Part shown: piece by piece, positions 1 through 64,000 of the stretch
Numbering within the stretch: position 1 is the stretch's first letter
Layout of the letters: every line of letters begins with the position of its first letter
Source of the DNA: an uncultured Collinsella sp.
GTDB lineage: Bacteria > Actinomycetota > Coriobacteriia > Coriobacteriales > Coriobacteriaceae
Direction of reading: 5' to 3'
DNA length: 64,000 bases
NCBI GenBank assembly: GCA_902496115.1
Contig: CABUZK010000007.1
Location: 2,256-66,255, forward strand
Notes under the pieces: generated by a model
Databases searched by the model: none
Told to the model about the DNA's origin: nothing
The model's input: the letters and a program-made list of their open reading frames with translations, nothing else
Program-made: the position numbers and the translations under genes

Positions 1-116
1 CCGCGCGCAGCCAGCGTCTTGCACGTCGAGGTCATCACCGCCCGGCCCGTATCTGCCACCGTGCCGTCAAAATCGAACAGCACGACCGGCCGTTTGCCTA
101 TCTCCAACGCCTCCAT
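1..116 (-). CDS. HAD-superfamily hydrolase, N-terminal fragment (gene continues past the window start)
   Basis: Reverse-strand ATG at 116-114. Translation MEALEIGKRPVVLFDFDGTVADTGRAVM... carries HAD motif I (DxDGT). Confidence 0.6.
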   Translation of the reverse strand, partial: MEALEIGKRPVVLFDFDGTVADTGRAVMTSTCKTLAAR

Positions 117-272
117 CGGCATTCCTCTTCCCCAGTTGACGATTTCCACACCGACACTTCAAACTGTTGACTATTCAACAATTGAACCTAGTAATGTGGA
201 ACGACTCAACTATACTTGTCGCACTTTGCTTTCAGAAGGCGGCGCGCAAGCGCCCCAACGAAAGGTGCAATT

Positions 273-1133
273 ATGTCTTTTGCCATCATAACCGACTCCA
301 CGTCGGACATCTCCCCCGCCCGCGCCCAAGAGCTCGGCATTTACGTGATTCCGCTGCATGTGATTATCGAGGGCGAGGACCTGCTCGACCAGGTGCAAAT
401 TACCGCCCAGGAGTACGTCGCGCGCATGGCCGGCTCCGAGCAGCTGCCGCACACCTCGCAGCCAAGCGGCGGCGAGTTCAAGGCGCTCTTTGATCGCGTG
501 CTCGCCGACGGCCACGACAGCGCCATCTTTATCTCGCTGTGCAGCGAGTGGTCTGCCTGCTACGCCAACGCGTGCCAGGTTGCCGATACCCACGAGCTCG
601 ACGTGCGCTGCATCGATTCGCGCACCGGTTCGGGCGCCGAGGGTTTGCTGGTGGAGTACGCGCTGGCCATGCGCGAGGACGGCCGCAGCCTGGACGAGAC
701 CGAGGCGCAGATCCGTGCGACGCTGCCCGACGCCCATCTGCTGCTGATTCCGCGCACACTCGAGAACCTGGTCAAGAACGGCCGCGCGCCCAAGCTCGCT
801 GGCCAGCTGACGCAGATGCTCAACATTCGTCTGGCCGTTTCGCCGGAGTGGAAATCGGGCGAGATCAAGGCCATCAAAAAGGGCCGCGGCGCCAAGCGCA
901 TCGTCGCCAACACCATGGCCGATTGCCTCGCATTTTTGGCCGAGCACCCGGGCTCTAGCGTGCGCGTGCTCACAACCGGCGCCACCGAGGAGCACGAGCT
1001 CGTCAGCCAAGCGCTCGCGGGCCAAGACTACGTAGACGCCGGCGCCGGCCCCATCGGCTGCACCATCGCCACCCACGTAGGCGTCGACGCCATCGCCATC
1101 AGCTACTGCCCCCGCTACCAGCCCATCCACTAG
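273..1133 (+). CDS. DegV family (fatty-acid-binding) protein
   Basis: Internal ATG at 273 of track ORF 216..1133. MSFAIITDSTSDISPARAQELGIYVIPLHV... is the typical DegV N-terminus. The antisense ORF 210..1187 is a shadow. Confidence 0.85.
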   Translation: MSFAIITDSTSDISPARAQELGIYVIPLHVIIEGEDLLDQVQITAQEYVARMAGSEQLPHTSQPSGGEFKALFDRVLADGHDSAIFISLCSEWSACYANACQVADTHELDVRCIDSRTGSGAEGLLVEYALAMREDGRSLDETEAQIRATLPDAHLLLIPRTLENLVKNGRAPKLAGQLTQMLNIRLAVSPEWKSGEIKAIKKGRGAKRIVANTMADCLAFLAEHPGSSVRVLTTGATEEHELVSQALAGQDYVDAGAGPIGCTIATHVGVDAIAISYCPRYQPIH

Positions 1134-1143
1134 GGGCACCTTT

Positions 1144-1214
1144 ACCACTTGCGGTGGAATAGGGACTGTTTTTTGGCGTATGGCCACAAATCAATCCCTA
1201 TTTCACCGCAACTT
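1144..1214 (+). repeat. Gene-terminal hairpin element, copy A (probable terminator of degV)
   Basis: Stem GCGGTGGAATAGGGA (1151-1165) pairs with TCCCTATTTCACCGC (1195-1209), followed by CTTCTTTT. It is a near-identical direct repeat of 4708-4778. Confidence 0.8.
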
Positions 1215-1301
1215 CTTTTGCTGAGCCATCCATATACAAGATATGCTGACGATCGGCGCATTCCCAGCTGTTTAGGGGAGCTTCGACTAGCCCCTAGCGG
1301 T

Positions 1302-1533
1302 ACCCGGTGGGCAAAAAATGGCAAATATGAGTACTGTCATAAATTTAGTAACAGCAAAATTTCGCTGAAATTGCCCGCTCCCACCGATTTCAAGCTCCAT
1401 AAAGCCCCGAATCGTCGTGTTTAGGGGGGGGTGAATATACTAAAACTCAGTCAATTGGTCTTAGATACTTCTCAAATGATATGAGACTAACCGGGCAACA
1501 GTACTCATATTTGCCATTTTTTGCCCACCGGGT
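1302..1533. mobile_element. MITE-like element, copy 1 (232 bp, 36-bp perfect terminal inverted repeats)
   Basis: ACCCGGTGGGCAAAAAATGGCAAATATGAGTACTGT at 1302-1337 is the exact reverse complement of 1498-1533. The interior is AT-rich. A related copy lies at 35679-35915. Confidence 0.75.
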
Positions 1534-1741
1534 CTGAATGAGGTCCGCTCTTTACGCCTCCGGCTACCCATATGACCGCAAACCCTGATTATCAAGGGCC
1601 GTCGCGCGCCTTGGCATCGACCGAAAGCCGCTCGCAGAATAATCCCTTGCCATTAGCAAACTTGAATCGAAATTACATATCCCAAAAAGCCGTAATGCCG
1701 TACCCTCGTCTCAACAACTCCAATACAAGGACGGCATTCAA

Positions 1742-4726
1742 ATGGGCAACGCCATGCATCAATACGCCCTCTTTGGGACCGCACAATTTAAATACGATCA
1801 GACGATCACACATATATCGGACCAACACCGACAAATCGTCATTTGCAACAACGGTTCAGACGTACGCTACGCAACGCTAGAAGAGTGGGAAGAAGCTGGC
1901 GCTTTGTTCGATGAACGAGCACAAATCGAGGGCATCGTCACCAGCGCGAGCCCAGCACGCGATAAACTCGAGCTCTTTCGCAGTCTCTTTACCGGGCGCA
2001 AAGATGTTTACGCTCATGGATATCGCAGAAAGGACGGGGGCATTGGCTATACGCCTGCTTGTGCTAATGAGTGGGAGCCAGGAATTTGCCCCAAAGCAGC
2101 CCATCAAAGAGTTAAATGTGTAGAATGCAGCAATCGCGTCTTCCCGGAATTAAGCGATGCCGCAATCATTGCTCACTTTAAAGGCAACGATGACCGGTTC
2201 CGCGATGTCCTCGGGCAATATGTTCTCGATAGGAACTGCAACACGAAAGTTCTCGTCATCGATTTTGACAAAGCGGACTGGAAAGAGGCAACAAATGCCG
2301 TACGGCTTGTTGCAATACGACGGGGCATTAACGCCGCCGTTGAGCGCTCAAGGTCCGGCAACGGCGCCCACATCTGGTTTTTCTTCCTCGAGCCAATCAG
2401 CGCAAAGGCTGCCCGAGAGTTTGGAAGTTGCCTCATAACCGAAGCTGCGGCGCATAATAAGACAATCACGTTCGAGGCCTTTGATCGAATGCTACCCGCT
2501 CAGGCCACTATTCCCGATGGAGGCTTCGGAAACCTCATCGCACTCCCCTTTCAAGGCAAGGCGCAACGTGAAGGAAACAGTGTATTTGTAGACGAACAAT
2601 TCAAGCCCTTTCCCGACCAATGGCTCTATCTATCACAAGTCCAGCTGATTCCGCGCTCGACGGTGCAAGATCTGATTGAGGCCCCTGGAAACAACCCACA
2701 CGGAACAGCAACAACTACGGTGGCAAACAAGGGCAAACGGTATGCCCAAAGACCACGAAAGCGACTACCACTCACATCGCGGGACTTTCCCTCATCGCTG
2801 CCCGTTATTCAAGCCGATATGCTGTACATCCCCGAGAAGTCTCTGAGTCCAGCAGCTCAAATGGAAATCCGCGGACTTGCGACATTTGCCAATCCGGCAT
2901 TCTATCGCGCGCAGTCCATGCATCAATCAGTATTCGGCAAACCGCGACTCATAGACCTTAGCGAACTGAGAGATGGTCATGTTGCAATTCCCCGGGGCTG
3001 CAAAACTCAACTTGAGCGGCTAGTTCAAGAGACCGGCGTTACCGCCCACTATTCAGACGAGCGCAAATCGGGCAATCCGATTGTTATGGCATTTAAAGGA
3101 GTCCTTCGCCCTGAGCAGCAAATCGCCGCTGATCAGATGCTCATATACGAAGACGGAATCATGTCCGCGCCGACAGGCTTCGGTAAAACAGTCGTCGGAG
3201 CTTATCTTATTGCATCCATTGGTCTTCCAACGCTCGTCATCGTTCCCAAAACCGCACTCATAACCCAATGGAAATCCCAGCTCGAGCGATTTATCGACAT
3301 TACGGACAACAGGGAGCCCGTCCGAACCCCAAAAGGACGAATCAGCAAAAGGCAGCCTCCGGTCATCGGACAAATAGGAGGAGGCAAAATGGCCGTAAGC
3401 GGCCTCGTCGACATCGCTTCGTTCCAGTCGTTATCTGGCAAAGACCGTCAAACCGGAGAGCCGATAGTTAAGGGCCTTGTTCGTAATTACGGCCTCATTA
3501 TCTGCGACGAATGCCACCATGCCGCCGCACCACAGCTCGAGCTTATTCTCAAGTCCGCCCCGGCCAAATACGTATACGGCCTTTCTGCGACGCCCGAACG
3601 ATCCGACGGCCTTACGCGGGCGCTCTCCATGCTCTGCGGCCCGCTCCGTTATGTTATCGATCCAAAAGCGCAAGCGATTCAGCAGGGCATCCAGCGCATC
3701 GTACGGCCTCGTTTTACTGGAATTCGACTACCCGCCTACGAGCCAGGTGCAAGCTTCAATCAGATTCTCGACCTGCCGTGCACGCATGCAGCTAGAAACG
3801 AATTGATTGTCAACGACGCTATTGAAGCTGCGTCAAACGGCCGGCATCCGCTCGTGCTGACTAAAAGGAAAAAGCATGCCGAGGAGCTGTTCGGGATGCT
3901 CAAAAACCAAGGACACGAACCCGTTCTCCTGACCGGGGAAATCGACGCCAAAGAAAGAAAAACGATACTGAGCAGTCTTCCCCGCTTCGAGCATGAACAT
4001 CGAATCATCGTCGCCACCGAAAGCCTTTTGGGCGAGGGCTTCGATCTGTCCTACCTTGACACTCTACTCATTGCCACGCCGATATCGTGGGACGGCAGCA
4101 TCACGCAGCAGGCAGGCAGGCTCCATAGAAGCCACGAGGGCAAGCGACGGGTTGAGATATTCGACTACGTTGATTTATCTATACCCATGCTCGCCCGCAT
4201 GTACCAGAAGAGACTCAAGACCTACGCCAAGCTCGGGTACGAAGTCTACGTGACCGGAGGCAGCGAGCAGTCCGATCAAAACATTCTCATAGAACCGGCT
4301 AATGCCGTAGAGACTCTGGTTGAAGACATCGTTGGCGCCGCTAAGAGCATCTTCATTGCCGCGCCCTACGCATCCGCCGCCTGCCTCGCAAAGCTCGGCG
4401 ATGCAATCAAAGGTGCCACTGCCCGAGGGATTGCTCTTGAGTTTTTCATTGCCTCGACTCCGCGCGAAGATGCAAGCGAGACTTTGGCAAAAATGAACGT
4501 CGAGCATGCCATTAGAGCAGAAGGACGTTTGTGTGCAGCGATAATTGACGAAGAAACTATCTGGTACGGAACGATCCCGCTACTAGCTTTCCCCAAGAAA
4601 GAAGACTGCAGCATCAGGTTCAAAAACAGCGAGATCGCAGCGGAGCTCTTAGACGAAATCAACCACAAGGGAAAGCCAGATGCCACGTCAACAGGCAGGA
4701 CATCCCCACCACTTGCGGTGGAATAG
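1742..4726 (+). CDS. AEP-type primase-polymerase domain fused to an SF2 DEAH-box helicase with a C-terminal PLD-like-looking domain (single-protein conflict-system candidate)
   Basis: 994-aa ORF. AEP motifs are VLVIDFDKADW (DxD, nt 2261-2269) and SRSGNGAHIWFFF (nt 2354-2371). Helicase motifs are Walker A APTGFGKT (nt 3167-3190), DECH (nt 3506-3517), SATPER and QQAGRLHR. The stop codon lies inside repeat B. Confidence 0.85.
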   Translation: MGNAMHQYALFGTAQFKYDQTITHISDQHRQIVICNNGSDVRYATLEEWEEAGALFDERAQIEGIVTSASPARDKLELFRSLFTGRKDVYAHGYRRKDGGIGYTPACANEWEPGICPKAAHQRVKCVECSNRVFPELSDAAIIAHFKGNDDRFRDVLGQYVLDRNCNTKVLVIDFDKADWKEATNAVRLVAIRRGINAAVERSRSGNGAHIWFFFLEPISAKAAREFGSCLITEAAAHNKTITFEAFDRMLPAQATIPDGGFGNLIALPFQGKAQREGNSVFVDEQFKPFPDQWLYLSQVQLIPRSTVQDLIEAPGNNPHGTATTTVANKGKRYAQRPRKRLPLTSRDFPSSLPVIQADMLYIPEKSLSPAAQMEIRGLATFANPAFYRAQSMHQSVFGKPRLIDLSELRDGHVAIPRGCKTQLERLVQETGVTAHYSDERKSGNPIVMAFKGVLRPEQQIAADQMLIYEDGIMSAPTGFGKTVVGAYLIASIGLPTLVIVPKTALITQWKSQLERFIDITDNREPVRTPKGRISKRQPPVIGQIGGGKMAVSGLVDIASFQSLSGKDRQTGEPIVKGLVRNYGLIICDECHHAAAPQLELILKSAPAKYVYGLSATPERSDGLTRALSMLCGPLRYVIDPKAQAIQQGIQRIVRPRFTGIRLPAYEPGASFNQILDLPCTHAARNELIVNDAIEAASNGRHPLVLTKRKKHAEELFGMLKNQGHEPVLLTGEIDAKERKTILSSLPRFEHEHRIIVATESLLGEGFDLSYLDTLLIATPISWDGSITQQAGRLHRSHEGKRRVEIFDYVDLSIPMLARMYQKRLKTYAKLGYEVYVTGGSEQSDQNILIEPANAVETLVEDIVGAAKSIFIAAPYASAACLAKLGDAIKGATARGIALEFFIASTPREDASETLAKMNVEHAIRAEGRLCAAIIDEETIWYGTIPLLAFPKKEDCSIRFKNSEIAAELLDEINHKGKPDATSTGRTSPPLAVE

Positions 4727-4778
4727 GGACTGTTTTTGGCTTATCAGCCGCAAATCAATCCCTATTCCACCGCAACTT
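4708..4778 (+). repeat. Gene-terminal hairpin element, copy B (direct repeat of copy A)
   Basis: The first 30 nt are identical to 1144-1173 and the last 24 nt have 1 mismatch. The loop has diverged. It contains the last 6 codons and the stop of the helicase gene. Confidence 0.8.
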
Positions 4779-4790
4779 AGAAATCGGCAA

Positions 4791-5099
4791 TCAGCCCTGC
4801 GGGCCCCGGAACAGTTCCTCATGCGAGCCCATTCTGACCAGTCGGATCACAGGATTAGTCTTATGCGGCAAGTAGAGAACGATCACATCGACCAAGCCAT
4901 CGGATAGATGGAAATCGATGTGGCCGTTGTAATTGCCGCCCGGGTTTGAAAGCTCATGGGCGCCATATTCCGCGGGAAGCGAGCCGCGAGCTGCAAGCTC
5001 TGCGACTGCCGCCTTAAACTCGGTTTTTAGCTGCGGATGGATGCGCGTCGTCCGTTTGTAATCCGCCTTAAACTGAGCCTCGACTTTAATCTCAAACAT
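4791..5099 (-). CDS. Type II toxin, YafQ/RelE-superfamily mRNA interferase
   Basis: 102 aa with ...YGAHELSNPGGNYNGHIDFHLSDGLVDVIVLYLPHKTNPVIRLVRMGSHEELF, the YafQ-type C-terminal signature. It sits 2 nt downstream of the antitoxin gene. Confidence 0.8.
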   Translation of the reverse strand: MFEIKVEAQFKADYKRTTRIHPQLKTEFKAAVAELAARGSLPAEYGAHELSNPGGNYNGHIDFHLSDGLVDVIVLYLPHKTNPVIRLVRMGSHEELFRGPQG

Positions 5100-5101
5100 C
5101 G

Positions 5102-5401
5102 CTAGTCCTCATCGAGGAACGATATAAGCTCATCAGCGTTATTGAATGACGGGCTGTCGTCTGGCAGAATCCCCAACTCATGAGCCTCGGCAATCACCAT
5201 GGCGCGCCTCGTCGCCTCGTTGGGAACTTCGGGCCGACCCACAATCTCAAACGGAATCTTTCGCTGATTTACCAGCTGCCGAACAGCAAGGTTGAGATAC
5301 GAATTGAGACTCAGGCCAACTGTATCCAAGAACTCAGTCGCCTGTTCCTTGAGCCCCTCTTCGATGCGAACCGTCGTAGGCTTAACCGTTACAGTAGACA
5401 T
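5102..5401 (-). CDS. Type II antitoxin, RelB/DinJ family
   Basis: ATG at 5401 preceded by GAGGAGG. MSTVTVKPTTVRIEEGLKEQATEFLDTVGLSLNSYLNLAVRQLVNQRKIPFEI is a DinJ-like ribbon-helix-helix. Confidence 0.8.
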   Translation of the reverse strand: MSTVTVKPTTVRIEEGLKEQATEFLDTVGLSLNSYLNLAVRQLVNQRKIPFEIVGRPEVPNEATRRAMVIAEAHELGILPDDSPSFNNADELISFLDED

Positions 5402-5446
5402 ACGCGACCTCCTCGCTCTCGTCTTTTGCATCAGTATACCCAGTTT

Positions 5447-5486
5447 AGAAGGCAGACTGATGTTAAATAGCATCAGTCTGCCTTCT
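5447..5486. promoter_or_regulatory. 16-bp perfect inverted repeat upstream of dinJ-yafQ (candidate TA operator and/or terminator of the LOG gene)
   Basis: AGAAGGCAGACTGATG (5447-5462) / CATCAGTCTGCCTTCT (5471-5486). On the minus strand it is followed by a TATACT -10-like box and the antitoxin RBS. Confidence 0.5.
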
Positions 5487-5514
5487 CATCACTACAACGA
5501 CAGGCGCGCTCGCC

Positions 5515-6273
5515 CTACATCAGCCCGCTCAGGGAGATGTCGACGGCCTCGTTGAGGTCGTCGGTAATGTGCACCAGCTCCGGATCGAGCGGGCTAATCA
5601 TACCGGCGTCCATCACCGGACCGTTAAGCCAGTCGAATAGGCCCTGCCAGTACTCGGTGCCCACCAGCACGAGCGGCATGCGCTTGACCTTGTGTGTCTG
5701 CACCAGCGTGAGCACCTCGAACATTTCGTCGAGCGTACCAAAACCTCCGGGAAACACGATGGCGCCCGAGCTGTATTTGACGAACATGGTCTTGCGCACA
5801 AAGAAGTAACGGAAGTCCATGCCGAGGTTCACGTATTTATTGAGCCCATGCTCGTGCGGCAATTCAATGCCCAGGCCAACTGACTTGCCGTTGACACTCG
5901 CCGCTCCCCTGTTGGCCGCTTCCATGATGCCGGGGCCGCCACCGGTGATGACCGCCACGCCGCGCTGGGCGATTTTGCGGCCGACCGTGCGCGCCGCCTT
6001 ATAGAGCGGATCGGTCTTGGGCGTGCGGGCGCTGCCGAAGATGGTCACAGCGGGCCCGAGCTCGGCAAGTGCGCCAAAGCCATCGACAAACTCGGCCTGG
6101 ATGCGCAGCACGCGCCAGGGGTCGGTGTGCAACCAGTCGGTCGAGTCCTCGGGCGCCAGCAGGTTGGCGTAGGTGTTGTCCTTTGGAATCATGGGGCCGC
6201 GCATGACCACGGGACCGCGTCGGTACGTCTCGTCGTAGGCAGGCTCGCCCTCGATATTCTCGTTCTTAATCAT
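5515..6273 (-). CDS. LOG family / TIGR00730 Rossmann-fold protein (nucleotide 5'-monophosphate nucleosidase-like)
   Basis: ATG at 6273 with GGAG upstream. Motifs GGGPGIMEAANRGA and PGGFGTLDE. Confidence 0.8.
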   Translation of the reverse strand: MIKNENIEGEPAYDETYRRGPVVMRGPMIPKDNTYANLLAPEDSTDWLHTDPWRVLRIQAEFVDGFGALAELGPAVTIFGSARTPKTDPLYKAARTVGRKIAQRGVAVITGGGPGIMEAANRGAASVNGKSVGLGIELPHEHGLNKYVNLGMDFRYFFVRKTMFVKYSSGAIVFPGGFGTLDEMFEVLTLVQTHKVKRMPLVLVGTEYWQGLFDWLNGPVMDAGMISPLDPELVHITDDLNEAVDISLSGLM

Positions 6274-6486
6274 GGGTACTCCTATCGAGAAAAAGAAAAA
6301 CGGGCGGGGTCGACGCCATGCGTCAAACACCCGCCCGAACATCAACTATTCGATATGGTACCCACGATGCATCAAGTGCTTGCAAGCTATCGGTCATCGG
6401 TCTCGCAGACGGTGTTAGCGAACGTGACGACCGGCCAGCGCTCGCCCCTTGCCGTTGCTAGCGCTCTGCAAGCGCCCGCGCCGCTC

Positions 6487-7626
6487 TTAGTAGTCCACCG
6501 CCGCAGGACTGTTCATCCAGTCGCTCACAAACGCGCCGTAGCGGCCCTCGATAATGGCCTGACGGGCACGCTGCATAAGGTTGAGCAGGTAGTAGATGTT
6601 GTGCATCGACAGCAGAATACCGCCGAGCATCTCCTTCTGCGTGACCATGTGACGGATGAGCGCACGGCTGTAGCCGCCCGTGCACACCGGGCAGGTGCAG
6701 GTGGGGTCGATAGGGCCGTCGTCGTGCGCAAAGCGCGCGTTGCGGAAGTTAAGGCGACCTTCACTGGAGAACGCCGTACCCATGCGGCCGGTGCGCGTCG
6801 GCAGCACGCAGTCGAACATGTCGATACCCACGCCCACGCCGCGCACGAGCGTGGTAGGGTTGCCGACGCCCATGAGGTAGCGCGGCTTGTGCTTAGGCAT
6901 GTACTCGGAAACCAGCGGTGCCAGCGTCTCGAACATGGTCTCGTGGTCCTCGCCCACCGAATAGCCGCCGATGCCGTAACCCGGGAAGTCGCCGCACTCC
7001 TCCAGATGGCGCAGCGAGCGCAGGCGCAGATCCAGGTGCATGCCGCCCTGAACGATGCCAAAGAGCGCCTGGTCATCGCGGGTATGCGCCTTATAGCAGC
7101 GCTCGGCCCACATACTCGACAGCTCAACGGCGCGCTCGACGTAGGCGCGCGTGGCGGGATAGCCCGGGCACTGGTCGAGCTGCATGCAGATATCGGAGCC
7201 GAGCTTCATGGCGATTTCCATGTTGTCCTCGGGCGTCCAGAACACGTGGCGGCCGTCGTAGTCATTGACGATAAAGCGCACGCCCTCGTCGGTGAGCTTG
7301 ACGGCGTCGTTGTGGCTGAACACCTGGAAGCCGCCCGAATCGGTAAGAATGGGGCCGTGCCAGTTCATAAACTTGTGCAGGCCGCCCAGCTCGGCAATGG
7401 TGTCCTCGCCGGGACGCATGGACAGGTGATAGGTGTTGGCAAGCACGATCTGGGCGCCGAGCTGTTTGACGGTCTCGGTAGGAATACCCTTGACGTTTGC
7501 CTTGGTGCCCACGGGCATAAAGATTGGCGTCTCGATATCGCCGTGCGGGGTGTGCAGTACGCCGGCACGCGCGTGCGTCGTCGGGTCCTCGGCGATCAGG
7601 TCGAATTTAAAAAGGCTCTGGTCCAT
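6487..7626 (-). CDS. tgt: tRNA-guanine (queuine) transglycosylase
   Basis: 379 aa with FMPVGTKANVKG, LTDSGGFQVFS and a Zn-site CxCxxC...H region. AAGGAG RBS. Confidence 0.95.
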   Translation of the reverse strand: MDQSLFKFDLIAEDPTTHARAGVLHTPHGDIETPIFMPVGTKANVKGIPTETVKQLGAQIVLANTYHLSMRPGEDTIAELGGLHKFMNWHGPILTDSGGFQVFSHNDAVKLTDEGVRFIVNDYDGRHVFWTPEDNMEIAMKLGSDICMQLDQCPGYPATRAYVERAVELSSMWAERCYKAHTRDDQALFGIVQGGMHLDLRLRSLRHLEECGDFPGYGIGGYSVGEDHETMFETLAPLVSEYMPKHKPRYLMGVGNPTTLVRGVGVGIDMFDCVLPTRTGRMGTAFSSEGRLNFRNARFAHDDGPIDPTCTCPVCTGGYSRALIRHMVTQKEMLGGILLSMHNIYYLLNLMQRARQAIIEGRYGAFVSDWMNSPAAVDY

Positions 7627-7756
7627 AAACTGGAACTCCTTGGTTGCGGTTCATACGCAAACCATTATACGGGCAACCCGCAAGGAGCACCGACTCGACA
7701 GAAACTGGCGCAAAGGGGGCAGCAAACGAGCGTGGATTTTCGGACGCCCATCTCAT

Positions 7757-7820
7757 GAGAGTGGATAATCTCCCACTTTTGCCCGAAACACAGACCAAAA
7801 ACGGGAGATTATCCACTCTC
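7757..7820. repeat. 18-bp perfect stem / 28-nt loop hairpin (distant relative of the A/B/C hairpins)
   Basis: GAGAGTGGATAATCTCCC (7757-7774) / GGGAGATTATCCACTCTC (7803-7820). It creates the artefactual mirror ORFs 7607..7837 and 7644..7841. Confidence 0.7.
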
Positions 7821-7874
7821 GTTCGGCGGGTACTCATTTAAGTACGTCCCCAATGAGTGGAGCTATTTACCAGC

Positions 7875-8049
7875 CACGCCAACGCCGATGTTTTGGGAAT
7901 GTCAGCGAGCGGTCGCCAGGGCGAACAAATTGGCATGAAAAGAGGACGGCATAGACCTTCTGGTCATGCCGCCCTCTTTGAATGACAAGTTGTCGCCCTG
8001 GCGACCGCGCAGCGTCGGCCCGTTACGGCGTTTGGCAAAACGCCGTAAC
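7875..8049. repeat. Structured ~175-nt element, copy 1 (candidate ncRNA / 3'-UTR element)
   Basis: Conserved blocks CACGCCAACGCC.ATGTTT, GTCAGCGA, GGCAT.GACCTTCTGGTCATGCC and GCAGCGTCG are shared with 11136-11307. A 16-bp perfect stem pairs 7909-7924 with 7993-8008. The terminal hairpin 8022-8049 abuts the stop of the SDR gene. Confidence 0.7.
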
Positions 8050-8051
8050 TC

Positions 8052-8852
8052 CTACGGACGCTGGCCCATGCCACCCTCGAGGGTGACAGTCTCGCCGTTC
8101 ATGTACTTAAAGTCGGGACCGCAGAGCTGAACGACCACGCGGCCGATTTCCTTCTCGACATCGCCATAGTGGCCCGCCGGCGGCATATGGACGTTGGCCT
8201 TGAACGCCTCGGGATAGGCATCCTGGAAGTTCTCGAGCGCAGCGGTCCAAGCAAGCGGGCACACGATGTTGACGTTGATGCCGTCCTTGCCCCACTCGTT
8301 GGCGGCAACGCGGGTCAAGCCGCGGATGCCCTCCTTGGCGGCGGCATAGCTGCACTGGCCGTAGTTGCCAAACAGGCCGGCGCCCGAAGCAAAGTTGACC
8401 ACGGAGCCCTTGGTCTCCTTCAGGTGCGGATAGGCCTTCTGCATGTACAGATAGGTGGCATACAGACCGGAATAAATGGCCAGGTTAAACTGATCCATGG
8501 TGTGGTCGGCGATGGTCACGCCCGAGGCGCTGGCCTGAGCATTGTTGACGACGGCGTCGATGCGGCCGAACTCCTCAATGGCCTTGTCGATGACGTTCTG
8601 AACAACGGCCTCGTTGTCCTGACCAGCCGAGACATCGGCCTGAACAGGCAGAACCTTGACGCCGTACTCGGCCTCGAGGGACTCCTTGGCAGCCTCGAGT
8701 TTGGCAACGTTGCGACCGGTAATGACGAGGTTTGCGCCCTCCTTGGCAAAAGCGATATCGATGCCGTAACCGATGGAGCCAGCGGAGCCGTCCTTAAGCG
8801 TGGCCTTGCCGCCGCCGGTGACGATCACGGTCTTACCAGTGAAAAGTCCCAT
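8052..8852 (-). CDS. SDR-family oxidoreductase (short-chain dehydrogenase)
   Basis: 266 aa with the TGGG..G.IG Rossmann motif, NNAQ, and the S...YxxxK catalytic pattern (SYAAAK). Confidence 0.85.
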   Translation of the reverse strand: MGLFTGKTVIVTGGGKATLKDGSAGSIGYGIDIAFAKEGANLVITGRNVAKLEAAKESLEAEYGVKVLPVQADVSAGQDNEAVVQNVIDKAIEEFGRIDAVVNNAQASASGVTIADHTMDQFNLAIYSGLYATYLYMQKAYPHLKETKGSVVNFASGAGLFGNYGQCSYAAAKEGIRGLTRVAANEWGKDGINVNIVCPLAWTAALENFQDAYPEAFKANVHMPPAGHYGDVEKEIGRVVVQLCGPDFKYMNGETVTLEGGMGQRP

Positions 8853-9140
8853 ACAAAGTCCTTTCGAATCGCGACGGGCACGCCCGCCGACTGCGCGTAT
8901 CCAACTTCACGCGCCAAAAGCTGAAATGCAACTTTAGCGGGTTCAAGTGAAAAATAAAGACCGCACCAGGCGAACGGCGCAACGTCATTCGGCGAAGGGA
9001 ATGTCAAGCGTAAACTGAATTTAGAGGACGAATTTTTGCTATCCAAGCGAGTCATCGAACACGTTTTGAAACTTTGCTGCGGGGCGCGGGATGTCGGCGC
9101 GAGACTTTATCATAGGGTGACAAACAACGATGAGGAGCAC

Positions 9141-10910
9141 ATGCCTATGACAGACGAGCTGGACCCCCAGACTCAACAGCATATTGATGATTCAGCAGAC
9201 GTCGCCGCAGATACTGACGCTGCGACCTGCAATGATACCGACGTCGACGACGCCACTCTGGATAACGGCGCTGCGACGGAAATCCCTACGGCCGAAGATG
9301 CCGGCGAGCAAAACGACGATTCGGCCGCTCAGGACGACGCCCCCGAAAAGGACGCCGCCCCGCAAGCAGAAGGCCCTATCGAGGTGTCTTCGGAAGAAGA
9401 GCTCGATGCCGTCATGGACTCCATGATGGATGCCGTCAAAGCGATGAAAAACGCCGTGGCCGACGCCGATATTGACGCCGAAGAAGAGGAGGCCGCCGAG
9501 GCCGCCTCGACCTTCGTGCCCGGCGAGACCCCCGTTGCCGACCAGGGCAGCACCCTGCCCTCGTTCCTGCAGCTTGAGCACCCCACCATTGGTGCCGATG
9601 CAGTCGACCCGCACGCTGCCGGCTTTTCCGTAGTCGAGGGCGGCACCGGCAGCATCGTCACGCCGCAGACGCCCGATGCGGGCACGGCGAACGCCGCTCA
9701 CCCGATCGCCCTGCACACCCCAGCAGCCAGCCGCGATCTGGGAGGCGCCGTCTCAAACACCGCCAGCGCCGTGGGCGCCTTTATCGCCCAGGGCGCCTCG
9801 GCCATGCGCGAGATGAACGCCGCAAAGAAGGCACTCGCGGACGCCCGTGCCCACCTGGCCGAACTTGAGCAGCGCATCGCCGATCAAGGCGAGGAACTCG
9901 AGACGCGTCAGGATATCGCAGGCCGCTACGACCAAATCGTCGCCGAGCAGCGCCAGACTATCGACACGGCACAAAAGGCCGCCGCGGCGGCAGAAATCGG
10001 CCGCGATACCCATGCTGCCAAGGCAACAGAGCTCAAGGCGCAGCTCGAGCAAATAAAAGAAGAGGACGATGCCACCGAGCGGCGTCTCAAAGCCGCACTC
10101 GATGCCGTGGAGGCGCGCGAAGCCAGCTCGCGCGAGACCGGTAACCGCCTCGTTCGCCGCCTCGAGGATTCCAAGCGCATCCGCGACAAGGTGCAGGCCG
10201 AGCGCGACGCCGGCGTTGCCGCAGCGCAGCAAACCGTCGATGCCACGCGCGCTCAACTCGAAACGCTGCGCCGCGAGTATGCCGAGCTGCAGCGCAATCC
10301 TTCGGCGAATCCCGCCAATTACACGGTGCGCACCAGCGAGCTTTCGATGCAGATCTCCGACACGGCCGATGCCCTGCGCAAAGCCGAGGAAGATGTCCCG
10401 CACATCACCGCCGATCTTGAGCACTCACTCGCGGCCGCCGAGCACGCCGTCGAGCAGGCACAAGCCCCCATCGCCGACGCCAGGCGTGCCCATCAGGCCG
10501 TGACGGCCGAGGCCGATGCCGCGCGCGACGAGCTGCAGACCGCAAAAGCCGCCGCCGCAACGCGCCAACGCGAACTGCGCGAGAAGATCGCCGTCGAGGA
10601 CATGGCGCGTCGAGAGCAGGAGCAGGCTATTGCCAATGCCCAGGCGGATGTAGCGCATGCGCAGTCGATCATCGAGCAGGCGACCGAGGTGCACGACCAT
10701 CCCGAGATTACCGAATCGCTCGCAGGCTCCTTGGCCCGCGATAAGGCCGAGCACGCCGAAACCGAGCGCGAAGTGGCTCAACTCGAAGCCGCCGAGGACG
10801 ACGTGCGCGAGCGTACCCGCGACTCACGCATCAAATTCACCGGAGCCATCGTCTGCATCATCGCCGTAATCCTCGTGATCGTCCTGATCGGGCTCTTCGC
10901 GAGCAAGTAA
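9141..10910 (+). CDS. Acidic N-terminus / long Ala-Glu-rich coiled-coil protein with a C-terminal transmembrane anchor
   Basis: ATG at 9141 after GAGGAG. ~590 aa of low-complexity coiled-coil ending in IVCIIAVILVIVLIGLFASK. Confidence 0.65.
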   Translation: MPMTDELDPQTQQHIDDSADVAADTDAATCNDTDVDDATLDNGAATEIPTAEDAGEQNDDSAAQDDAPEKDAAPQAEGPIEVSSEEELDAVMDSMMDAVKAMKNAVADADIDAEEEEAAEAASTFVPGETPVADQGSTLPSFLQLEHPTIGADAVDPHAAGFSVVEGGTGSIVTPQTPDAGTANAAHPIALHTPAASRDLGGAVSNTASAVGAFIAQGASAMREMNAAKKALADARAHLAELEQRIADQGEELETRQDIAGRYDQIVAEQRQTIDTAQKAAAAAEIGRDTHAAKATELKAQLEQIKEEDDATERRLKAALDAVEAREASSRETGNRLVRRLEDSKRIRDKVQAERDAGVAAAQQTVDATRAQLETLRREYAELQRNPSANPANYTVRTSELSMQISDTADALRKAEEDVPHITADLEHSLAAAEHAVEQAQAPIADARRAHQAVTAEADAARDELQTAKAAAATRQRELREKIAVEDMARREQEQAIANAQADVAHAQSIIEQATEVHDHPEITESLAGSLARDKAEHAETEREVAQLEAAEDDVRERTRDSRIKFTGAIVCIIAVILVIVLIGLFASK

Positions 10911-10936
10911 ACTAGCTGCCAAAAAACACTCAAGGC

Positions 10937-11008
10937 AGTTGCGGTGAGATAGTTCCTGTTTAGCCATCAAAAAGGCCAATTCAAGAACTATCTCACCGCA
11001 ACTTTTTT
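10937..11008 (+). terminator. Gene-terminal hairpin element, copy C, with a T-tract
   Basis: AGTTGCGGTGAGATAGTTC...GAACTATCTCACCGCAACTTTTTT. Same architecture and loop motif (GGCC.A.TCA) as copies A/B, but the stem sequence covaries. Confidence 0.75.
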
Positions 11009-11135
11009 ATTGGTGCAAAGGGGTCAGGCTACTTTGCACCAACTTGGTGTATATAGACCAGTCCCCATTGCACCAACAACGTTTGCCCAGATAAAACCCG
11101 CCAAAATAAACCTGTCCCTTTTTGGCAGGTTGAAT

Positions 11136-11307
11136 CACGGCAACGCCAATGTTTAGGCGAAGTCAGCGAAAACGCCCCTAAGCGAGCAAGGTGACGTGAA
11201 AGAGGAGGGCATTGACCTTCTGGTCATGCCCGACGATTGAACGTCAGATTGCCGCTTAGGGGCGTTTGCAGCGTCGAGCAGTTACGCGGTTCGTAGAACC
11301 GCGTAAC
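11136..11307. repeat. Structured ~175-nt element, copy 2
   Basis: Same conserved blocks as 7875-8049. A 15-bp perfect stem pairs 11170-11184 with 11253-11267, with an unrelated sequence at the same position. The terminal hairpin 11281-11307 overlaps the queA stop codon. Confidence 0.7.
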
Positions 11308-12524
11308 TAACAAATGAGCATGGCGTCGCCAAAGCTGAAGAAGCGGTAGCGCTCCTCGATAGCGGCAGCGTAGGCATCCATGATCTGGTCGCGGGAGGCA
11401 AGCGCGCTGACGAGCATCATGAGCGTAGAGCGCGGCACGTGGAAGTTGGTGATCAGCGCGTCGACCACGTGATAGGTCGAGCCGGGCATGAGGTAGAGCT
11501 GCGTTGTCGCGTTCTCACGCACCACGATGTCACCGCGGCCGAGCGTGTCGGCCCCGTCCTCGCGGCCTTCAAAATAGCGCGCCGTCACGGCCGGATCGGA
11601 CACCGGTGCCTCAGCGTCAAACGCGCTCTCGAGCGAGCGCACTGCGGTGGTGCCGACGGCGATCACGCGGTGCCCCTCGGCCTTCGCCTTATGCACGGCG
11701 TCGACAACCTCCTGCGACACGTGGTAGCGCTCGGTGTGCATGACGTGCTGTGTAGGGTCGTCCTCCTCCACCAAGCGGAAGGTATCAATGCCCACCTCGA
11801 GCTCGACAGCGGCAAACTTCGCACCCTTGGCCTCGATAGCGGCCATGAGCTCGGGAGTAAAGTGCAGGCCCGCCGTGGGAGCAGCAGCCGAGTGCTCCTC
11901 CTTCATGGCGTAGACGGTCTGGTACTTCTCGGGATCGCCCTCGTAATCGGTAATGTAGGGCGGCAGCGGAACGTGGCCGGCAGCATGGATGGCCTCGTCG
12001 AGCGTGCGCGGGTCGCCGGCGGCATTGCACCCGGCCGGCTCAAAGCGCACCAGGCGGCCACCGCGGCTATCGGTGACAAAGTCGACAACCTCGGCTGTCA
12101 GCACCACGGGAGCCCCCTCGGGCGCATGGGCGCCACCGGCGCGATACTCAATCTGAGCACCGGGCTTCAGACGCTTGCCCGGCTTGACCAGGCACTCCCA
12201 AACGTGACCCAGCGGGTCAACATCTTCGCGGCGCTTGAGCAGCAGCGTCTCGACCACGCCACCCGAGCCGGCTTTGCGACCGATCAGGCGGGCCGGCATC
12301 ACGCGCGTCTTGTTGATGACGAGCACATCGCCTGGCTCGATATAGTCGATGATATCGCGGAAGATACGGTGCTCAACGGTACCGCCGTGCTCCAGCGGCG
12401 TTCCCGCCTGGGAGCCCTTGCGATCCACCACCAGCAGACGGCAGGAGTCACGCGGCTCGGCAGGCGCCTGGGCGATCAGTTCCTCAGGAAGGTTGTAGTC
12501 AAAATCATCGGTACGCATAGACAC
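11307..12524 (-). CDS. queA: S-adenosylmethionine:tRNA ribosyltransferase-isomerase
   Basis: 405 aa. DDFDYNLPEELIAQAPAEPRDSCRLLVV is the QueA N-terminus. GTG start at 12524 lies 8 nt after AAGGAG. Confidence 0.93.
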   Translation of the reverse strand: MSMRTDDFDYNLPEELIAQAPAEPRDSCRLLVVDRKGSQAGTPLEHGGTVEHRIFRDIIDYIEPGDVLVINKTRVMPARLIGRKAGSGGVVETLLLKRREDVDPLGHVWECLVKPGKRLKPGAQIEYRAGGAHAPEGAPVVLTAEVVDFVTDSRGGRLVRFEPAGCNAAGDPRTLDEAIHAAGHVPLPPYITDYEGDPEKYQTVYAMKEEHSAAAPTAGLHFTPELMAAIEAKGAKFAAVELEVGIDTFRLVEEDDPTQHVMHTERYHVSQEVVDAVHKAKAEGHRVIAVGTTAVRSLESAFDAEAPVSDPAVTARYFEGREDGADTLGRGDIVVRENATTQLYLMPGSTYHVVDALITNFHVPRSTLMMLVSALASRDQIMDAYAAAIEERYRFFSFGDAMLIC

Positions 12525-12588
12525 GTCGGATACTCCTTATATAGCTAAAGTCCGCTCTACATCCTAGCAGGCTGACGTCCCAAGTGAA

Positions 12589-13164
12589 CTACTTTTTGGA
12601 CGCTTTGCGCTCGTCGCGGATGCGGGCTCGATCCATGGCCGCCTCGACGGCCGAGAATCGGCAGCCGCAATAATTCTGCCGATACATGCCCAGCTCGCGC
12701 GAACGACGCGTGGCCTCGGGGTAATACGGGCGAAAATCGCGAATCACCGGAGTGAGACCGCGGGCGGCAGCCAGACGCTCCAACACATCATTGCAGGTTT
12801 CGAACAACTGATACGGCGAGACGGCGAGCGTCGTGCCCACAAACTCAAACCCACGCTCCTGAGCCACACGGCATGCCTCGGCCAGACGCAGGGCATAGCA
12901 CGCGCGACAGCGACGGGGTCGATCGGCGCCCAGCGGGGCCACGCCGACCTCCCAGCGCTCGCGGTCCTCCCCCGCCTCGATGAGCTCGATGTCGCCATCG
13001 GCACACCACCGGCGCAGCTCGTCCAAGCGCCGCTGCCATTCATCGTGAGGCTGAATATTAGGGTTTGTCCAGCAGATTGTGGGTTCAAACCCCTCCTCGC
13101 GCAGCAGACGAACCGGCTCAAGCGAGCACGGCGCACAGCAAGCGTGCAACAACAACGGCTTCAT
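12589..13164 (-). CDS. queH: Epoxyqueuosine reductase QueH (DUF208)
   Basis: MKPLLLHACCAPCS..., CRACYALRL and YCGCRF Cys motifs are typical of QueH. The start is ambiguous (13164/13170/13182). 13164 gives the best spacing from GGAGAGGAG. Confidence 0.8.
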   Translation of the reverse strand: MKPLLLHACCAPCSLEPVRLLREEGFEPTICWTNPNIQPHDEWQRRLDELRRWCADGDIELIEAGEDRERWEVGVAPLGADRPRRCRACYALRLAEACRVAQERGFEFVGTTLAVSPYQLFETCNDVLERLAAARGLTPVIRDFRPYYPEATRRSRELGMYRQNYCGCRFSAVEAAMDRARIRDERKASKK

Positions 13165-13184
13165 GGACATCTCCTCTCCCACAA

Positions 13185-13258
13185 TGATTTTTCTGGGACG
13201 GGGATTAAAAAATCATTGCGTACCTAATGATTTTTTAATCCCCGTCCCAGAAAAATCA
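13185..13258. repeat. 33-bp perfect AT-rich palindrome with an 8-nt loop
   Basis: ATGATTTTTCTGGGACGGGGATTAAAAAATCATT ... AATGATTTTTTAATCCCCGTCCCAGAAAAATCAT. It lies between the stop of the DUF3267 gene and the queH RBS. Confidence 0.8.
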
Positions 13259-13269
13259 TCCCAAAAAGA

Positions 13270-13839
13270 CTACCTTGCGAAAAAACGCACGCCAAAGGAT
13301 GTGTCCTCGCAGGCGGCAATGCGACGGTCGCGCAGGATGGTCCGCACGTAATACCAATCGCCCACACAGCCCGACAAATGCAAGCCGGCCGCCAGGTAGC
13401 ACAGCAGCGGATAGCCCGAGAACGCAAACCCCAGGGCAAACGCCACCGTCAAGGCAACCGTCGGCGCCAGGCAAACCGCCACGTACCGCCGGCGCGAATA
13501 CACAACGCCCTCGGCGCAGGCATAGATCATCGCCGTCTCGCGATTCGCCCCAAAGGTCACCTTCGCGCCCGCAGGTGCCAGCAGCTTAAAAAACACACCG
13601 TGCACCAGCTCGTGCACGGCAAATGACACCGCCGAAACCGCAGCCAAGCCGACTATCCAGCCCAAAACGGCCGTCCAGCCACCCGCGTCAGCCGCATCCA
13701 AGTCCGCGGGCCCGCCCAGCAGCATAAACACCGGCACCAGGCACACGGCAAATGCGCCAAGCACTGCCATCCCCCACACAAAGCAGGCGTGCAGAAAATC
13801 CTCGTCCTCAAACGCATGTATGTTGGAAATCTCATTCAT
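13270..13839 (-). CDS. DUF3267-like membrane protein with an HExxH motif (putative zincin peptidase)
   Basis: 189 aa, multiple TM segments, AVHELVHGVFFK. Confidence 0.7.
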   Translation of the reverse strand: MNEISNIHAFEDEDFLHACFVWGMAVLGAFAVCLVPVFMLLGGPADLDAADAGGWTAVLGWIVGLAAVSAVSFAVHELVHGVFFKLLAPAGAKVTFGANRETAMIYACAEGVVYSRRRYVAVCLAPTVALTVAFALGFAFSGYPLLCYLAAGLHLSGCVGDWYYVRTILRDRRIAACEDTSFGVRFFAR

Positions 13840-13971
13840 AGCATCTTAGGATAGCGCCCCTGCCACGTACCCGTCCGCATGTGCGATAATGTCGAACGAT
13901 ATGCACGAATTGACCACCGCGTCGCCAGGCCTTGCGCCCGGCCGCGCTCTCACCATATGCGAAGGAGTCCC

Positions 13972-16122
13972 ATGGCATCCAAATACTCCATGAACGACCG
14001 TCCCAGCTGGCCTCGCCGCGCCATCGTTACCGCCGGCGAGCCCTACGGCAACAAGGGCCTTCACTTTGGCCACGTTGGTGGCGTCTTTGTCCCGGCCGAC
14101 TTCTTCGCCCGCTTCCTGCGCGACCGTCTGGGCCGCGAGAACGTCATCTTCACCTCGGGCACCGACTGCTACGGCTCACCCATCATGGAGAGCTACCGCA
14201 AGCTCAAGGAAAACGAAGGCTACGACAAGTCCATTAGCGAGTACGTCGAGTCCAATCACTCCCGCCAGGCCGCGACCCTCAACAACTACAACATCAGCTG
14301 CGATATCTACGGCGGCTCGGGCCTTGAGCCGGCTGCGCAGATTCACAACGAGGTGACCGCCGAGATTATCGAGCGCCTGCACGAGCAGGGCACCATCTCC
14401 AAGCGCTCCACGCTGCAGTTCTACGATGCCAAGGCCGGCACGTTCCTCAACGGCCGTCAGGTGATCGGCCGCTGCCCCATTCAGGGCTGCAAGTCCGAGA
14501 AGGCGTACGCCGACGAGTGCGACCTGGGTCACCAGTTTGAGCCCGAGGAGCTCATCGCGCCCAAGAGCCAGCTCACCGGCGAGGTGCCCGAGCTGCGCCC
14601 GGTCGACAACCTCTACTTCGACCTGCCGGCCTACCTCGACTTTATGAAGACTTACACCGCCAAGCTCGCCCAGAACCCGCAGGTTCGCTCCGTGGTCTCC
14701 AAGACCATGGAGGAGTGGCTGCTGCCGGCACAGCTCTACATCCAGAACAAGTTCCGCGAGGCCTTCGACGCCGTCGAGGACCAGCTGCCCGAGCACACCG
14801 TGCTGGAGCCCGAGGGCAATAAGAGCAGCTTTACCGTCACCTTCCCCAGCTGGAAGGAGCGCGACGACGCCCATGCGGTGCTCGCCAACGGCGGCGTACG
14901 CTTCCGTAGCGGCAAGGCGCTCGTGCCCTTCCGCATCACCGGCAACATTGACTGGGGCGTTCCGGTGCCCGAGGTCGACGGCGTGAACGACGTCACCTGC
15001 TGGTGCTGGCCCGAGAGCCTGTGGGCGCCCATCAGCTATACGCGCACCGTGCTCGCACGCGATGCCAAGGCCGCCGGCGTAACTGAGGGTGTCGCCGCCC
15101 AGGATGCCGCCCTCATGGGCGAGCCCGCCGCCGATTCCACGCAGGTCCCCGCGCCCACCTACCAGCACAGCTCGCTCGACTGGCGCGACTGGTGGTGCTC
15201 GGACGACGCACAGATCTACCAGTTCATCGGCCAGGACAACATCTACTTCTACTGCATCGCGCAGACCGCCATGTGGGAGGCCCTGGGCTGGAACCTCACG
15301 CAGAGCACCGTCAGCGCCTGCTACCACCTGCTCTACATGGGTAAAAAGGCCAGCTCGTCCTCGCAGACGCCTCCCCCGCCGGCAGACGACCTGCTCAACC
15401 ACTACACCTGCGAGCAGATGCGCGCGCATTGGCTGTCGCTCGGCCTGTCCGAGAAGCCGGTGAGCTTTAGCCCCAAGGCATACGACACGCGCGTGACCGG
15501 CAAGGACAAGGACGGCAACGAGGTGCGCGCCTGCGACGACAAGCGCGTCATCGATCCGGCCCTTAAGGAGAGCGCGCTATTGACCGGAGTGTTCAACCGT
15601 CTAGCCCGCAGCTGCTTCTACGGCGTCGCCGTCAAGGAGGGCGACGAGAGCCCCTATCGCAACGGTTGCATTCCGGCCGGTGCCGCCTCTGCCGCCGTGG
15701 TCGAGGCTGCCGAGCAGGCCGCCCTTGCCTTTGAGCAGGCCATGTACAAGTTCGAGACGCACCGCGCGCTCGCCGTGTGCGACGACTACCTGCGCGCCGC
15801 CAACAAGCGTTGGAGCGATGCCTCCAAGGCCGCCAACAAGCTCGAGGGCGAGCCGGCCAACGCCGCCATGAAGCAGGCCCTGGTCGACGCCTTTACCGAG
15901 CTGCGCGTGGCGACCGTCCTGATGCACGGCATCGTCCCGGCCGGCTGCGAGCTCATCTGCGAGTACTTCGGCATCGATCCGGTCGCCTTCTTTAGCTGGG
16001 ACAACATCTTTGCCTCCACGGACGAGTTTGTGGAGAGCCTGGGCGAGAAGCCCGGCGAGCACCGCGTTAAGCCGCTGCCCCCGCGCTTCGACTTCTTTAG
16101 CAAGCACGAGAGCCAGTACTAA
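13972..16122 (+). CDS. metG: Methionine--tRNA ligase (class I aaRS)
   Basis: ATG at 13972 after GAAGGAG. HIGH-type motif GLHFGHVGG, GTDCYGSPI, a Zn-knuckle-like GRCPIQGCKSEKAYADECDLGHQFEPEELI, a KMSKS-like GKKASSS and an anticodon-binding C-terminus. Confidence 0.8.
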   Translation: MASKYSMNDRPSWPRRAIVTAGEPYGNKGLHFGHVGGVFVPADFFARFLRDRLGRENVIFTSGTDCYGSPIMESYRKLKENEGYDKSISEYVESNHSRQAATLNNYNISCDIYGGSGLEPAAQIHNEVTAEIIERLHEQGTISKRSTLQFYDAKAGTFLNGRQVIGRCPIQGCKSEKAYADECDLGHQFEPEELIAPKSQLTGEVPELRPVDNLYFDLPAYLDFMKTYTAKLAQNPQVRSVVSKTMEEWLLPAQLYIQNKFREAFDAVEDQLPEHTVLEPEGNKSSFTVTFPSWKERDDAHAVLANGGVRFRSGKALVPFRITGNIDWGVPVPEVDGVNDVTCWCWPESLWAPISYTRTVLARDAKAAGVTEGVAAQDAALMGEPAADSTQVPAPTYQHSSLDWRDWWCSDDAQIYQFIGQDNIYFYCIAQTAMWEALGWNLTQSTVSACYHLLYMGKKASSSSQTPPPPADDLLNHYTCEQMRAHWLSLGLSEKPVSFSPKAYDTRVTGKDKDGNEVRACDDKRVIDPALKESALLTGVFNRLARSCFYGVAVKEGDESPYRNGCIPAGAASAAVVEAAEQAALAFEQAMYKFETHRALAVCDDYLRAANKRWSDASKAANKLEGEPANAAMKQALVDAFTELRVATVLMHGIVPAGCELICEYFGIDPVAFFSWDNIFASTDEFVESLGEKPGEHRVKPLPPRFDFFSKHESQY

Positions 16123-16181
16123 AGCACGCCAGCAGCAGCGTACCCGGAAAGTAGTCAAATTGGGACGGGAAGGAAAGACGG

Positions 16182-17285
16182 ATGTCCAAGCCGCGTCGTC
16201 GTAAGCAGAAAAAGCAGGTTAAGCCCGAGCTCAAGCTCAGGCAGTTTGCCGCCACCGAGCTTTCCGACCAGCTTGCCGCCCTTCCCTGCGCCATCGACCT
16301 GCCGCGCTTTATGGTCGACACGATTGCTGGCGCCTATACGCCTGCCGATGCCGAGCTCGTGATTGAGGGCTTTGGCGCCGCAGCCACGCGCCCGGTCACG
16401 CTGCGCGCCAACACGCTCAAGGCGACCGCCGAAGACATCGCCGCCGCGCTCGACGCAGCCGACATCGCCCACCGCCCCGTTGCCTGGTACCCGGATGCCT
16501 TCATCCTGCCCGAAGCCCAAGTTTCCGACCTGTGGGACCTCGACATCTACCGTGACGGCAAGATCTACCTGCAGAGTCTGTCGTCCATGATGCCTCCTTT
16601 GGTGCTGGGCGCGCAGGCCGGCGAGGATATCTTGGACATGTGCGCGGCCCCCGGCGGCAAGACGACGCAGATCGCCGCCCTCACCCAGGGCCAGGCGCAC
16701 CTCACCGCCTGCGAGATGAGCATTCCCCGCGCCGAAAAGCTCGAGGCCAACTTGGGCCGCCAGGGCGCCAAAAACGTGCCCGTCATGCGTATTGACGCGC
16801 GCGAGCTTGACGAGTTCTTCCGCTTTGACCGTATCCTGCTCGACGCCCCCTGTACCGGTACGGGCACCGTCATCAGCGGCAACGAGAAAAGTCTGCGCGG
16901 CCTTACCGAGCAGCTGCTCATTAAGTGTGCCCGCTCGCAGCGCGCGCTTCTGGACCGCGCCATGGGGGCCCTCAAACCGGGCGGCACGCTGGTCTATTCG
17001 ACGTGTTCGATCTTGCCGCAGGAAAACGAGGACGCCCTGCAAGAGGCCCTCGACAAGCACATGGACTGTGAGCTCATCCCCCTCGACGGCACGCCGAGTG
17101 AAAGTGAAGCGCGTCGCACACAGGATACCGGCGACAAGCCGCATATCGAGCGCAACGCCCTTACCGAAGCCATTGCCGCGGGTCACATCTCGGCCATTGC
17201 CAACGGCATGCCAGGCACGCTGACCATTCCGCCCAGTCGCGACTTTGAGGGCTTCTATATCGCCCTGGTCCGAAAACGCAGCTAG
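16182..17285 (+). CDS. RsmB/NOP-family SAM-dependent RNA (cytosine-C5) methyltransferase
   Basis: DMCAAPGGKTT, DRILLDAPCTGTG and GGTLVYSTCS motifs. Confidence 0.85.
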   Translation: MSKPRRRKQKKQVKPELKLRQFAATELSDQLAALPCAIDLPRFMVDTIAGAYTPADAELVIEGFGAAATRPVTLRANTLKATAEDIAAALDAADIAHRPVAWYPDAFILPEAQVSDLWDLDIYRDGKIYLQSLSSMMPPLVLGAQAGEDILDMCAAPGGKTTQIAALTQGQAHLTACEMSIPRAEKLEANLGRQGAKNVPVMRIDARELDEFFRFDRILLDAPCTGTGTVISGNEKSLRGLTEQLLIKCARSQRALLDRAMGALKPGGTLVYSTCSILPQENEDALQEALDKHMDCELIPLDGTPSESEARRTQDTGDKPHIERNALTEAIAAGHISAIANGMPGTLTIPPSRDFEGFYIALVRKRS

Positions 17286-17309
17286 CGCACGGATTCAAAA
17301 CTCAACAAG

Positions 17310-17480
17310 CTATCGCCGTGCGCACTTGTCCTGCTGGTCCTTATGCCGCGCAAGCGCTTCACGCTCCTTGCGCTCGGCCTTTTTGCCCTTAATGGCCGTA
17401 ACCACAAAGTAGATGACCGCGGCGGCAACGATTGCGCCCACGCATAGGCCAATCGAGCCCAACATTGCCGAAAATTCCAT
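17310..17480 (-). CDS. Small (56-aa) single-pass membrane protein; below the ORF-track cutoff
   Basis: My own translation is MEFSAMLGSIGLCVGAIVAAAVIYFVVTAIKGKKAERKEREALARHKDQQDKCARR. A GAGAGGTG RBS-like sequence lies upstream. One TM helix plus a basic tail. Confidence 0.5.
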   Translation of the reverse strand: MEFSAMLGSIGLCVGAIVAAAVIYFVVTAIKGKKAERKEREALARHKDQQDKCARR

Positions 17481-17672
17481 ACCGCGTCACCTCTCTTTTG
17501 CATACGGGACATTCAAGATAGCACCTCGATTCCCGCCACCACAGCTCCTTCACGTTCGCCGGCCCTTCAGTCTAACGGATGGCGCAGCGGGGAAAAATCA
17601 ACTCGTCAAACGATTTAGCACTCGCAACGCCGGTCGTACACTGCCGACCGCAGAACATAGAAATGGACCGCC

Positions 17673-18764
17673 ATGGATTCTCTCAACGATTTGAACGAGC
17701 GCGTCGACGCCTTTGTCGGCACCAGCTCCTTCGAGACGCCTGCCGCGACTAACGACCAAGCCCCCATCGATGTTCCCGCCGAGGTTCACGAGGACATCGT
17801 CGCCTCGGTCGACTTCTCCGAGGTTGAGCTTGCAGACGAATTTACCGAGCCCCAGGTGGCCGTAACTCCCAACGGCCTTTTGCCCATGGAGCCGCTGCCC
17901 ATCGACGGGCGCCTGCGCAAGGCGGCCCTCCGCATGCCCGATGAGATCGAAGAGGCCAGCGGCTTTACGCTCTTTGGCCGCCGCATCAAATCGCTCATCT
18001 ACACCACCGACGTGGCGGTCATCCGCAATTCCAATGCCGATGCCGTGTTTGCCGTCTACCCCTTCACGCCGCAGCCCGCCATTACGCAGGCGCTGCTGAC
18101 TGTTGCCGAGTGCCCGGTCTTTGTGGGCGTTGGCGGCGGCACCACCACCGGCAAGCGTTCCGTGCAGATGGCAGCCGTCTCCGAGATGCAGGGCGCGGCG
18201 GGCTGCGTGGTCAATTCCCCCGCCACTGCCGAGATGGTCGAGCACATCACCAACATCGCCGACATCCCCGTCATCGCCACGGTCGTTCGCTGCGACGACG
18301 ATGCTCACGCCAAGGTGCGCGCCGGAGCCAAGATCCTCAACATCGCGGCCGGCAAGAACACGCCGCAGGTCCTGCGTGAACTGCGCGAGCACTATCCCAA
18401 CCTGCCGCTCATCGCACCGGGCGGCAAGACGCCCGAGAGCATCCGTGAGACCATCGCTGCCGGCGCCAATGCCATCATCTGGACGCCGCCTTCGGCCCAG
18501 CAGTTGCAGACCGACATGATGCAGCGCTACCGCAAGATGAAGGAAGACGCCACGCCCGTCATCTCGCGCGACGATGTGCCCATTATCGACCAGGTCGCCG
18601 CCGCCGAGGTCAGCCAGGTCGAGAACATGAATCCCGATGTGCCGATCCCCGACGAAGTCATCGAACGCGTCGCTTCGATCCACGATCATATCGAGGAACG
18701 TCGCGCCAACCGCGGACTCAAGCCCTCGCTGCACGGCTTTTTCTTCCGCGGAAAGAAACGCTAG
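17673..18764 (+). CDS. Hypothetical protein: acidic N-terminal region plus alpha/beta (TIM-barrel-like) core
   Basis: 363-aa ORF with coding-like composition (FVGVGGGTTTGKRS, PLIAPGGKTPESI). No family recognised with certainty. Confidence 0.55.
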   Translation: MDSLNDLNERVDAFVGTSSFETPAATNDQAPIDVPAEVHEDIVASVDFSEVELADEFTEPQVAVTPNGLLPMEPLPIDGRLRKAALRMPDEIEEASGFTLFGRRIKSLIYTTDVAVIRNSNADAVFAVYPFTPQPAITQALLTVAECPVFVGVGGGTTTGKRSVQMAAVSEMQGAAGCVVNSPATAEMVEHITNIADIPVIATVVRCDDDAHAKVRAGAKILNIAAGKNTPQVLRELREHYPNLPLIAPGGKTPESIRETIAAGANAIIWTPPSAQQLQTDMMQRYRKMKEDATPVISRDDVPIIDQVAAAEVSQVENMNPDVPIPDEVIERVASIHDHIEERRANRGLKPSLHGFFFRGKKR

Positions 18765-18775
18765 CCGCAACAGCA

Positions 18776-18812
18776 AGGCCCGTCCCGCAAACAACGGGAC
18801 GGGCCTTTTTCT
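18776..18812. terminator. Rho-independent terminator (usable in both directions)
   Basis: AGGCCCGTCCCG-caaacaa-CGGGACGGGCCT followed by TTTTT. Confidence 0.8.
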
Positions 18813-18872
18813 GTTATCAAGTGTCAGGAGGGACAGGCGCAGCCGTTAAAACCGTCAGCCAGCCCACAAACG

Positions 18873-19763
18873 CTAATCCACGCGCTTGTCGCCCATAAAG
18901 AAGACGGCCACCGTGCCGGGGCCGGTATGCGAGCCAATCAGGGCACCGATGCTATTGATCTCAATCTTGCCTTTGAGCTGCGGAACCTGTTCCTCTATCA
19001 GTGCCGCAACGGCCTCGGCGTCCGCGCGGCACGCCGAGTGCGACATGATGCACTTGCCCGAATAGTTCGCGCCGTCCTGCACATGCGCCATCACGGTCTT
19101 GGCCATCTCGGAGATCGCGCGCTTCTTGGTGCGAATCTTCTCGCGTGGCGCCAGCTCACCTTCGCAATCGACCGTCATAAGCGGGCAAATCTTAAGCGCC
19201 GTGCCGATGATCGCGCTCGCGGCCGAAATGCGACCGCCGCGCAGGTAGCTCGACAAATCGGTCGAGAAGAACCAGTGGTGCAGGTTGAGTTTATGCTCCT
19301 CAATCCAAGCGGCCGTCTCGTCGAGCGAAGCGCCGCTATCGCGAACGTCGGCGGCACACTCCACCAGCAGGCCAAAGCCCGAAGACGCCGCCAGCGAATC
19401 GATGACGCGCACCTTACCGCCCCGGGGATAGCGATCCGCGAGCATCTGCGCCGCAACGCAGGCCGATCCATACGTGCCCGAAATACCCGACGACAGCGCC
19501 AGGTGCAGCACGTCTTTACCCTCGGCAACAAACGGCTCCCAAAACTCCTCGTACTCGCCCACGCTCACCTGAGACGTCTTGGGCATGGCGCCCGCGGCAA
19601 TCTGGGCAAAAAACTCGTCCGGCGTAATCGACTGATACAGATCGTCCGTATAGACAACATCGTCGATCTCGTAATGAAAACACACGACAGAAATATTGCG
19701 CGACGCAAAGAACTCACGGGTTCGATCGGCGGCGGATTCACAGGTCAGGACAAAATCACTCAT
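18873..19763 (-). CDS. DegV family protein (second paralog)
   Basis: ATG at 19763 after AAGGAG. MSDFVLTCESAAD... plus DegV-type core. The track ORF is over-extended to 19934. Confidence 0.85.
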   Translation of the reverse strand: MSDFVLTCESAADRTREFFASRNISVVCFHYEIDDVVYTDDLYQSITPDEFFAQIAAGAMPKTSQVSVGEYEEFWEPFVAEGKDVLHLALSSGISGTYGSACVAAQMLADRYPRGGKVRVIDSLAASSGFGLLVECAADVRDSGASLDETAAWIEEHKLNLHHWFFSTDLSSYLRGGRISAASAIIGTALKICPLMTVDCEGELAPREKIRTKKRAISEMAKTVMAHVQDGANYSGKCIMSHSACRADAEAVAALIEEQVPQLKGKIEINSIGALIGSHTGPGTVAVFFMGDKRVD

Positions 19764-20081
19764 ATGAGGCTCCTTACTCATTGCTGCGTAAATTATTGCA
19801 CAGCAAGCGTGAATACGGTACAAATGTCCACTATTTACCAAATTGAACCAAAGATAGTGAACATCTTTACCGTCATCATCTCTATCGATCCCGGAGGCAT
19901 GCGTCTGCAAAAACGACCCTGCGTCTCCACTCAACCGCCATATCTACCTCAACTAAATCGATTTACCAAACCGTTCGGCCAACAATTCGACCTCCCATCC
20001 CCATTCGAAACAAAAGCGGCGCATACTGATAAACGTTTGACGCTGTTTGTCAGTTTTACCAACCACATCGGAAGGTGCTTC

Positions 20082-21998
20082 ATGGTCGCATTCGATCGCA
20101 ATCCGCAAGACTTCAAGTATCTGCGCCTGCTGTCGAGACAGTTCCCCACCGAGCAATCCGCATTCACCGAGATCATCAACCTCTCGGCCATCCTCAACCT
20201 ACCCAAGGGCACCGAGCATTTTATGAGCGATGTGCATGGCGAATACGAAGCCTTTATGCACATCCTCAACAACTGCTCGGGCGTCGTGCGCGAGCATGTC
20301 GACGAGATCTTTGGCGACACGCTCTCCTTTGACGAAAAGGGCGAGCTGTGCACGCTCATCTACTATCCGCGCGAGAAGATCGATCTTGTCCGCAGCCGGC
20401 GCGAGGACTCGCCCACCTGGTACAAGACCATGCTCGACCAGCTCATTGTAGTTGCCCGCTCGCTTTCGAGTCGCTACACCCGCTCCAAGGTGCGTAAGGC
20501 CATCCCGCGTGATTACGCCTACATCATCGACGAGTTGCTGCACACGCATCCAGACGAGAACAACTACCGCGTGCGTTATCACGAGCGCATCATTGAGTCC
20601 ATCCTGGAGACCGCCAGCGCCGACGACTTTATCGAGTCGCTCGCCTCACTCATCAAGCGGCTCGCCGTCGACCACCTGCACTTGGTGGGCGACATCTTCG
20701 ACCGTGGCGGCGGTGCGGCCAAGATTATGGACCGCCTGCTCACCTATCATTCGCTCGATATTCAGTGGGGTAACCACGATCTGCTGTGGATGGGCGCCGC
20801 GGCCGGTGAGCCCGCCTGCATCGCCACGGTGCTGCGCAACAACCTGCGCTACGACAATTACGAGATCCTCGAGAACGATTACGGCATCTCGCTGCGCGAG
20901 CTTGTCGCCTTCGCCGACGCCACCTATACCGCCGGCGAGTCCATCACCCCGCTGATCAAGGCCATCAACGTGCTGCTCTTTAAACTCGAGGGCCAGATTA
21001 TCCAGCGTCACCCCGAGTTCGACATGACCGACCGCCTGCTGCTCGACAAGATCGACCACGACGCCGGCACGGTCACGCTCGCCGACGGCAGCGTGTGGCC
21101 GCTCACGACCAACGACTTCCCCACCGTCGACCCAACGGACCCTTACACACTCACGCCCCAGGAACAGCACATCATCGACAAGCTCGTGTCCGAATTTGTC
21201 ACCGCCGATCACCTGCACCGCCACATCGATTTCCTCTATACCCACGGCTCCATGTATAAGGTCGCCAACGGCAACCTGCTGTTCCACGGCTGCGTGCCGC
21301 TCAACGAGGACGGCACCTTTAGCAGCATGAACTGCCTGGGCACCTGGCACGCTGGCCGCGATTATCTCGATTTTTGCGACCGCATCGCCCGCCGCGCCTG
21401 GCGCGTGGGCGACCGTGACGCCCTCGACTGGATGTGGTACCTGTGGATCGGCTTTAACTCACCCGCCAGCGGACGCCTGGTGCGTACCTTTGAGCGCGCC
21501 TATATCGCCAATAAGAGCACCTGGGTCGAGCCGATGGACCCGTACTTTACGCTTACCAAGTCGCCCTCGGTCTGCGACGACATCATGCACGAGTTCGGCG
21601 TTGCCCCCATGGCATGTTCGCCGACCGGCCACATCATCAACGGCCACACACCCGTCAAGACGACCAAGGGCGAGCAGCCTATCCGAGCCGAGGGCAAGCT
21701 GCTGGTCATCGATGGCGGCTTCTGCCGCGCCTACCATCCCAAGACGGGCATCGCCGGCTACACGCTTATCTCGAGCTCACGCGGATGCCGCCTTAAGTCG
21801 CACCGGGCCTTTACCACCGTTGCCGAGGCGCTCACCCGCAACGTGGACATCGAAAGCGAGACCAACCGCTTTGACGAGGCCGACCGCCGCCGCATGGTCA
21901 GCGATACCGACACTGGCGCCAAGATTCGCAGCCAGATCCAGGATCTGCGCCAGCTGCTCGATGCATATAGAAACGGTGCTATCGAAGAGCGCGTCTAG
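20082..21998 (+). CDS. fbp: Fructose-1,6-bisphosphatase, class 3
   Basis: Internal ATG at 20082 of the 1023-aa track ORF. YLRLLSRQFPTEQSAFTEIINLSAILNLPKGTEHFMSDVHGEYEAF is the class-3 FBPase signature. Confidence 0.92.
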   Translation: MVAFDRNPQDFKYLRLLSRQFPTEQSAFTEIINLSAILNLPKGTEHFMSDVHGEYEAFMHILNNCSGVVREHVDEIFGDTLSFDEKGELCTLIYYPREKIDLVRSRREDSPTWYKTMLDQLIVVARSLSSRYTRSKVRKAIPRDYAYIIDELLHTHPDENNYRVRYHERIIESILETASADDFIESLASLIKRLAVDHLHLVGDIFDRGGGAAKIMDRLLTYHSLDIQWGNHDLLWMGAAAGEPACIATVLRNNLRYDNYEILENDYGISLRELVAFADATYTAGESITPLIKAINVLLFKLEGQIIQRHPEFDMTDRLLLDKIDHDAGTVTLADGSVWPLTTNDFPTVDPTDPYTLTPQEQHIIDKLVSEFVTADHLHRHIDFLYTHGSMYKVANGNLLFHGCVPLNEDGTFSSMNCLGTWHAGRDYLDFCDRIARRAWRVGDRDALDWMWYLWIGFNSPASGRLVRTFERAYIANKSTWVEPMDPYFTLTKSPSVCDDIMHEFGVAPMACSPTGHIINGHTPVKTTKGEQPIRAEGKLLVIDGGFCRAYHPKTGIAGYTLISSSRGCRLKSHRAFTTVAEALTRNVDIESETNRFDEADRRRMVSDTDTGAKIRSQIQDLRQLLDAYRNGAIEERV

Positions 21999-22076
21999 CT
22001 CCACCCGCGGTGATTGGCTAAACTTGCTGAGTTTGTCATCCCCGCGGCGCTCCAGCGCCACCCTAAGGCAGGTACC

Positions 22077-22472
22077 ATGCAAAAGCTCCTTGCGCAGATC
22101 ATGAAGTTTGGCGTCGTCGGCGTCGTCGCCACGGTCATCGACTTTGGCATCATGAATCTGCTCCACTATGGCCTGGGCCTTAATATCCTGATCGCCAATA
22201 CCAGCGGCTTTATCGTCTCGCTCATCTTTAACTACGTCGCGAGCATGAAGTACGTGTTTGCGCACAAGGAGGGCATGAGCCGCCGCCGCGAGTTCATTAT
22301 CTTTGTCGTGCTGTCCGTGATCGGCTTGGCTCTCAACGACGGTATCGTGCTGGCGCTCAACGCCGGCCTGGGGCTCGAGGCCAATATCGCCAAGATTTGC
22401 GCCACCGCGCTTGTTATGGTCTACAACTTTGTGACCCGAAAGATCTTCCTGGAGGGCGACGAGACCAAGTAG
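22077..22472 (+). CDS. GtrA-family membrane protein
   Basis: MQKLLAQIMKFGVVGVVATVIDFG... with 4 TM segments. Confidence 0.8.
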   Translation: MQKLLAQIMKFGVVGVVATVIDFGIMNLLHYGLGLNILIANTSGFIVSLIFNYVASMKYVFAHKEGMSRRREFIIFVVLSVIGLALNDGIVLALNAGLGLEANIAKICATALVMVYNFVTRKIFLEGDETK

Positions 22473-22691
22473 CTCGACTTTCCCGCACAGCTACGGGGCC
22501 CACGGATGACGCACGTCGAGCACTGCGTTGTTCGTGGGCCTTGCTCGTTTACGGGAAGATTTGCAACGTTTGCGGATTACCTCTTGAATATTTGGCGAGT
22601 TCGTATAGTTCTTGGCAAAGCCCTTACGTTTCCCTTGCAAAAGCTCTAAAGTATCCTCTGCTCGATTCGTCAACGCATTGGATGTGATTAC

Positions 22692-23099
22692 GTGCGCAAG
22701 GCACTGGCACAACCTCATACCAAGCAGTTCCTCAAGTTCGCTGTCGTGGGTCTTATCTCCTTTGGCATCGACTGGGGTATGCTCATTGCACTCGTCGAGC
22801 TGTTCCACCTCGACTTTTTGATGAGCACCACGATCTCGTTTATCACGTCCGTCATTGTCAACTACTGGCTCAGCATGAAGTACGTGTTCGACCATCGCGA
22901 GGGCATGAGCCGCAAGCGCGAGTTCACGATCTTCACCATCCTGTCGGTGATCGGTTTGGGCCTCAACGACCTGTACATGTTTGTGGGCGTCACGTTTTTG
23001 AGCATCGGCTACCAGGCCATGAAGGCCATCGCCACATTCTTGGTCACCTGGTACAACTACTTTAGCCGCCGCTTCTTCCTCGAGGGCGCGCAGTCGTAG
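22692..23099 (+). CDS. GtrA-family membrane protein (paralog)
   Basis: GTG start. FLKFAVVGLISFGIDWG..., and NYWLSMKYVFDHREGMSRKREF parallels the upstream paralog. Confidence 0.8.
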   Translation: MRKALAQPHTKQFLKFAVVGLISFGIDWGMLIALVELFHLDFLMSTTISFITSVIVNYWLSMKYVFDHREGMSRKREFTIFTILSVIGLGLNDLYMFVGVTFLSIGYQAMKAIATFLVTWYNYFSRRFFLEGAQS

Positions 23100-23125
23100 T
23101 TTGTTCGACATTTGCTTGAAGGTAT

Positions 23126-23161
23126 AACCGGTTGGAATTCTCGTTCCAACCGGTTTTTTTG
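23126..23161 (+). terminator. Rho-independent terminator
   Basis: AACCGGTTGGAA-ttctcg-TTCCAACCGGTT followed by TTTTTT. Confidence 0.85.
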
Positions 23162-23259
23162 TTTGCCGAGAGACCGGGCGACCCAGTCCTCTACGCATGA
23201 AAAACGGGCGGCCCGGATGTTTGTCCGAACCGCCCGTTTGACGTGTTATGTCGAGGCAT

Positions 23260-24129
23260 TTAGCCCGTTACGTAATACCAGACGACACTGTCGCCGTTGG
23301 ATAAGACATAGTTACTGCACGCCGTCATGGGCGTTACGCCGTTAACGGAGTACATCCAGCCACTCGTGCCGCCGTGCTCCTTCTCGGCCAAACCGCCAAT
23401 AGCGGCGACATACGTGCCATACGACGAGCCGTGCGCATTCACGGAAAGGCCCAGGGCGCACAGGGCATCGTAGACCGTAGCACCCTCGTTGAAGGTGAAG
23501 GTACCGCCAGAAGACACAGGATTGCCTACGGCGCTCGATGTGACCGAAACCGTCACCGTGACGTAGCCAGACTGCTGCGAGCCGTCCTGATTGCCCGCAG
23601 AGGCGCCGCCACTGTTGGATGCAGACCCACCGCCAGACACCGAGCCACCGCCCGAAGAAGAGCCGTCAGAAGAACTCGATCCACCAGCGGATTCGGAGCC
23701 CTGTCCGGCAGACGTGTTGTTGGACTTCTTGCCACCCTTGCCTTCGGACTTCTTCTCCTTCGAATCCTTTTTTGAGTCCTTCGACCCGTCCTTCGCATTG
23801 TCCGAAGATTTGGAGTCCTTGGGCGCAGCCTTGCCCGAAGCGGTAATCGAGCCGGAAACCGACGCATCCTTGGCAACGACGCTCTCCCCTGTCACAGCCC
23901 GCGCAATCCAGTCGATGGACCATGCACCGCTGACAGAGGGGTGGACAAAACCCAACGAGACGACAATGAGTCCAATACAGGCAGCCGTCAGGGTGCCAAC
24001 AAGTGCCTTGCGCCGCGGGGCGGACGCCGCCGAAGCGGCGCCCTTTTGCTTTGTATCGTCAAGCTGGATGAACGACGAGTCGGGCTGCTTGGACTCGGCG
24101 TCCTGTGGCTTATTGGACACAGCCCTCAC
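23260..24129 (-). CDS. Membrane-anchored DUF4430-like protein (Ser/Gly-rich linker plus C-terminal DUF4430 module)
   Basis: GTG start directly after the stop of the giant gene (TAG|GTG). N-terminal TM segment. The C-terminus ...GGTSGWMYSVNGVTPMTACSNYVLSNGDSVVWYY is the same module type repeated in the upstream gene. Confidence 0.75.
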   Translation of the reverse strand: MRAVSNKPQDAESKQPDSSFIQLDDTKQKGAASAASAPRRKALVGTLTAACIGLIVVSLGFVHPSVSGAWSIDWIARAVTGESVVAKDASVSGSITASGKAAPKDSKSSDNAKDGSKDSKKDSKEKKSEGKGGKKSNNTSAGQGSESAGGSSSSDGSSSGGGSVSGGGSASNSGGASAGNQDGSQQSGYVTVTVSVTSSAVGNPVSSGGTFTFNEGATVYDALCALGLSVNAHGSSYGTYVAAIGGLAEKEHGGTSGWMYSVNGVTPMTACSNYVLSNGDSVVWYYVTG

Positions 24130-27100
24130 CTACCGACGCTTGGTAAACACGAACACGCCGATGACGGCGAGACCGATCACGCCGGCCGCTACGCCGACAA
24201 TGGCAAGCGGATTGAAGCCGGACTCCTGTGCCGGAGCCGCAGCGGGCTTCTTGGCAGTGGCCGCAGCAGACGAGCCCGTGTCGGACTTGGAGCTGGACTT
24301 GCTGGACTTCTTATCGGACTTCTTATCCTTCTTTTTGGAATCCTTACCGTCCTTGGACTTGGTCGTGGTCGACGACACAGGCTTCTGACCCGGAGCAACA
24401 GCGCCGCCAGCCTGCTGGCCGTTTGTGCCGTTACCGGAGCCAGAACCAGCACCGACATTACCCGAGCCGCTATTGGAGCCAGAGCCACCGTTACCGCCAG
24501 GGTTAACGGCATTCTTGGTCCACTTGGCATAGAGCGTCATATCGGCCGTCACGACGTCCTTGGCGAAGTCCCACTTCTCGCCTTCGGCGGTGTACCAGCC
24601 GAGGAACGTATATCCGTCGCGGGTTGGGGCAGCCGGCTCGGAAACCATCTTGTTCTTGGCAACATAACGCGGTGCGACGTACGAACCGCCCTGTACATCG
24701 AACGCAACTCTCCAGGACTCGGCACCCGCTAGCTTAAAGAGGCGTCCCGAGTCATTGGCGTAGTACAGGTTGCCCTTCTCATCACAGATGATAGAAGCGG
24801 TGCAGTATTCACGATACTTTGCGTCGGGCGTGAATATCATTTGCGCCGCATCGTCGCCCAGTTTATAAGCGTAAACGCCACCGGGCAGAGCGTTGCAGGT
24901 GAAGTACACGTACGTGTCGTTACCTTGAACCGAGACGAGTGGGGTACTCTTGGACTCGCCCTTGTCTGCGCGGATGCTCTTTTTAACGCTCATAGTGCTC
25001 AGATCGATGACAGAGAGTGTTCCGTAACCCTCGATGTCCATACCGCAGACATACGCCAGGCCGTTGCTCACTGCCGGCGTAGAGGTGGAGATGGCCGCGA
25101 AGGCAACGGGCTTGCCCTCGAGGGTCAGCTTGTCCCCGCTGCGACGAATCTTGTAGAGCGTTCCGTTATCGCGGGAGACCGCGAGATACGTGCCGTCGCC
25201 GTTCTCGCCAACCTCGACGGCAATGATGCCGGAGCGAACGGGCGTGCCTACGCTTACGCTCGAGAGCTCTTTGCCGTTGGAGCCATCAATGAGGGCAACC
25301 TTACCGGACTCGTTACCGATGATGATGTCGTCACCGGAGGCCGCAGCGCCCGCCCAGTAGTAGCCCTCGTTCTCGTTGGTCTCGGACTTCTTTTTGTCTG
25401 TTGTCCAGTCCACTTTGCCGGAAGCCAGGTCAACGCACACGAGCGCACCTTCTGAACCGTCGACAACAGTGAAGCCTGCGTAGGCCTTGCCGCCGGAGAT
25501 GGTCACGGACGTGAGAGCTTGGGTATCTTTGATCCCGAGCGAAGGGGTCTTGTATCGACAGGCTATCGAGTACTGCCCATCCTTCTTGTCCAGAACAAAA
25601 ATGCCGAGCGAGCCGTCCTCAAAAGGAACAACCAGATAGCCGTCTTTATAGGCGGGACGGCAGAAGTAGCCAATGTTCGCGCCAATAGAGCAGCTCGCAA
25701 GCTCCTTCTTTCCGGTTTCAGAATCTATGAGCACAATGCGGTTGCCCTTAACCGCGCAAATATTACCGTCGATAATGAGCAAGTCCGAAACGCCTTTTGC
25801 ATCGCCCTTGATATCCGCGGGCTCATCCCACGCAGATTCAGCCGCACCAGACGGAGTCGGCACTTCGGCAACCGAGCCATTGACTTTGCCGCCGGCAAAC
25901 GCAGGCCAGGCAGAGTCGAAGTTAGACTTAGGCGCGTTGGGGTCGGTCGTGAGGGCATCGGGGTCAGGCAGCTTGTCGCCAGCCGTATAGACCCAGGCGA
26001 TAGACTTCGCGTCCTTCAGCTGGACGCTGCCCGCGCCCAAATCGGAAGGCTTGCCATCGATAAAGAGCTTCCAGTAAGCCCCAGTCGTGGAGTCCCATGC
26101 GAGCGTTCGCTCATCAAACGGCGATGTAATTGAGTTGAGGAACCAGCCCCATGTACCCGTACCATAATCCGCAGAGATGCCACTCTGCTTGAAGGCAAGT
26201 TCAGTCGCATCAGCCACGGTCGCGGTATCAACCATGGTGTAGTCAGCTGCAGGCGCCCACGTCTGAACATTACCGCCGCTGTCAACACCGATAATCTGCA
26301 GGGAAGCCTTTGTCTGCCCAGGGATAGTACCGTCAGAGCCGTAGACCCAGGAAACTTTGTCACCGGCCTTGAGCGTGTAGTTACCGGCGCCCACATTTGC
26401 GAGCTTGCCGTTGACAAAGAACTGCCAGTAATTCCAAGTGGAAGCGTCAACCTTTTCGGTCGAGAGCTTTACGTCCTCATCAAACGGAGAGGTGAGCGAG
26501 TTGAGGTACCAGCCGTAGGAGCCCGTCCCGGTGTCGGCGCCAATGCCAGCCTGCTTGAACACCTGCTCAGAGAGCTCAGCCGCGGTCGAGCCCTCCTTCA
26601 CTTGGATAGTCGTGGGCTGAGCCCAGGTCTGCTGGCTACCGTCCTTAGCCTGGCCAACAACCTCGCAGCTCACGGAGAGCTGGTCGGTGGGCGCCGGGTC
26701 GCCGTACTTGGAGTAGCACCAGACGACCGAGTCGCCGGCCTCGAGCACGTAGCCGCCCGCACCAACCGATGCGGCCGTGCCGTTGATGAAGAGCTGCCAG
26801 TACGCTCCGGTCTGCGAATCATAGCCAAGCGTTCGGCCCGCGTCGACAGGCGAGGTGATGGAATTGAGGTACCAGCCCCAGGTTCCCATGCCGTAATCGG
26901 CGGTGAGGCCGTGCTTCTTGAAGAGCGCCTCAGAGAGGTCGGCGGCGGTAGACCCCGTTTTTAACGTGTACGGCTCGGCGGCGGTCCAGGTCTGCTGGTT
27001 GCCATCGGCATCGATGCCGATAACCGAGCATGTTGCTGTAACCTCAGGAGCGACCTGACCACTCGTTCCAAGCACGGTCACTGTCGCAGAGACGTCCTGG

Positions 27101-30100
27101 TTGGCGAGCTTTGCGTACGTGGCATTATCCGGATAGCGCTTGGCGTAACGCGCGTACTTCTCACTGGAAAGGCGAGAAGTAATGGTGACCTTGGTGTTGT
27201 ACTCAGGCTGCGTGACAAGAAGGTTCTCCGCAGAGACGACACCAGTGTCGCTCGACTTGAAGAGGCGCCACTGCTGGCCGCTCATGTCGTCGTAGCCCTC
27301 GAGCTCAACCGGGACGATGCCCGAGCCCGCAGCGTCGGTAGACGCCTTGTCGTAGCTCCACGCGAGCTTACCATCGGCGTCGAGATACGCCTTCTGGAAG
27401 GCATGCATATTTGCGGTCACGCCGGCGGCGTCCTGGCCGTCGAGGATGGCCTCGGCGTAGCCCGCCTTGGCGGCCTCCATGAGCTTAAGCTCATTGTCGA
27501 GGTCGGCCTGATCCTGCGGCGCAACCGTGAAGTCAAGCGTCTTTGTGGCAGTGACCTCAGCGTTGTTCTTATCCGTAACCGTGCAGGTGAGTTTCGTGGA
27601 GACGGCGCTCTTACCGGCCTCGGGACGGAAGACCGTGCCCTTATAGCCGTTGAAGGTCACGTCATCGGTGCTCGCGGAGTACTCGACCTTATAGTATTTT
27701 CCGTCGACGCCGAGCGTGCTCGTGCGCGGCATCTGGAGGTCATCGGTCAGGCCGTCCTTATTGGCAACCGCATCGGTACCGGAGTACTTGATGTTGTTGT
27801 AAATAAACGCCGCGTCGACCTTCTCCTGCAGCGCCTTCTTGTCGGCAGCAACCTTCTCGGGGTCGCCCTTGACGGTCACGGTGAAGTCGTGCGAGCCCTC
27901 GACATCGCTCGGGCCACCGCTCACAAACGAAACCGTCGCGGTCAGCGTAACAGCGCGATCGCTCGAAACGCGCGTCACCTTGCCGGTGTAGTCGTCCCAG
28001 CCATAACCGGACGGCCAAATGACATCGCCGTCGGAGCTCTTCCAGCTAACCTCGAACTTGTTCTTGGAACCCGCGCGGTACGGAAGCGTGAGGTTGGACG
28101 TAACGGACTCGGCCGAATCGCCCGCAGCGTAACCGATCGCAATCTGCTCGGCGGCATCGTCGAGCATCTGCTGAACGCGGGCCTCGTCCCAAGCAACCTG
28201 CACCGACTTGTTGGGCTGGTAGTACTCAGTCTTGCCATCGCGCGACAGCTCAAACACAACATCGGCGCCACGCAGACCGTCGATGTTGTAACCGGTATAG
28301 TCGTTGGGGTCAATGAAGAAGAAGGTCACATCGCCGTTGGTCTTATCCTGAGCGTCGGAGATACCGACCGTGGCTTTGTCATCCTCTGCATTAAAGGCAA
28401 CGCCGCCCTCGGAGACCTTGACGTCAATATCGGTAAATCCCAGATCGGCAAGCTGCGCCTTCAGCGCGTCATTGACGTTGCCGCCCTTAGCGCTGTAATC
28501 AACGGCGATCTGTTTATTGGCATCGTTGAGCTTTTGGACTGCAGCCTCAAGCGAGCCTGCGGCGATAACCTTGTTGGTGGAGACGAGCTCGACCGTCGAG
28601 CTTCCGCTCGTGGCGACAGCCTTCAGACACTTGCCAGCAGCAGATGCCGAGACCGTCGCCTCGGCGCCCGACATATCGGACAGCAGCGTCCAGTCGGCCG
28701 CGGGAGCCTTCGCGTCGTCGGCCGCATACCAAGCAACAGTCGCCTGACCGGTGACGTCGATACCGTTAGTGGCCGAACCGTCGGCGCGCTTGGCCTGCGC
28801 CGTCGCCTTAACGCTATCGCCCGCGACGAGATGGGTCGAATCGCTATTGATCTGCGGCGCAGTGGTCACACGCAGCAGGTTATACTCCCCCGCCGCGGTA
28901 ACGCTATCGGGCGAAACCCACTCAACGGTGTTATCGAGCGCGCTCGCGGTGACCTTGATCTTCTTGCCGACAAGCGCATCCGTAATAGTCAGGCTGCCAT
29001 CAGTCGTATCGACGCCGTCGGTGAGCTCGGTCCAATCGGTACCGTTCTCGCTCGCGTACCACGCCATGGTGAGGTCGGCATCATCGGGCACGTCCTTGGT
29101 CGAGCCCGACCAAGGACCCGGAACCTGCACGCTCGGTGTGATCTTTGAACCCACGCTCAGCGTAACGTTCTTATCGGCAAGCTCAATGCCCGCCAGCTTG
29201 TACTGGCCCTTAAGCGTCACGGGGCCAAGCGGAGCAACAGACTGCGTGCCGCCGGAGGAGCTCTTCTTCTGCGTGCTGAAAACGGTATTTTCGCTCGTCA
29301 CCTTTACGCGCAGATACTTGCCGGCATAGGCGGCGTCAACGGTATAGGTGGCCTCGGTAGCACCGGGGATATCGGTGTAAGCGGAGTCGAAGCTCGAGCT
29401 ACTATTTGCATACTGCCACTGGTAGGTCACATTATCGGTGCGGTCGATATAGCTGTACTTCGAGCCGTCCTTTTTGCGCACCTTGGTCTTGAGCTTATCG
29501 CCCACGTGCACGCCGTTGGTGGCAGGAGAGCCCTCAAACTGCACGTCGTAAAGCTCAACCTGACCCGCAACCGAGACAGGACCTGCCGCATAGTAGGGCT
29601 TCTCCTCGCCATAGCCGCCATTGGCCTTAGCCACGACGTAGTAGCCCTTAAGGGCGGCGGTCACCGTCAGGGTGTTACCGGTCTCACCCTCGATAGGCGT
29701 GTTGCACGAGCTCGCGTATTTCGCGGTGCCCTTATACCACTGCCACGTGACATGCGAATCGGTGGTAACGTCGGTGGAACCCGCCTTGGCGGTCGCCGTA
29801 ATCGTGGAGCCAACCTCGACTTTGCCCGAAGTCGGGCTCATAGTCACGCTCGAGACATTAATTGAACCCGCGGCTGCAACGAGAGCGCCCGTCGAGTTGG
29901 TCGTGCTCGAAGAGCCGATCTTCGAAGACACCTTGCACTTGAGGTACTTGCCGCCCAAAGCATCGGTTAGCTCGAGGGTCTCACCCGTGGCACCCGCAAT
30001 GTCGATATACTTGCCACTCTTGGTGCCAGAGCACTGCCACTGATAGTTGAGCTTGCTCGCGTCGATAAACGTCGAGGCGCCCTTCTCCTTGGCGCGAGCC

Positions 30101-31290
30101 TGGGCGGTATCGCCAACCGCGAACACGGAGTTGTTGGTCTTGGGATTGATGAGCGAAACCGCGTAGACGTCCACCGCACCGGCCTGTTTGACCTTGTTGG
30201 AGGTGGTCTTGCTCACCGTATTTACGCCAGCAGTAGCCTCGACTCTGATGTACTTGCCCTCGAGGTCATCGGTCACCGTGAGGGAAGCGCCCGTCTCGCC
30301 CTCGATCTTGGTAAAGCCCGAGTACTGCGAGGTAGATGCGGACCAGGTGTAGGTGACCTTGGCGTCGGAGCCCGCGGGGCTCGACCAATCCTTGTACGGC
30401 GTCGCCATCAGAGTATCGCCTATGCTCGGCGCGTCGCTACTCAGCTTGACGCTGTAAAGCTCCATTTGGCCGGCGCCCAGCACGGGGCCGGGGATGCTGT
30501 TAGGATTAATGCCCGAGCCGTACGAAACAGAGGGGCCGTAGTGGTCCTTGCCGTCTGCCGTCACCTTGCAGATGAAGTATTTGCCCTCCATCGCGTCAGT
30601 GATGGTGAGCGACTGCTCGTGGCCTACGACCTCAGTGTAATCGGCGGCGTCGCTGCTGGCCTTGACCGTGCCGGCGAGCCAGGTATAGGTCCAGGCGCCG
30701 GGGTTAGCGACCGATTTGGTCTCGGTCGTAGGGTCGCCCCAGTAGTCCTCGGTCTCGACCTCATCGTACATATTGGCCCAGAGCGTATCACCCACATTGA
30801 GCGCGCCGGACTTCGTCGAATACGAGTTGTCCTTATCCTTGGCGTCCTGGATATAGACCTTAGCCTCGCTCGAAAGCGTTGTAGCGGACGCAGCGGCAAC
30901 GGCGTTCTTCCGCTCCGAAGCAACGGGCGCCGCCGCAGGGTTCTCGGACTCAGTCGCGTTGTCTGCGGCGGTGTCAGCACCATTCGCGCCGCTCGCAGTT
31001 GCGCCCTGATCTGCGCCGGCGCCATCGGCAGCAGCGCTCGCCGCCGCACCGTTCGCGCCGGTGTCGGCAGCAGTGTCATCGTTGGCCGCCGCGCCCTCGC
31101 CGCCCGTTGCGGCCTGAGCAACGGCATCGGCAATGCCCTCGGCGCCCTCGGCCCAAAGTTGCGCCGGCGTAGTGCCAAAAGCCATGGCAAAAGCCAGGAA
31201 CGCCACCAGACCGCGCTTGGCTACGCCACGGGCAATCGCTCCATGGCGACGCCACGAGGCGCGCTGGCTCTCGTCCTCAAACATATCCAT
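24130..31290 (-). CDS. Giant (2,386-aa) cell-surface protein: signal peptide, ~9 Ig-like repeats, 3 DUF4430-like modules, beta-propeller, Listeria/Bacteroides-type repeat, Gly/Ser-Lys linker, C-terminal TM anchor
   Basis: ATG at 31290 after AGGAGA. Signal-like RGLVAFLAFAMAFGTTPAQLWA. Repeats with the Y.W...G.TG..L.VTDAL.GKY motif lie at ~28700-30900. Three DUF4430-like modules (W.WYLNS.TSP...YW.LF..G...G...Y.L..GD...W.Y) lie at ~25960-27045. PQQ-like beta-propeller blades lie at ~24800-25900. GYTFLGWYT... lies at ~24530-24720. The tail is IVGVAAGVIGLAVIGVFVFTKRR. Confidence 0.85.
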   Translation of the reverse strand: MDMFEDESQRASWRRHGAIARGVAKRGLVAFLAFAMAFGTTPAQLWAEGAEGIADAVAQAATGGEGAAANDDTAADTGANGAAASAAADGAGADQGATASGANGADTAADNATESENPAAAPVASERKNAVAAASATTLSSEAKVYIQDAKDKDNSYSTKSGALNVGDTLWANMYDEVETEDYWGDPTTETKSVANPGAWTYTWLAGTVKASSDAADYTEVVGHEQSLTITDAMEGKYFICKVTADGKDHYGPSVSYGSGINPNSIPGPVLGAGQMELYSVKLSSDAPSIGDTLMATPYKDWSSPAGSDAKVTYTWSASTSQYSGFTKIEGETGASLTVTDDLEGKYIRVEATAGVNTVSKTTSNKVKQAGAVDVYAVSLINPKTNNSVFAVGDTAQARAKEKGASTFIDASKLNYQWQCSGTKSGKYIDIAGATGETLELTDALGGKYLKCKVSSKIGSSSTTNSTGALVAAAGSINVSSVTMSPTSGKVEVGSTITATAKAGSTDVTTDSHVTWQWYKGTAKYASSCNTPIEGETGNTLTVTAALKGYYVVAKANGGYGEEKPYYAAGPVSVAGQVELYDVQFEGSPATNGVHVGDKLKTKVRKKDGSKYSYIDRTDNVTYQWQYANSSSSFDSAYTDIPGATEATYTVDAAYAGKYLRVKVTSENTVFSTQKKSSSGGTQSVAPLGPVTLKGQYKLAGIELADKNVTLSVGSKITPSVQVPGPWSGSTKDVPDDADLTMAWYASENGTDWTELTDGVDTTDGSLTITDALVGKKIKVTASALDNTVEWVSPDSVTAAGEYNLLRVTTAPQINSDSTHLVAGDSVKATAQAKRADGSATNGIDVTGQATVAWYAADDAKAPAADWTLLSDMSGAEATVSASAAGKCLKAVATSGSSTVELVSTNKVIAAGSLEAAVQKLNDANKQIAVDYSAKGGNVNDALKAQLADLGFTDIDVKVSEGGVAFNAEDDKATVGISDAQDKTNGDVTFFFIDPNDYTGYNIDGLRGADVVFELSRDGKTEYYQPNKSVQVAWDEARVQQMLDDAAEQIAIGYAAGDSAESVTSNLTLPYRAGSKNKFEVSWKSSDGDVIWPSGYGWDDYTGKVTRVSSDRAVTLTATVSFVSGGPSDVEGSHDFTVTVKGDPEKVAADKKALQEKVDAAFIYNNIKYSGTDAVANKDGLTDDLQMPRTSTLGVDGKYYKVEYSASTDDVTFNGYKGTVFRPEAGKSAVSTKLTCTVTDKNNAEVTATKTLDFTVAPQDQADLDNELKLMEAAKAGYAEAILDGQDAAGVTANMHAFQKAYLDADGKLAWSYDKASTDAAGSGIVPVELEGYDDMSGQQWRLFKSSDTGVVSAENLLVTQPEYNTKVTITSRLSSEKYARYAKRYPDNATYAKLANQDVSATVTVLGTSGQVAPEVTATCSVIGIDADGNQQTWTAAEPYTLKTGSTAADLSEALFKKHGLTADYGMGTWGWYLNSITSPVDAGRTLGYDSQTGAYWQLFINGTAASVGAGGYVLEAGDSVVWCYSKYGDPAPTDQLSVSCEVVGQAKDGSQQTWAQPTTIQVKEGSTAAELSEQVFKQAGIGADTGTGSYGWYLNSLTSPFDEDVKLSTEKVDASTWNYWQFFVNGKLANVGAGNYTLKAGDKVSWVYGSDGTIPGQTKASLQIIGVDSGGNVQTWAPAADYTMVDTATVADATELAFKQSGISADYGTGTWGWFLNSITSPFDERTLAWDSTTGAYWKLFIDGKPSDLGAGSVQLKDAKSIAWVYTAGDKLPDPDALTTDPNAPKSNFDSAWPAFAGGKVNGSVAEVPTPSGAAESAWDEPADIKGDAKGVSDLLIIDGNICAVKGNRIVLIDSETGKKELASCSIGANIGYFCRPAYKDGYLVVPFEDGSLGIFVLDKKDGQYSIACRYKTPSLGIKDTQALTSVTISGGKAYAGFTVVDGSEGALVCVDLASGKVDWTTDKKKSETNENEGYYWAGAAASGDDIIIGNESGKVALIDGSNGKELSSVSVGTPVRSGIIAVEVGENGDGTYLAVSRDNGTLYKIRRSGDKLTLEGKPVAFAAISTSTPAVSNGLAYVCGMDIEGYGTLSVIDLSTMSVKKSIRADKGESKSTPLVSVQGNDTYVYFTCNALPGGVYAYKLGDDAAQMIFTPDAKYREYCTASIICDEKGNLYYANDSGRLFKLAGAESWRVAFDVQGGSYVAPRYVAKNKMVSEPAAPTRDGYTFLGWYTAEGEKWDFAKDVVTADMTLYAKWTKNAVNPGGNGGSGSNSGSGNVGAGSGSGNGTNGQQAGGAVAPGQKPVSSTTTKSKDGKDSKKKDKKSDKKSSKSSSKSDTGSSAAATAKKPAAAPAQESGFNPLAIVGVAAGVIGLAVIGVFVFTKRR

Positions 31291-31429
31291 TTGTCTCCTA
31301 CTGTCTGCACTTGGAGCATTGCCCAGCGGCTGCCCCACGTCATCGCGCACATTGCGCTCGAGTACCCCCATCGGGGTCCCCCTTCCCTCCAGAGCCCAAC
31401 GCGTACCGGCGGCATGCGCCGCGGCCGCG

Positions 31430-31607
31430 TACAAGATGGGAGGCGATCCGACTTAACCTTACCGACCCGGGCGCGCCGTCCGATCTGCGACGCGACCATC
31501 CCGGGCCAAGAGGAATTACGGTTACTGGTACAGCCGGGGACTTGCACCCCGATTCTCCCAAACGCGCAGGAAAACCACGCATTCGTGCGTCTCCGCACCA
31601 CCATCTA
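31430..31607 (-). promoter_or_regulatory. Cobalamin (B12) riboswitch in the leader of the giant surface-protein operon
   Basis: Minus strand: GGGAGAATCGGGGTGCAAGTCCCCGGCTGTACCAGTAACCGTAA (31559-31516) fits the conserved cobalamin-riboswitch core. AAGTCGGATCGCCTCCC (31454-31438) sits at the B12-box position. A TTGACA-16 nt-TAGATG promoter lies at 31629-31602. Confidence 0.75.
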
Positions 31608-31721
31608 GGCCATCGATTATTACTGTCAATATGGTAGCACGCAAAAGGGCCCCGCACACAGGCGAAGCCCAAGGTAAAAGCTATGGTTTGCGATAGGAGA
31701 ATGCGGTGACGGTCACGGCCT

Positions 31722-33485
31722 CTAACGCTTGCCGCCGTGGCTGTTGCGCCAAATCTCGCGGCCCAGCATCAGCGCCAGCACCAGCGCACTCACGTAGCCC
31801 ATAAAGCCAATGACCGGGATACCGAACACAACCGGCTCGATGCGCGCGTAGTACACCACCGACGAACCGATAAACAGGCCGGCGATCACAATTGCCATCG
31901 ACATGCGGTCGATAATTCCACCCAGCTGCCGCAGCGCCTTATCGCTGCTCATGATCTGCGTGTTCACCTTAAGCTGGCCGCGCGTGAGCATGCGCGACGC
32001 CAAGCCCAGATACTCGGCCGCCTCGAGCGAGCCTTTTGCCGCGCGATAGCTGCTCGCGGCAAGATCGCGCCCCATTTCGCGGACGCGCGCATAGGTGCTC
32101 TTCTCGTTTTTGATATGCGTCTGGATAATCTGAATCATGTTGACGTTGGGCATGTACTCGGTCAGCAGGCCCTCAAGCGTCACCATGCCGCGGGCGAACA
32201 TCGTCACCACGCTCGGCAGCTCAACGTCGTTTTTGCGCGCCAAATTTAGCAGCGAGGTCAAAAACTCGCCGATATCAAGATCCTTAAGGTCAAGACCCGC
32301 AAAGTCGGCGACGATAAAGTCCAGGTCGGACAAAAACGCCGAATGGTCGAGCTCGGCCGAATCGCCGCGCGTCACGGCAAAGCGCATGAGCGAATCCTTG
32401 AGCTTGGGCACGTCGCCCTCGGCCACGGCGAAAATCATGTCCTTGACGATACCGCGGTCATGGCTCGACATACGCCCGACCATGCCCAGGTCAATAAAGT
32501 AGACGATGCCGTCCTTGAGGATGATGTTTCCCGCATGCGGGTCGGCATGGAAAAAGCCGTCATCGAGCACCTGCGTCGAGTAGTCCTCGACAATCGCCGA
32601 GCCGATCTTTTCCAGGTCATAGCCCTCGGCCACCAGGCGCTCGGGATCGGCAATCGAGATGCCGTCGATGTAGTCCATAACCACGACGTGTTCGGTGCAA
32701 AGGTCCAAGTAGGATTTGGGACACGACACGCCATGCACGCTTTTGTGGAACTCATAGAAATCGTTGAGGTTTTTGGCCTCGGCCAAAAAGTTGGTCTCCT
32801 CGCGAAACGAGGTCCACAGCTCCTCGACCACGCCGTGCAGGTCAACAAACTGATCGGTGTTGACGAACTTGGAAACGATGCGCACCACCGAACGGATGAT
32901 GTCGATATCCTGCGCCATGACCTGTTGCGCGCCGGGGCGCTGTACCTTAACGGCCACGTCCTCGCCGGTCACCAGACGGGCGCGGTGCACCTGCGCAAGC
33001 GACGCGCTACCGAGCGGGTTGGGGTCGATCGCGTCGAACATCTGCCCCAGGCGCTGGCCGTATTCCTCTTCCAGACAGCGGAGCACTACCTCATACGGCA
33101 CCGGCTCTACGTCGGAGCGCAAGCGGCGCAGCTCGTCGCAAAACCGTTGCGGCAAAATCTCGGAGCGGTTAGCCAGGATCTGCCCCATCTTGACGAACAT
33201 GGGGCCAAGCTCTTCGAGCAGGCGGCGCAGGCGTACCGGCGTAAGGTTATCCCATACGCGGTACTTCTTGATCAGGCGAACGATCTGCCCAATGCGTTCG
33301 CGGCGGCCTGCCGGCGTGAGCTGGTATTCCTCGTCCGGCGCCATCGCGTCGGGCTCCTCAGGAACCATATCGACAGCACGCGGCTTCTTGCGAGCGCCCG
33401 AGACGGCGGCATCGACCTCATCGACAACCGCCGCCTCGTCACCCAAGGGATCTAGATTGTTGTAGTCGGTGGTGGAATCTGCCAT
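31722..33485 (-). CDS. ABC1/UbiB-family atypical kinase with C-terminal TM segments
   Basis: 587 aa with LGPMFVKMGQILANRSEILP, the ABC1 signature, and HADPHAGNI. Confidence 0.88.
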   Translation of the reverse strand: MADSTTDYNNLDPLGDEAAVVDEVDAAVSGARKKPRAVDMVPEEPDAMAPDEEYQLTPAGRRERIGQIVRLIKKYRVWDNLTPVRLRRLLEELGPMFVKMGQILANRSEILPQRFCDELRRLRSDVEPVPYEVVLRCLEEEYGQRLGQMFDAIDPNPLGSASLAQVHRARLVTGEDVAVKVQRPGAQQVMAQDIDIIRSVVRIVSKFVNTDQFVDLHGVVEELWTSFREETNFLAEAKNLNDFYEFHKSVHGVSCPKSYLDLCTEHVVVMDYIDGISIADPERLVAEGYDLEKIGSAIVEDYSTQVLDDGFFHADPHAGNIILKDGIVYFIDLGMVGRMSSHDRGIVKDMIFAVAEGDVPKLKDSLMRFAVTRGDSAELDHSAFLSDLDFIVADFAGLDLKDLDIGEFLTSLLNLARKNDVELPSVVTMFARGMVTLEGLLTEYMPNVNMIQIIQTHIKNEKSTYARVREMGRDLAASSYRAAKGSLEAAEYLGLASRMLTRGQLKVNTQIMSSDKALRQLGGIIDRMSMAIVIAGLFIGSSVVYYARIEPVVFGIPVIGFMGYVSALVLALMLGREIWRNSHGGKR

Positions 33486-33493
33486 CTGCGCTG

Positions 33494-33910
33494 CTACTCG
33501 GCCTCTTCGGTGTCCTCTGCATCGTCGGGCTCAACGGACTCGACGGGCACCGAGGTCACGTTGTCCTCGACCGAATCGACGATGTCGCGCACATGGGCCA
33601 AAAAGGCCGTGCGCTCGGGGGCGGTCATAACGCGGACGCGGGCCAGGATGAGCTCGTCGAGCACGCGCTGCGCCGCAGTCTCACCCTGCATGCCCAGGCG
33701 CTCGGTCAGGTCGGAGATGGTGCCGCCGGCCTGCTCGAACATGTCGGACACGCTGCGGGCTATATCGGGGGTGCCGGCGTCCTTGCGAACCTGCTCGCCT
33801 TTGGTATTGAGGTCGTCGAGGACCTTCTTGCCGCCCTCGACGGCAACGGCGGCGGCGCCGAAGCCCACGTTGATGGCACCGTTAACAAGCTGATCGAATT
33901 TCATAACCAT
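33494..33910 (-). CDS. Small helical protein (phasin-like), co-oriented with the ABC1 kinase
   Basis: ATG at 33910 after GGAG. 138 aa with an acidic C-terminus. The family assignment is tentative. Confidence 0.55.
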   Translation of the reverse strand: MVMKFDQLVNGAINVGFGAAAVAVEGGKKVLDDLNTKGEQVRKDAGTPDIARSVSDMFEQAGGTISDLTERLGMQGETAAQRVLDELILARVRVMTAPERTAFLAHVRDIVDSVEDNVTSVPVESVEPDDAEDTEEAE

Positions 33911-34058
33911 GGTTGGCTCCAATCGTGAACAACTGCATTGGCCTTCTTGTACCCAAGATTGGGTGAACGACACAAAATCGTTTTATCGCTGGGATAGAAA
34001 TCGAGTGGGGCAAAGCCTTTGACGGCGTTTGCCCCACTCGCTCGCTGCAAGGCCGTCT

Positions 34059-35588
34059 TTACCTTACGTTATCGTTCATCGCGAAGGAATTCTTCATGGC
34101 ACAGCTCGTGGTGTAGAGCACCTTGCCCAACAGGGCGTCGGTCTCCACGCGCACGAGCTCGGCAAAGGCCTCGTTGGCGCGGGCGAGCTCGGCAGGCACC
34201 TCGGCCTCGGGCAGTGCGGCTACGACAGCGTCAACGTCGTGAATCTGCTTGTGGCCCATGCCGCCGACCTTCTCCTGATAATCCTCGACCGCGCGACCGC
34301 ACTCATGGAAGCGAACATCGGCCAAGGCACCGATCAGGCGATTTGCCCAATAGAAATTCTCGGACGTCACGCGAGCCTGTGTGTCGGCATAGTACTTGGG
34401 CATGGTCTCGACATTGGCGTACAGCGGTACGAGCGCGTTAAACGAGTTGGAGCCAAACGCCATCCACTGCACGGCGCGATACGCCGGCTGCGCATAGGGG
34501 CGCAGCTGCAGCACGGCAAGCTGGCTGTTGCGGTTGATGCCGATGGGACGATAGGCGCCGCGCGTGGCGGGCGTGCCCTTGCTGCCGTAGCAGTCGTACT
34601 CCGTGCCCTGGTAGTGGCTCGAAAGCACGTACTTGATGTCCTCGATGGTCACCTTGCGTTCGGGCACGCGGCTCCAGGGGATGTCATCGCTTTCGGGCGT
34701 GTAGTCGGCGTCGGGACCGTCCCACACATCGCTGGGGTTGAGGCAGCGCTGCATGTACCAGGCGCGCGGCGTGTTGTAGACGTGGTCGCTGTCGCTGTGC
34801 GAGCCAAAGGCCTCGCGCGGGTTAAAGACCGCGGCGGGACCGTCGCCCTCGACGCCCAGCGTCAGGTCCAGATGCCACTCGGCCATCCAGGAGCGCAGGT
34901 CGGCGGAGCACATGTGGTCGACCTGAGCGCCCTCGGCGTCATCCAGGTCAAAGCTATCGATACCCAGCTGGTTAGGCATGGTCACATAGGCGTCATCGGG
35001 CACGCGCTTGGCGATCCAGTGGTGGCCGCCGATGGTCTCGAGCCACCAGATCTCGTCCACGTCACTAAAGGCGATGCCGTTGTTCTCGTAGGTGCCGTAG
35101 CGCTCGAGCAGGTCGCCCAGGATGCGCACGCCGTCGCGGGCGGACTTGGCGTACGGCAGCACCAGGGTCACCATATCCTCCTCGCCCAAACCACCGGGCT
35201 GCGCCGGAACATAGCCGTCCTCGCCTTCGTTACCCTTGGCGGGCACATAGTCCACGAGCGGATCGGCGCCGCGGACGCGCTCGTTGGTGGTGAGCGTCTC
35301 GGTTGCGGACATGCCAACATTGAGCTCATTGAAGCCGGCCTCGGCCCAAATGCCGTGACCCGGAACAACGTCGGGGACGCTCGTGTAACGCATGGGGTTG
35401 TCGGGCAGCTCAACGGTCAGGTGGCTCAGGACGCTCGTGTAGACACGCGGCTGCTCGTCGGGGTGCACCACGCGCATGCGCTTGGGCTCAAACACCCCGT
35501 TGGACGAGTCCTCATTGCGGGCAACCAGCGTCGAGCCGTCGTAGCTCGCGTTCTTACCAACCAAAATCGTTGTGCACGGCATGCGCAT
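34059..35588 (-). CDS. C69-family dipeptidase
   Basis: MRMPCTTILVGKNASYDGSTLVARNEDS, with an N-terminal nucleophile Cys typical of C69/U34 peptidases. Confidence 0.9.
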   Translation of the reverse strand: MRMPCTTILVGKNASYDGSTLVARNEDSSNGVFEPKRMRVVHPDEQPRVYTSVLSHLTVELPDNPMRYTSVPDVVPGHGIWAEAGFNELNVGMSATETLTTNERVRGADPLVDYVPAKGNEGEDGYVPAQPGGLGEEDMVTLVLPYAKSARDGVRILGDLLERYGTYENNGIAFSDVDEIWWLETIGGHHWIAKRVPDDAYVTMPNQLGIDSFDLDDAEGAQVDHMCSADLRSWMAEWHLDLTLGVEGDGPAAVFNPREAFGSHSDSDHVYNTPRAWYMQRCLNPSDVWDGPDADYTPESDDIPWSRVPERKVTIEDIKYVLSSHYQGTEYDCYGSKGTPATRGAYRPIGINRNSQLAVLQLRPYAQPAYRAVQWMAFGSNSFNALVPLYANVETMPKYYADTQARVTSENFYWANRLIGALADVRFHECGRAVEDYQEKVGGMGHKQIHDVDAVVAALPEAEVPAELARANEAFAELVRVETDALLGKVLYTTSCAMKNSFAMNDNVR

Positions 35589-35678
35589 CCTCCTTGAGCG
35601 AAGAAATCAAACGGTAACAGTGTATCGCTTCGGCGCAAAAAGGGCGAAACCACGGCACCTCGGAACCCCCTCGGAACC

Positions 35679-35915
35679 CCTGTGGTCAAAAAATGCCAAA
35701 TATGAGTACTGTCACCAATTTAGTAGCAGCAAATTTCCTTGTAATGAGTGCTGAAGATCACTATTTGTCCAAAAGCGAGACAGCGTTATTCCCCATAGGT
35801 TCAATAAAATGGGTTTCCTAACGAGAATGAATATCGTTAGGAAACCCAAAAGACGTAAAACATATGTGACTATCATGGCAACAGTACTCATATTTGGCGC
35901 TTTTTGACCACGTGG
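35679..35915. mobile_element. MITE-like element, copy 2
   Basis: GGTCAAAAAATGCCAAATATGAGTACTGT (35684-35712) versus the reverse complement of 35881-35909 shows 2 mismatches in 29. The TIR and first ~35 internal nt are homologous to copy 1, and the rest differs. It contains an internal 14-bp hairpin GGGTTTCCTAACGA/TCGTTAGGAAACCC. Confidence 0.7.
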
Positions 35916-35948
35916 TATATGGCTAACCCCTCAAACAGCCCAAAACGC

Positions 35949-36803
35949 CTATTTCGATGCGCGCTCCGCCGCCTCAATCACGTGTTTGGCGAGAATTGCG
36001 GTGGTCACAGCCCCCACGCCGCCCGGCACGGGTGTGATGGCGCCAACGATCGGTTCCGCAGCATCAAAATCCACGTCGCCGACCAGTTTTCCGGCAGCCT
36101 CGTCCCAATTAATGCCAACATCGATGATCGTCTGGCCCTCGCGAACCGCATCCGCGCCAATCGTGCGCGCGCGTCCAACCGCGGCAACAACAATGTCGGC
36201 AGAACAGCACTCGGCAGCTAGGTCACGCGTATGCGTATGGCACGTCGTCACCGTGGCATTGCGAGCCGTAAGCATGGCGGCAACGGGACGGCCAATTACC
36301 AGCGAGCGACCAACAACGGCAACTTTGGCGCCGTCCAGTTCAACGCCGTAATGGTCCAGCAACGCCAACACGGCTTCTGCCGTGCAGGGAGCAAAGCCCT
36401 CGCCTCGCCCCGAAAGCGTGGTGAGCAGCGAGGCCGGCGTCATGGAGTCGACGTCCTTGGCGGGATCGAGTGCCGCGGCAACTGTATCCTCATCAAGCCC
36501 AGCGGGCAACGGACGAAACATCAGACAGCCATGGACAGCCGAATCGGTATTGATGTCCTCGATGGCCGTCAACAGCTCGTCCTGCGAAACATCGGCGGGA
36601 AGCAAAATGCGACGAACCTCAATCCCCACTTTTTCACAGCGCTTGAGCGCACCGCGCTCGTAGGATAGGTCGTCCTCGCGCTCGCCCACGCGAACGATGG
36701 CGAGCGTCGGCACAACGCCGCGCTCGCGCAAAGCCACGCAGCGGGCAGCGAGCTCCTCGGTCAAAGCACGGGCAACGGGAGCACCCTTCAGCAGCTCTGC
36801 CAT
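35949..36803 (-). CDS. folD: Bifunctional methylenetetrahydrofolate dehydrogenase / methenyl-THF cyclohydrolase
   Basis: 284 aa with FolD-type motifs (VGRSLVIGRPVAAML, TPVPGGVGAVT). Confidence 0.92.
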   Translation of the reverse strand: MAELLKGAPVARALTEELAARCVALRERGVVPTLAIVRVGEREDDLSYERGALKRCEKVGIEVRRILLPADVSQDELLTAIEDINTDSAVHGCLMFRPLPAGLDEDTVAAALDPAKDVDSMTPASLLTTLSGRGEGFAPCTAEAVLALLDHYGVELDGAKVAVVGRSLVIGRPVAAMLTARNATVTTCHTHTRDLAAECCSADIVVAAVGRARTIGADAVREGQTIIDVGINWDEAAGKLVGDVDFDAAEPIVGAITPVPGGVGAVTTAILAKHVIEAAERASK

Positions 36804-36805
36804 GG

Positions 36806-37444
36806 CTATCCCCTCTTCCTTGCGGCGTCAGCGGCGCGGCGTGCCAGCGCATCGGCGCGCGGCAACCATGTGTCGAGCAGCTCATCACACGCCGTCTCGA
36901 GCTCCTCGGCACGAACGCGATCTTTCATAGACGTGGTGTTCGCAAAGAGCGTCAAGCTCGCGCCCTGCATGGCGGCGCGGCAGAACACGGCACCGCACGC
37001 CACGTCGGACAGCAACTGGCGCGAACCCTTGTCGGCCATGTCCTCGAGCAGCGCCAGCGCGCGCCCGCAGGCATCCATGATCCGATACGGTGGCATGGCC
37101 GCCACATGCAACGCGTCCTGGATCGCCGCAGGTCGAGCCGGGTCCTCGCGCGGAATACCATACGCCGCGGACACCTGTCCGTAGGCACGAACGTCCTCGG
37201 CGACCAGGCCCACAAGTTCCTGTGCCAACTCGTCTGCCTGAGCAAATGCGCGTGTCAGATCGTCTGCGCGATCGGCAAGCGCGGGATTGGTCGCCCCGTA
37301 GCGCGCGACCATCCCGCAAAGCGAGGCTCCCAGCGCGCCCACAAAGGCGCTCGCGCTACCGCCGCCGGGAACCGGCTCACGCGCGGCAAGCGCCTGGGCA
37401 AACTCGCGACAGGTTTTATCCATCATCTCTTGGCTCATACGCAC
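36806..37444 (-). CDS. Cyclodeaminase/cyclohydrolase-family protein (FTCD C-terminal-like)
   Basis: 212 aa with EPVPGGGSASAFVGALGASL typical of the family. Its stop lies 2 nt from the folD start. Confidence 0.8.
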   Translation of the reverse strand: MRMSQEMMDKTCREFAQALAAREPVPGGGSASAFVGALGASLCGMVARYGATNPALADRADDLTRAFAQADELAQELVGLVAEDVRAYGQVSAAYGIPREDPARPAAIQDALHVAAMPPYRIMDACGRALALLEDMADKGSRQLLSDVACGAVFCRAAMQGASLTLFANTTSMKDRVRAEELETACDELLDTWLPRADALARRAADAARKRG

Positions 37445-37815
37445 GCACCTTCAAGTCATTTAGATCGGTCGGGCGGCAACCGCCGGCCAACCGCATCGAT
37501 CAAGTAATGGTGCTAAGTCTAGCCCATAAGCACATGAGCGTCAGCGCATCCGGCCATCGCGGATTTCTATGACACACGATAGGCGTCGGCACCGCAAACA
37601 TGGGACACATGGCCCACCTTTCGAGACTCCCGAGCAGCACAAGCTGGGGCATATCTATAAGTAAGGAACCCGTTGGGGAACGGCCGCGCAACGGCCACAA
37701 GCGATGAACGGAGGCATAAGTCGCACAGTACACAGAGACATCCGCCGCCAGCGCAATCAGTACCCCAACAGCATGCGGCGCCGTGATGTCATCAGCAGAC
37801 AAGGAGGACGCCACC

Positions 37816-38415
37816 ATGATGAAAAAGACCCTATCAATCCTTTCCCTTTGCATCGCCCTCTTTGCCGCGCTCGCCCTTGTGGGCTGCGGCGGGAGCGCAT
37901 CGGGCGGCGGCAGCGCCCCCAAGAGCGAGAGCAAGGAAAAGGCCCCCGTCGCCAAGAAGACAGACTACATCTGGTTTAAGGTCGAGATGCCCGAGGGCGT
38001 CGGCGTAAGCGACTCTGCCGGCAAGAATGCCGACAGGGTCCAGCTCACCTTCCCCGAAGACGAGAACGCCTCGGCCGATCGCTTTATCCCCGTTTGGAAA
38101 AAAGCGCTGACGGCCGAGGAATCCCACGCCGACCAGGCGGAAAAGAAGGGGGATACGTTCCAGTGGAAGGATGGCGGGTCCGTCGAGTATAACGGCAGGA
38201 CGTGGCTCGTCGGAACATACGAGGACAACAGCGGCATCTCAACCATGCTTTTTACCGATGTTGAGCCGGGAAGCGTCTACGTCCTCATCTCGAACTTCGA
38301 CCAGCACAAGAAAGAAGCCGAGGCACTCCTCAACTCCATCGAGTTCCCCGATGACATGGAAGAGGCAGTTTCCGGGGCACGCGAAGTCGAGATTTCGAGC
38401 ATCGAGATCAAGTAA
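37816..38415 (+). CDS. Lipoprotein (paralog 1)
   Basis: ATG after AAGGAGG. Signal plus lipobox MMKKTLSILSLCIALFAALALVGC. Confidence 0.8.
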   Translation: MMKKTLSILSLCIALFAALALVGCGGSASGGGSAPKSESKEKAPVAKKTDYIWFKVEMPEGVGVSDSAGKNADRVQLTFPEDENASADRFIPVWKKALTAEESHADQAEKKGDTFQWKDGGSVEYNGRTWLVGTYEDNSGISTMLFTDVEPGSVYVLISNFDQHKKEAEALLNSIEFPDDMEEAVSGAREVEISSIEIK

Positions 38416-38656
38416 CGGGACACCCGCACGCGCCTACGCGCACCCGCGCACATGCGCCCCATTAAAACAACGGGCGCCCAACCCGGGGAGGGCCGACAGC
38501 ACCAGCCCTCCCCTCTTTTGCGCCCGAACATATTGCCACTTAACGGCGCAAATCCGGCCCTCAGAATGGGACACATGGCCCACCCTAGCGAGCCGTCCAC
38601 GCGTACAGTAAAGACAGGTAATCCATGGGCGGTTACAGATCGAGGAGGACACGACC

Positions 38657-39250
38657 ATGAAAAAGAAGGCCTTTGCGATTCTCACCCTCTGCATCAGTCT
38701 CTTTGCCGCAGTTGCCCTGGTGGGCTGCGGTGGCAGCGGCGACGCTACCGGAAGTGGCGGTGGCGGCGGCGCAGAAAAGCCAGCCGTGGATATGAGGACC
38801 GACTTCATTTGGTTTAAGGTCGAGGTCCCCGAGGGCGTCGAGATCACCGACGTCGCAGGCGACACTGCCGACAGGGCCCAGTTTAAGTTCACCGAGAGCG
38901 AGCACGCCAGCGATCGCTTCATCCCCGTCTTCGACTCTGACAAGAACGCCGACGAGCTGTTCGACTACGAGGCAAAGTGGAATGCCAGCTTTGAGTGGAC
39001 CGAGAATGACCCCGTCAAGTACAACGGCAAGACCTGGCGCAACGCTTCCTACACGCACTCGGGCGGCGTGACGACCGAGTACTTCACCGACGTTGACGGC
39101 GGCAGCGTGTACGTGCGCATCGACAACGTCGAGGAACACAAGGATGCCGTCGAGACCATGATGAAGTCCCTGGAATTTGCCGACGACATTGCCGAGGCCA
39201 AGACCGAGGCCATGGACGTCATGCTCGATGATATCGAGATCAAGCGTTAA
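38657..39250 (+). CDS. Lipoprotein (paralog 2)
   Basis: MKKKAFAILTLCISLFAAVALVGC. Shares DFIWFKVE.PEGV, DRFIPV and other blocks with paralog 1. Confidence 0.8.
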   Translation: MKKKAFAILTLCISLFAAVALVGCGGSGDATGSGGGGGAEKPAVDMRTDFIWFKVEVPEGVEITDVAGDTADRAQFKFTESEHASDRFIPVFDSDKNADELFDYEAKWNASFEWTENDPVKYNGKTWRNASYTHSGGVTTEYFTDVDGGSVYVRIDNVEEHKDAVETMMKSLEFADDIAEAKTEAMDVMLDDIEIKR

Positions 39251-39554
39251 ACGACTGGCGAGCGCAACGGGAAACACGGTCGCAGTGCAGACAAGCGACG
39301 GTACCCCAGCGCTTCGTACCCAGGGAGGGCCGGTAAACCGACCCTCCTTTTCTTATGCCGATAGCCGGCGAACGCGAGGGTGCCGGGCGGCAAAACCACC
39401 CCCAGCGCGGTAGCAGCACAAATAGACAAGCGCCCCAACGCGTCCGCCCGCCGATTTATGGCGCCGCGCAGACAATTAAGCCAACACGTTTAGACATCCA
39501 GGCAGTATAGTGAACAAAATGAGTGCATAACCGCACCCTGCGAACGGAGGAGTT

Positions 39555-42014
39555 ATGACCGAACACCACGCCATCAGCCGTCGAGCATTCACGTTGGGCC
39601 TAGGACTCGCAGCATTGTCGCCATTTGTAAGCCTGCCCGAAACCGCGGGATTGGGCCTTCCCATGCGCGCGGCATTTGCAGAAGACACGCCCACACCGGC
39701 GGCCAACCTCGACAAGTTCGTCATTCGCCTTCGCCCCGCGGGCTATTTTCGCACCGCGAGTGTCAACGAAGACGGCAACGTCATCGGCAACGTCTGCCAC
39801 CTGTTTAATGACGGCACGTCCAGCAAACTCATCCTTGAGCACGTAGCGACCGATACAGGAAATACAAATTGGTATGCCATCCGCACCCTGCTCAATTTCG
39901 AAGAGCACAAGAAGACGGGCTACAGCATTTGGTCGGTCGATGGCGACTCGGACAAAGATGGAAAGGTCATCCACGTATGGAGTGGCGAGCATGACGGCAA
40001 GCCCAGCCGCTCTTTTGCGTTCGATCGTCAGTCAAACGGAACCTACATCATCCGAGACCGCACAAACGAGAAAAAAGACATTAATTACCTGGCCATAGAA
40101 AAGGACGGTAAAGACCAAGACAACAACAAGATCTGCCACAAGAGGAAGAGCATTCCGTGGGAGCTCGAACTTGTCGGTTACGACAAGGGCGAGATCAATA
40201 CCACGGTTAGAAGTATCGACTGGATCACGTATAGCAGCTACGTCGACGGACCATGCTGGATGAAATACGTCGACGGCAACAAATACCTCGACGAGCTGAG
40301 CATCCCGGGCACGCATGATTCGAGCACCTGCAGCGTCGACAACGACACCGAGCCCCAAACCTCGCTTGCAAAGTGCCAGCAGGATTACATCCCCACGCAG
40401 TTGCTCGAAGGCATTCGCTATTTTGATATCCGACTTGGAAAGAACAACGATAAAGGCGACCCCGGCATCGACCATGGAATATGCTACCTGCTCAAAAAAG
40501 ACGGGGGCTTTATACATCTCTCCGATGTCATCGGTTACTTCAAAACATTTTTGAACGAAAACCCGTCAGAAGCGCTCATCATGCTGGTGTCACGAGGCAA
40601 CGACGAAGCTACCGACGAAAGCGTTACGACGGCTTTCGCCAAGGTTTTGGACGACAACCCCAAACTGTTCTATACGTCGAGCCATGTCCCCACACTGAAC
40701 GAGGTGCGCGGAAAGATCGTCCTGCTGCGTCGATTTAAACTCGCCGGCGACAGTGTAGACGGCCACACGTGGGGCCTCGACCTCACCGAATGGGACGACA
40801 AAATCAAGGCGCATTCCGGAAAGTCCATGTGCCTCGTGAAATACGAGCAAGGCTTTGAGGCTGCGGGCAATACGGGCGACAAAGAGCCCTATAGCACAGC
40901 GGTATATGCCCAAGACCATTACAGCTGCACGGGATCCAGTAAGATCGACTGGGTCGATATGGCCCTGAAGGCGGCGGCCGAGTTCGAGCCCAGCACCGTA
41001 GATATCACTGCCGCGGACGGGACAACGGTGCAGGCAACGGAGCGCTGCTGGTTTATTAACTACACTAGCTGCACGCAAAACAACCCTTTTACCGCAGCGC
41101 GAGTGGTCGACGAGCACCTGTACAAGAGCTCGTATATAAACAATACCGGAGTTGAGGGCACAAAAGAGAACTGCCGTAAGCGCATTGGCATCATTGCGTC
41201 CGACTTTGTTGATGCGGCGCTGGCCCGGAGCATCTATCAGCGCAATTACGATACGGAGCACAAGCAGACAGCTTCGTACTATCTCCCGACCCGCATGCGC
41301 ATGACGTACGGCGACTCGCTGAGCGACGCCTCGCTCCAGGACGGCAAGACCGTTGGCGAGGGTCATTTCCGCCTCGTCGACAGCAGCAACGTACTCAACG
41401 TGGCGGCTTCGGGCCATGCGTTTGCCATCGAATATGTGGATGTCGACGCCTTGGGCAACGAGACCGTTACGGAGCTGCGGGGCTCCGTGCCCATCGATAT
41501 CGATCCACGCGCGCTGACGCCCCATTTTGAGGGACTCGAAGGCCTTAAGGCCGGCGAAGACGCGCGCGCCAAGATTGCGGCATCACTCGAGGGCAAACTC
41601 GAAACCGATGCCTGCACGGCCCAGCTCGAGTTTGTGCACGACGCGGACGGCGCTCCGGGCACGGCAATGGCCGAGGGCGAGGCATTTGCCGCGGGGACGT
41701 ATTGGGTGCGTGCGAAAGGCCTGTTGGGCGACGCGGCGCAAAACTACACGCTTGCCACCGACGGAGCCGCAAGCTTTACCGTAGCGGCCTCGGGCAGTGC
41801 AGGCGGCACCGGCACCGGCAACGGCACCAACGCGAGCAGCACCGACAAGAACGGCAAGGACAACAAGGGCAAGGGCTCGGGCGGAAAACTCGCCGACACG
41901 GGCGACGGCTCCGGCATTGCCGCCGGGCTCGCCGCTGCCGCCGTGGCGACGACGGTCGCCGGCGCAGCAGTGCTTGCCAGTGACCGCGAAAACGCTGGGG
42001 ACGGTAGCGAATAA
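39555..42014 (+). CDS. Secreted phosphatidylinositol-specific phospholipase C (PI-PLC X domain) with an N-terminal lectin-like domain and an LAxTG-like C-terminal sorting signal
   Basis: Tat-like signal SRRAFTLGLGLAA. SIPGTHDSSTC and RYFDIRLG...IDHG are the PI-PLC catalytic His motifs. The C-terminus is KLADTGDGSGIAAGLAAAAVATTVAGAAVLA. Confidence 0.8.
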   Translation: MTEHHAISRRAFTLGLGLAALSPFVSLPETAGLGLPMRAAFAEDTPTPAANLDKFVIRLRPAGYFRTASVNEDGNVIGNVCHLFNDGTSSKLILEHVATDTGNTNWYAIRTLLNFEEHKKTGYSIWSVDGDSDKDGKVIHVWSGEHDGKPSRSFAFDRQSNGTYIIRDRTNEKKDINYLAIEKDGKDQDNNKICHKRKSIPWELELVGYDKGEINTTVRSIDWITYSSYVDGPCWMKYVDGNKYLDELSIPGTHDSSTCSVDNDTEPQTSLAKCQQDYIPTQLLEGIRYFDIRLGKNNDKGDPGIDHGICYLLKKDGGFIHLSDVIGYFKTFLNENPSEALIMLVSRGNDEATDESVTTAFAKVLDDNPKLFYTSSHVPTLNEVRGKIVLLRRFKLAGDSVDGHTWGLDLTEWDDKIKAHSGKSMCLVKYEQGFEAAGNTGDKEPYSTAVYAQDHYSCTGSSKIDWVDMALKAAAEFEPSTVDITAADGTTVQATERCWFINYTSCTQNNPFTAARVVDEHLYKSSYINNTGVEGTKENCRKRIGIIASDFVDAALARSIYQRNYDTEHKQTASYYLPTRMRMTYGDSLSDASLQDGKTVGEGHFRLVDSSNVLNVAASGHAFAIEYVDVDALGNETVTELRGSVPIDIDPRALTPHFEGLEGLKAGEDARAKIAASLEGKLETDACTAQLEFVHDADGAPGTAMAEGEAFAAGTYWVRAKGLLGDAAQNYTLATDGAASFTVAASGSAGGTGTGNGTNASSTDKNGKDNKGKGSGGKLADTGDGSGIAAGLAAAAVATTVAGAAVLASDRENAGDGSE

Positions 42015-42043
42015 GCAAGCCGGCCTTTTAGACACATCGACTC

Positions 42044-42083
42044 AATCGGGGGCGCAGAACACCGTTCTGTGCCCCCGATTTTT
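42044..42083 (+). terminator. Rho-independent terminator of the PI-PLC gene
   Basis: AATCGGGGGCGCAGAAC-acc-GTTCTGTGCCCCCGATT followed by TTT. Confidence 0.85.
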
Positions 42084-42108
42084 ACCTTGGCCCAAACGCC
42101 GCCATAGG

Positions 42109-42378
42109 CTACATCACCATGTTCAGCGCGTTAACAAACTCCTGGGCCTTCGCACGGCTGCTCAGGCTAAAGACGCAAGCAGTCAACAGCCTGTTACGCA
42201 GAAAAACATCGCGGCCTTTGATTCTATTGACGCCCGTAATGTCCTTAAGATAGACAATTTCGGTGTGCTTGCCACCAAAAGTGCCCTTCTTGAGCACCTC
42301 AATACGATTGGGATAGATCTTAACGTCTTTAAACCTACCCGAACCTTTGTCCTGGAATAGCAGCGTGTTGTTGTCCAT
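42109..42378 (-). CDS. 89-aa hypothetical protein (paralog of 46182..46451)
   Basis: ATG at 42378 after GGGAG. MDNNTLLFQDKGSGRFKDVKIYPNRIEVLKK... is ~54% identical over the full length to the other copy. Confidence 0.7.
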   Translation of the reverse strand: MDNNTLLFQDKGSGRFKDVKIYPNRIEVLKKGTFGGKHTEIVYLKDITGVNRIKGRDVFLRNRLLTACVFSLSSRAKAQEFVNALNMVM

Positions 42379-42546
42379 ACGCGTCACTCCCGTGGGGTTC
42401 GCTAAAACTGTCTCTATTGCCACATTTTAGTCACCGCAAGGCTCCCATGCGAAGGTGCCAGACAGCACAGCAATTCGTGTCCGCGCGAGGCTTTAAACTA
42501 GATGCGATAAAGATGCATTCCACAAGAGGAAAGTGGGGCGACAGTG

Positions 42547-43590
42547 ATGGGCGAACTGGTAAACCGTGGAAAATCGGCAATCGTGCCCGAAGGCTTTTAC
42601 AAGCAGGTTTCCTCGATTCTCAACGCCGCTCGCGACAAGGCCTATACCGCCGTTAACTTTGCGATGGTTGAGGCGTATTGGGAGATCGGCAAGAGCATAG
42701 TTGATGAGCAGGGCGGAGAGGAGCGCGCAGCATATGGAGAGGCATTGATTGCGGGCCTCTCCAGAAGGCTTACCGCGGATTTCGGAAGAGGCTTTGGCAT
42801 CGCAAACCTTCGCAATATGCGTCAGTTCTTTCTTGCGTTTCCAATTCGCGACGCACTGCGTAGCGAATTGAGCTGGACTCATTACCGCAGGTTGATGCGC
42901 ATTCCCGACCCTGATGCTCGCGCCTGGTACATGAACGAATGCGCCGATTCTCGTTGGAGCACGCGTCAGCTCGAGCGCCAGATCAACACCATGTTCCGCG
43001 AGCGCCTGCTTGCCAGCAAGGACAAGAAGGCCGTCACCCAGGAAATCCAAAAGAGCGCCCCGGCTCGTCGCCCCGAGGATATCATCCGCGACCCATATGT
43101 ACTGGAGTTTTTAGGTTTCTCGGACGATACTGCGTTTCGCGAGAGCGATCTAGAGCAGGCGCTCATCACGCATCTTCAGAAGTTCCTGCTGGAGCTTGGC
43201 CGTGGTTTCGCTTTCGAGGCGCGCCAAAAGCGCATCACCTTTGATGGGCGCCATTTCTATATTGACCTTGTTTTTTACAACTATCTGATGCGCTGCTTCG
43301 TGCTCATCGACCTTAAGACCGATGACCTTACGCATCAGGACCTGGGCCAGATGCAAATGTATGTGAACTACTACACGCGTGAGCTCATGAACGAAGGCGA
43401 CAATCCGCCCATAGGCATCGTGCTCTGCGCGGACAAAAGCGATTCGATCGTCGAGTACACGCTGCCCGAAGACAACGACCAAGTGTTTGCCGCCAAATAC
43501 CTGCCGTATCTTCCAAGCAAGGAAGAGCTGGCGCGCGAGCTGAGTGCCGAGTACCGCGCCATCAACGAAGCGACTAATGGCGAAGTGTAA
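42547..43590 (+). CDS. DUF1016 / YhcG-like PDDEXK-family nuclease
   Basis: AYWEIGKSIVDEQGGEERAAYGEALIAGLSRRLTADFGRGFGIANLRNMRQF is the DUF1016 N-domain. FYIDLVFYN...VLIDLKTDDLTHQDLGQMQMY is the PD-(D/E)xK core. Confidence 0.8.
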   Translation: MGELVNRGKSAIVPEGFYKQVSSILNAARDKAYTAVNFAMVEAYWEIGKSIVDEQGGEERAAYGEALIAGLSRRLTADFGRGFGIANLRNMRQFFLAFPIRDALRSELSWTHYRRLMRIPDPDARAWYMNECADSRWSTRQLERQINTMFRERLLASKDKKAVTQEIQKSAPARRPEDIIRDPYVLEFLGFSDDTAFRESDLEQALITHLQKFLLELGRGFAFEARQKRITFDGRHFYIDLVFYNYLMRCFVLIDLKTDDLTHQDLGQMQMYVNYYTRELMNEGDNPPIGIVLCADKSDSIVEYTLPEDNDQVFAAKYLPYLPSKEELARELSAEYRAINEATNGEV

Positions 43591-43659
43591 AGGCAATAGC
43601 GCGGTGCGGCCGACGTCCTCGACGGCGTTCCGTATCACCTGGCATAAGAGGAGTTTTTC

Positions 43660-44448
43660 ATGACAGACAGATCGAAAGCAACGCTACGTGGCTGCATCTA
43701 CGGGCTCGCTGTTGGCGATGCATTAGGCGTTCCTTACGAGTTCAGGCCTCGTGGCACATTCGAATGCACCGACATGATCGGCTACGGCACGCATGGGCAA
43801 CCCGCCGGCACCTGGAGCGACGACACATCTATGACGCTTGCTACCTGCGACTCGATTAGGGAGCTCGGGCACATCGACACCGCGGACATGCGCGACAAGT
43901 TCGTAGGCTGGATTGCCCGTGGCGAGTATACGATCGACGGCGTTTTCGATTATGGCGGCACGACCGCCCGCGCCTTGCACACCGGCAAAGGAGGCTCCGG
44001 CGAGCGCGACAACGGCAACGGATCGCTCATGCGCATCGCTCCCCTGGCGTTCACCGATGCGACAGACGACGAGATCTGCGAGGTCTCCGCGATTACGCAC
44101 GCCCACAGAACGTCGACCGATGCATGCGTCATATTTATCGAGCTAATGAGGGATGTGATGAACGACGCGCTTCCCTCGTGGGTGCTCCAGCTGAAAGACG
44201 TGCCCGAGCACGAAATCAGGTCTGGCGGCTTCGTGCGCGACACGCTTAAAGCAGCCACCTGGTGTTTCGTCAACACTAACAGCTACGAAGATTGCGTGCT
44301 TGCCGCCGTCAACCTGGGCGACGACACCGACACCACCGCAGCCGTCGCCGGCGCCCTCGCCGGCACGGTCTACGGTCTCAAAGCCATCCCACAGGAGTGG
44401 ATCGACACTCTACGCGGAAAAGGGCTGATTGAGCAGTGTTTGTTTTAG
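43660..44448 (+). CDS. ADP-ribosylglycohydrolase-family protein
   Basis: GCIYGLAVGDALGVPYEF, DDTSMTLA and GDDTDTTAAVAGALAG motifs. GAGGAG RBS. Confidence 0.85.
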   Translation: MTDRSKATLRGCIYGLAVGDALGVPYEFRPRGTFECTDMIGYGTHGQPAGTWSDDTSMTLATCDSIRELGHIDTADMRDKFVGWIARGEYTIDGVFDYGGTTARALHTGKGGSGERDNGNGSLMRIAPLAFTDATDDEICEVSAITHAHRTSTDACVIFIELMRDVMNDALPSWVLQLKDVPEHEIRSGGFVRDTLKAATWCFVNTNSYEDCVLAAVNLGDDTDTTAAVAGALAGTVYGLKAIPQEWIDTLRGKGLIEQCLF

Positions 44449-44483
44449 GGCGCACTTACGATAGAAACTGACCAGGGGGCACC

Positions 44484-44705
44484 ATGGAAAGAGAGATCGC
44501 GAATATAGACGAGTTCCAAGTGGACGAAAACGGGATTCCGCTATTTCCAGTAGAACTGAAGGAAGAAGCCAGCCTCTATGTCCTCCCCGACGGGCGTTAC
44601 CTCCCCTGCGGGCTCTACAGGACCGCAGACGGCGGTTCGCTCATTTATGAGCCGTTTGGGCTCAGCACCTTCGGGCAAATGCTTGCTCAATTCAAAGAGT
44701 GCTAG
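44484..44705 (+). CDS. 73-aa hypothetical protein, third gene of the nuclease-ARH operon
   Basis: ORF lies 35 nt after the ARH stop with a GGGGG RBS. No recognisable family. Confidence 0.5.
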   Translation: MEREIANIDEFQVDENGIPLFPVELKEEASLYVLPDGRYLPCGLYRTADGGSLIYEPFGLSTFGQMLAQFKEC

Positions 44706-45441
44706 AGGTTTGATTGCCCGTTAGATCGATACTGTTCCAAACCATGGGATGGGTAGGATGTCTCCCACCGCGTCCTGTGAGGTAAAATCTTGACTGCCGC
44801 GGAATCCGCCTGCGGGCAACGCTCCGATCTCCGATTGGGGTGAAGCCTATGAACTTGTTTCTTGAAATCCTGCGCCTCTCGATGTATGTGACCGGCATTG
44901 CCCGGAACCTCTACTCGATCTGGCGGGAATATAAGCAGTAACGGATAGCGAAGGGAGTCATGAAAAGGGCCGGTTGCAGCCGGCCCTTTAGACGATAATA
45001 CCTGCGTTGCCCGCGCTTCCGAAGTGTGACTAGCTGAGGAGCGGGTTCCGCGGCACAACCTGATTTTACCCAGCGAGGCGGATCTTTTGCAGCCGCTCCA
45101 CCGTTTATTTACATCTACCAACATCGGGATCTAAAACCAAAAGTTTGCGCCCCGAATGGACAGAAAGGAGCGAGATTACGGAGAAGAAGTTGGACAATCG
45201 AGGTTCGGCTTGGAGTCTACATAGCATATGCTAGGAAAATGATGGAGAGGGTCAGGGCACTGCGCGGCGTTGGGCTCACTATCCTGGAGATAACCGAGGC
45301 GCCAGATAGAGCGGCGACGCTTTTCGGGACATTTCCCAGACTTCTCGAGAGGCAATCGCTACCTCAACTCGGCATAAATAGTTCGCCCCGGGGGACAGCC
45401 GAAGAGCCCTTTTTACGGCCACCTTTCATGACGGACAAAAG

Positions 45442-45900
45442 CTATGCGACCACGCCCCGCTTGGGCCTGCCCGAGCGGGGCGTGTCGGTCAGGCGCGCCG
45501 CTATGCTCTCCACGGTCACATAGGTGCGGCGGCCCTTGCGGTAGCCCGTGAGGATTCCCGAGTCGAGCATGTGGGTAATCCTGCCGGGGGAAACGGAGAG
45601 CCCGCGCGCGGCTCCGGCCGCCGAGACCGTCTCCCCCTCCACGATATACCCCTCGTCCGTGGAGAAGGCGACCATCATGGAGAGGCCGCCGTCTGCGGGC
45701 TCGATAAACTCGGGCTCCAGCACGGCGAGGCCGTCCCTCACGAGCACAGCCACGTAGGTGCTCGCCGCGTCCACGGCCTGCTCGGCGGCCTCGGCAATCG
45801 TGTCACCGCAGGCAAAGCATCCCGGTAGCGAGGGAAACTCCACGTCGTAACCACCGTCCTCATCGGGCGTGAGCACCGCCTGATAAACGTATGTCTTCAT
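45442..45900 (-). CDS. HicB-family antitoxin fused to a C-terminal excisionase/MerR-like HTH
   Basis: MKTYVYQAVLTPDEDGGYDVEFPSLPGCFACGDTIAEAAEQA is a HicB/UPF0150 fold. The C-terminus is SAAGAARGLSVSPGRITHMLDSGILTGYRKGRRTYV. Confidence 0.75.
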   Translation of the reverse strand: MKTYVYQAVLTPDEDGGYDVEFPSLPGCFACGDTIAEAAEQAVDAASTYVAVLVRDGLAVLEPEFIEPADGGLSMMVAFSTDEGYIVEGETVSAAGAARGLSVSPGRITHMLDSGILTGYRKGRRTYVTVESIAARLTDTPRSGRPKRGVVA

Positions 45901-46083
45901 ATCTTTCGACCCCCAAGGGAGCGGAGCTAAAGCCATCCCGCCGTCTAAGCCACTCCCCGGACTTGCCCAGGCACTCGCAGCCCTCCATGCTCGTCAGAAC
46001 GTGACGCTCTACCCTGTCCTCTAGCGTGTCGAGTCACATCGTGACGAGACGGTTCGGCCGCCTGACTTCATCCTCGGACAGGC

Positions 46084-46174
46084 AGGGATCATCCCCGCGT
46101 GTGTGGGAAACAGCAGGCTAGCGCAATGCCCGTTGTATTACCTGAGGGATCACCACCGCGCGTGCGGGGAATAG
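46084..46174 (-). CRISPR. Decayed type I-E-like CRISPR remnant (2 repeats, 61-bp period)
   Basis: Minus strand: CTATTCCCCGCACGCGCGGTGGTGATCCC (46174-46146) and CTGTTTCCCACACACGCGGGGATGATCCC (46113-46085). Compare the actinobacterial I-E type ..TCCCCGCGC..GCGGGGATGATCCC. The spacer is ~32 nt. No third repeat and no cas genes are present. Confidence 0.6.
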
Positions 46175-46181
46175 CTATCGG

Positions 46182-46451
46182 CTACATAATCGAGTTCAGG
46201 ACCCTCACGAATTCCTGTGCCTGGGAGCGGCTGCTCAGCCTGTAGTCATAGCCCGTCCGCAGCCTGTTGTTCAAGATCACCTGCTTGCCATTGATTCTAT
46301 AGACACCGGTAACGTCATTCAGGTAAACCACCTCTTCATGCGTGCCGAAGAAGCGGTTCTTCTTGAGCGTGGTGATCCGGTTCGGGTAGATGCAGATTTC
46401 CTTGAATACACCGGCACCCTTATCCCTAAACAGCAGTGTGTCGTTGTCCAT
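46182..46451 (-). CDS. 89-aa hypothetical protein (paralog of 42109..42378)
   Basis: MDNDTLLFRDKGAGVFKEICIYPNRITTLKK... Confidence 0.7.
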   Translation of the reverse strand: MDNDTLLFRDKGAGVFKEICIYPNRITTLKKNRFFGTHEEVVYLNDVTGVYRINGKQVILNNRLRTGYDYRLSSRSQAQEFVRVLNSIM

Positions 46452-46706
46452 TTCTACTCCTCTTTGTTGACGTCGGTTAGATTGCGGTTCGAGCTGTCAT
46501 ATTGCTAGATTACCAGTTAGATCGGCACTGTTCCAAAACCGTGAGATGGCATGCCGTGCGCTCTCGTCCTCAACAGTGAATAGATTGAAACAGCAATTGC
46601 GCGCTGCTCCGATTCAGCTCTCATGCCTTTATCCGTTACCAAATCATTAGCTTGTGGGCAAAACCAGCTGGCTCCGACGGATCAATGCGACTAGAACAAG
46701 GGCTTT

Positions 46707-46783
46707 GGTTATAAATAACCTGAAAACCATCTGGTTATCAATAACCTTATGTGCTATAGTTCAATCAGCGGTTATTGATAACC
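46707..46783. promoter_or_regulatory. Three 14-bp palindromes GGTTAT-NN-ATAACC (candidate operator array)
   Basis: GGTTATAAATAACC (46707-46720), GGTTATCAATAACC (46733-46746) and GGTTATTGATAACC (46770-46783). The last ends 5 nt before the MTase start codon. Confidence 0.6.
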
Positions 46784-46788
46784 AATCA

Positions 46789-48525
46789 ATGAAAGGATTC
46801 AAATTGTTTAACGTCAACGCACAGGCAAAGGAAATCGGCTGGACTCTCACGACCCGCCTCCGCAGTTCATTGCCGTCCGACTATCTCTATCCGCTCGTTT
46901 ATCTCGCGCGCTTCGCTCAGAAAACCGGCAGATGCGACGACCACGCCGAAATGATTGAGCTCGCATCCCAGGGTGACGGCGATATCGCTGCTCTGCTCGA
47001 TCACGCCTATAAACGAATTGCCGCAGACGGATCATTCGACGAACTCCTTGCCGCTCTTTCCAATTTCAACGAAGAAGCAATCGACAAATTCCTTCAGGAC
47101 GGCCCGATCAGCCAGGGAATCTTTGGCGGAGAGTCCTCGACCCCCGAGGGAATCGCGCACCTCGCACTTGCTGTTCTAGATATTAAGTCCGGCGAGAAGG
47201 TCATTGACTTCGGCTGCGGAACGGGCAATTTTCTCGAAGCTGCCGCGACGAAATGCCCCGATGCCAAACTTATGGGCGTCGAACTAAATTCGAACACCCT
47301 TGCCATCGCAAAGCTCCGTTCCAAAGTCAAGAGTTCGCAGATTTACTATGCCTGTGATGACATGTTTCGCTATTTCGACAGCAGCATCGAGTGCAATCCT
47401 GTAGATAAAGCATTCTCCAACTACCCCTGGGGAATGCAGACCAAGATGTTCTATAAGAGTTCTAATTACATTGAGAAAGTCATGAAAGGCCAGGAACGCT
47501 ACAGCCGCCCGTCGTCATCCGATTGGGTCTTCAACCGTCTTCTTGTCGATTCCCTTAAAAAGGACGGGACCGCCGCCGCAGTCATGTCGAACGGCGCGTG
47601 CTTCAATGGCATGGATAAACCTGTTCGCGAATATTTCGTTAAGAACGGTTTCATTAAAGCGATTGTCGCACTGCCTAAGGGGGTCTTTGCTCCCTACACG
47701 ATGATTCAAACGTCATTCGTCATCCTTAGCGCAGGCGGCTCCAAGGGGGTTCGCTTTGTCGATGCAACTGATTTAGGCACCAATGATCGCCGCAGCTGCT
47801 CAATTGACGAAACCGCCATTAACGCGATTGTCGAGCGCCTCGGCACCGATTCCGAAAAGAGTGTTTTCAAAACACTTGATGAAATTGCGGCGCGTGACTT
47901 CGATCTCTCTGCAAAGCGTTATCTCGAAAAAGAAATCGAGGTCCCGAATGGGGTTGAGCTCGGGAGCGTCGCAAAAATCATGCGAGGCGCAAGCGTTCGC
48001 GCAGCAGAACTCGATGCACTTGTCTGTGACGAAGACACCGGACTCAGCTATCTCAACCTGGGAAATATCTCTGATGGGTCTATCGACGACGACCTTCCAA
48101 ACCTCTCCACGCTCGACATGAAGCTTGAGAAGTATCGCATCCACGACGGTGACGTCCTCATCTCAAAGTCTGGAGCCCCATTCAAGGTTGCGGTTGCCGA
48201 AGTTCCCGAAGATCGAAAAATCATCGCAAATGGAAACCTGTACGTATTGAGCACCAACAGAGAAAAGATTGACCCCTACTATCTCGCAGCGTTTTTCTCG
48301 AGCCCCACTGGAAAAGAGCTCCTTGCCCGCGAAGCAGTCGGCACTACCATACCCAGTGTGCCCATCAAAGCTCTCAGCAACATCAAGGTGCCCCTCGAGG
48401 ACGCCGATCGTCAGAAGACGATTGCCGATGCCTATCTCGCCAAGACAGACGAGATCAAGTTGTTAAAGTTACGTCTATCTCGAGCCCGCCAGGAACTTAC
48501 CGACCTTTTCGATGAGGAGGGTTAG
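46789..48525 (+). CDS. N6-adenine DNA methyltransferase fused to a single HsdS-type target-recognition domain
   Basis: ATG at 46789. Motif I VIDFGCGTGNFL and motif IV SNYPWG. The C-terminal ~190 aa is TRD-like (GVELGSVAKIMRGASV..., IPSVPIKALSNIKVPL) followed by a coiled conserved region. Confidence 0.8.
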   Translation: MKGFKLFNVNAQAKEIGWTLTTRLRSSLPSDYLYPLVYLARFAQKTGRCDDHAEMIELASQGDGDIAALLDHAYKRIAADGSFDELLAALSNFNEEAIDKFLQDGPISQGIFGGESSTPEGIAHLALAVLDIKSGEKVIDFGCGTGNFLEAAATKCPDAKLMGVELNSNTLAIAKLRSKVKSSQIYYACDDMFRYFDSSIECNPVDKAFSNYPWGMQTKMFYKSSNYIEKVMKGQERYSRPSSSDWVFNRLLVDSLKKDGTAAAVMSNGACFNGMDKPVREYFVKNGFIKAIVALPKGVFAPYTMIQTSFVILSAGGSKGVRFVDATDLGTNDRRSCSIDETAINAIVERLGTDSEKSVFKTLDEIAARDFDLSAKRYLEKEIEVPNGVELGSVAKIMRGASVRAAELDALVCDEDTGLSYLNLGNISDGSIDDDLPNLSTLDMKLEKYRIHDGDVLISKSGAPFKVAVAEVPEDRKIIANGNLYVLSTNREKIDPYYLAAFFSSPTGKELLAREAVGTTIPSVPIKALSNIKVPLEDADRQKTIADAYLAKTDEIKLLKLRLSRARQELTDLFDEEG

Positions 48526-48527
48526 CC

Positions 48528-49067
48528 TTGGCGCATCTCACCATTCAGGAGCTCTCCGACCTTTGCGACGAGATGATGGGGCGCATGGGGCTCGAACTAC
48601 TACCCGCCATAACAAAGGCGAATCGCGAAGACACCCTAGAGGATCTTTTGGCATCCCTTGGAATGTCCGACCTTCTCGTAAGCGAAAACGATCCCCATGA
48701 GGAACGTTTTCTGGGTAAGATCCTCGTTGTCGGCGCAAGCGCCGTTAACGTCGACAAGCTGCGCAGTATCGCCCGCAAGAAAGGGTTCGATCCGAATCGA
48801 TTTGAGTTCCAGCTCGAATATTCCCGACTCAAGCACTTCAACTTCGGCAAAATACGCGGCTCGATGGGCTACGCCGCAATACTTGCGGGCCCCATGCCTC
48901 ACAAGACTCCGGGCGCCGATGAAGCCTCGAGTTTCATCGCTCGCGTTGAGAACAATCCGGATGACTACCCGACACTCATTAAAATGCAAACGGGAAACGA
49001 CCTCAAGATCACCAACAACAGCTTCAAGCAAGCGCTTGGCCAACTGTCACAACACGAGTGCCTGTAA
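48528..49067 (+). CDS. 179-aa hypothetical protein, translationally coupled to the MTase-TRD gene
   Basis: TTG start 2 nt after the upstream stop, GAGGAGGG 8 nt upstream. Central KILVVGASAVNVDKLRSIARKKGF suggests a small Rossmann-like unit. Family not recognised. Confidence 0.55.
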   Translation: MAHLTIQELSDLCDEMMGRMGLELLPAITKANREDTLEDLLASLGMSDLLVSENDPHEERFLGKILVVGASAVNVDKLRSIARKKGFDPNRFEFQLEYSRLKHFNFGKIRGSMGYAAILAGPMPHKTPGADEASSFIARVENNPDDYPTLIKMQTGNDLKITNNSFKQALGQLSQHECL

Positions 49068-49248
49068 ATTGAAGCCGATTTAATTAATAAACGAGCCCTG
49101 CCACTGACTGCCATTCTAATGTAATCAACCGATAAGAGAAATGGCGACCAACGGGTGTCAGATATACCAATATATGCAAGATTAACTGCTAGAATGCAAT
49201 GGTGGACAGGCTCACCAACGTCGTGGAAGCATAAGGTAAGGAGTGCGC

Positions 49249-52338
<3,090 letters not shown>

Positions 52339-52352
52339 GGAGCTAAAACAGC

Positions 52353-53876
52353 ATGGCTAAACGCAAAGCTAAGGACACCAAGAAGAACACTGCCGACGTT
52401 GGCTTTGAGGATCAACTGTGGAACGCCGCAGATGTGCTGCGTGGCAACTTGGACGCTGCTGAGTACAAAAACGTCGTATTAGGCCTCATTTTCCTGAAGT
52501 ATCTCTCGGACCGTTTCGACGAACGCTACCTAGAGCTCGTCGCAGAGGGTTACGGCGACGAGGAGGATCGCGACTGCTACATGGAGCAGAATGTCTTCTT
52601 CGTTCCCGAAGAAGCACGTTGGGCGAACATCTCACAGGCGGCGCATACGCCTGAAATTGGCCAGATCATTGACAATGCCATGCGCGCCATCGAGCGCGAG
52701 AACGACAAGCTCAAAGACGTGCTGCCCAAAAACTTCGCTCGTCCCGAACTAGATAAGCGGCGCTTAGGCGACGTCGTCGACTTATTCACAAACGTACAAA
52801 TGACCGATAACGAGAGCGAGAAAGACCTGTTAGGGCGCGCATACGAATATTGCCTGCAGAAATTCGCATCAATGGAGGGCAAAAACGCCGGTGAGTTCTA
52901 TACGCCGTCGTGCATCGTGCGCACGCTAGTTGAAATCCTCCAGCCTTTCCACGGTCGTGTGTACGACCCCTGCTGCGGCAGCGGAGGCATGTTCGTGCAG
53001 TCCGCCGCCTTCGTCGAGCACCATGGCGGCAACGTGGTGCAGGACATCACCATCTTTGGCCAGGAGAGCAACCCTACCACGTGGAAGCTCGCAAAGATGA
53101 ACCTCGGTATTCGCGGCATCGAGGCCGATTTGGGCAACTACGCCGACACCTTCAGTGCCGACCAACACAAGAATGAAAAGTTCGATTTTGTACTGGCAAA
53201 CCCTCCGTTCAATCTTAAGAACTGGGGCGGCGAAGCGCTGCAGGAAGACGTACGTTGGAAGTACGGCATGCCGCCCACGGGCAACGCTAACTTCGCTTGG
53301 ATGCAGCATATGATTTGGCATCTTAACGGCACGGGCAAGATTGGCCTCGTATTGGCAAACGGGTCGCTCTCGAGCCAGGCGAGCGGCGAGGGCGATATTC
53401 GACGTGCTATCGTAGAGGACGATTTAGTCGAGGGCATTGTAGCCATGCCGGGGCAGCTGTTCTACAGCACCCAAATTCCCGTGTGTCTGTGGATCCTGAA
53501 CAAGAAGAAGGCTCAGTCCGGCAAGACACTATTCATCGATGCCCGCGAAATGGGCACCATGGTCTCTCGCAAACTACGCGAGTTTACCGAAGAGGACATC
53601 AACAAAGTTGCATCCGCATTCGACTCCTTCCGCAAGGGCAAGTTCGAGCCCGTGAAGGGGTTCAGCGCCATAGCGGATTTGGATGAAATCGCCAAGCAAG
53701 ATTTCATCCTGACGCCCGGTCGCTACGTAGGCATTGCCGAGATCGAAGACGACGGCGAGCCGTTTGAGGAGAAGATGGCACGCCTAACCAGCGAGATTTC
53801 AAAGTGTTTTGAAGAGTCCAACCGCTTGCAGGAGCAGATTAAGAAGAATCTGGAGGCGATTGGTTATGGGATGTAG
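52353..53876 (+). CDS. hsdM: Type I restriction-modification system, M subunit
   Basis: HsdM N-domain LWNAADVLRG, VYDPCCGSGGMF and NPPFN. Confidence 0.93.
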   Translation: MAKRKAKDTKKNTADVGFEDQLWNAADVLRGNLDAAEYKNVVLGLIFLKYLSDRFDERYLELVAEGYGDEEDRDCYMEQNVFFVPEEARWANISQAAHTPEIGQIIDNAMRAIERENDKLKDVLPKNFARPELDKRRLGDVVDLFTNVQMTDNESEKDLLGRAYEYCLQKFASMEGKNAGEFYTPSCIVRTLVEILQPFHGRVYDPCCGSGGMFVQSAAFVEHHGGNVVQDITIFGQESNPTTWKLAKMNLGIRGIEADLGNYADTFSADQHKNEKFDFVLANPPFNLKNWGGEALQEDVRWKYGMPPTGNANFAWMQHMIWHLNGTGKIGLVLANGSLSSQASGEGDIRRAIVEDDLVEGIVAMPGQLFYSTQIPVCLWILNKKKAQSGKTLFIDAREMGTMVSRKLREFTEEDINKVASAFDSFRKGKFEPVKGFSAIADLDEIAKQDFILTPGRYVGIAEIEDDGEPFEEKMARLTSEISKCFEESNRLQEQIKKNLEAIGYGM

Positions 53877-55047
53877 AGTCGCACTTGGTGACGTTTGTAG
53901 CTTCTACCGCGGCGCCAGCGTCCCCCGTACCCGCATGTACGATAAGGGTGCCTATCTTTACATTCACTATGGAGATCTTTACAAAGGTTTCGACCTACAC
54001 ATCGACGTTGAAGACCCCGCAAAACCCATCCCATACATCCTTAACAACGAAAAGATAAAAGACAGTCAGCGTCTCAGAGACCAAGACATCGTATATGTGC
54101 TGACCTCAGAGACAGTCGATGACCTTGGTCATGCCTACTTGTTTAACAATCCAAAGGACAAGCCTGCCATTTCAGGCACCGAAACAACCATCGTGCGCGT
54201 CAATCGCCGAGACCTCGTCGTGCCGGCTTACCTCAACTATCTCATGAGCTCTCCGCGCTTTATTAGAGAGCTCCGGCAGTACACGAGAGGCATGAAGGTA
54301 TTCCGTGTCCATCCCAAAGACGTGGCACGAATCGAAATCGATTTACCGCAAACTGAGGTGCAGCATCAAATTGTTTCAATACTTGACGCGATATACGCAA
54401 AGCAGCAAGCAAACTCTAAGCTAAATGGCTATTTACTTGATTTGGCAACAGCGCAATTTGAGGCTGCGCTGAAAGAGCGTGCGTCCAATGTGAGGCTTGG
54501 AGATATCATCGGGCTCGAAGATTCAAAGAGAGTTCCTCTAAATAGCAGGGATCGCGAGAGTCGAAAAGGGCCTTATCCATATTACGGGGCAACGTCAATC
54601 ATGGATTATGTCGACGATTACCTTTTCGATGGGGTGCGGGTGTTGCTTGGTGAAGACGGCTCAGTCATCGATTCTGAGGGGAAGCCCGTTCTTCAGTACG
54701 TCTGGGGAAGATATTGGGTCAACAACCATGCCCATATTCTGAAAGCTGCTGGCGCGTATCCTCTAGAAGCTATATATGTCGCGTTGAGGCGCACCTCGAT
54801 CGGCCATATTGTTACCGGTGCAGTTCAAATGAAGATCAGCCAGCGTAATTTAAAAAAACTCGAGGTATCTATGCCGGATCCGGGGTCGCTCGACTACCTA
54901 CAGCCCCTTTTCGCTGCATACCGTAATCTGTGTGAAGAAAGTCGCCACCTTGTAACTCTTCGCGACACCCTTCTCCCCAAGCTCATGACGGGCGAGATCG
55001 ATGTCTCAGAGCTCAACCTCAAGCAGCTAAATAGCCATTTAGCTTAG
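53866..55047 (+). CDS. hsdS: Type I R-M specificity subunit (expressed copy; TRD1a-CR1-TRD2a-CR2)
   Basis: ATG at 53866 overlaps the hsdM end by 11 nt. The central conserved region is ...NSKLNGYLLDLA. The C-terminal conserved region is LRDTLLPKLMTGEIDVSELNLKQLNSHLA. Confidence 0.9.
   Translation: MGCRVALGDVCSFYRGASVPRTRMYDKGAYLYIHYGDLYKGFDLHIDVEDPAKPIPYILNNEKIKDSQRLRDQDIVYVLTSETVDDLGHAYLFNNPKDKPAISGTETTIVRVNRRDLVVPAYLNYLMSSPRFIRELRQYTRGMKVFRVHPKDVARIEIDLPQTEVQHQIVSILDAIYAKQQANSKLNGYLLDLATAQFEAALKERASNVRLGDIIGLEDSKRVPLNSRDRESRKGPYPYYGATSIMDYVDDYLFDGVRVLLGEDGSVIDSEGKPVLQYVWGRYWVNNHAHILKAAGAYPLEAIYVALRRTSIGHIVTGAVQMKISQRNLKKLEVSMPDPGSLDYLQPLFAAYRNLCEESRHLVTLRDTLLPKLMTGEIDVSELNLKQLNSHLA
54419..54440 (+). 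repeat. Shufflon recombination site S1
   Basis: AGCTAAATGGCTATTTACTTGA is the exact inverted repeat of 57134-57155. Confidence 0.8.
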
Positions 55048-55486
55048 TGTTGAGTTCAATTTTATTGTCCAGTAAACCCAGGACGCCAGAAATAGCGGTC
55101 TGTGTTTCGTAATCCGGAACACAGACCGGGCATAGATGAACGTGATTGCGATTTATGCCCGGCACGGCGCTTGCAGTTAAGTAGTCTCGCCATGGAATAG
55201 TTTTGAGTAGATAATAAACGAACTTAGGATCATTGCCCTTAAAGTCTGTCGAGTACAAAGACGTATTTAATGGCCAGCAAGCTGCATCAGAGAAAAAAAC
55301 TTGGCCAATAGTTCCGTAGCGTCCAGTTACGACGCATGGACCCTTAACGGCGGCTTTCGAATGCGTGCCCGTTTGTCCCGAAGATGAGAAAACCGGATAG
55401 GGGCCATCAGCCCTGCTGCTGGAAGGGAGGTCAAACCCCCTTTTTAGATTAACAATCTCTCCCAAGGTCTTTTGCGTCCAGCTCAT
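55019..55486 (-). CDS. Silent/alternative hsdS half-gene (TRD1b ending in CR1 ...KLNGYLAA)
   Basis: 155 aa, MSWTQKTLGEIVNLKRGFDLPSS.... Its start overlaps the recombinase stop (ATGA). Confidence 0.8.
   Translation of the reverse strand: MSWTQKTLGEIVNLKRGFDLPSSSRADGPYPVFSSSGQTGTHSKAAVKGPCVVTGRYGTIGQVFFSDAACWPLNTSLYSTDFKGNDPKFVYYLLKTIPWRDYLTASAVPGINRNHVHLCPVCVPDYETQTAISGVLGLLDNKIELNTKLNGYLAA
55023..55041 (-). repeat. Shufflon recombination site S2
   Basis: GCAGCTAAATAGCCATTTA is the exact inverted repeat of 56500-56518. The core TAAATAGCCATTTA is the reverse complement of the S1 core. Confidence 0.8.
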
Positions 55487-56406
55487 TCCAAATACTTCCT
55501 GTGCGAAGCCTTCACATTGCTCTGATTAACCATGGCGTAGTACATGGTTGTGTCTATTTTCGCATGGCCCAACAGCTTTTGCACCTGCTCTATGGGCATT
55601 CCCTTGTCGATAGCATGGGTGGCAAGCGTACGGCGAAACTTATGCGGATGAACGCGGTTGATACCGGCGCTTCTGCCTAGGTCACGTAAACGGAGTTCTA
55701 TGCTCCCCACCGTAATACGTCGAGCTGAGGAATCGAGCGCGACAAATAATGCAGGACTCTTGTCAGCACGGCTCGAAAGATATTCCGTAAGATGAAGCTT
55801 AGCGCGCGCATCGAAGTAAACGGGGCGCTGCTTATTTCCCTTTCCCATTACAAGGCATTCGCGCTCGTGCAGATTGACATCCTTCCTGTCGAGTCGCACA
55901 AGTTCGCCAATACGCATGCCCGTCGAAGCGAGTAGATCAACGATGGCAAGATCTCGCTTGGACTCACAGGCGTCTCGCAATACCTCCAGTTCCTCATCGC
56001 TAAGCACCTCTTTGGTTACTTGAGCTGTTTTGACGCGACGAATGCGCCTTACAGGACTTTTCACAATGTAATCCTCATCTTCAAGCCACGAAAAGAAGCT
56101 CGACATGATACGACGTATATTATCGATTGTGACCTTACTAGAACCGCGTTTCACCTCGTAATCATTGAGATAGCGGCGCAAGTCGTCGCTCTCAACCTGG
56201 GTATAGGGCTTAGCAAGCGCTGTGTTCATATGCCGTAAGGTTGCCTCATAGTATGCAATGGTTTTAGGAGAGCATCCCTCGACCTCTTTAGCGGTGAGAA
56301 AGAGCACAAGCAGATCTTGCTCTGGCTCTGTTTGTTTCGGCCCGAGTGCCCGTCTAAGCGTAATGGTTAGATGTTTGAGCTGGTGTGGGTCGAGAAGGCC
56401 CTGCAT
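55483..56406 (-). CDS. Tyrosine site-specific recombinase (XerC/D-integrase family) embedded in the hsdS shufflon
   Basis: Internal ATG at 56406 of the 549-aa track ORF. SAM-like N-domain. The catalytic-domain motifs include ...TGMRIGEL..., HPHKFRRTLATH and the terminal ...MYYAMV Tyr. Confidence 0.85.
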   Translation of the reverse strand: MQGLLDPHQLKHLTITLRRALGPKQTEPEQDLLVLFLTAKEVEGCSPKTIAYYEATLRHMNTALAKPYTQVESDDLRRYLNDYEVKRGSSKVTIDNIRRIMSSFFSWLEDEDYIVKSPVRRIRRVKTAQVTKEVLSDEELEVLRDACESKRDLAIVDLLASTGMRIGELVRLDRKDVNLHERECLVMGKGNKQRPVYFDARAKLHLTEYLSSRADKSPALFVALDSSARRITVGSIELRLRDLGRSAGINRVHPHKFRRTLATHAIDKGMPIEQVQKLLGHAKIDTTMYYAMVNQSNVKASHRKYLE

Positions 56407-56499
56407 TTCCGAAAGTACGGTATTGATGACAGTTTCCACGCTGTTCCTTTCGTCGAGTACGATAGCCACAGTGTGGACGGCGCGTTGTACATAGTGAAG

Positions 56500-56518
56500 T
56501 AAATGGCTATTTAGCTGC
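56500..56518 (+). repeat. Shufflon recombination site S3
   Basis: TAAATGGCTATTTAGCTGC. See S2. Confidence 0.8.
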
Positions 56519-57133
56519 GTAAAATCGACCCTTGAGACGTCGATCTCGCCCGACATAAGTTTGGGGAGAAGAGCGTCACGAAGAGCAGCCAGTTTTCGGT
56601 TCTGTGTCGAATTCTGAACAATCTGTTCTCTCAATGGCTCTGCAATAGTATTAAACCTCTCGAGATCTCCTCTTGCAGGAATAGGCACGTTCAACGCTTC
56701 CAAATCGCCTTTTCCCATATGCGCGACGGTAGTACCAGAGGCGTAGTTCTGGATGAAAGCCAACAATGGGTTCAATGCCATAAGCAAATAACTTCTTGAA
56801 ACTCCCGAATTGGCAGCGGGCTCGAAAAGGCAAACTCGCTGATTCAGTACAGCCATTTCACCCTGCCAGAGACATGGCGTGAATTCGGCATCCATTCCCG
56901 CTAAAACGTCACCAGGATGTACGAATACCCTTTTTGGATGAGCCTCATTTGTCCAATACTGCGGAGAGAAGGTGCTCAAATCACGTATGCGGATCAGGGG
57001 ATACCCTACCTTTTCCTCGTTAAACAAGGCAGACTTGAACGCTGCTCCATAAACAACATCAGCAATGTCATAAATTGACCCGAGGGTTAACTTGTTGCAG
57101 CAGAAGGAATGTTGGTACTGAACATTCATCAAC

Positions 57134-57155
57134 TCAAGTAAATAGCCATTTAGCT
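57134..57155 (-). repeat. Shufflon recombination site S4
   Basis: TCAAGTAAATAGCCATTTAGCT. See S1. Confidence 0.8.
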
Positions 57156-57194
57156 AAGTCTCTACGTCAGCTCGGACGCCATGTCTCGCCGCAC

Positions 57195-57231
57195 AAAAAC
57201 GGGGCAGCCAGCACTCCTGCGAACTGCCCCG
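57195..57231 (-). terminator. Rho-independent terminator of the zinc-ribbon protein gene
   Basis: Minus strand: CGGGGCAG-loop-CTGCCCCG followed by TTTTT. Confidence 0.7.
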
Positions 57232-57274
57232 CACCCCCGGCCATCACGTTACAGTACCAACCAGCACCACTCCC

Positions 57275-58612
57275 CTACTTCCCAAAGATCGCGCCGAACA
57301 GGCCCTTGCGCTTGGGCTTTTCCTCTCGGTAAGAACCCTCGGCCGCCGCTGCCACTTGGCGCGGTTGTTCGCCGCCTCCGCGGCGTACGATCTGGTATAG
57401 GAAGGGCGATTTAACGTATTTGACCTCGATGGGCGTAGCGTGCACGGTGCTTTCGCTCGACAGCATCACGTTGGGATTGAGCGGTGCCACCACATGCGTT
57501 TCGCGCTTGTCGCTAAACACCACCGCGGCCGCGCGACCCGTCTGGCCGTTTACGGCAATGCGTACCTGTTCGCCGTCGCGGCTATCCGACGCCGGGCGAT
57601 CGACAAAGTAGACCGGTACCATCACCAGGCCGTCCTTATGCTTGCGGGCTTTACGCGCCCAGGTGCGGATGCTCTTTTTATTGAGCCCCAGCACCGCCTC
57701 AGCATCGTTGCCGGCAACGTCGAGCGCCAGCTTATCAATGACCACCTGGTCCTTGGTGGACGCATCGACGGAAACGACGCGAAAGTCACCTTCCTGCATG
57801 GCGGGATCGAACGACCCCACCTTGCCAAAGTCCCACGGCTCCAAAATGCCCATAAGGTGAACGTCCAGGTAGTTTGCCCGCGGATACGCCCAGTCGAGCA
57901 CCTCGTAGTACACCAAGGTCTCCTTGCTCAGGCCCTTTCCCGGGAAGGACGCCATCATGCGCAGGTCCGCCAGCGCCATGGGGAAATAGAAGAGCATCAT
58001 GTCGTTTTGAATCGCGTCTTCCACGTCGTGCCCGGCAAAGGCATCAGGGTACTGGCGCACCAGCTGCAGCGCGTTGGCACGTGCCTGCTGTGGCGATATC
58101 TCACAGGGGACGCCCTGTTCGGGAACGTATTCGGCACCCACGCCCATGGTCAGGCGCTTGCTAAACGTGCCGGGCTTGAGAAGGTCAACCATACCGATTT
58201 TATTTCCGCAGGACGGGCACTCAAACACGCGCTGGGTCGATGACCCCTCAAAGGACGCGCCGCAGAAGGGGCAGGGAATGCTCACGTGCGTCGCCTCTTG
58301 GATCTCCTGCGCCGTGCCGCGGTCCTCCCACAGCAGGTGCTCAAGAACCGACTGATTGCGCCAGTGCGAATTGAAGAAATACCAGTCCGGGTCCTCCGGG
58401 CGCTCGAGTTGCGACACATGCGTGAGCTTGAGCAGTCCATCCACCACCGTCAACGGCGTATGGCGAATGCCCAGGGCGCTCTTGGGCTCCCCCGCATCAG
58501 CCTGCCACGGAACGACCGTGCCGCAATAGGCGCACTCAAAGCTGCGCTTAGCCTGGTGCGAGTACATAGGGCCGCCGCAGTTTTGACATTTAATGGCAAA
58601 CATCTCGTCCAT
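57275..58612 (-). CDS. Hypothetical protein with two zinc-ribbon motifs
   Basis: ATG at 58612 after AAGGAGG. CQNCGG...CAYCG and CPFCG...CPSCG. 445 aa. Confidence 0.65.
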   Translation of the reverse strand: MDEMFAIKCQNCGGPMYSHQAKRSFECAYCGTVVPWQADAGEPKSALGIRHTPLTVVDGLLKLTHVSQLERPEDPDWYFFNSHWRNQSVLEHLLWEDRGTAQEIQEATHVSIPCPFCGASFEGSSTQRVFECPSCGNKIGMVDLLKPGTFSKRLTMGVGAEYVPEQGVPCEISPQQARANALQLVRQYPDAFAGHDVEDAIQNDMMLFYFPMALADLRMMASFPGKGLSKETLVYYEVLDWAYPRANYLDVHLMGILEPWDFGKVGSFDPAMQEGDFRVVSVDASTKDQVVIDKLALDVAGNDAEAVLGLNKKSIRTWARKARKHKDGLVMVPVYFVDRPASDSRDGEQVRIAVNGQTGRAAAVVFSDKRETHVVAPLNPNVMLSSESTVHATPIEVKYVKSPFLYQIVRRGGGEQPRQVAAAAEGSYREEKPKRKGLFGAIFGK

Positions 58613-58830
58613 GGAAACGTCCTCCTTTGCACAGGGGCTGTCGACATTAAGTATGTCGAGCAAACAGGCACATGCCCATACCCATGTGGCCCAAAATGGA
58701 CCACCCAGGCAGACGAGAAGGCTCGCTCGTTAGTACCGGCAGACTATTGCTGCATTTTCTGAGCATCGGTGCACGGCGCCCCCGCGCGAGCTACACTATC
58801 CCCTTAAACATGATTGTGAGGACGACCGCT

Positions 58831-60012
58831 ATGCTATTTGTAAATCGGCTGGTACATACGCTTGTTCCCGGCAGCGAGAGCGAGCCGGTCGATGCATCTT
58901 GCCGCACCAACGCGGGCTTTTCCGCAAGCCTCGTCTGCATTGGCCTCAACATCACCCTGTGCCTGGCCAAGGGCATCGCGGGCCTGCTCGCCGGCTCCGT
59001 CTCCCTCATCGCCGACGCTTTCAACAACCTCTCCGATGCCTCGAGCAACATCGTGAGTCTGCTCGGGTTCCGCCTTGCCAGCCGCCCGGCAGACGAAGGC
59101 CACCCCTATGGCCACGGTCGCTATGAGTACCTAGCCGGCCTGTTCGTCGCCGTCCTGGTTTGCGCCGTCGGCATCAATCTGATCCTCGAGTCGGTCACTA
59201 AGATCATCAAGCCTTCCCCCACCGTGTATTCGGCGCTCTCCATGGCCGCCCTTGTTCTGTCCATGCTCGTTAAGCTCTGGATGGCAGCGTTCAACCGCAC
59301 GCTGGGCGATCGCATCGACTCGGAGACGCTCATCGCCACGGCACAGGACTCCAAAAACGACGTCATCACCTCGGGCTCGGTCTTGGTGGCGGCGCTTATT
59401 TCGCAGACGACCGGCTTTGACCTCGATGGCTGGGCAGGCCTGGGTGTGGGCATCTTTATCTGCATCAGCGGCATGGGCCTAGTGCGTGACGCCATCAGCC
59501 CGTTGCTGGGGCAAGCGCCCGACCCCAAGCTCGTCCAGGCAATCCGCGACAAGATCATGTCCTATCCGCAGGTCTTGGGCACACACGACCTGATGGTGCA
59601 CGACTACGGCCCCGGTCGTCAGTTTGCCAGCGCCCACGTGGAGATGCCCGGCGAGGGCGACGCGTTTGAGCACCACGAGATCCTGGACACCATCGAGCAC
59701 GACATCAAGCGCCAGATGGGCATTGGAATCACGCTGCACTGCGACCCCATCGCGACAACCGGCGACGACCTGCGCGGCTGGGTCAAGCGCGGCGTCATGC
59801 AGATCGATCCCGCGCTCTCCATCCACGACCTGCACGAGCACGACGGGTTCGTTTCGTTTGACCTTGTGCGTCCCGACGGCTTTGACATATCCGACGAGGA
59901 GCTGCTGGAGCTCGTCACGCGCATCGTGCATGAGCGCCGGCCCGACGTCTCATGCGTCGTCACGTTTGATTCGGGCTTTAGCTCGCCCGACCGTCCGGCC
60001 GAGCAGCTGTAG
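58831..60012 (+). CDS. Cation diffusion facilitator (CDF) family transporter
   Basis: SLIADAFNNLSDA, six TM segments and a C-terminal cytoplasmic domain. ATG at 58831 lies 9 nt after GAGGA. Confidence 0.85.
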   Translation: MLFVNRLVHTLVPGSESEPVDASCRTNAGFSASLVCIGLNITLCLAKGIAGLLAGSVSLIADAFNNLSDASSNIVSLLGFRLASRPADEGHPYGHGRYEYLAGLFVAVLVCAVGINLILESVTKIIKPSPTVYSALSMAALVLSMLVKLWMAAFNRTLGDRIDSETLIATAQDSKNDVITSGSVLVAALISQTTGFDLDGWAGLGVGIFICISGMGLVRDAISPLLGQAPDPKLVQAIRDKIMSYPQVLGTHDLMVHDYGPGRQFASAHVEMPGEGDAFEHHEILDTIEHDIKRQMGIGITLHCDPIATTGDDLRGWVKRGVMQIDPALSIHDLHEHDGFVSFDLVRPDGFDISDEELLELVTRIVHERRPDVSCVVTFDSGFSSPDRPAEQL

Positions 60013-60024
60013 CCCACTTAACAG

Positions 60025-61014
60025 CTAGTTTCCCTGCGCGCCCGAGATGCCGTTTTGCAGGGCGTTCCAGGCATCCGTCGCCATGTCGCCCAAGTTCTGC
60101 GCGGTGTCGCCCAGGTTCTGGGCCGTATCGCCCAGCTCTTGCGCCTTGTCTCCCAACTCCTGCGCCTTGTTGCTCAAGTCCTCCAGCGTATTGGAGCTCG
60201 AACTGTCGGTACCGCTTTGGCCGTCGGACGACTTGCCCGAGCTGTTCTTGTGCGTGAGTTGAATTTCGAGGTTGCCGTTGTCGTTATAGTAGGCAGAAGT
60301 AACGACCCAGTTGGCATCGACGACGGGCGTTGAGCCATCATCAGTCAGGACCACGGCATTCGAAAGATCGGCGCCGCGCGACTTGAGGATCTTCTTGGCG
60401 TTGGACCAGTACTGCCCCGGGATATCGCTCAAATCGACGGTGCCAGACGAGGCGGACTCGGTTTGCTCGGCAGCGGTATCGGCCGTTGAGCTTCCTCGCT
60501 TGTTGAGCATGCCCGACACGATGGCAAACACAACCGACAGCGCAAAGAAGATCGCCAGTACGATGAGAATCTTCTTGATCACGCTCGACGAACGCGACGG
60601 CGTCTCTTCCTCGTCCTCACCATACTGCGGGATCGATTTGGGATACTCGCGATACGGCTGGCGCGACTCGTAGCGAGGCTGCGCCGTGCGAGGCATATAC
60701 GTCGTCTGCTGAGGCTGCGGAATGGGATTTTGCGGCAGGCCATCATAGGGATTCGGCGTCGAGGCAGCATAAGAATCCTGCGGCGCGTAATCAAACGGAT
60801 CCGGAGCTGCGTTGCCATAGGGGCCTTGCGAAGATGCAGCGTAAGAATCCTGCGCCGTGTCGCCATAGCCCATAACCCGGGTGGGCTCGGCAGAAGGCTG
60901 CGTCGCGGCGGGATCGGTATAACCGGGGTTGGGAACAACGCGGGTCGCATCGGCGCTATCGCCAGCCTGCGCGGAACCGTAGCCGCGCATCACGGTTGTC
61001 TTGTCCTGATCCAT
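60025..61014 (-). CDS. Pro/Tyr/Gln-rich membrane protein with an extracellular C-terminal domain and heptad repeats
   Basis: 329 aa, one TM segment (ILIVLAIFFALSVVFAIVSG). The C-terminus carries (AQ[EN]LGD[KT]) x5. Confidence 0.65.
   Translation of the reverse strand: MDQDKTTVMRGYGSAQAGDSADATRVVPNPGYTDPAATQPSAEPTRVMGYGDTAQDSYAASSQGPYGNAAPDPFDYAPQDSYAASTPNPYDGLPQNPIPQPQQTTYMPRTAQPRYESRQPYREYPKSIPQYGEDEEETPSRSSSVIKKILIVLAIFFALSVVFAIVSGMLNKRGSSTADTAAEQTESASSGTVDLSDIPGQYWSNAKKILKSRGADLSNAVVLTDDGSTPVVDANWVVTSAYYNDNGNLEIQLTHKNSSGKSSDGQSGTDSSSSNTLEDLSNKAQELGDKAQELGDTAQNLGDTAQNLGDMATDAWNALQNGISGAQGN
60085..60189. repeat. Five imperfect 21-bp tandem repeats inside the CDS
   Basis: GTCGCCCAAGTTCTGCGCGGT / GTCGCCCAGGTTCTGGGCCGT / ATCGCCCAGCTCTTGCGCCTT / GTCTCCCAACTCCTGCGCCTT / GTTGCTCAAGTCCTCCAGCGT. 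Confidence 0.7.
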
Positions 61015-61132
61015 GCAACGATTCCTTTCCGTCGCGCGTGAGCCTCAAGTTATCCATGCATTCTACCCGCGCAAAAACCTATGATGGGCAGAGTCCGTCG
61101 GTATCTACAAGACATGCGCGGGTCTAAGGATC

Positions 61133-61168
61133 AAAAAGCCCCGCCGTGCCTTGTGGGCGCGGCGGGGC
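61133..61168 (-). terminator. Rho-independent terminator of fhs
   Basis: Minus strand: GCCCCGCCG-loop-CGGCGGGGC followed by TTTTT. Confidence 0.8.
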
Positions 61169-61193
61169 GGGCAAGCGGCTATGAGCAGTGAGC

Positions 61194-62861
61194 TTAGAAC
61201 AGGCCGGTGATGTTGCCGTCGTTGTCGACGTCGATGTTCTCTGCCGCGGGCACCTTGGGCAGACCCGGCATGGTCAGAACGCTGCCAGTCAGCGCGACCA
61301 CAAAGTGGGCACCGGCGGAAACCTTGAGCTCACGCACGGTGATGCGGAAGTTCTCGGGAGCGCCCAGGGCCTTGGCGTTGTCGCTAAAGCTGTACTGCGT
61401 CTTGGCGACGCACACCGGCAGGTTGCCAAAGCCGTTCTCGCGCAGCTCGGCGAGCTGACGCTTGGCAGCCGGCGTAAAGTCGACGCCGTCGGCACGGTAA
61501 ACCTTGGTGGCGACGGCCTCGAGGGCATCGGCAACATCGGCGCCGTCCTCGTAGGCAAACTTGAGCTCGCTCGGCTGCTCAATCAGACGCATGACCTCAT
61601 CGGCCAGGTCGAGCGCGCCCTCGCCGCCCTTGGCCCAGACCTCGGAAAGCTTAACGTTGACGCCGAGCTTCTGACACTCGGACTCGATAAGCTCGAGCTC
61701 GGCCTCGGTGTCCGTCGGGAAGCGGTTGATGGCGACCACACAAGGCAGACCGTAGACATTCTGGATGTTATCGACGTGACGCAGCAGGTTGGGCATGCCG
61801 GCCTTGAGTGCCTCGAGGTTCTCCTCGTTGAGGTCGGCCTTGGCGACGCCACCGTTGTACTTCAGCGCACGAGCGGTCGCGACGACCACGACGGCGCTGG
61901 GGCGAACGCCCGTCATGCGGCACTTGATGTCGAGGAACTTCTCGGCACCCAGATCGGCGCCGAAGCCGGCCTCGGTAATGGCGACATCGCCAAAACGCAT
62001 AGCCATACGCGTGGCCATGATGGAGTTGCAGCCGTGGGCGATATTTGCGAAGGGACCGCCGTGGACAAACGCGGGCGTACCCTCGAGCGTCTGCACCAGA
62101 TTGGGCTTGAGCGCATCCTTGAGTAGTGCGGCCATAGCCCCCTGGGCCTTAAGGTCGCGTGCGCGGACGGGCTCGCCGGCAAAGCTGTAGCCGACGACAA
62201 TCTCACCCAAGCGTTCCTTGAGGTCGCTGATGCTCGTAGACAGGCACAGGATTGCCATGACCTCGGAGGCGACGGTGATATCGAAGCCATCCTCGCGCGG
62301 CACGCCCTGGGCCTTACCGCCAATGCCGTCGATGACGTGGCGCAGCTGACGGTCGTTCATATCGACGACGCGCTTCCAAGTGATGCGCTTAACGTCAATA
62401 CCGAGCTGGTTGCCCTGCTGGATGTGGTTATCAAGCATGGCGGCCAGCAGGTTGTTGGCAGCACCGATAGCGTGGAAGTCGCCGGTAAAGTGCAGGTTGA
62501 TGTCCTCCATGGGGATCACCTGAGCCCAGCCGCCACCGGCAGCACCGCCCTTAACGCCAAAGACAGGGCCGAGCGAAGGCTCGCGCAGGGCCACGGCGCT
62601 CTTGACGCCGCGGCGACGCAGGCCATCGGCCAGACCGATGGTCGTGGTGGTCTTGCCCTCGCCCGCAGGCGTTGGGTTGATAGCGGTCACGAGGACGAGC
62701 TTGGCCTGGTGATCAGTCGGCTCGTTGAGCAGTGAATAGTCGACCTTAGCCTTGTCGAAGCCGTACGGAATAAGGTGCTTAACGTCGACGCCGGCGTTCT
62801 TGGCCACCTCGGTAATAGGCAGTGGCGTGACAGAACGTGCGATTTCGATGTCAGTAGGCAT
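61194..62861 (-). CDS. fhs: Formate--tetrahydrofolate ligase
   Basis: ATG at 62861. [11 protein letters not shown]..., [14 protein letters not shown]. Confidence 0.93.
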
Positions 62862-63005
62862 GGGCGGTCCTTTCGTTACCGAATGAGAAAAAGACCAATT
62901 CAGCATAGCACGGGCGCGCAATAGTAAAACGCCCATAACCGATGAATGGCGATATGTTTACCCGATGCCCAGCGATAGCCCAACAGCCCGCCAAAACAAA
63001 GCGCC

Positions 63006-63992
63006 CTAAACGGTAGGTTCAATCCCCAGGTGCTCAAAGGTGCGAAGGGTTGCCTGACGGCCCTGCGGCGTACGAATCATCAACCCGCATTGCAGCAAAT
63101 AGGGCTCATAGACATCCTCGAGCGTGCCCGGGTCCTCGCCCACCGCGCTGGCAAGGGTCGTAAGTCCCACGGCACGACCGGAGAACGTCTTGGCGAGCGT
63201 CTCCAAAATGCGAATATCCATCCAGTCCAGACCGAGCTCGTCGATCTCGAAGAACTCGAGTGCCTGACGGCAGATATCGAGCTCAATGGGACCGTTGCCG
63301 CGCACCTGCGCATAGTCGCGCACGCGCTTGAGCAGGCGGTTGGCAAGACGTGGCGTGCCGCGCGAACGCGAGCCGATCTCGAGTGCACTGGGGTGGTCGA
63401 TCGTCACGCCCAGGATAGTCGCCGAGCGCGTCACAATCTGCGCGAGCTCCTCGACCGTGTAGTAATCCAGGCGATATGAAATGCCAAAGCGGTCGCGCAA
63501 CGGGCCTGTCAACATGCCTGAGCGGGTCGTTGCCGCTACCAACGTAAACTTGGGAATATCCAGGCGAATCGAGCGCGCCGCCGGACCCTTGCCAATCACG
63601 ATATCGAGGGCAAAGTCCTCCATCGCGGGGTACAGGACCTCCTCGACCGAACGGTTGAGGCGGTGGATCTCGTCGATAAACAGCACATCACCCGGCTGCA
63701 AGTTAGTAAGGATGGCCGCCAGGTCGCCCGTGCGCGCGATGGCAGGGCCACTCGTGGTCTTGATCTGAGCGCCCAGCTCGTTGGCGATAACGGTGGCCAG
63801 CGTGGTCTTGCCCAGACCCGGAGGACCCGAGAAGATCACGTGGTCGAGCGTCTCGCCACGGCTCTGTGCCGCTTCGATCAACACGCGCAGGCTCTGCTTG
63901 ATGTGCTCCTGGCCACAGTAGTCGTCCAGGCGCTGGGGGCGCAAAGTGCGGTCGACATCGAGGTCCTCGGCCGTCAGCTCCGAGCCCACCAT
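63006..63992 (-). CDS. ruvB: Holliday junction branch-migration helicase RuvB
   Basis: [27 protein letters not shown] and DEIHRL. The start at 63992 lies 8 nt from the window edge, so it is not verifiable. Confidence 0.9.
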
Positions 63993-64000
63993 GCGCTCGC

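Follow-up and report, generated by a model that had tools for sequence, protein, structure and literature searches.

A dispersed family of modular hairpin repeats abutting stop codons in Collinsella

Two copies of a modular element beside an SDR gene and queA

Two copies of an element of ~185 nt are located within the 64-kb window, the whole stretch of DNA analysed here, where they occupy positions 7865-8051 and 11131-11308. The preliminary description had proposed a pair of look-alike elements at these places, and both are present, with ends refined here from nhmmer matches spanning 7865-8058 and 11131-11316. Each copy butts against the stop codon of a minus-strand gene, as had been noticed, such that the stop codon of the SDR gene lies just outside copy 1, whereas that of queA overlaps the base of the terminal hairpin of copy 2 (Table 1). 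The tgt gene is found to the left of copy 1 at a distance of 239 nt, close to the ~250 nt given initially, and queH is also nearby.

The two copies align over ~190 columns with a mean column identity of 82%, and the pairwise alignment confirms the ordered conserved blocks reported as common to both. Each copy is modular and comprises, from 5' to 3', a 5' module with the pattern ..CC-A-NGG-CAACGCC-GATGTTTTGG.., the box GTCAGCGA, a hairpin of ~100 nt, the sequence GCAGCGTCG followed by 3-4 nt, and a terminal hairpin. The left boundary was placed where conservation starts, which is ~5-8 nt to the left of CAACGCC across 33 non-orthologous sites. The CAGCG of the 5' box is found again 3' of the long hairpin, forming a direct repeat that flanks the hairpin. 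No ORF of 60 aa or more is contained within the 185-195 bp of the element, and ORFs at its edges start outside.

The long hairpin consists of a perfect outer stem of 15-16 bp, imperfect yet conserved inner arms and an apical mini-hairpin, which in both window copies reads GGCAT-N-GACC-TTCT-GGTC-ATGCC. The perfect pairing claimed for the outer stems holds to the base, with 16 bp in copy 1 and 15 bp in copy 2. The apex motif GGCAT-N-GACCTTCTGGTC-ATGCC is present twice in the window, compared with 0 occurrences expected from 100 shuffles. For both copies and on either strand, the predicted fold has an energy of about -92 to -111 kcal/mol, corresponding to z-scores of -9.3 to -11.3, that is, 9-11 standard deviations below shuffled sequence.

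Table 1. Positions of the parts of both element copies and of the adjoining stop codons in the window
Feature	Position	Strand	Remark
Copy 1, 5' module (CCAGCCACGCCAACGCCGATGTTTTGGGAATG)	7865..7900	+	nhmmer start; left boundary approximate
Copy 1, box GTCAGCGA, directly 5' of long hairpin	7901..7908	+	alignment columns 40-45 invariant or nearly so in 90 copies
Copy 1, long hairpin, type A	7909..8008	+	imperfect inner arms conserved; apex hairpin 7948-7970
Copy 1, outer stem, 16 bp	7909-7924 with 7993-8008	+	100% complementary
Copy 1, linker GCAGCGTCG + 4 nt	8009..8021	+	close to invariant in the 90-copy alignment
Copy 1, terminal hairpin GTTACGGCGTTT-GGCA-AAACGCCGTAAC, 12 bp	8022..8049 (8022-8033 with 8038-8049)	+	
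SDR gene, stop codon TAG	8052..8054 (gene 8052-8852)	-	2 nt from copy 1 terminal hairpin
Copy 2, 5' module	11131..11161	+	pairwise alignment, nhmmer
Copy 2, box GTCAGCGA	11162..11169	+	pairwise alignment
Copy 2, long hairpin, type C	11170..11267	+	apex hairpin 11208-11230
Copy 2, outer stem, 15 bp	11170-11184 with 11253-11267	+	100% complementary
Copy 2, linker GCAGCGTCG + 3 nt	11268..11279	+	
Copy 2, terminal hairpin AGTTACGCGGTTC-GTA-GAACCGCGTAACT, 13 bp	11280..11308 (11280-11292 with 11296-11308)	+	
queA, stop codon TAG	11307..11309 (gene 11307-12524)	-	two bases inside copy 2 terminal stem

A Collinsella repeat family at gene 3' ends

The two window copies are members of a much larger set. 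An exact 22-base scan with the apex, run over one genome per GTDB species, recovers the apex at 120 or more loci, and the 80 matches listed with titles all stem from Collinsella, Coriobacteriaceae or unlabelled gut bins; both the apex conservation and the taxonomic range obtained in this way are biased by the use of the apex as search key. A profile search of the collected DNA yields 108 full-length copies, including some with a diverged apex that the exact pattern had missed, and clustering by flanking gene distinguishes at least 33 occupied genomic sites. A 900-kb record of C. aerofaciens bears the element at 8 places; from this record and the 2 copies in the 64-kb window, we estimate that a genome would carry tens of copies. 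In addition, 15 of the 80 queA-carrying metagenome contigs end within the element, a pattern typical of repeats at which assemblies break. The elements are a dispersed repeat family and not a two-copy RNA gene, and, as judged from the matches obtained, the family is Collinsella-specific.

Searches of viral contigs and phage genomes with the apex and terminal-hairpin patterns revealed no copies, and the sole "plasmid" match is the 900-kb C. aerofaciens replicon bearing the orthologous SDR-tgt locus; an origin in a phage, plasmid or virus was rejected on this basis. The initial remark that the element represents no known Rfam family is borne out by a covariance-model search of Rfam 15, where the element has no match at the gathering score and only chance miRNA-like matches, far below threshold, at E<=10; the single gathering-score match in the window is to Collinsella-1 at 44967-45160, an RNA that identifies the host as Collinsella. 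The first 200 of the 408 supplementary files of the structured-RNA catalogue of Fremin and Bhatt contain no match. In the literature searched, neither a mention of the apex sequence in a bacterial context nor a description of a Collinsella repeat, MITE or REP was found, and the hairpin-repeat family is apparently undescribed so far.

The element is placed at the 3' ends of transcription units in a single fixed orientation. A minus-strand ORF (at least 80 aa) terminates beside the terminal hairpin at 25 of the 33 sites, with its stop codon at an offset of -1 to +9 nt, where -1 denotes a stop codon that overlaps the terminal stem, and at four further sites a second GCAGCGTCG-plus-hairpin module is placed between the element and the stop codon. 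By contrast, no convergent ORF is seen to end 16 nt or less from the 5' end of the element (stop-to-stop ORFs of at least 100 aa). Contact with the stop codon is therefore specific to one end, which makes the element polar relative to the preceding gene, while the arrangement to its left is convergent at 16 sites and tandem at 17. The adjoining stop codons comprise 19 TAG, 6 TAA and no TGA, compared with a background in the same DNA of ~44% TAG, ~36% TAA and ~20% TGA, and the chance of finding no TGA among 25 is about 0.004 (0.8^25). The protein-coding neighbours are unrelated housekeeping genes, such as those for LysRS, RF1, the primary sigma factor RpoD, TyrRS, HtpG, a PfkB kinase and IleRS. 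One site, represented by L005 and its orthologues, has the element touching the 3' end of the SRP RNA gene, which indicates that the association is with transcript 3' ends and not with translation as such.

This distribution bears directly on the nearness to queuosine genes that had been noticed for the window copies. The presence of queA, queH and tgt near both copies would suit a cis-regulatory RNA specific to queuosine metabolism, acting as a leader or 3'UTR element of these genes. However, the same repeat follows at least 33 different genes or sites, SRP RNA included, the gene preceding copy 1 encodes an SDR and not a queuosine enzyme, and the element has no match to preQ1 or other riboswitch families of Rfam 15. 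The distribution of the copies thus effectively refutes a queuosine-specific element, to which we assign next to no probability, and the nearness of both copies to queuosine genes is a coincidence.

No promoter-like site is predicted upstream of the element. A scan for terminators at the ends of the terminal and long hairpins returned no site on either strand, and the sequence behind the hairpins is not T-rich. A canonical intrinsic (Rho-independent) terminator was rejected, as no hairpin with a following U-tract is present on either strand. With neither a U-tract nor a promoter-like site, the element does not qualify as a canonical intrinsic terminator, nor is it an evident sRNA gene. Separately, we note that the precise placement at stop codons is explained neither by a passive model of tolerated sites nor by gene conversion alone.

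Conserved pairing and different hairpin types at orthologous sites

The left arm of the outer stem comes in 36 different sequences within the family, and most outer stems are perfect or contain one to two mismatches. The left arms of types A, B, C, D and E read GCGNNNNCCAGRGCGA, AARCCCGCCAGAGCG, AAACGCCCCTAAGCG, GAAGCCAGCTGGYGA and GCGGGTCGCATTTGA, respectively. The modules are mixed independently, with at least three 5' modules, at least five long-hairpin types and at least four terminal-hairpin variants, and the terminal module is also seen duplicated and solo. The stem sequences of the window copies, which had been described as unrelated, are two of at least five subfamily variants that are joined by intermediates. 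Nor is the apex loop invariant, as it had appeared from two copies; family variants include GATCTTTTGATC, GCGTAC-TTTG-GTACGC, a GGCGC/GCGCC stem and an inverted apex.

In an alignment of 90 distinct copies, standard pairs occupy 97.6% of cells, and both-sided changes are observed in 29 of 47 pairs. None of 500 shuffles reaches any of the observed measures, and sliding the partner strand drops pairing to 30-42%. Pairing conservation is solid in the long hairpin, the apex and the terminal hairpin, and the covariation initially noted for the terminal hairpin extends to its variants family-wide. The window stem looked "completely covarying" because copy 1 is of type A and copy 2 of type C. As types A and C also replace each other at single orthologous sites, the idea that the stem covaried step by step as RNA in a pair of paralogues finds no support, whereas the retention of pairing through both-sided changes stands.

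Common to all subfamilies are identical asymmetric internal loops, a bulge on one side and two unpaired boxes, CAGCGA and GCAGCGTCG, a conservation that suggests recognition by some factor, at the level of either DNA or RNA. Taken by themselves, the internal loops and the bulge suggest strand-specific recognition by a protein, and they fit a transposase/RAYT model as well.

If selection acted on the helix of a single RNA strand, mismatches of just one kind should be tolerated. On the plus strand, G.U and A.C mismatches are found in 22 and 19 distinct events, respectively, and in 18 and 18 of the rare ones, although counting by cells gives a slight excess of plus-strand G.U (51 versus 32). With counts this symmetric, a strand call from G.U against A.C is uninformative, and the covariation is left without proof of a conserved RNA rather than a DNA palindrome. 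Of the initial proposal of a structured RNA or structure-dependent DNA repeat, a multi-copy, structure-conserving repeat at gene 3' ends is upheld, whereas a signal for an RNA strand did not emerge.

A plus-strand small RNA family, or antisense RNAs convergent on gene 3' ends, would bind purine-rich, Shine-Dalgarno-like targets through the pyrimidine-rich loop CCUUCU. The apex loop GACC-UUCU-GGUC is close to invariant, the fold is very stable and the G.U excess by cells has the appropriate sign. We nevertheless consider such RNAs highly improbable: the excess is gone when events are counted, the element has neither a promoter-like site upstream nor a terminator-like site at its end, its left flank is unconserved between sites, and the apex is inverted in one lineage and replaced by other loops elsewhere. 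Moreover, the apex served as the search key, such that its conservation is partly due to how the copies were found.

Orthologous sites differ in the hairpin type that they hold. The SDR site, which is of type A in the window, holds type B and a GATCTTTTGATC apex in L091, and sites 9, 14 and 18 have two to five variants each. At the queA site, the element is present in 71 of 71 evaluable metagenome contigs; typed by the arm nearest the gene, as tandem copies are present, the site holds type C in 30 contigs (including 2 one-base variants counted as C), type B in 22 and type E in 16. The two arms agree with each other in every contig except one, and the type is uncorrelated with the nucleotide identity of queA. 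Some of the differences in type at this site could represent assembly chimerism at the repeat or recombination between strains.

Smaller changes are also observed within the palindrome. Orthologous copies are sometimes two bases apart in one arm, as at site 9 (GCGACGTCC versus GCGCCGCCC), which fits conversion from arm to arm or from copy to copy. In one lineage (L075, L076 and L085), the 23-bp apex is reverse-complemented within an otherwise normal copy, as would be expected if strands were switched inside a palindrome. Four independent nested copies consist of a full element with 6-8 nt of foreign flank joined to a resident right half, and in L182 the foreign flank is that of queA. The junction always falls at the same point of the apex, between ..G and GTCATGCC or between ..G and GTCGCGCC (..G^GTC(A/G)(T/C)GCC, with ^ marking the junction), and matches the outcome predicted for a template switch at an extruded hairpin tip. 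Our analysis points to a palindrome at the DNA level as the entity that is maintained.

Such a palindrome could serve as a DNA site for a host protein, for example a nucleoid-associated protein, gyrase/topoisomerase, or a replication or recombination factor, with cruciform-prone ends of transcription units managing supercoiling or marking domain boundaries. A similar topological role has been proposed for some BIMEs. The maintenance of the palindrome on both strands without an RNA-strand bias, the conserved unpaired boxes CAGCGA and GCAGCGTCG, the tip junctions that indicate extrusion in vivo and the location behind highly expressed housekeeping genes are all consistent with this role. We regard it as very unlikely, since the binding protein is hypothetical and neither strict orientation nor contact with the stop codon is needed for a topological function.

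Relation to known repeats and proposed role

In its overall design, the element appears analogous to bacterial interspersed palindromic repeats of the REP/BIME, BOX or ERIC kind. The REP/BIME sequences of E. coli and other Enterobacteria are extragenic palindromes of transcribed 3' regions, for the most part directly behind stop codons, where they form mosaics of hairpin units and conserved linkers, often beside other repeat families. The Collinsella element is similar in its position within -1 to +9 nt of the stop codon at most sites, and once at the end of SRP RNA, as well as in the free combination of its unit variants and in having other repeat families in its neighbourhood. REP/BIME sequences stabilise upstream mRNA, attenuate read-through and stall ribosomes during termination if the stop codon is no more than ~15 nt away. 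However, a REP unit measures ~35 nt, in a range of ~20-40 nt, has a GTAG head, is present in hundreds of copies and is tied to a RAYT, whereas the Collinsella element has ~185 nt, hairpins of 100 nt and 28 nt, CAGCG heads and an estimated tens of copies, resides in an actinobacterial host and bears no sequence similarity to REP/BIME. The REPINs of Pseudomonas and E. coli resemble it in having a long hairpin whose arms change together, in persisting for long periods at orthologous sites and in forming sequence subfamilies per genome. Yet a REPIN is a symmetric pair of inverted REPs, while the Collinsella element is polar, with an orientation fixed to the gene, and possesses a 5' module and a separate terminal hairpin.

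BOX of Streptococcus pneumoniae, ERIC/IRU of enterobacteria and bcr1 of the Bacillus cereus group are likewise intergenic, 100-200 bp long and predicted to fold very stably, and BOX is modular (boxA-boxB-boxC). These repeats are co-transcribed with neighbouring genes and lack coding capacity. They belong to other phyla and have no sequence similarity to the Collinsella element, and we know of no report that any of BOX, ERIC or bcr1 abuts stop codons so consistently or swaps whole hairpin types at one site. The MIRUs of Mycobacterium, from the same phylum, are intergenic, touch or overlap the upstream stop codon with their ends and have one orientation; in contrast to the element, they are direct tandem units of 40-100 bp inside operons, often with small ORFs, and not long palindromes.

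The Correia elements (CREE) of Neisseria and other bacterial MITEs are of similar design, with ~100-150 bp, long hairpins when transcribed, locations near genes and several subtypes, and the size of 185-195 bp and lack of coding capacity of the Collinsella element are typical of MITEs. Correia elements, however, have terminal inverted repeats and a TA target duplication. A MITE with terminal inverted repeats was rejected here, as the terminal hairpin is not the reverse complement of the 5' module (..GGCAACGCCGATGTTTTGG..) and the palindromes are internal; across the 33 sites, no consistent target-site duplication is found at the outer ends. A match to a REP or MITE family with transposase-defined ends had been named at the outset as evidence against the proposed element, and none of the known families matched. 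An integron attC site was also rejected, because GTTACGC...GCGTAAC has the opposite order to RYYYAAC ... GTTRRRY, with the core broken at the middle base, and because the neighbours are core housekeeping genes and not cassettes.

Several of these features invite a purely selfish explanation, in which a non-autonomous MITE/REPIN/PATE-type element without host function is moved by a transposase encoded elsewhere, for example an HUH/Y1 enzyme acting on imperfect DNA hairpins, with a preference for targets just 3' of stop codons or at hairpin tips. The dispersal over many sites with distinct propagating subfamilies, the presence of the mismatched GCGACGTCC/GCGCCGCCC stem at 7 sites and the depletion of TGA beside the element (0 of 25 versus ~20% background) are in line with this possibility, as are the precise junctions at the apex and at stop codons, the CAGCG box before both hairpins and the asymmetric loops and bulge of all types, which resemble the hairpins of Y1 transposases. 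Collinsella carries IS200-family Y1 transposases: a tblastn search of 1.2 Mb of collected DNA with an IS200 TnpA query revealed one ordinary IS200-like gene (L086 6109-6566), which is 54% identical to the query, and no RAYT.

We consider such an element possible, if rather doubtful. It lacks terminal inverted repeats, its ends show no consistent target duplication, copies were not found in phage, viral or true plasmid DNA, and the constant occupancy of the queA site (71/71) argues that the element is stable rather than recently mobile. A clean empty site was not encountered, since the three "absent" alleles identified by flank-pair and gene-end BLAST are complex replacements that retain the last 7-10 nt of the terminal hairpin. 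The IS200 copy in L086 has ends unrelated to the element, and its location 650 nt from an element copy was dismissed as coincidence. Separate insertion of the long hairpin into a CAGCG target was also discarded, as the 1.2 Mb of collected DNA contains no empty scaffold; within the same DNA, hairpins without flanking modules are represented only by truncated copies.

With moderate confidence, we lean towards REP/BIME-like repeats that are transcribed as a 3'UTR, where they would act as a hairpin barrier or terminator, and that spread at the DNA level by copy choice or gene conversion, perhaps with the help of a transposase acting in trans. As there is no room for a terminator between the stop codon and the hairpin, at least the terminal hairpin must, from its position, be part of the 3'UTR of the upstream gene, and by the same positional argument the whole element is probably transcribed as 3'UTR. 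The RNA would then form two large hairpins and a weak fold of the 5' module, with a total of about -100 kcal/mol. By analogy with REP/BIME, ERIC and BOX repeats, the hairpins would most likely block 3'-to-5' exonucleases and/or set the transcript 3' end as a factor-assisted signal for termination or insulation. They might also attenuate read-through, and a stem containing the stop codon could affect terminating ribosomes. At the DNA level, whole hairpin types would be exchanged between copies through gene conversion or copy choice, one arm would be corrected against the other, and templates would be switched at the hairpin tip.

A further reading, which we consider unlikely, takes one of two forms. 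Either the family represents a novel class of hairpin element whose copying would be guided by structure and aimed specifically at the tips of resident hairpins and at the bases directly behind stop codons or transcript ends, through replication template switching at extruded hairpins or a putative HUH-type enzyme in Actinomycetota, in which case the interchangeable stem types would be alleles; or the stop-embedded hairpin and the apex may tune translation termination or ribosome recycling at dozens of housekeeping genes. With respect to the latter, the apex displays a Shine-Dalgarno-like AGAAGG on the gene-sense strand and an anti-SD-like CCUUCU on the other.

The family is most unusual in that its copies touch stop codons almost exactly, hold interchangeable hairpin types at fixed loci and show junctions at hairpin tips. 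The genus Collinsella, abundant in the human gut and heavily over-split, has hardly any molecular genetics, and the repeat breaks its assemblies, as seen from the contigs that end inside the element. The element is useful as a strain marker, and it would offer a natural system for studying how palindromes are maintained, from correction between arms to inversion of the hairpin tip and template switches there. It also serves as a warning that "perfect covariation" between paralogues can arise by exchange of DNA-palindrome subfamilies and not by selection on RNA. Dozens of housekeeping transcription units are marked by the family at their 3' ends, with types that differ between strains at single loci. 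If the element is mobile, it would extend REP/REPIN-like biology into Actinomycetota, where to our knowledge it has not been documented before; if the hairpins set the 3' ends or the stability of mRNAs, they would constitute a genus-wide layer of post-transcriptional control.

Genes and stop codons of the window

The queuosine genes of the window are scattered along a stretch of the minus strand, where queH and queA are immediate neighbours and are separated from tgt by an SDR gene and a plus-strand ORF of 624 aa, for which there was no Pfam match. A tandem pair of paralogues carrying lipoprotein-like signal peptides corresponds to two families of the within-window repeat search (D2 and D5), their repeats sharing 74-76% identity at a spacing of 838-841 nt. 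TAG is the most frequent stop codon of Collinsella ORFs, terminating 21 of the window's 40 ORFs and, across the fetched loci (L-numbers), 279 of 634 (44%), and the share of TGA in the window and all fetched loci is only about 20%, a usage that is atypical at a genome G+C of about 60%.

Features of the window and of the fetched loci
Feature	Location	Strand	Remarks
Stretch with scattered queuosine genes	window 6487-13182	-	
tgt	window 6487-7626	-	
queA	window 11307-12524	-	
queH	window 12589-13182	-	
Tandem lipoprotein-like paralogues	window 37802-38908		signal peptides ..LSLCIALFAALALVGCGG..
Collinsella-1 RNA (RF01700)	window 44967-45160	-	full-length; 167.7 bits, E = 4e-44; marks the source genus as Collinsella
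Hairpin repeat, ~70 nt	window 1144-1214, 4708-4778, 10934-11004		..TTGCGGTG.ATAG....CTAT.TCACCGCAACTT
MITE-like element, ~230 bp	window 1303-1533, 35678-35916		families D8, D10
Second repeat family, 25-bp-stem hairpin	window 7757-7820		GAGAGTGGATAATCTCCC...GGGAGATTATCCACTCTC; between copy 1 and tgt
Relative of this hairpin	L044 about 5730-5795		
Third palindromic repeat	L054, L070, L079, L086 (7133-7190), L094, L102, L111, others		GTAGTCGTTGGGGACGTTCTTAAACGACTAGTC..AAGAACGTCCCCAACGACTAC
Recurring intergenic block	window 11081-11128; L086 6912-6958; left flanks of L056, L065 (reverse orientation)		GTTTGCCCAGATAAAACC...AAATAAACCTGTCCCTTTTTGGCAGG
IS200-family Y1 transposase gene	L086 6109-6566	+	

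Repeat families in the window and beside the element

The first two copies of the ~70-nt hairpin repeat are almost identical to each other. The two MITE-like copies share 80-88% identity, and this element is bounded by perfect terminal inverted repeats of roughly 35 bp (CCCGGTGGGCAAAAAATGGCAAATATGAGTACTGT and its reverse complement).

Further families adjoin the element, the ~185-nt hairpin repeat that abuts gene 3' ends. The relative of the 25-bp-stem hairpin occupies in L044 the position held by the element in other genomes. The recurring intergenic block adjoins copy 2 (at the queA stop codon) as well as element copies at other loci. The third palindromic repeat is frequently the immediate left neighbour of the element, which makes the intergenic regions a patchwork of several families of repeats; window positions 7840-7853 hold a single arm only of this repeat.

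The Y1 transposase of L086 shows 54% identity over 146 aa to an IS200 TnpA query sequence. Its gene lies 650 nt away from an element copy, and the hairpins flanking it are unrelated to the element.

Nested copies of the element

Nested or tandem element copies are observed in L098, L131, L134, L149, L146 and L182. In these copies, the left half of a resident element is replaced by a whole element, and the join falls at the same base every time, within the loop of the apex, the small hairpin at the tip of the long hairpin. The constancy of this join suggests that they originated by template switching at the hairpin tip.

Follow-up and report, generated by a model that had tools for sequence, protein, structure and literature searches.

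Surface proteins with a transcobalamin-like SLBB domain were predicted by Burroughs, Balaji, Iyer and Aravind in 2007 to scavenge B12 (PMC1796856). That work, purely computational and covering low-GC Gram-positives, planctomycetes and archaea, described the domain as fused to Ig domains and to a beta-propeller, with a further SLBB paralogue encoded in the operon and genes of the CbiO/CbiQ (ECF) type nearby; riboswitches are unmentioned. Here we analyse a two-gene operon at 23260–31371 on the minus strand of the window, the whole 64,000-nt stretch of DNA from an uncultured Collinsella sp., whose products carry the same domain (Pfam DUF4430, PF14478) and, like the 2007 proteins, signal peptides or anchors. 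The Collinsella case differs in coming from Actinomycetota (Coriobacteriia), in its three tandem modules within a protein of ~2,400 aa, in its cobalamin riboswitch, and in that a CbrT-like S component accompanies the genes in relatives while the transporter genes are detached in the Collinsella lineage. A sequence-only reading of the window had proposed a corrinoid harvester of a kind not characterised in Actinomycetota; the kind itself was predicted in 2007, and what stands is that the operon is a real uncharacterised variant.

Extracellular TC-beta-like and TC-alpha-like proteins are encoded with an ECF-like transporter in Lactobacillus sakei (lsa1836–1840; bioRxiv 10.1101/864751). As in relatives of our locus, ECF S, AA′ and T components are co-encoded there with an extracellular DUF4430-type protein, which is proposed to pass a tetrapyrrole to the S component; in L. 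sakei, however, heme is the claimed ligand, a TC-alpha-like protein takes the place of the propeller and a riboswitch is not reported. The Bacteroides BtuJ/BtuH/BtuG–BtuB relay shares riboswitch control, multi-protein cobamide capture at the surface of a gut commensal and a beta-propeller, but its folds are unrelated: BtuJ has a jelly-roll fold (DUF4465), and the 7-bladed propeller of BtuG is itself a B12 binder (PMC13616437). Capture in Bacteroides feeds a transporter, through an outer membrane with a TonB-dependent transporter. The Collinsella propeller is 8-bladed and BamB-like. A looser analogy is the Isd/NEAT heme relay, in which wall-associated multi-module receptors pass heme from one paralogous domain to another, then to a binder tethered to the membrane and finally to an importer; the NEAT domain is unrelated, Isd is sortase-anchored and uses a canonical ABC importer, and any such transfer in Collinsella is hypothetical.

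We consider it likely that the operon is the extracellular corrinoid-capture arm of ECF-CbrT-type B12 uptake, controlled by a cobalamin riboswitch, in a monoderm gut Collinsella. The observations of the sequence-only reading were partly confirmed, and its interpretation is partly supported.

A cobalamin-clan RNA precedes the operon

The leader RNA is structured, belongs to the cobalamin clan and is kept 5′ of the giant-gene family across several genera. The aptamer (about 31434–31613, −) is delimited by its AdoCbl-II match, its fold and cross-lineage compensatory changes. Besides P1, it comprises a 5′ GNRA hairpin, P2, P3 (GGGAG/CUCCC), P4 (CGGGG-UGCAAGU-CCCCG), P5/L5 (UGU-ACCA-GUA) and P6 (CCG/CGG), which holds a hairpin insertion of ~62 nt; the B12 box AAGUCGGAUCGCCUCCC (31438–31454, −) contributes the P6 3′ strand CGG, J6/3 and the P3 3′ strand. 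The core GGGAGAATCGGGGTGCAAGTCCCCGGCTGTACCAGTAACCGTAA (31559–31516, −) and the B12-box-like AAGTCGGATCGCCTCCC (31454–31438, −), on which the first identification had relied, are both present as claimed. The box, which resembles E. coli btuB AAGCCCGAAGACCUGCC, is unchanged in 56 Collinsella leaders, and its AGUCGGA is invariant in six lineages. A degenerate core pattern had a single match in the window (0 expected from 100 shuffles) and one per related locus, in every case 5′ of the giant gene.

At gathering threshold, Rfam returned nothing in the window. In a targeted scan the best model for the window aptamer was AdoCbl-II (RF01689, clan CL00101; 30.5 bits, E = 3.3e-5), a score under the gathering score of that family (36.5 bits) and under every other Rfam gathering score. 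RF00174, the family named beforehand, scored lower still, and the clan filter masked it; the assignment to the cobalamin clan holds, whereas RF00174 is not the top model and the window aptamer is sub-threshold. The score with the compact AdoCbl-II model is reduced by a lineage-specific P6 insertion, a hairpin of 41–65 nt. Otherwise the RNA resembles CL00101 riboswitches in its GGGAG-AAU J3/4, P4 loop GGUGNAANUCC, P5/L5, AACCGUAA, B12 box AGUCGGA..CC and four-way junction, and in its location in the 5′ leader of B12-uptake-type genes. Aptamers lie 5′ of homologous genes in seven Coriobacteriia lineages, two of which reach the gathering score (39.3 bits in Slackia equolifaciens, L081, and 43.8 bits in L084, against 36.5); the C. 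acetigenes aptamer scored E of about 3e-5.

The unconstrained minimum-free-energy fold of the window leader has the canonical aptamer architecture (−73.2 kcal/mol), and when 56 Collinsella leaders were placed on the aptamer structure, 99.8% of cells were paired. These leaders vary too little for covariation; at 96–99% nucleotide identity they are modestly more conserved than a flanking housekeeping gene (92–96%). Across six lineages the aptamer core is identical, with compensatory changes in P4 (C-G to G-C; G-C to A-U), P5 (middle pair GU, AU or GC), P2, P1 (AGAUGG/CCAUCU to CGAUGG/CCAUCG) and the P6 extension, whose hairpins are unrelated in sequence among lineages, every one being stabler than its own shuffles. 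An invariant core with compensatory changes across genera indicates that the leader is no relic.

Start codon and expression platform

A TTGACA-16-TAGATG promoter had been placed in the leader, but its ‘−10’ TAGATG (31607–31602, −) lacks the invariant final T and was not called by a promoter scan. TAGATG lies inside (N)GAUGG, a cross-genus conserved element whose pairing with CCAUC(N′) 3′ of the B12 box forms helix P1 (3′ strand CCAUCU in the window). As a conserved P1 strand, it is therefore an RNA element and not a promoter.

A Shine-Dalgarno block, ‘GC(C/U)CUGGA..AAGG’, with the start codon 8–12 nt downstream, is conserved in all six lineages compared. Because of this homologous arrangement, the true start codon of the giant gene is probably ATG 31371, 27 codons upstream of the previously chosen ATG 31290, and the protein would have 2,413 aa in place of 2,386. 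It follows that the ‘~140 nt of hairpins before the RBS’ resolve into an expression platform of ~65 nt and early coding sequence. The platform (31372–31433, −) consists of a GC-rich hairpin and then the conserved GCUCUGGAGGGAAGGGGGA block, which holds a putative L13 ‘CUGG’ and the Shine-Dalgarno sequence. CUGG is complementary to CCA(G) of L5, and by analogy with kissing-loop cobalamin riboswitches we infer an L5–L13 contact of just 3–4 invariant base pairs.

ECF transporter genes follow the pair in relatives

Giant-gene orthologues are present at 80 Collinsella-group loci, and a small DUF4430 gene follows the giant gene at about 70 loci, as well as at L014 and L081–L086. Outside Collinsella, a complete ECF-CbrT-type operon is attached in five of the seven homologous contexts inspected (six distinct lineages): at L014, L081, L083, L084 and L086 the gene pair forms one transcription unit with ecfT, a fused ecfAA′ and the gene for a CbrT-like S component, the giant gene coming first and then the small DUF4430 gene, T, AA′ and S. 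The S components are annotated as DUF6580/ECF_trnsprt, and those of L014 and L083 have essentially one PDB relative, 6FNP chain A (E = 2e-8 and 3e-4, respectively). This structure is ECF-CbrT of Lactobacillus delbrueckii, a transporter dedicated to B12/cobinamide, at which hemin is no competitor (PMC5997447). ECF transporters by definition need no extracytoplasmic binding proteins, and accessory binders are not described for the L. delbrueckii system, whereas the gene pair adds predicted binders. In the Collinsella window itself, no ECF, BtuFCD or B12-dependent gene was found in the ~37 kb scanned (8052–45936). The sequence-only reading had concluded from the missing transporter that the pair is a stand-alone harvester; since the pairs of relatives run into an ECF transporter, it is better described as a detached capture arm.

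Corrinoid capture at the cell surface, as first proposed, is the best reading of the operon, given an aptamer above cut-off in two lineages and CbrT-like ECF operons in relatives; because a B12-sensing switch is combined with a B12-carrier fold in surface proteins, the operon probably forms the outer capture arm of B12 import. The DUF4430 modules would bind cobamides or cobinamide at the wall or just outside it, with the propeller acting as a docking scaffold or contributing another face to the binding site. The small protein, on its flexible Ser/Gly/Lys linker, would receive the ligand and hand it to a CbrT-like S component that, in the Collinsella lineage, would be encoded elsewhere in the genome. 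With enough intracellular B12, the ligand would stabilise the aptamer and the contact between L5 (NCCA) and ‘CUGG’ at the 5′ edge of the Shine-Dalgarno sequence, which would block translation initiation at ATG 31371 and turn expression off. C. aerofaciens needs B12 for growth (PMC6593275). If the capture model is correct, the fold of the human B12 carriers serves as a riboswitch-controlled B12-capture arm on the surface of a gut Collinsella.

The proteins might instead keep B12 sequestered or hoarded on the cell surface, in competition with neighbours or by stripping host intrinsic factor or haptocorrin, or the switch might be an ON switch, with no importer being fed. Bacteroides vesicles loaded with BtuJ are such reservoirs (PMC13616437). 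No transporter lies in the operon, in the scanned part of the window or near the gene pair in the L082/L085 lineage; three tandem modules hint at capacity and not at hand-over; and the P3 3′ strand CUCCC is complementary to the Shine-Dalgarno GGAGGG, a pairing that could in principle be compatible with an ON design. We nevertheless regard this explanation as unlikely, because most contexts outside Collinsella are joined to the ECF operon, the small, tethered DUF4430 protein resembles a shuttle and, to our knowledge, the cobalamin riboswitches described on uptake genes are OFF switches.

The DUF4430 modules and their ligand

Both proteins of the operon are secreted and membrane-anchored, and between them they carry the transcobalamin beta-domain fold four times. 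The repeat count agrees with the four copies of one module noted before: Pfam DUF4430 matches three stretches of the giant protein (PF14478, 115.9 bits, E = 1e-33), 40–53% identical among themselves, and one of the small partner. The partner (289 aa; 23260–24129, −; ORF list and Pfam) has an N-terminal transmembrane helix at residues 41–67 and a Ser/Gly/Lys-rich tether, followed by the C-terminal DUF4430 domain (23269–23484, −; E = 1.2e-18); an unannotated 302-aa partner in Slackia likewise has DUF4430 at its C terminus (probability 98.2%).

An AF2 model of one module (pLDDT 96.9) was compared with the PDB by Foldseek. The top 17 matches were beta-domains of transcobalamin (TC), haptocorrin and intrinsic factor (IF), and all 19 matches at E ≤ 1e-3 were these or the R. 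gnavus DUF4430 structure 3U7Z, with the following matches weaker (E > 0.04). Rank 1 was the human TC beta-domain bound to CNCbl (PDB 5NP4; in isolation this domain binds cobalamin), and the best match of the module profile among PDB sequences was the haptocorrin beta-domain. The model thus bears out the suspected kinship of DUF4430 with the C-terminal beta-domain of the mammalian carriers (Foldseek E = 6e-6 to 2e-4, TM 0.6–0.75), despite an identity of only 12–19% and faint sequence similarity around ‘..YW.L..G....GAG.Y....G’. In contrast to the mammalian proteins, the Collinsella modules occur in tandem, are anchored to the membrane and are joined to a propeller, and the alpha/alpha-toroid alpha-domain is absent from both Collinsella proteins; tight binding by the mammalian carriers requires the alpha-domain as well as the beta-domain.

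The ligand could be another tetrapyrrole, such as heme or a corrin or porphyrin precursor, with DUF4430 a general macrocycle binder and the switch merely tying the tetrapyrrole economy to B12 status. The L. sakei ECF-like operon has been linked experimentally to heme uptake (bioRxiv 10.1101/864751), some SLBB proteins may scavenge other metabolites (PMC1796856) and C. aerofaciens may lack precorrin-2 synthesis (PMC6593275). The aptamer, however, is of the cobalamin clan in all seven lineages, the linked S components resemble a transporter at which hemin does not compete with B12, and the close fold matches are all B12 carriers, so we hold a different macrocycle to be improbable, slightly more so than hoarding.

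Architecture of the giant surface protein

The giant gene (24130–31371, −) encodes, from the N terminus, an Ig-like stalk of about seven tandem repeats of ~105 aa (28501–30822, −; residues about 157–930; internal BLAST repeats), for which no Pfam family was found up to E = 10; a middle region with two aBig_2 (atrophied bacterial Ig) domains (27076–28500, −; PF20578, E = 2e-20); the three tandem DUF4430, or transcobalamin-beta-like (SLBB), modules (25957–27075, −; residues 1406–1778); an eight-bladed BamB/PQQ_2-type beta-propeller (24706–25905, −; residues about 1796–2195); and a Flg_new (Listeria–Bacteroides repeat) domain (24523–24708, −; PF09479, E = 4e-17) whose PDB match is the internalin B repeat (E = 4e-7). 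A Ser/Gly/Lys-rich low-complexity spacer, which probably spans the wall, then leads to a C-terminal transmembrane anchor (residues 2358–2385) and TKRR (24136–24507, −; hydropathy, composition and motif scan). With this anchor, and with no LPXTG found in the motif scan of the protein, the propeller and DUF4430 modules form its membrane-proximal part, not a wall-distal one as had been supposed, and ~1,400 residues of predicted Ig-like stalk extend beyond them.

The PQQ-like propeller was correctly recognised: PQQ_2/BamB scored above the Pfam cut-off when the region was scanned alone (E = 7.6e-11), and the AF2 model (pLDDT 90.7, pTM 0.90) matched BamB, PQQ alcohol dehydrogenase and YxaL in Foldseek, from E = 1e-13. 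The implied analogy with BtuG does not hold, the propeller being eight-bladed and BamB/PQQ-like, with BtuG not among its best 50 fold matches.

That the giant protein is mainly an adhesin or host-interaction factor, with structural or glycan-binding DUF4430 modules and a relic leader, is the least probable explanation: Ig-like or aBig repeats, which have no link to B12, make up ~1,400 of its ~2,400 residues, Flg_new matches an internalin repeat, the C-terminal cassette is hypervariable between strains like surface antigens, BamB-type propellers are protein-interaction scaffolds and the SLBB superfamily also has sugar-binding members (PMC1796856), but the minimal conserved unit is DUF4430 plus propeller without the stalk (307 clusters at 50% identity), and both the aptamer, with its invariant core and compensatory changes, and the ECF-CbrT linkage are conserved.

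Both reported ORFs, 24130–31290 and 23260–24129 (−), are present, with GTG directly after TAG at their junction, and a GC-rich hairpin (7-bp GC stem plus inner pairs, read from the sequence) followed by TTTTT (23200–23236, −) terminates the two-gene operon. Downstream, two GtrA genes on the plus strand converge with it; a 235-aa ORF at 22491–23198 (−) is spurious, the GtrA genes being the true genes there.

An isolated two-gene operon

The operon lies in a Collinsella genome (Coriobacteriaceae, Actinomycetota) that carries the Collinsella-1 RNA, and the orthologues of its giant protein come from Collinsella genomes and MAGs. On the minus strand, a 7.2-kb ORF (24130–31290 or 24130–31371, depending on the start codon) is followed directly after its TAG by an ORF of 289 codons (23260–24129), and a GC-rich hairpin with TTTTT, read from the sequence at 23200–23236, ends the operon. 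The leader is flanked on its 5′ side by an ABC1/UbiB-type kinase gene recognised by Pfam (31722–33485, minus strand), and ~250–330 nt separate the terminator of that gene (31670–31647, minus strand) from the giant ORF. On the plus strand, two tandem genes for GtrA/DPMS-family membrane proteins (22014–22472 and 22692–23099), with a terminator of their own at 23126–23155, converge on the operon terminator; these are the real genes 3′ of the operon, and a 235-aa minus-strand ORF there was discarded as spurious. Given the convergent GtrA genes and the terminator past the small gene, the giant and small genes form a stand-alone two-gene operon. A Pfam scan of ~37 kb (8052–45936) found no transporter or B12-related gene, and neither Pfam nor tblastn detected EcfT, EcfA/A′ or a CbrT-like S component in the scanned part of the window.

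A predicted cobalamin-clan aptamer in the leader

The sequence-only reading took the leader for a cobalamin riboswitch, to be checked against Rfam RF00174. No Rfam cobalamin family reaches its gathering threshold in the window, where only the Collinsella-1 RNA passes. The best targeted match of the leader is AdoCbl-II (RF01689, clan CL00101), whose score of 30.5 bits (E = 3.3 × 10−5) stays below the cut-off of 36.5; RF00174 belongs to the same clan, of which the best family is kept, and scores lower. The assignment thus stands for the clan, with an intact core, but below threshold and not for RF00174 itself. The score is low because the Rfam model places the B12 box on a look-alike within the P6 insertion. 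The core is complete, comprising J3/4 GGGA(A/G)AA, the P4 loop GGUGNAANUCC, GCUG..CCAG, AACNGUAA and the B12 box AGUCNGGA...CC, and the positions first assigned to the core (31559–31516) and to the B12 box (31454–31438) were both correct. A degenerate version of the core pattern matches once in the window, with 0 matches expected, and the core nucleotides are unchanged across 56 Collinsella leaders and, in a hand alignment, identical in six lineages. Folded without constraints, 31432–31600 (minus strand) adopts the canonical layout at −73.2 kcal/mol: a 5′ GNRA hairpin, P2, P3 (GGGAG/CUCCC), P4 (CGGGG-UGCAAGU-CCCCG), P5, and P6 (CCG/CGG) carrying an inserted hairpin of ~62 nt; J6/3 and the 3′ strand of P3 are formed by the B12 box AAGUCGGAUCGCCUCCC.

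Within Collinsella, the 56 distinct leaders are 98% identical and the proposed structure is 99.8% paired on them; with only one compensatory pair and shuffled controls not exceeded, covariation at this depth is uninformative. An argument from exceptional conservation of the leader, compared with the protein, was withdrawn: the kinase gene (92–96% nucleotide identity) comes close to the leader (96–99%), and it is a hypervariable C-terminal cassette that lowers the protein identity of the giant gene. Beyond these leaders, an aptamer upstream of the homologous gene matches AdoCbl-II in C. acetigenes (locus L061; 31.3 bits, E = 2 × 10−5) and exceeds the cut-off in Slackia equolifaciens (L081; 39.3 bits) and in the related locus L084 (43.8 bits). 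At L084 the called start is too short: a DUF4430 module is still encoded upstream of it, with the riboswitch further upstream. The same aptamer lies directly upstream of the homologous genes at L082/L085, L083 and L086.

Comparison of these leaders, limited to six lineages aligned by hand, is the decisive evidence for the predicted aptamer, and covariation across them argues for helices P1–P6. In P4, two pairs change in a compensatory manner at L083 (C-G to G-C and G-C to A-U), whereas the middle pair of P5 is G-U, A-U or G-C depending on the lineage, which fixes L5 as NCCA. P1 pairs (N)GAUGG with CCAUC(N′), as AGAUGG/CCAUCU in the window and CGAUGG/CCAUCG at L086, with one A-U replaced by C-G. 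P2 and the P6 extension are swapped across lineages for hairpins of unrelated sequence (41–63 nt), each more stable than its own shuffles. P1 and P3 were preferred to a helix proposed by RNAalifold (22–27/177–182), which pairs promoter-proximal bases with the ribosome-binding site. The apical loop of the P6 insertion, GCAGAUCGG at ~31476–31486 (minus strand; GCGAAUCGG in Slackia), is kept in four lineages above wholly different stems and may make a tertiary contact.

Start codon and predicted switching

The TAGATG first proposed as a −10 element (31607–31602, minus strand) is exactly the 5′ strand of P1, is without the canonical final T and was not called by a promoter scan. The promoter must therefore lie further upstream, with TAATAAT (31619–31613) as a candidate −10. 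A block GC(C/U)CUGGA..AAGG, which contains a strong Shine–Dalgarno (SD) sequence, occurs in each of the six lineages, with ATG or GTG 8–12 nt further on. In the window this conserved arrangement favours ATG 31371, in frame and 27 codons upstream of the ATG 31290 originally chosen. Substitutions in the 27 intervening codons have no synonymous bias, which fits a pre-signal N-region that is under little constraint as protein and is overlaid by constraints on the RNA. The public gene call gives a protein of 2384 aa, implying ATG 31284, and relative to a start at ATG 31371 the annotated protein would lack 29 N-terminal residues.

At the 5′ edge of the SD, CUGG is complementary to CCA(G) of L5. From this complementarity, and by analogy with the kissing-loop cobalamin riboswitches reportedly described by Johnson et al. 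in 2012, ligand binding would stabilise an L5–L13 contact and thereby block initiation. A different kissing loop, between L5 GUACC and GGUAC (alignment columns 217–221 or 258–262), was rejected, as it is broken by substitutions and absent in other lineages; the conserved CUGG beside the SD was taken as the putative L5 partner instead. CUCCC of P3 is likewise able to pair with the SD, so that an ON design keeps some plausibility; we regard an ON switch, or surface hoarding of B12, as an unlikely account of the locus. Under the preferred reading of a B12-repressed capture operon, excess B12 would repress translation.

Transcobalamin-like modules beside a membrane anchor

From N to C terminus, the giant protein comprises a signal peptide, an Ala/Gly-rich segment, ~7 repeats of ~105 aa, two aBig_2 domains, three tandem DUF4430 modules, a propeller, a Flg_new repeat, a Ser/Gly/Lys-rich spacer and a C-terminal TM helix. 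In the small protein, a Ser/Gly/Lys-rich tether links an N-terminal TM helix to a single DUF4430 at the C terminus. No [LIV]PX[TSA]G sortase motif occurs in the giant protein, which ends in its single C-terminal TM helix (residues 2358–2385) and TKRR. With this helix as anchor, the DUF4430 modules and propeller are anchor-proximal and the Ig-like stalk is the distal part, the reverse of the 'wall-distal' placement suggested earlier for the modules. The ~7 tandem repeats (28501–30822, minus strand; motif Y.W......Y..I.G....(Y/L).(V/L)(T/..)D..GK(Y/..)I.(V/C)KV.A) have no Pfam counterpart up to E = 10 and are probably an undescribed Ig-like stalk repeat.

The repeated module had been likened to DUF4430, with a fold related to B12-carrier beta-domains, and both parts of this proposal were borne out. 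DUF4430 (PF14478, Pfam cut-off 23.8) scores 115.9 bits over three stretches of the giant protein and 67.8 bits in the small one; the three modules occupy residues 1406–1778 and are 40–53% identical to each other. Module 3, modelled with AlphaFold (AF2) from 42 homologous modules, reached a pLDDT of 96.9 and a pTM of 0.89. Foldseek ranked beta-domains of transcobalamin (TC), haptocorrin and intrinsic factor (IF) 1–17 in the PDB, the isolated human TC beta-domain with cyanocobalamin coming first; the R. gnavus DUF4430 structure 3U7Z took ranks 18–19, and all remaining matches had E > 0.04. The top matches had a probability of 1.00 and TM scores of 0.55–0.75. At the profile level the module found haptocorrin first (E = 0.023), with TC and IF also listed. 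Our literature search found no experimental report of corrinoid binding by any bacterial DUF4430.

Scanned alone, the propeller matches Pfam PQQ_2 (E = 7.6 × 10−11), and its model (pLDDT 90.7) has an eight-bladed fold of the BamB/PQQ-dehydrogenase/YxaL type. An implied analogy with BtuG was not upheld: BtuG is a seven-bladed propeller and is not among the best 50 PDB matches. A PDB sequence search with the propeller matched the Flg_new repeat only.

ECF–CbrT-like genes adjoin the gene pair in relatives

A homology search with the giant protein returned only orthologues 97–100% identical, and diversity was recovered by a genome scan and a query with a distant representative. The DUF4430 and propeller segment has 307 relatives at E < 1 × 10−30 among clusters at 50% identity, the minimal form (~780 aa) combining DUF4430 and propeller with Flg_new or SLH. 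The small gene follows the giant gene in ~70 Collinsella loci. For homologues outside the Collinsella set, we inspected the gene neighbourhoods at seven loci. Five of them (L014, L081, L083, L084 and L086) contain the big gene, a small DUF4430 gene, an EcfT-like gene, a fused EcfAA′ and an S component, with an Abi_2 gene inserted in this order at L014; L082 and L085, which represent one lineage, have the gene pair only, as in the window. In Slackia the second gene (302 aa) is unannotated and encodes a C-terminal DUF4430 (hhalign probability 98.2%).

The S components that follow the gene pair belong to Pfam DUF6580/ECF_trnsprt, and 6FNP chain A is essentially their sole relative in the PDB (E = 2 × 10−8 and 3 × 10−4). 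This structure is ECF-CbrT of L. delbrueckii, a dedicated importer of cobalamin and cobinamide for which hemin is no competitor (PMC5997447). Capture of heme or another tetrapyrrole instead of B12, for which L. sakei offers a precedent, is accordingly quite unlikely. The earlier statement that the operon has no transporter is true of the ~37 kb scanned but does not extend to the relatives, where ECF genes are linked to the pair in most loci. In the window lineage, the genes for corrinoid capture, as we prefer to read them, are detached from the transporter genes. A homology search with the L014 S component, aimed at a CbrT-like gene in Collinsella, had its top matches filled by Atopobiaceae. 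At L083, a convergent Peripla_BP_2/ABC ATPase/FecCD cluster of BtuFCD/siderophore type (16366–18982) lies beside the DUF4430 and ECF-CbrT-like operon, placing two B12- or chelate-type importers side by side.

A mosaic C-terminal cassette

Among the Collinsella loci (L001–L080), the C-terminal cassette of the giant gene (24706–27075, minus strand) is mosaic. Compared with the window, the propellers fall into two groups by amino-acid identity, 26 loci at 90–100% and ~50 at 30–39%, and the three DUF4430 modules are either 60–69% or >90% identical; across the same loci, identity is 85–99% for the leader, the N-terminal repeats and the flanking kinase gene. This pattern points to alleles replaced through recombination, or to diversifying selection acting on what would be the ligand-binding part.

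At L014 (9908–22725, contig CAKUIF010000001.1, labelled uncultured Olsenella sp.), the three DUF4430 modules and propeller are 94–96% identical to the window in amino acids, and the N-terminus, leader and small partner differ. No aptamer was found upstream of this gene, and a tRNA-like T-arm there is not a tRNA by ARAGORN. The closest relatives of its ECF module are from Atopobiaceae (Paratractidigestivibacter, Olsenella and Thermophilibacter), with Abi_2 and GmrSD genes nearby. The locus could reflect cross-family cassette transfer or a chimeric assembly.

A probable corrinoid-capture arm

Three independent lines, namely the cobalamin-clan aptamer, four surface transcobalamin-beta folds and the CbrT-like ECF linkage in relatives, converge on corrinoid capture, and we therefore read the operon as probably the B12-repressed capture arm of an ECF-CbrT-type importer. 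That the giant protein is an adhesin and its leader a relic is very unlikely. In the capture reading, the DUF4430 modules would bind cobamide, which would be handed first to the tethered small protein and from there to the S component, and the propeller may be a docking scaffold or the second wall of a binding site. The original observation is thus largely confirmed, with promoter, start codon and topology corrected, and its interpretation partly supported.

More tentatively, Coriobacteriia and possibly other monoderms may possess a cobamide relay of TC-beta-like modules, in which B12 passes from a receptor with several modules and a propeller to a membrane-tethered shuttle with one module, which loads the ECF-CbrT S component. 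The divergent, recombining propeller/DUF4430 cassettes of Collinsella would then encode differing cobamide specificities or mark an arms race, and the bacterial modules would represent the ancestral beta-domain of animal B12 carriers, acting without an alpha-domain.

The ECF class is defined as being without dedicated extracytoplasmic binding proteins; if our reading is true, ECF transporters can have accessory ones, contrary to that definition. It would also provide a bacterial counterpart, and possible ancestor, of the transcobalamin/intrinsic-factor beta-domain working alone, and bring to light a form of cobalamin riboswitch that, in most of these genomes, falls below current Rfam thresholds. 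Surface capture of this kind is already known computationally, since Burroughs et al. 2007 (PMC1796856) defined a transcobalamin-like SLBB clade, predicted that it scavenges B12, and noted fusions to propellers, a second SLBB paralogue in each operon and CbiO/CbiQ genes nearby. In the literature found, which covers subscription journals poorly, we saw no description of the riboswitch link and its mostly sub-threshold P6-insertion variant, of the CbrT-type partner and the occurrence in Coriobacteriia, or of the tri-modular giant architecture and mosaic binding cassette. A 2026 review calls Gram-positive extracellular cobamide capture 'entirely uncharacterized' (PMC13616437), and growth of C. 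aerofaciens reportedly depends on B12 although the species has synthesis genes (PMC6593275). Competition for B12 and its analogues shapes the gut community, in which Collinsella is an abundant human genus and surface capture has been worked out for Bacteroides only. The locus and its relatives offer a concrete, widespread and testable candidate, comprising riboswitch, propeller-DUF4430 receptor, tethered shuttle and ECF-CbrT-type importer.

Other structured RNAs

Some 4 kb upstream of the C. acetigenes locus, at L061 5379–5551 (minus strand), there is an unrelated lysine riboswitch (RF00168, 69.4 bits). In the window, the Collinsella-1 RNA (RF01700), a structured RNA without assigned function, is present at full length at 44967–45160 (minus strand; 167.7 bits, E = 4 × 10−44), upstream of a HicB-like antitoxin ORF (45442–45936).

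Follow-up and report, generated by a model that had tools for sequence, protein, structure and literature searches.

A probable SsuCC20p-type, recombinase-driven hsdS shufflon in a gut Collinsella

The presence of a tyrosine recombinase gene among hsdS fragments in a gut Collinsella raised the question of whether the target sequence of the adjoining Type I RM enzyme is changed by site-specific recombination and, if so, by which reactions. The window analysed was a 64-kb stretch of Collinsella DNA, with positions counted from its first letter. A complete Type I RM gene set was matched in Pfam and NCBIfam, consisting of hsdR for the restriction subunit (49243..52338, plus strand; Pfam HSDR_N, SWI2_SNF2 and T1RH-like_C; NCBIfam hsdR, 581 bits), hsdM for the N6-adenine methyltransferase subunit (52353..53876, plus strand; Pfam HsdM_N and N6_Mtase, E = 4.5e-105) and hsdS, whose start overlaps the end of hsdM by 11 nt. 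As now assembled, the full-length hsdS (53866..55047, plus strand) encodes 393 aa ending in ...LNSHLA-stop, and its two Methylase_S stretches (Pfam) agreed with the order TRD1a-S1-TRD2a-S2 given by an earlier, sequence-only reading of this DNA. TRD1a (53866..54421, plus strand) is a fixed head on the hsdM strand, as it always adjoins hsdM among related contigs, and is followed by cassette 1 (TRD2a; 54436..55027, plus strand).

The opposite strand carries a second head, the TRD1b half-hsdS (55019..55486; 155 aa ending in LNGYLAA-stop; Methylase_S, E = 1.1e-11), the tyrosine recombinase (55483..56406; 307 aa from the ATG; Pfam Phage_integrase, E = 6e-36) and cassette 2 (TRD2b; 56514..57138). The Pfam matches and an ATGA at 55483-55486, in which the recombinase stop overlaps the TRD1b start, bore out the earlier placement of these two genes. 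TRD2b, as had also been proposed, continues in frame, without a stop, into the recombinase, and the resulting 549-aa ORF (55483-57132, minus strand) matched Methylase_S and Phage_integrase with a SAM-like N-domain (Pfam). Gene callers also take a GTG at 56469 as the recombinase start. The movable recombinase/TRD1b module is 1,458 bp in length and contains these two genes only. No terminator-like signals above the shuffle level were detected near the recombinase. A promoter-like site for the recombinase strand was looked for and none was found, so that expression of a TRD1b-led allele is argued solely from the S. suis precedent described below; on that analogy, a recombinase-strand hsdS would be expressed.

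The recombinase scored 248 bits against the NCBIfam XerA-type model (NF040815; cut-off, 220) and had an N-terminal SAM-like domain (Pfam Phage_int_SAM_4). Alignment to the XerA structures 4a8e and 5hxy positioned all of the catalytic residues (R, K, HxxR, H and Y) in the motifs GMRIGEL, GKGNKQR, HPHKFRRT, LLGHA and TMYY. Identity to the SsuCC20p XerD, taken from S. suis 10581, whose locus bears the published repeats, was 65% over 275 aa (E = 3e-141).

Candidate recombination sites were provided by TAAATRGCYATTTA, which occurred exactly four times in the window, at 54422, 55028, 56500 and 57139, against a chance expectation of 0.02; four or more copies were found in 0 of 100 shuffles. The orientation of the 14-bp core alternates from S1 to S4 (> < > <). 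S1 (54422..54435, extended 54419-54440) and S3 (56500..56513, extended 56500-56518) carry TAAATGGCTATTTA on the plus strand, and S2 (55028..55041, extended 55023-55041) and S4 (57139..57152, extended 57134-57155) carry the reverse complement, TAAATAGCCATTTA. S1 and S4 were exact reverse complements over 22 bp and S2 and S3 over 19 bp, with the latter pair extending to 86 nt at 83% complementarity. The number of sites, their common core, the two inverted repeats and the relation between the S1/S3 and S2/S4 cores had all been claimed previously and were confirmed. The core is near-palindromic, with two arms, TAAA and TTTA, around an asymmetric TGGCTA centre. What the earlier reading overlooked is that S1 and S3, and likewise S2 and S4, form direct repeats with identical cores.

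The same 14-bp core is present at the hsdS midpoint (S1, S4) and at the tail (S2, S3). S1 lies in the central conserved helix and reads K-LNGYL-L, while S2 reads Q-LNSHL-A-stop on the plus strand and LNGYL on the minus strand. On the minus strand, S3, located in the TRD2b tail 93 nt upstream of the recombinase ATG, reads Q-LNSHL-L and S4, which is preceded by a TAG stop, reads stop-LNGYL-L. The proposal that opposite strands of the same DNA encode LNGYL and LNSHL was therefore upheld, but the assignment of LNSHL to the C-terminal conserved region was not, as this motif is part of an 11-residue tail situated after, and outside, the conserved C-terminal helix (...LRDxLLPKLMxGEIDVS).

Rearrangement of the locus was apparent from a comparison with near-identical Collinsella contigs, each from a different sample. 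These contigs were 99.6-100% identical, except for L091 and L095, which come from a more divergent strain with 97.6-98.5% identity in hsdM/hsdS. With segments coded as 1 (TRD2a), 2 (recombinase module) and 3 (TRD2b) and orientation as + or -, at least five arrangements were detected: 1+2+3+ in the window, L005 and L091 (and compatible with the partial contigs L092 and L094), 1+2+3- in L088, 3-2+1- in L002 and L087, 3+2+1+ in L001 and 1-... in L004. Cassette 1 was thus inverted in L004 and present in the distal slot in L001, L002 and L087. TRD2b was joined to TRD1a in L002, L087 and L090, with L002 and L087 having a 404-aa TRD1a-TRD2b allele on the hsdM strand, and to TRD1b in L001, where a full hsdS of 367 aa is found on the recombinase strand. 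An S1xS2 flip had been predicted to assemble a complete hsdS on that strand; the flip is directly visible in L004, and a complete hsdS on that strand, of TRD1b-TRD2b type, exists in L001. At every variant junction, the core was intact and the entire flanks were exchanged, with crossovers mapping within the 14-bp core. The L001 and L004 contigs were identical over 5,816 nt plus a cassette and differed in arrangement.

Further indications came from contig ends and from more distant loci. The Logan contigs (k = 31) L004, L092 and L094 end where a 31-mer no longer separates alternative flanks, which suggests that single samples may hold mixed junctions. These contigs are consistent with ongoing switching within one clone, although strain mixtures could mimic such within-sample heterogeneity. 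The > < > < order of cores is retained, around diverse cassettes, in every one of the ~28 Collinsella loci taken from genome assemblies, and 28 cassette types were present across all fetched loci bearing this core. Site-bounded stand-alone recombinase-module contigs were found in relatives, one of them from an isolate assembly (L080). Two recombinase modules each were present in L016 and L040, and the module was flipped in one contig only (L031, from a MAG, which may be chimeric).

All 16 segment states of the locus were simulated. In each of the 8 states in which the recombinase module is oriented as in the window, a single full-length HsdS and a single half-HsdS were encoded, and the simulated states ended in clean stops (LNSHLA-stop, LNGYLAA-stop). 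The single full-length HsdS follows from topology, since the convergent heads of the Collinsella locus have a single slot between them. Four HsdS proteins are possible (1a2a, 1a2b, 1b2a and 1b2b), with TRD1b and a facing cassette producing a full hsdS of 356 or 367 aa (simulation; L001). The suggestion that S1xS4 inversion swaps TRD2 was correct insofar as the TRD1a-TRD2b allele exists, but a clean one-step swap was not obtained: S1xS4 alone resulted in a predicted HsdS-recombinase fusion ORF of 741 aa, and a clean TRD2-swapped allele required either a second, S2xS3, event or excision-reintegration.

These observations can be combined in a mechanism whereby the four sites would split the region into three movable segments, namely TRD2a, the recombinase and TRD1b module, and TRD2b, and the locus-encoded tyrosine recombinase would exchange strands within the core. 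Recombination between inverted pairs (S1xS2, S2xS3, S3xS4 and S1xS4) would generate inversions, and recombination between direct pairs (S1xS3 and S2xS4) would excise a circle of ~2.1 kb with the recombinase aboard, which may reintegrate via its other site. The expression slot would be the interval between the convergent heads, with TRD1a reading right and TRD1b reading left, and is occupied by cassette 1 in the window; a TRD2 cassette in this slot would join one head or the other in frame according to its orientation, and the unpaired head would stop two codons past the site. The slot between the recombinase 5' end and the chromosome, where cassette 2 lies, would be silent storage. The slot logic, the S1xS4 fusion and the direct-repeat excision go beyond the sequence-only reading. 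Under this mechanism, a clonal population could contain four HsdS proteins and hence four methylation and restriction specificities, each allele presumably having a distinct methylation motif.

Overall, this is very probably an SsuCC20p-type locus in which a recombinase actively shuffles hsdS; it is apparently in operation and changes the target sequence of the Type I RM enzyme. This interpretation, and with it the earlier proposal of a shufflon with one site type for midpoint and tail and up to four specificities, is supported by the naturally rearranged variants and by homology to the experimentally proven SsuCC20p system.

Because S1/S3 and S2/S4 are direct repeats, excision of recombinase-carrying circles is expected. 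L093 is a 2,219-nt MEGAHIT contig with identical 141-nt ends, and its 2,078-nt unit comprises cassette 1, the recombinase module and two cores, including an S1/S3 hybrid junction. The SPAdes contig L152 (2,365 nt) has ends that overlap by 55 nt, leaving a unit of 2,310 nt with the same content; its recombinase is 57% identical and its coverage only ~2x. These circular-type contigs hint at an excision-reintegration route, which we infer to operate; alternatively, they could represent tandem duplications, as in L016 and L040, or graph cycles of mixed arrangements. An inversion-only model, as in the sequence-only reading, is possible but rather doubtful. It would derive every state from successive inversions, leave next to no role for recombination between direct repeats and explain the circular-type contigs as tandem duplications or as cycles in the assembly. 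Four inversion types suffice to reach all 16 of the simulated states, the published hsdS shufflons have mostly been presented as invertons (PMC7672463), the duplicated modules of L016 and L040 could close a graph cycle and the coverage of L152 is low. However, a tyrosine recombinase should also excise between identical cores in direct orientation, as TvrR does in published work, and Huang et al. (2020) propose both reactions for clade 2. L093 begins at an arbitrary interior point with a terminal overlap of exactly k (141), as is typical of an isolated cycle. Inversion alone would reach the L001 order from that of the window in four steps, by way of states with a fusion ORF, as against two events by excision-reintegration. 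Furthermore, the authors of the SsuCC20p study reported 'TRDs switching place' and at no time saw xerD in inverted orientation.

It is very unlikely that the locus is a fossil, with the repeats being remnants of hsdS conserved regions and the arrangements being old, fixed and horizontally spread strain differences. Lineages whose flanks differ by 5-9% share the whole RM island at 99.7-100% identity, indicating that the island moves between strains, and every contig came from a separate sample. Against this, the recombinase ORF is intact with its catalytic residues kept, the cores are perfectly kept in ~28 Collinsella loci with differing cassettes, L001 and L004 have 0 differences over 5.8 kb despite their different arrangements, contig breaks fall exactly at sites and switching in culture is known for the S. 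suis homologue. Least credible is RecA-type homologous recombination between conserved hsdS regions with the adjacent recombinase irrelevant, for although S2/S3 lie inside the 86-nt inverted repeat and long ivr repeats reportedly recombine without the locus recombinase (PMC6620402), S1-left/S3-right (L001) and S1-right/S3-left (L093) have just the 14-bp core in common, far under the RecA need, all crossovers map within that core and the 14-bp SsuCC20p repeats require xerD. Switching of the Collinsella shufflon probably depends on the locus recombinase.

The design of this shufflon is already known from the SsuCC20p family of S. suis, of which the Collinsella locus is a new member with a convergent orientation. 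In S. suis, switching is xerD dependent, methylomes are allele specific, an active hsdS is downstream of the recombinase and 'two identical sets' of inverted repeats have been described (PMC10790761). Four sites are arranged in the same way in the S. suis locus L084, where the core is TAAATGATGATTTA. In addition to the homologous recombinases, HsdM and HsdR are 61% and 59% identical between the systems, and both loci have four TRDs, TRD2-type cassettes that are both flanked by one 14-bp near-palindromic repeat pair of a common pattern (TAAATCATCATTTA/TAAATGATGATTTA in S. suis and TAAATAGCCATTTA/TAAATGGCTATTTA in Collinsella), a TRD1-type half-gene directly after the recombinase and one complete hsdS per arrangement. 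In both, the recombinase is rarely or never inverted, and several hsdS alleles arise from one TRD set, as reflected in the five Collinsella arrangements across contigs. Recombinase-side alleles add to methylation in S. suis and would do so in Collinsella. The Collinsella gene order, hsdR-hsdM-hsdS followed by convergent TRD1b and recombinase, differs from that of SsuCC20p, in which the module is co-directional with hsdM and hsdR is downstream. The tail site is translated in Collinsella (...LNLKQLNSHLA), whereas that of S. suis is 5 nt past the stop codon. The Collinsella host is an actinobacterial gut commensal and its system is known from sequence, while SsuCC20p is known from experiment.

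Use of one site for both conserved regions was present as claimed but is not special to this locus, having been published for SsuCC20p (PMC10790761) and for tvr/SpnIV of S. pneumoniae (Kwun et al. 2018; PMC6265443), in which midpoint and tail-end repeats have a common core and TvrR excises and reintegrates recombinase-carrying circles. The Collinsella locus resembles tvr in having one recombinase, whose gene is inside the shuffled region, one core common to the midpoint and tail repeats, and direct repeats accompanied by the circular-type contigs, for which a tandem duplication or graph cycle is possible. In contrast, tvr repeats are all in the same orientation and no inversions occur, whereas core orientation alternates in the window and all Collinsella loci so that both reactions are possible; tvrR has an attenuator and the toxin-antitoxin-like regulators tvrA and tvrT beside it, and the Collinsella module is without them. 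A related type is represented by ivr/SpnIII (cod, CreX/PsrA), Sag515I, Efa4125I and the B. fragilis invertons (PMC4190663, PMC4948785, PMC7672463). These are likewise Type I RM systems with extra hsdS fragments and a locus-encoded recombinase, in which TRD swapping leads to several methylomes. They differ from the single-core Collinsella locus in having two or three distinct inverted-repeat pairs, each tied to one position, long repeats that recombine without the recombinase and silent hsdS copies that are donors only.

In the hsd loci of M. pulmonis, opposed hsdS genes reportedly swap halves through HvsR, by site-specific inversion at vip and hrs sites within the coding sequence. Exchange of hsdS halves by inversion at in-gene sites is common to both systems, but M. 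pulmonis has two site types and a full-length hsdS at each end. Its recombinase belongs to an unrelated clade, clade 6 (PMC7672463). Relatives of the Collinsella recombinase at 65% identity were found in Methanobrevibacter and, since archaeal loci are almost confined to clade 2 of Huang et al. (2020), this hints that the protein possibly belongs to that TvrR clade. Both kinds of gene orientation relative to the recombinase were present across the wider recombinase family.

By Pfam and NCBIfam matches, the locus comprises hsdR (49243-52338), hsdM (52353-53876) and an hsdS gene with two TRDs (53866-55047), together with two minus-strand open reading frames (ORFs): a single-TRD ORF of 155 aa (TRD1b; 55019-55486) and a 549-aa ORF (55483-57132) with a TRD (TRD2b) in its N-terminal third and a tyrosine recombinase in the remainder. 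Alignment of the recombinase to XerA structures indicated that the R, K, HxxR, H and Y residues are all present. TRD2a and TRD2b were alignable over the C-terminal 76 aa only, at 35%. An earlier sequence-only reading had proposed that the TRD1b start overlaps the recombinase stop (ATGA) and that TRD2b reads in frame into the recombinase; the overlap was confirmed by direct reading of the sequence and the open frame by translation. The idea that HsdS and the recombinase form a functional fusion, or are translationally coupled, was rejected, as the open TRD2-recombinase frame is kept only in Collinsella and one Bifidobacterium; stops interrupt it in most relatives, S. suis among them, and in Collinsella locus L024, which is 96% identical. 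Because the frame is not kept across the recombinase family, the read-through was regarded as incidental, an accident of the lineage. A consensus scan for promoters or terminators through which the recombinase strand might be expressed or regulated yielded no excess over shuffles.

Exactly four copies of the 14-mer TAAATRGCYATTTA were detected in the 64-kb window, at 54422, 55028, 56500 and 57139, against an expected count of 0.02; none of 100 dinucleotide-preserving shuffles reached four. A scripted comparison indicated that sites S1 (54419-54440) and S4 (57134-57155) are exact reverse complements over 22 bp, as are S2 (55023-55041) and S3 (56500-56518) over 19 bp, and a repeat scan extended the S2/S3 repeat to 86 nt at 83%. 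The script and scan thus bore out the four sites with a shared core and the two inverted-repeat pairs claimed previously, and translation gave the same dual coding of LNGYL and LNSHL at the sites. The core has an asymmetric centre (TGGCTA versus TAGCCA), so that every site is directional, and the order of the sites in the window is > < > <.

In order to compare natural arrangements, HsdM, TRD1b and the 548-aa ORF served as queries in exact-protein look-ups, which found related contigs from other samples. For blastn comparison, the window was divided into three segments between flanks A and B, with the cores as cut points: TRD2a is segment 1, TRD1b with the recombinase is segment 2 and TRD2b is segment 3. 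Five arrangements of these segments were detected among contigs at 99.6 to 100% identity. The window order, A-1+-2+-3+-B, was also present in L005 and L091 and, in part, in L092 and L094; A-1+-2+-3--B was observed in L088, A-3--2+-1--B in L002 and L087 (and partially in L090), A-3+-2+-1+-B in L001, and an arrangement beginning A-1-... in L004. L091 and L095 represent a more divergent strain, with 97.6 to 98.5% identity in hsdM/hsdS. Gene calls agreed with the blastn arrangements, L002 having a TRD1a-TRD2b hsdS of 404 aa and L001 a truncated TRD1a of 192 aa plus a recombinase-strand TRD1b-TRD2b hsdS of 367 aa. The cores were intact at all junctions and the flanks were swapped as complete blocks, which places the crossover inside the 14 bp.

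L001 and L004, which derive from runs with adjacent accession numbers, exhibited 0 differences over 5,816 nt and in the cassette and yet differed in arrangement. Contigs assembled with k=31 (L004, L092 and L094) stopped inside a site, where a 31-mer no longer separates the alternative flanks; such ends are what an assembly-graph branch, i.e., mixed junctions within one sample, would produce. Stand-alone recombinase-module contigs of 1.6 to 2.8 kb with ends at sites were found in more distant relatives (L055, L058, L076, L080, L139 and L173), with L080 coming from an isolate assembly. Site-bounded contigs and branch-point ends are the signature that variable junctions would be expected to leave in an assembly. 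Overall, the five arrangements in near-identical contigs, with crossovers inside the core, supported the earlier proposal of a shufflon.

All 16 arrangements reachable by inversion were built in silico and translated. Every simulated arrangement that keeps segment 2 oriented as in the window had exactly one full HsdS and one half-HsdS. The predicted full products were TRD1a-TRD2a (393 aa), TRD1a-TRD2b (404 aa), TRD1b-TRD2a (356 aa) and TRD1b-TRD2b (367 aa), each ending LNSHLA-stop, while the half products, TRD1a alone (192 aa) and TRD1b alone (155 aa), ended LNGYLAA-stop. The single full HsdS per state follows from the topology: the heads TRD1a and TRD1b converge on one shared slot, and for reading the opposite way each head has a stop in its flank. 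The second slot, bordered by the chromosome on one side and by the recombinase gene (5' end) on the other, has neither head nor stop and would act as silent storage. When segment 2 was flipped, the simulation predicted an HsdS-recombinase fusion of 730 or 741 aa and an extension of TRD1b-led genes by 58 codons into the chromosome. The sequence-only reading had S1xS4 inversion swap TRD2; as a fusion product is predicted for S1xS4 alone, this event by itself gives no clean swap. The sole candidate for a naturally flipped module was a Collinsella MAG contig (L031, 4657-6924), in which hsdM and the recombinase point the same way and the hsdS (TRD1-TRD2b) continues stop-free into the recombinase as a 755-aa ORF. 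At its end this contig has the recombinase module once more; it is possibly a chimera assembled across a mixed population and was not counted.

Because the site pairs S1/S3 and S2/S4 form direct repeats, excision by a tyrosine recombinase is to be expected as well, a point that the initial inversion account had overlooked. The excised circles would consist of segments 1 and 2 or segments 2 and 3, each bearing the recombinase gene. If the circle released by S1xS3 were to reintegrate at S4 by way of its S2, 1+2+3+ would become 3+2+1+. This is the arrangement of L001, which is reached in two steps via excision-reintegration versus four via inversions alone.

Two contigs fit excised circles when their content and ends are considered. 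L093 (ENA ERZ27270358, k141_115510; 1-2219) is a MEGAHIT contig of 2,219 nt whose terminal 141 nt are identical (k=141), and its 2,078-nt unit is exactly segment 1 (TRD2a) plus segment 2 (TRD1b and recombinase) plus two cores, the sites being a normal S2 and a hybrid of the right side of S1 and the left side of S3. L152 (ERZ772820 NODE_21405; 1-2365) stems from a distant relative, the recombinase of which is 57% identical. It is a circular-type contig with a 55-nt terminal overlap and a unit of 2,310 nt; like L093 it contains a recombinase, a TRD1 head and a single TRD2 cassette in antisense orientation, and its two sites are AAATTATCATTT and AAATGATAATTT. A search for further circular contigs of the Collinsella locus itself found none besides L093. 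Either contig may instead derive from a tandem duplication. Two-module loci do exist: a Collinsella MAG (L016, 5231-10153) has six sites and two recombinase-TRD1b modules of identical length with a cassette between them, and a Slackia MAG (L040, 42-4583) has five sites and two modules. These loci may themselves be either true tandem duplications generated by direct-site recombination or assembly loops. Graph cycles from mixed populations could also have produced L093 and L152.

We place at slightly below even the chance that the locus is a dual-mode switch, in which one recombinase and one core give both inversion and excision-reintegration of a circle of ~2.1 kb. On the inversion arm of such a switch, inversion of a cassette would select the TRD1a or the TRD1b head. 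On the excision arm, the recombinase-bearing circle would swap the expressed and stored cassettes, and the recombinase would never be inverted.

Comparison with known systems placed the locus beside SsuCC20p, an S. suis Type I RM system subject to phase variation. The cores of S. suis 10581 (L084), TAAATGATGATTTA/TAAATCATCATTTA, are the published SsuCC20p repeats, and the recombinase of this strain is 65% identical to the Collinsella enzyme. Switching of SsuCC20p is xerD dependent, every allele has its own methylome, the hsdS 3' of the recombinase is active and each assembly has one complete hsdS (PMC10790761). No inverted xerD was reported, the TRDs were described as 'switching place', the 'two identical sets of IRs' were set in contrast to other systems and the mechanism 'remains unknown' according to the authors (PMC10790761). 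In the tvr locus of S. pneumoniae, the midpoint and tail-end repeats have a common core of ~11 bp and circles are excised and reintegrated by TvrR (PMC6265443); for clade-2 (TvrR-like) enzymes, Huang et al. considered inversion and excision both possible, depending on how the repeats are oriented (PMC7672463). The use of one site for both conserved regions, previously presented as a novelty, is therefore already found in SsuCC20p, as identical IR sets, and in tvr, as a common core. In contrast to the single core of Collinsella, the ivr, Sag515I and Efa4125I invertons have distinct repeat pairs, and EfiA of E. faecalis and Sag515I of S. agalactiae were rejected as nearest relatives because these invertons have two or three distinct repeats. 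The Collinsella locus departs only modestly from known systems: hsdM and the recombinase module converge, whereas they are co-directional in SsuCC20p; the tail site is translated (an 11-residue tail), whereas it lies beyond the stop in SsuCC20p; and the host is an actinobacterial gut commensal. Overall, the Collinsella locus is an SsuCC20p-type identical-repeat hsdS shufflon with convergent topology.

The main gain for the field is that a known family now extends to a new phylum. A literature search on hsdS shufflons or palindromic sites in Collinsella and Bifidobacterium found no account of this locus, and no description of a phase-variable methylome for Collinsella was found in the literature searched. 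Collinsella is an abundant human gut actinobacterium, and the locus is relevant to gut microbiome epigenetics: a four-state Type I specificity switch would yield epigenetic and phage-resistance heterogeneity within a clone and would hamper strain tracking, methylation-based binning and genetic manipulation. The circular contigs and the arrangement two excision steps away provide in silico hints on how cassettes move in identical-repeat shufflons. Dual-mode switching, if true, would account for the open points of SsuCC20p (TRDs that switch place, an xerD that is never inverted), would unite invertons and tvr-type excision systems in one mechanistic family and would make the convergent Collinsella topology a variant ensuring exactly one full HsdS per state.

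In a scan of species-representative genomes with the recombinase, an uncultured Collinsella MAG matched at 100% and about 28 Collinsella genomes, C. aerofaciens isolates among them, at 93 to 99%. The same core and > < > < layout were present in all matched Collinsella genomes, with variation in cassette lengths and sequences. Clustering at ≥90% identity distinguished at least 28 TRD2 types among 109 cassette instances that have the Collinsella core at their ends (from L006-L031, L039 and further loci); so many types around one core point to a large common pool of specificity modules. At 57 to 66% identity, the recombinase family reached Firmicutes, Bacteroidota, Treponema and Methanobrevibacter, at loci with analogous near-palindromic cores and the four-site layout of the window. 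The RM island has a G+C content of 49 to 54% versus 60 to 63% in the flanks. When the island (window about 44000-57150) was compared with the downstream chromosome (57150-64000), it was 99.7 to 100% identical in contigs L001 to L003, in which the downstream region matched at only 91 to 95%. A near-identical island between diverged flanks implies that the island seems to pass between lineages, and suggests recent exchange of the whole island among diverged Collinsella lineages at a conserved site. In combination with the diversity of cassette types, this near-identity indicated a mobile, fast-evolving defence/epigenetic module.

Several neighbouring genes were also annotated. Genes for a DUF1016/YhcG-type nuclease-like protein, an ADP-ribosylglycohydrolase and a HicB-like antitoxin lie 5' of the RM genes (42544-44448; L003 194-2096) and suggest, with the RM genes, a small defence island. 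Directly 5' of hsdR are a plus-strand gene for a 623-aa protein (46654-48525), in which an N6-adenine methyltransferase domain is fused to a Methylase_S-type TRD, and a plus-strand ORF of 179 aa (48528-49067) without a family match. The 623-aa protein, called at 573 to 578 aa in L002 and L003, exhibited weak NCBIfam similarity to MAD2 and MAD5 of the methylation-associated defense system (MADS). Immediately upstream of the storage cassette and recombinase, on the same strand, is a gene (57275-58663, minus strand) for a 462-aa protein with several zinc-ribbon motifs and a marginal Pfam match to a Cas12f1-like TNB domain.
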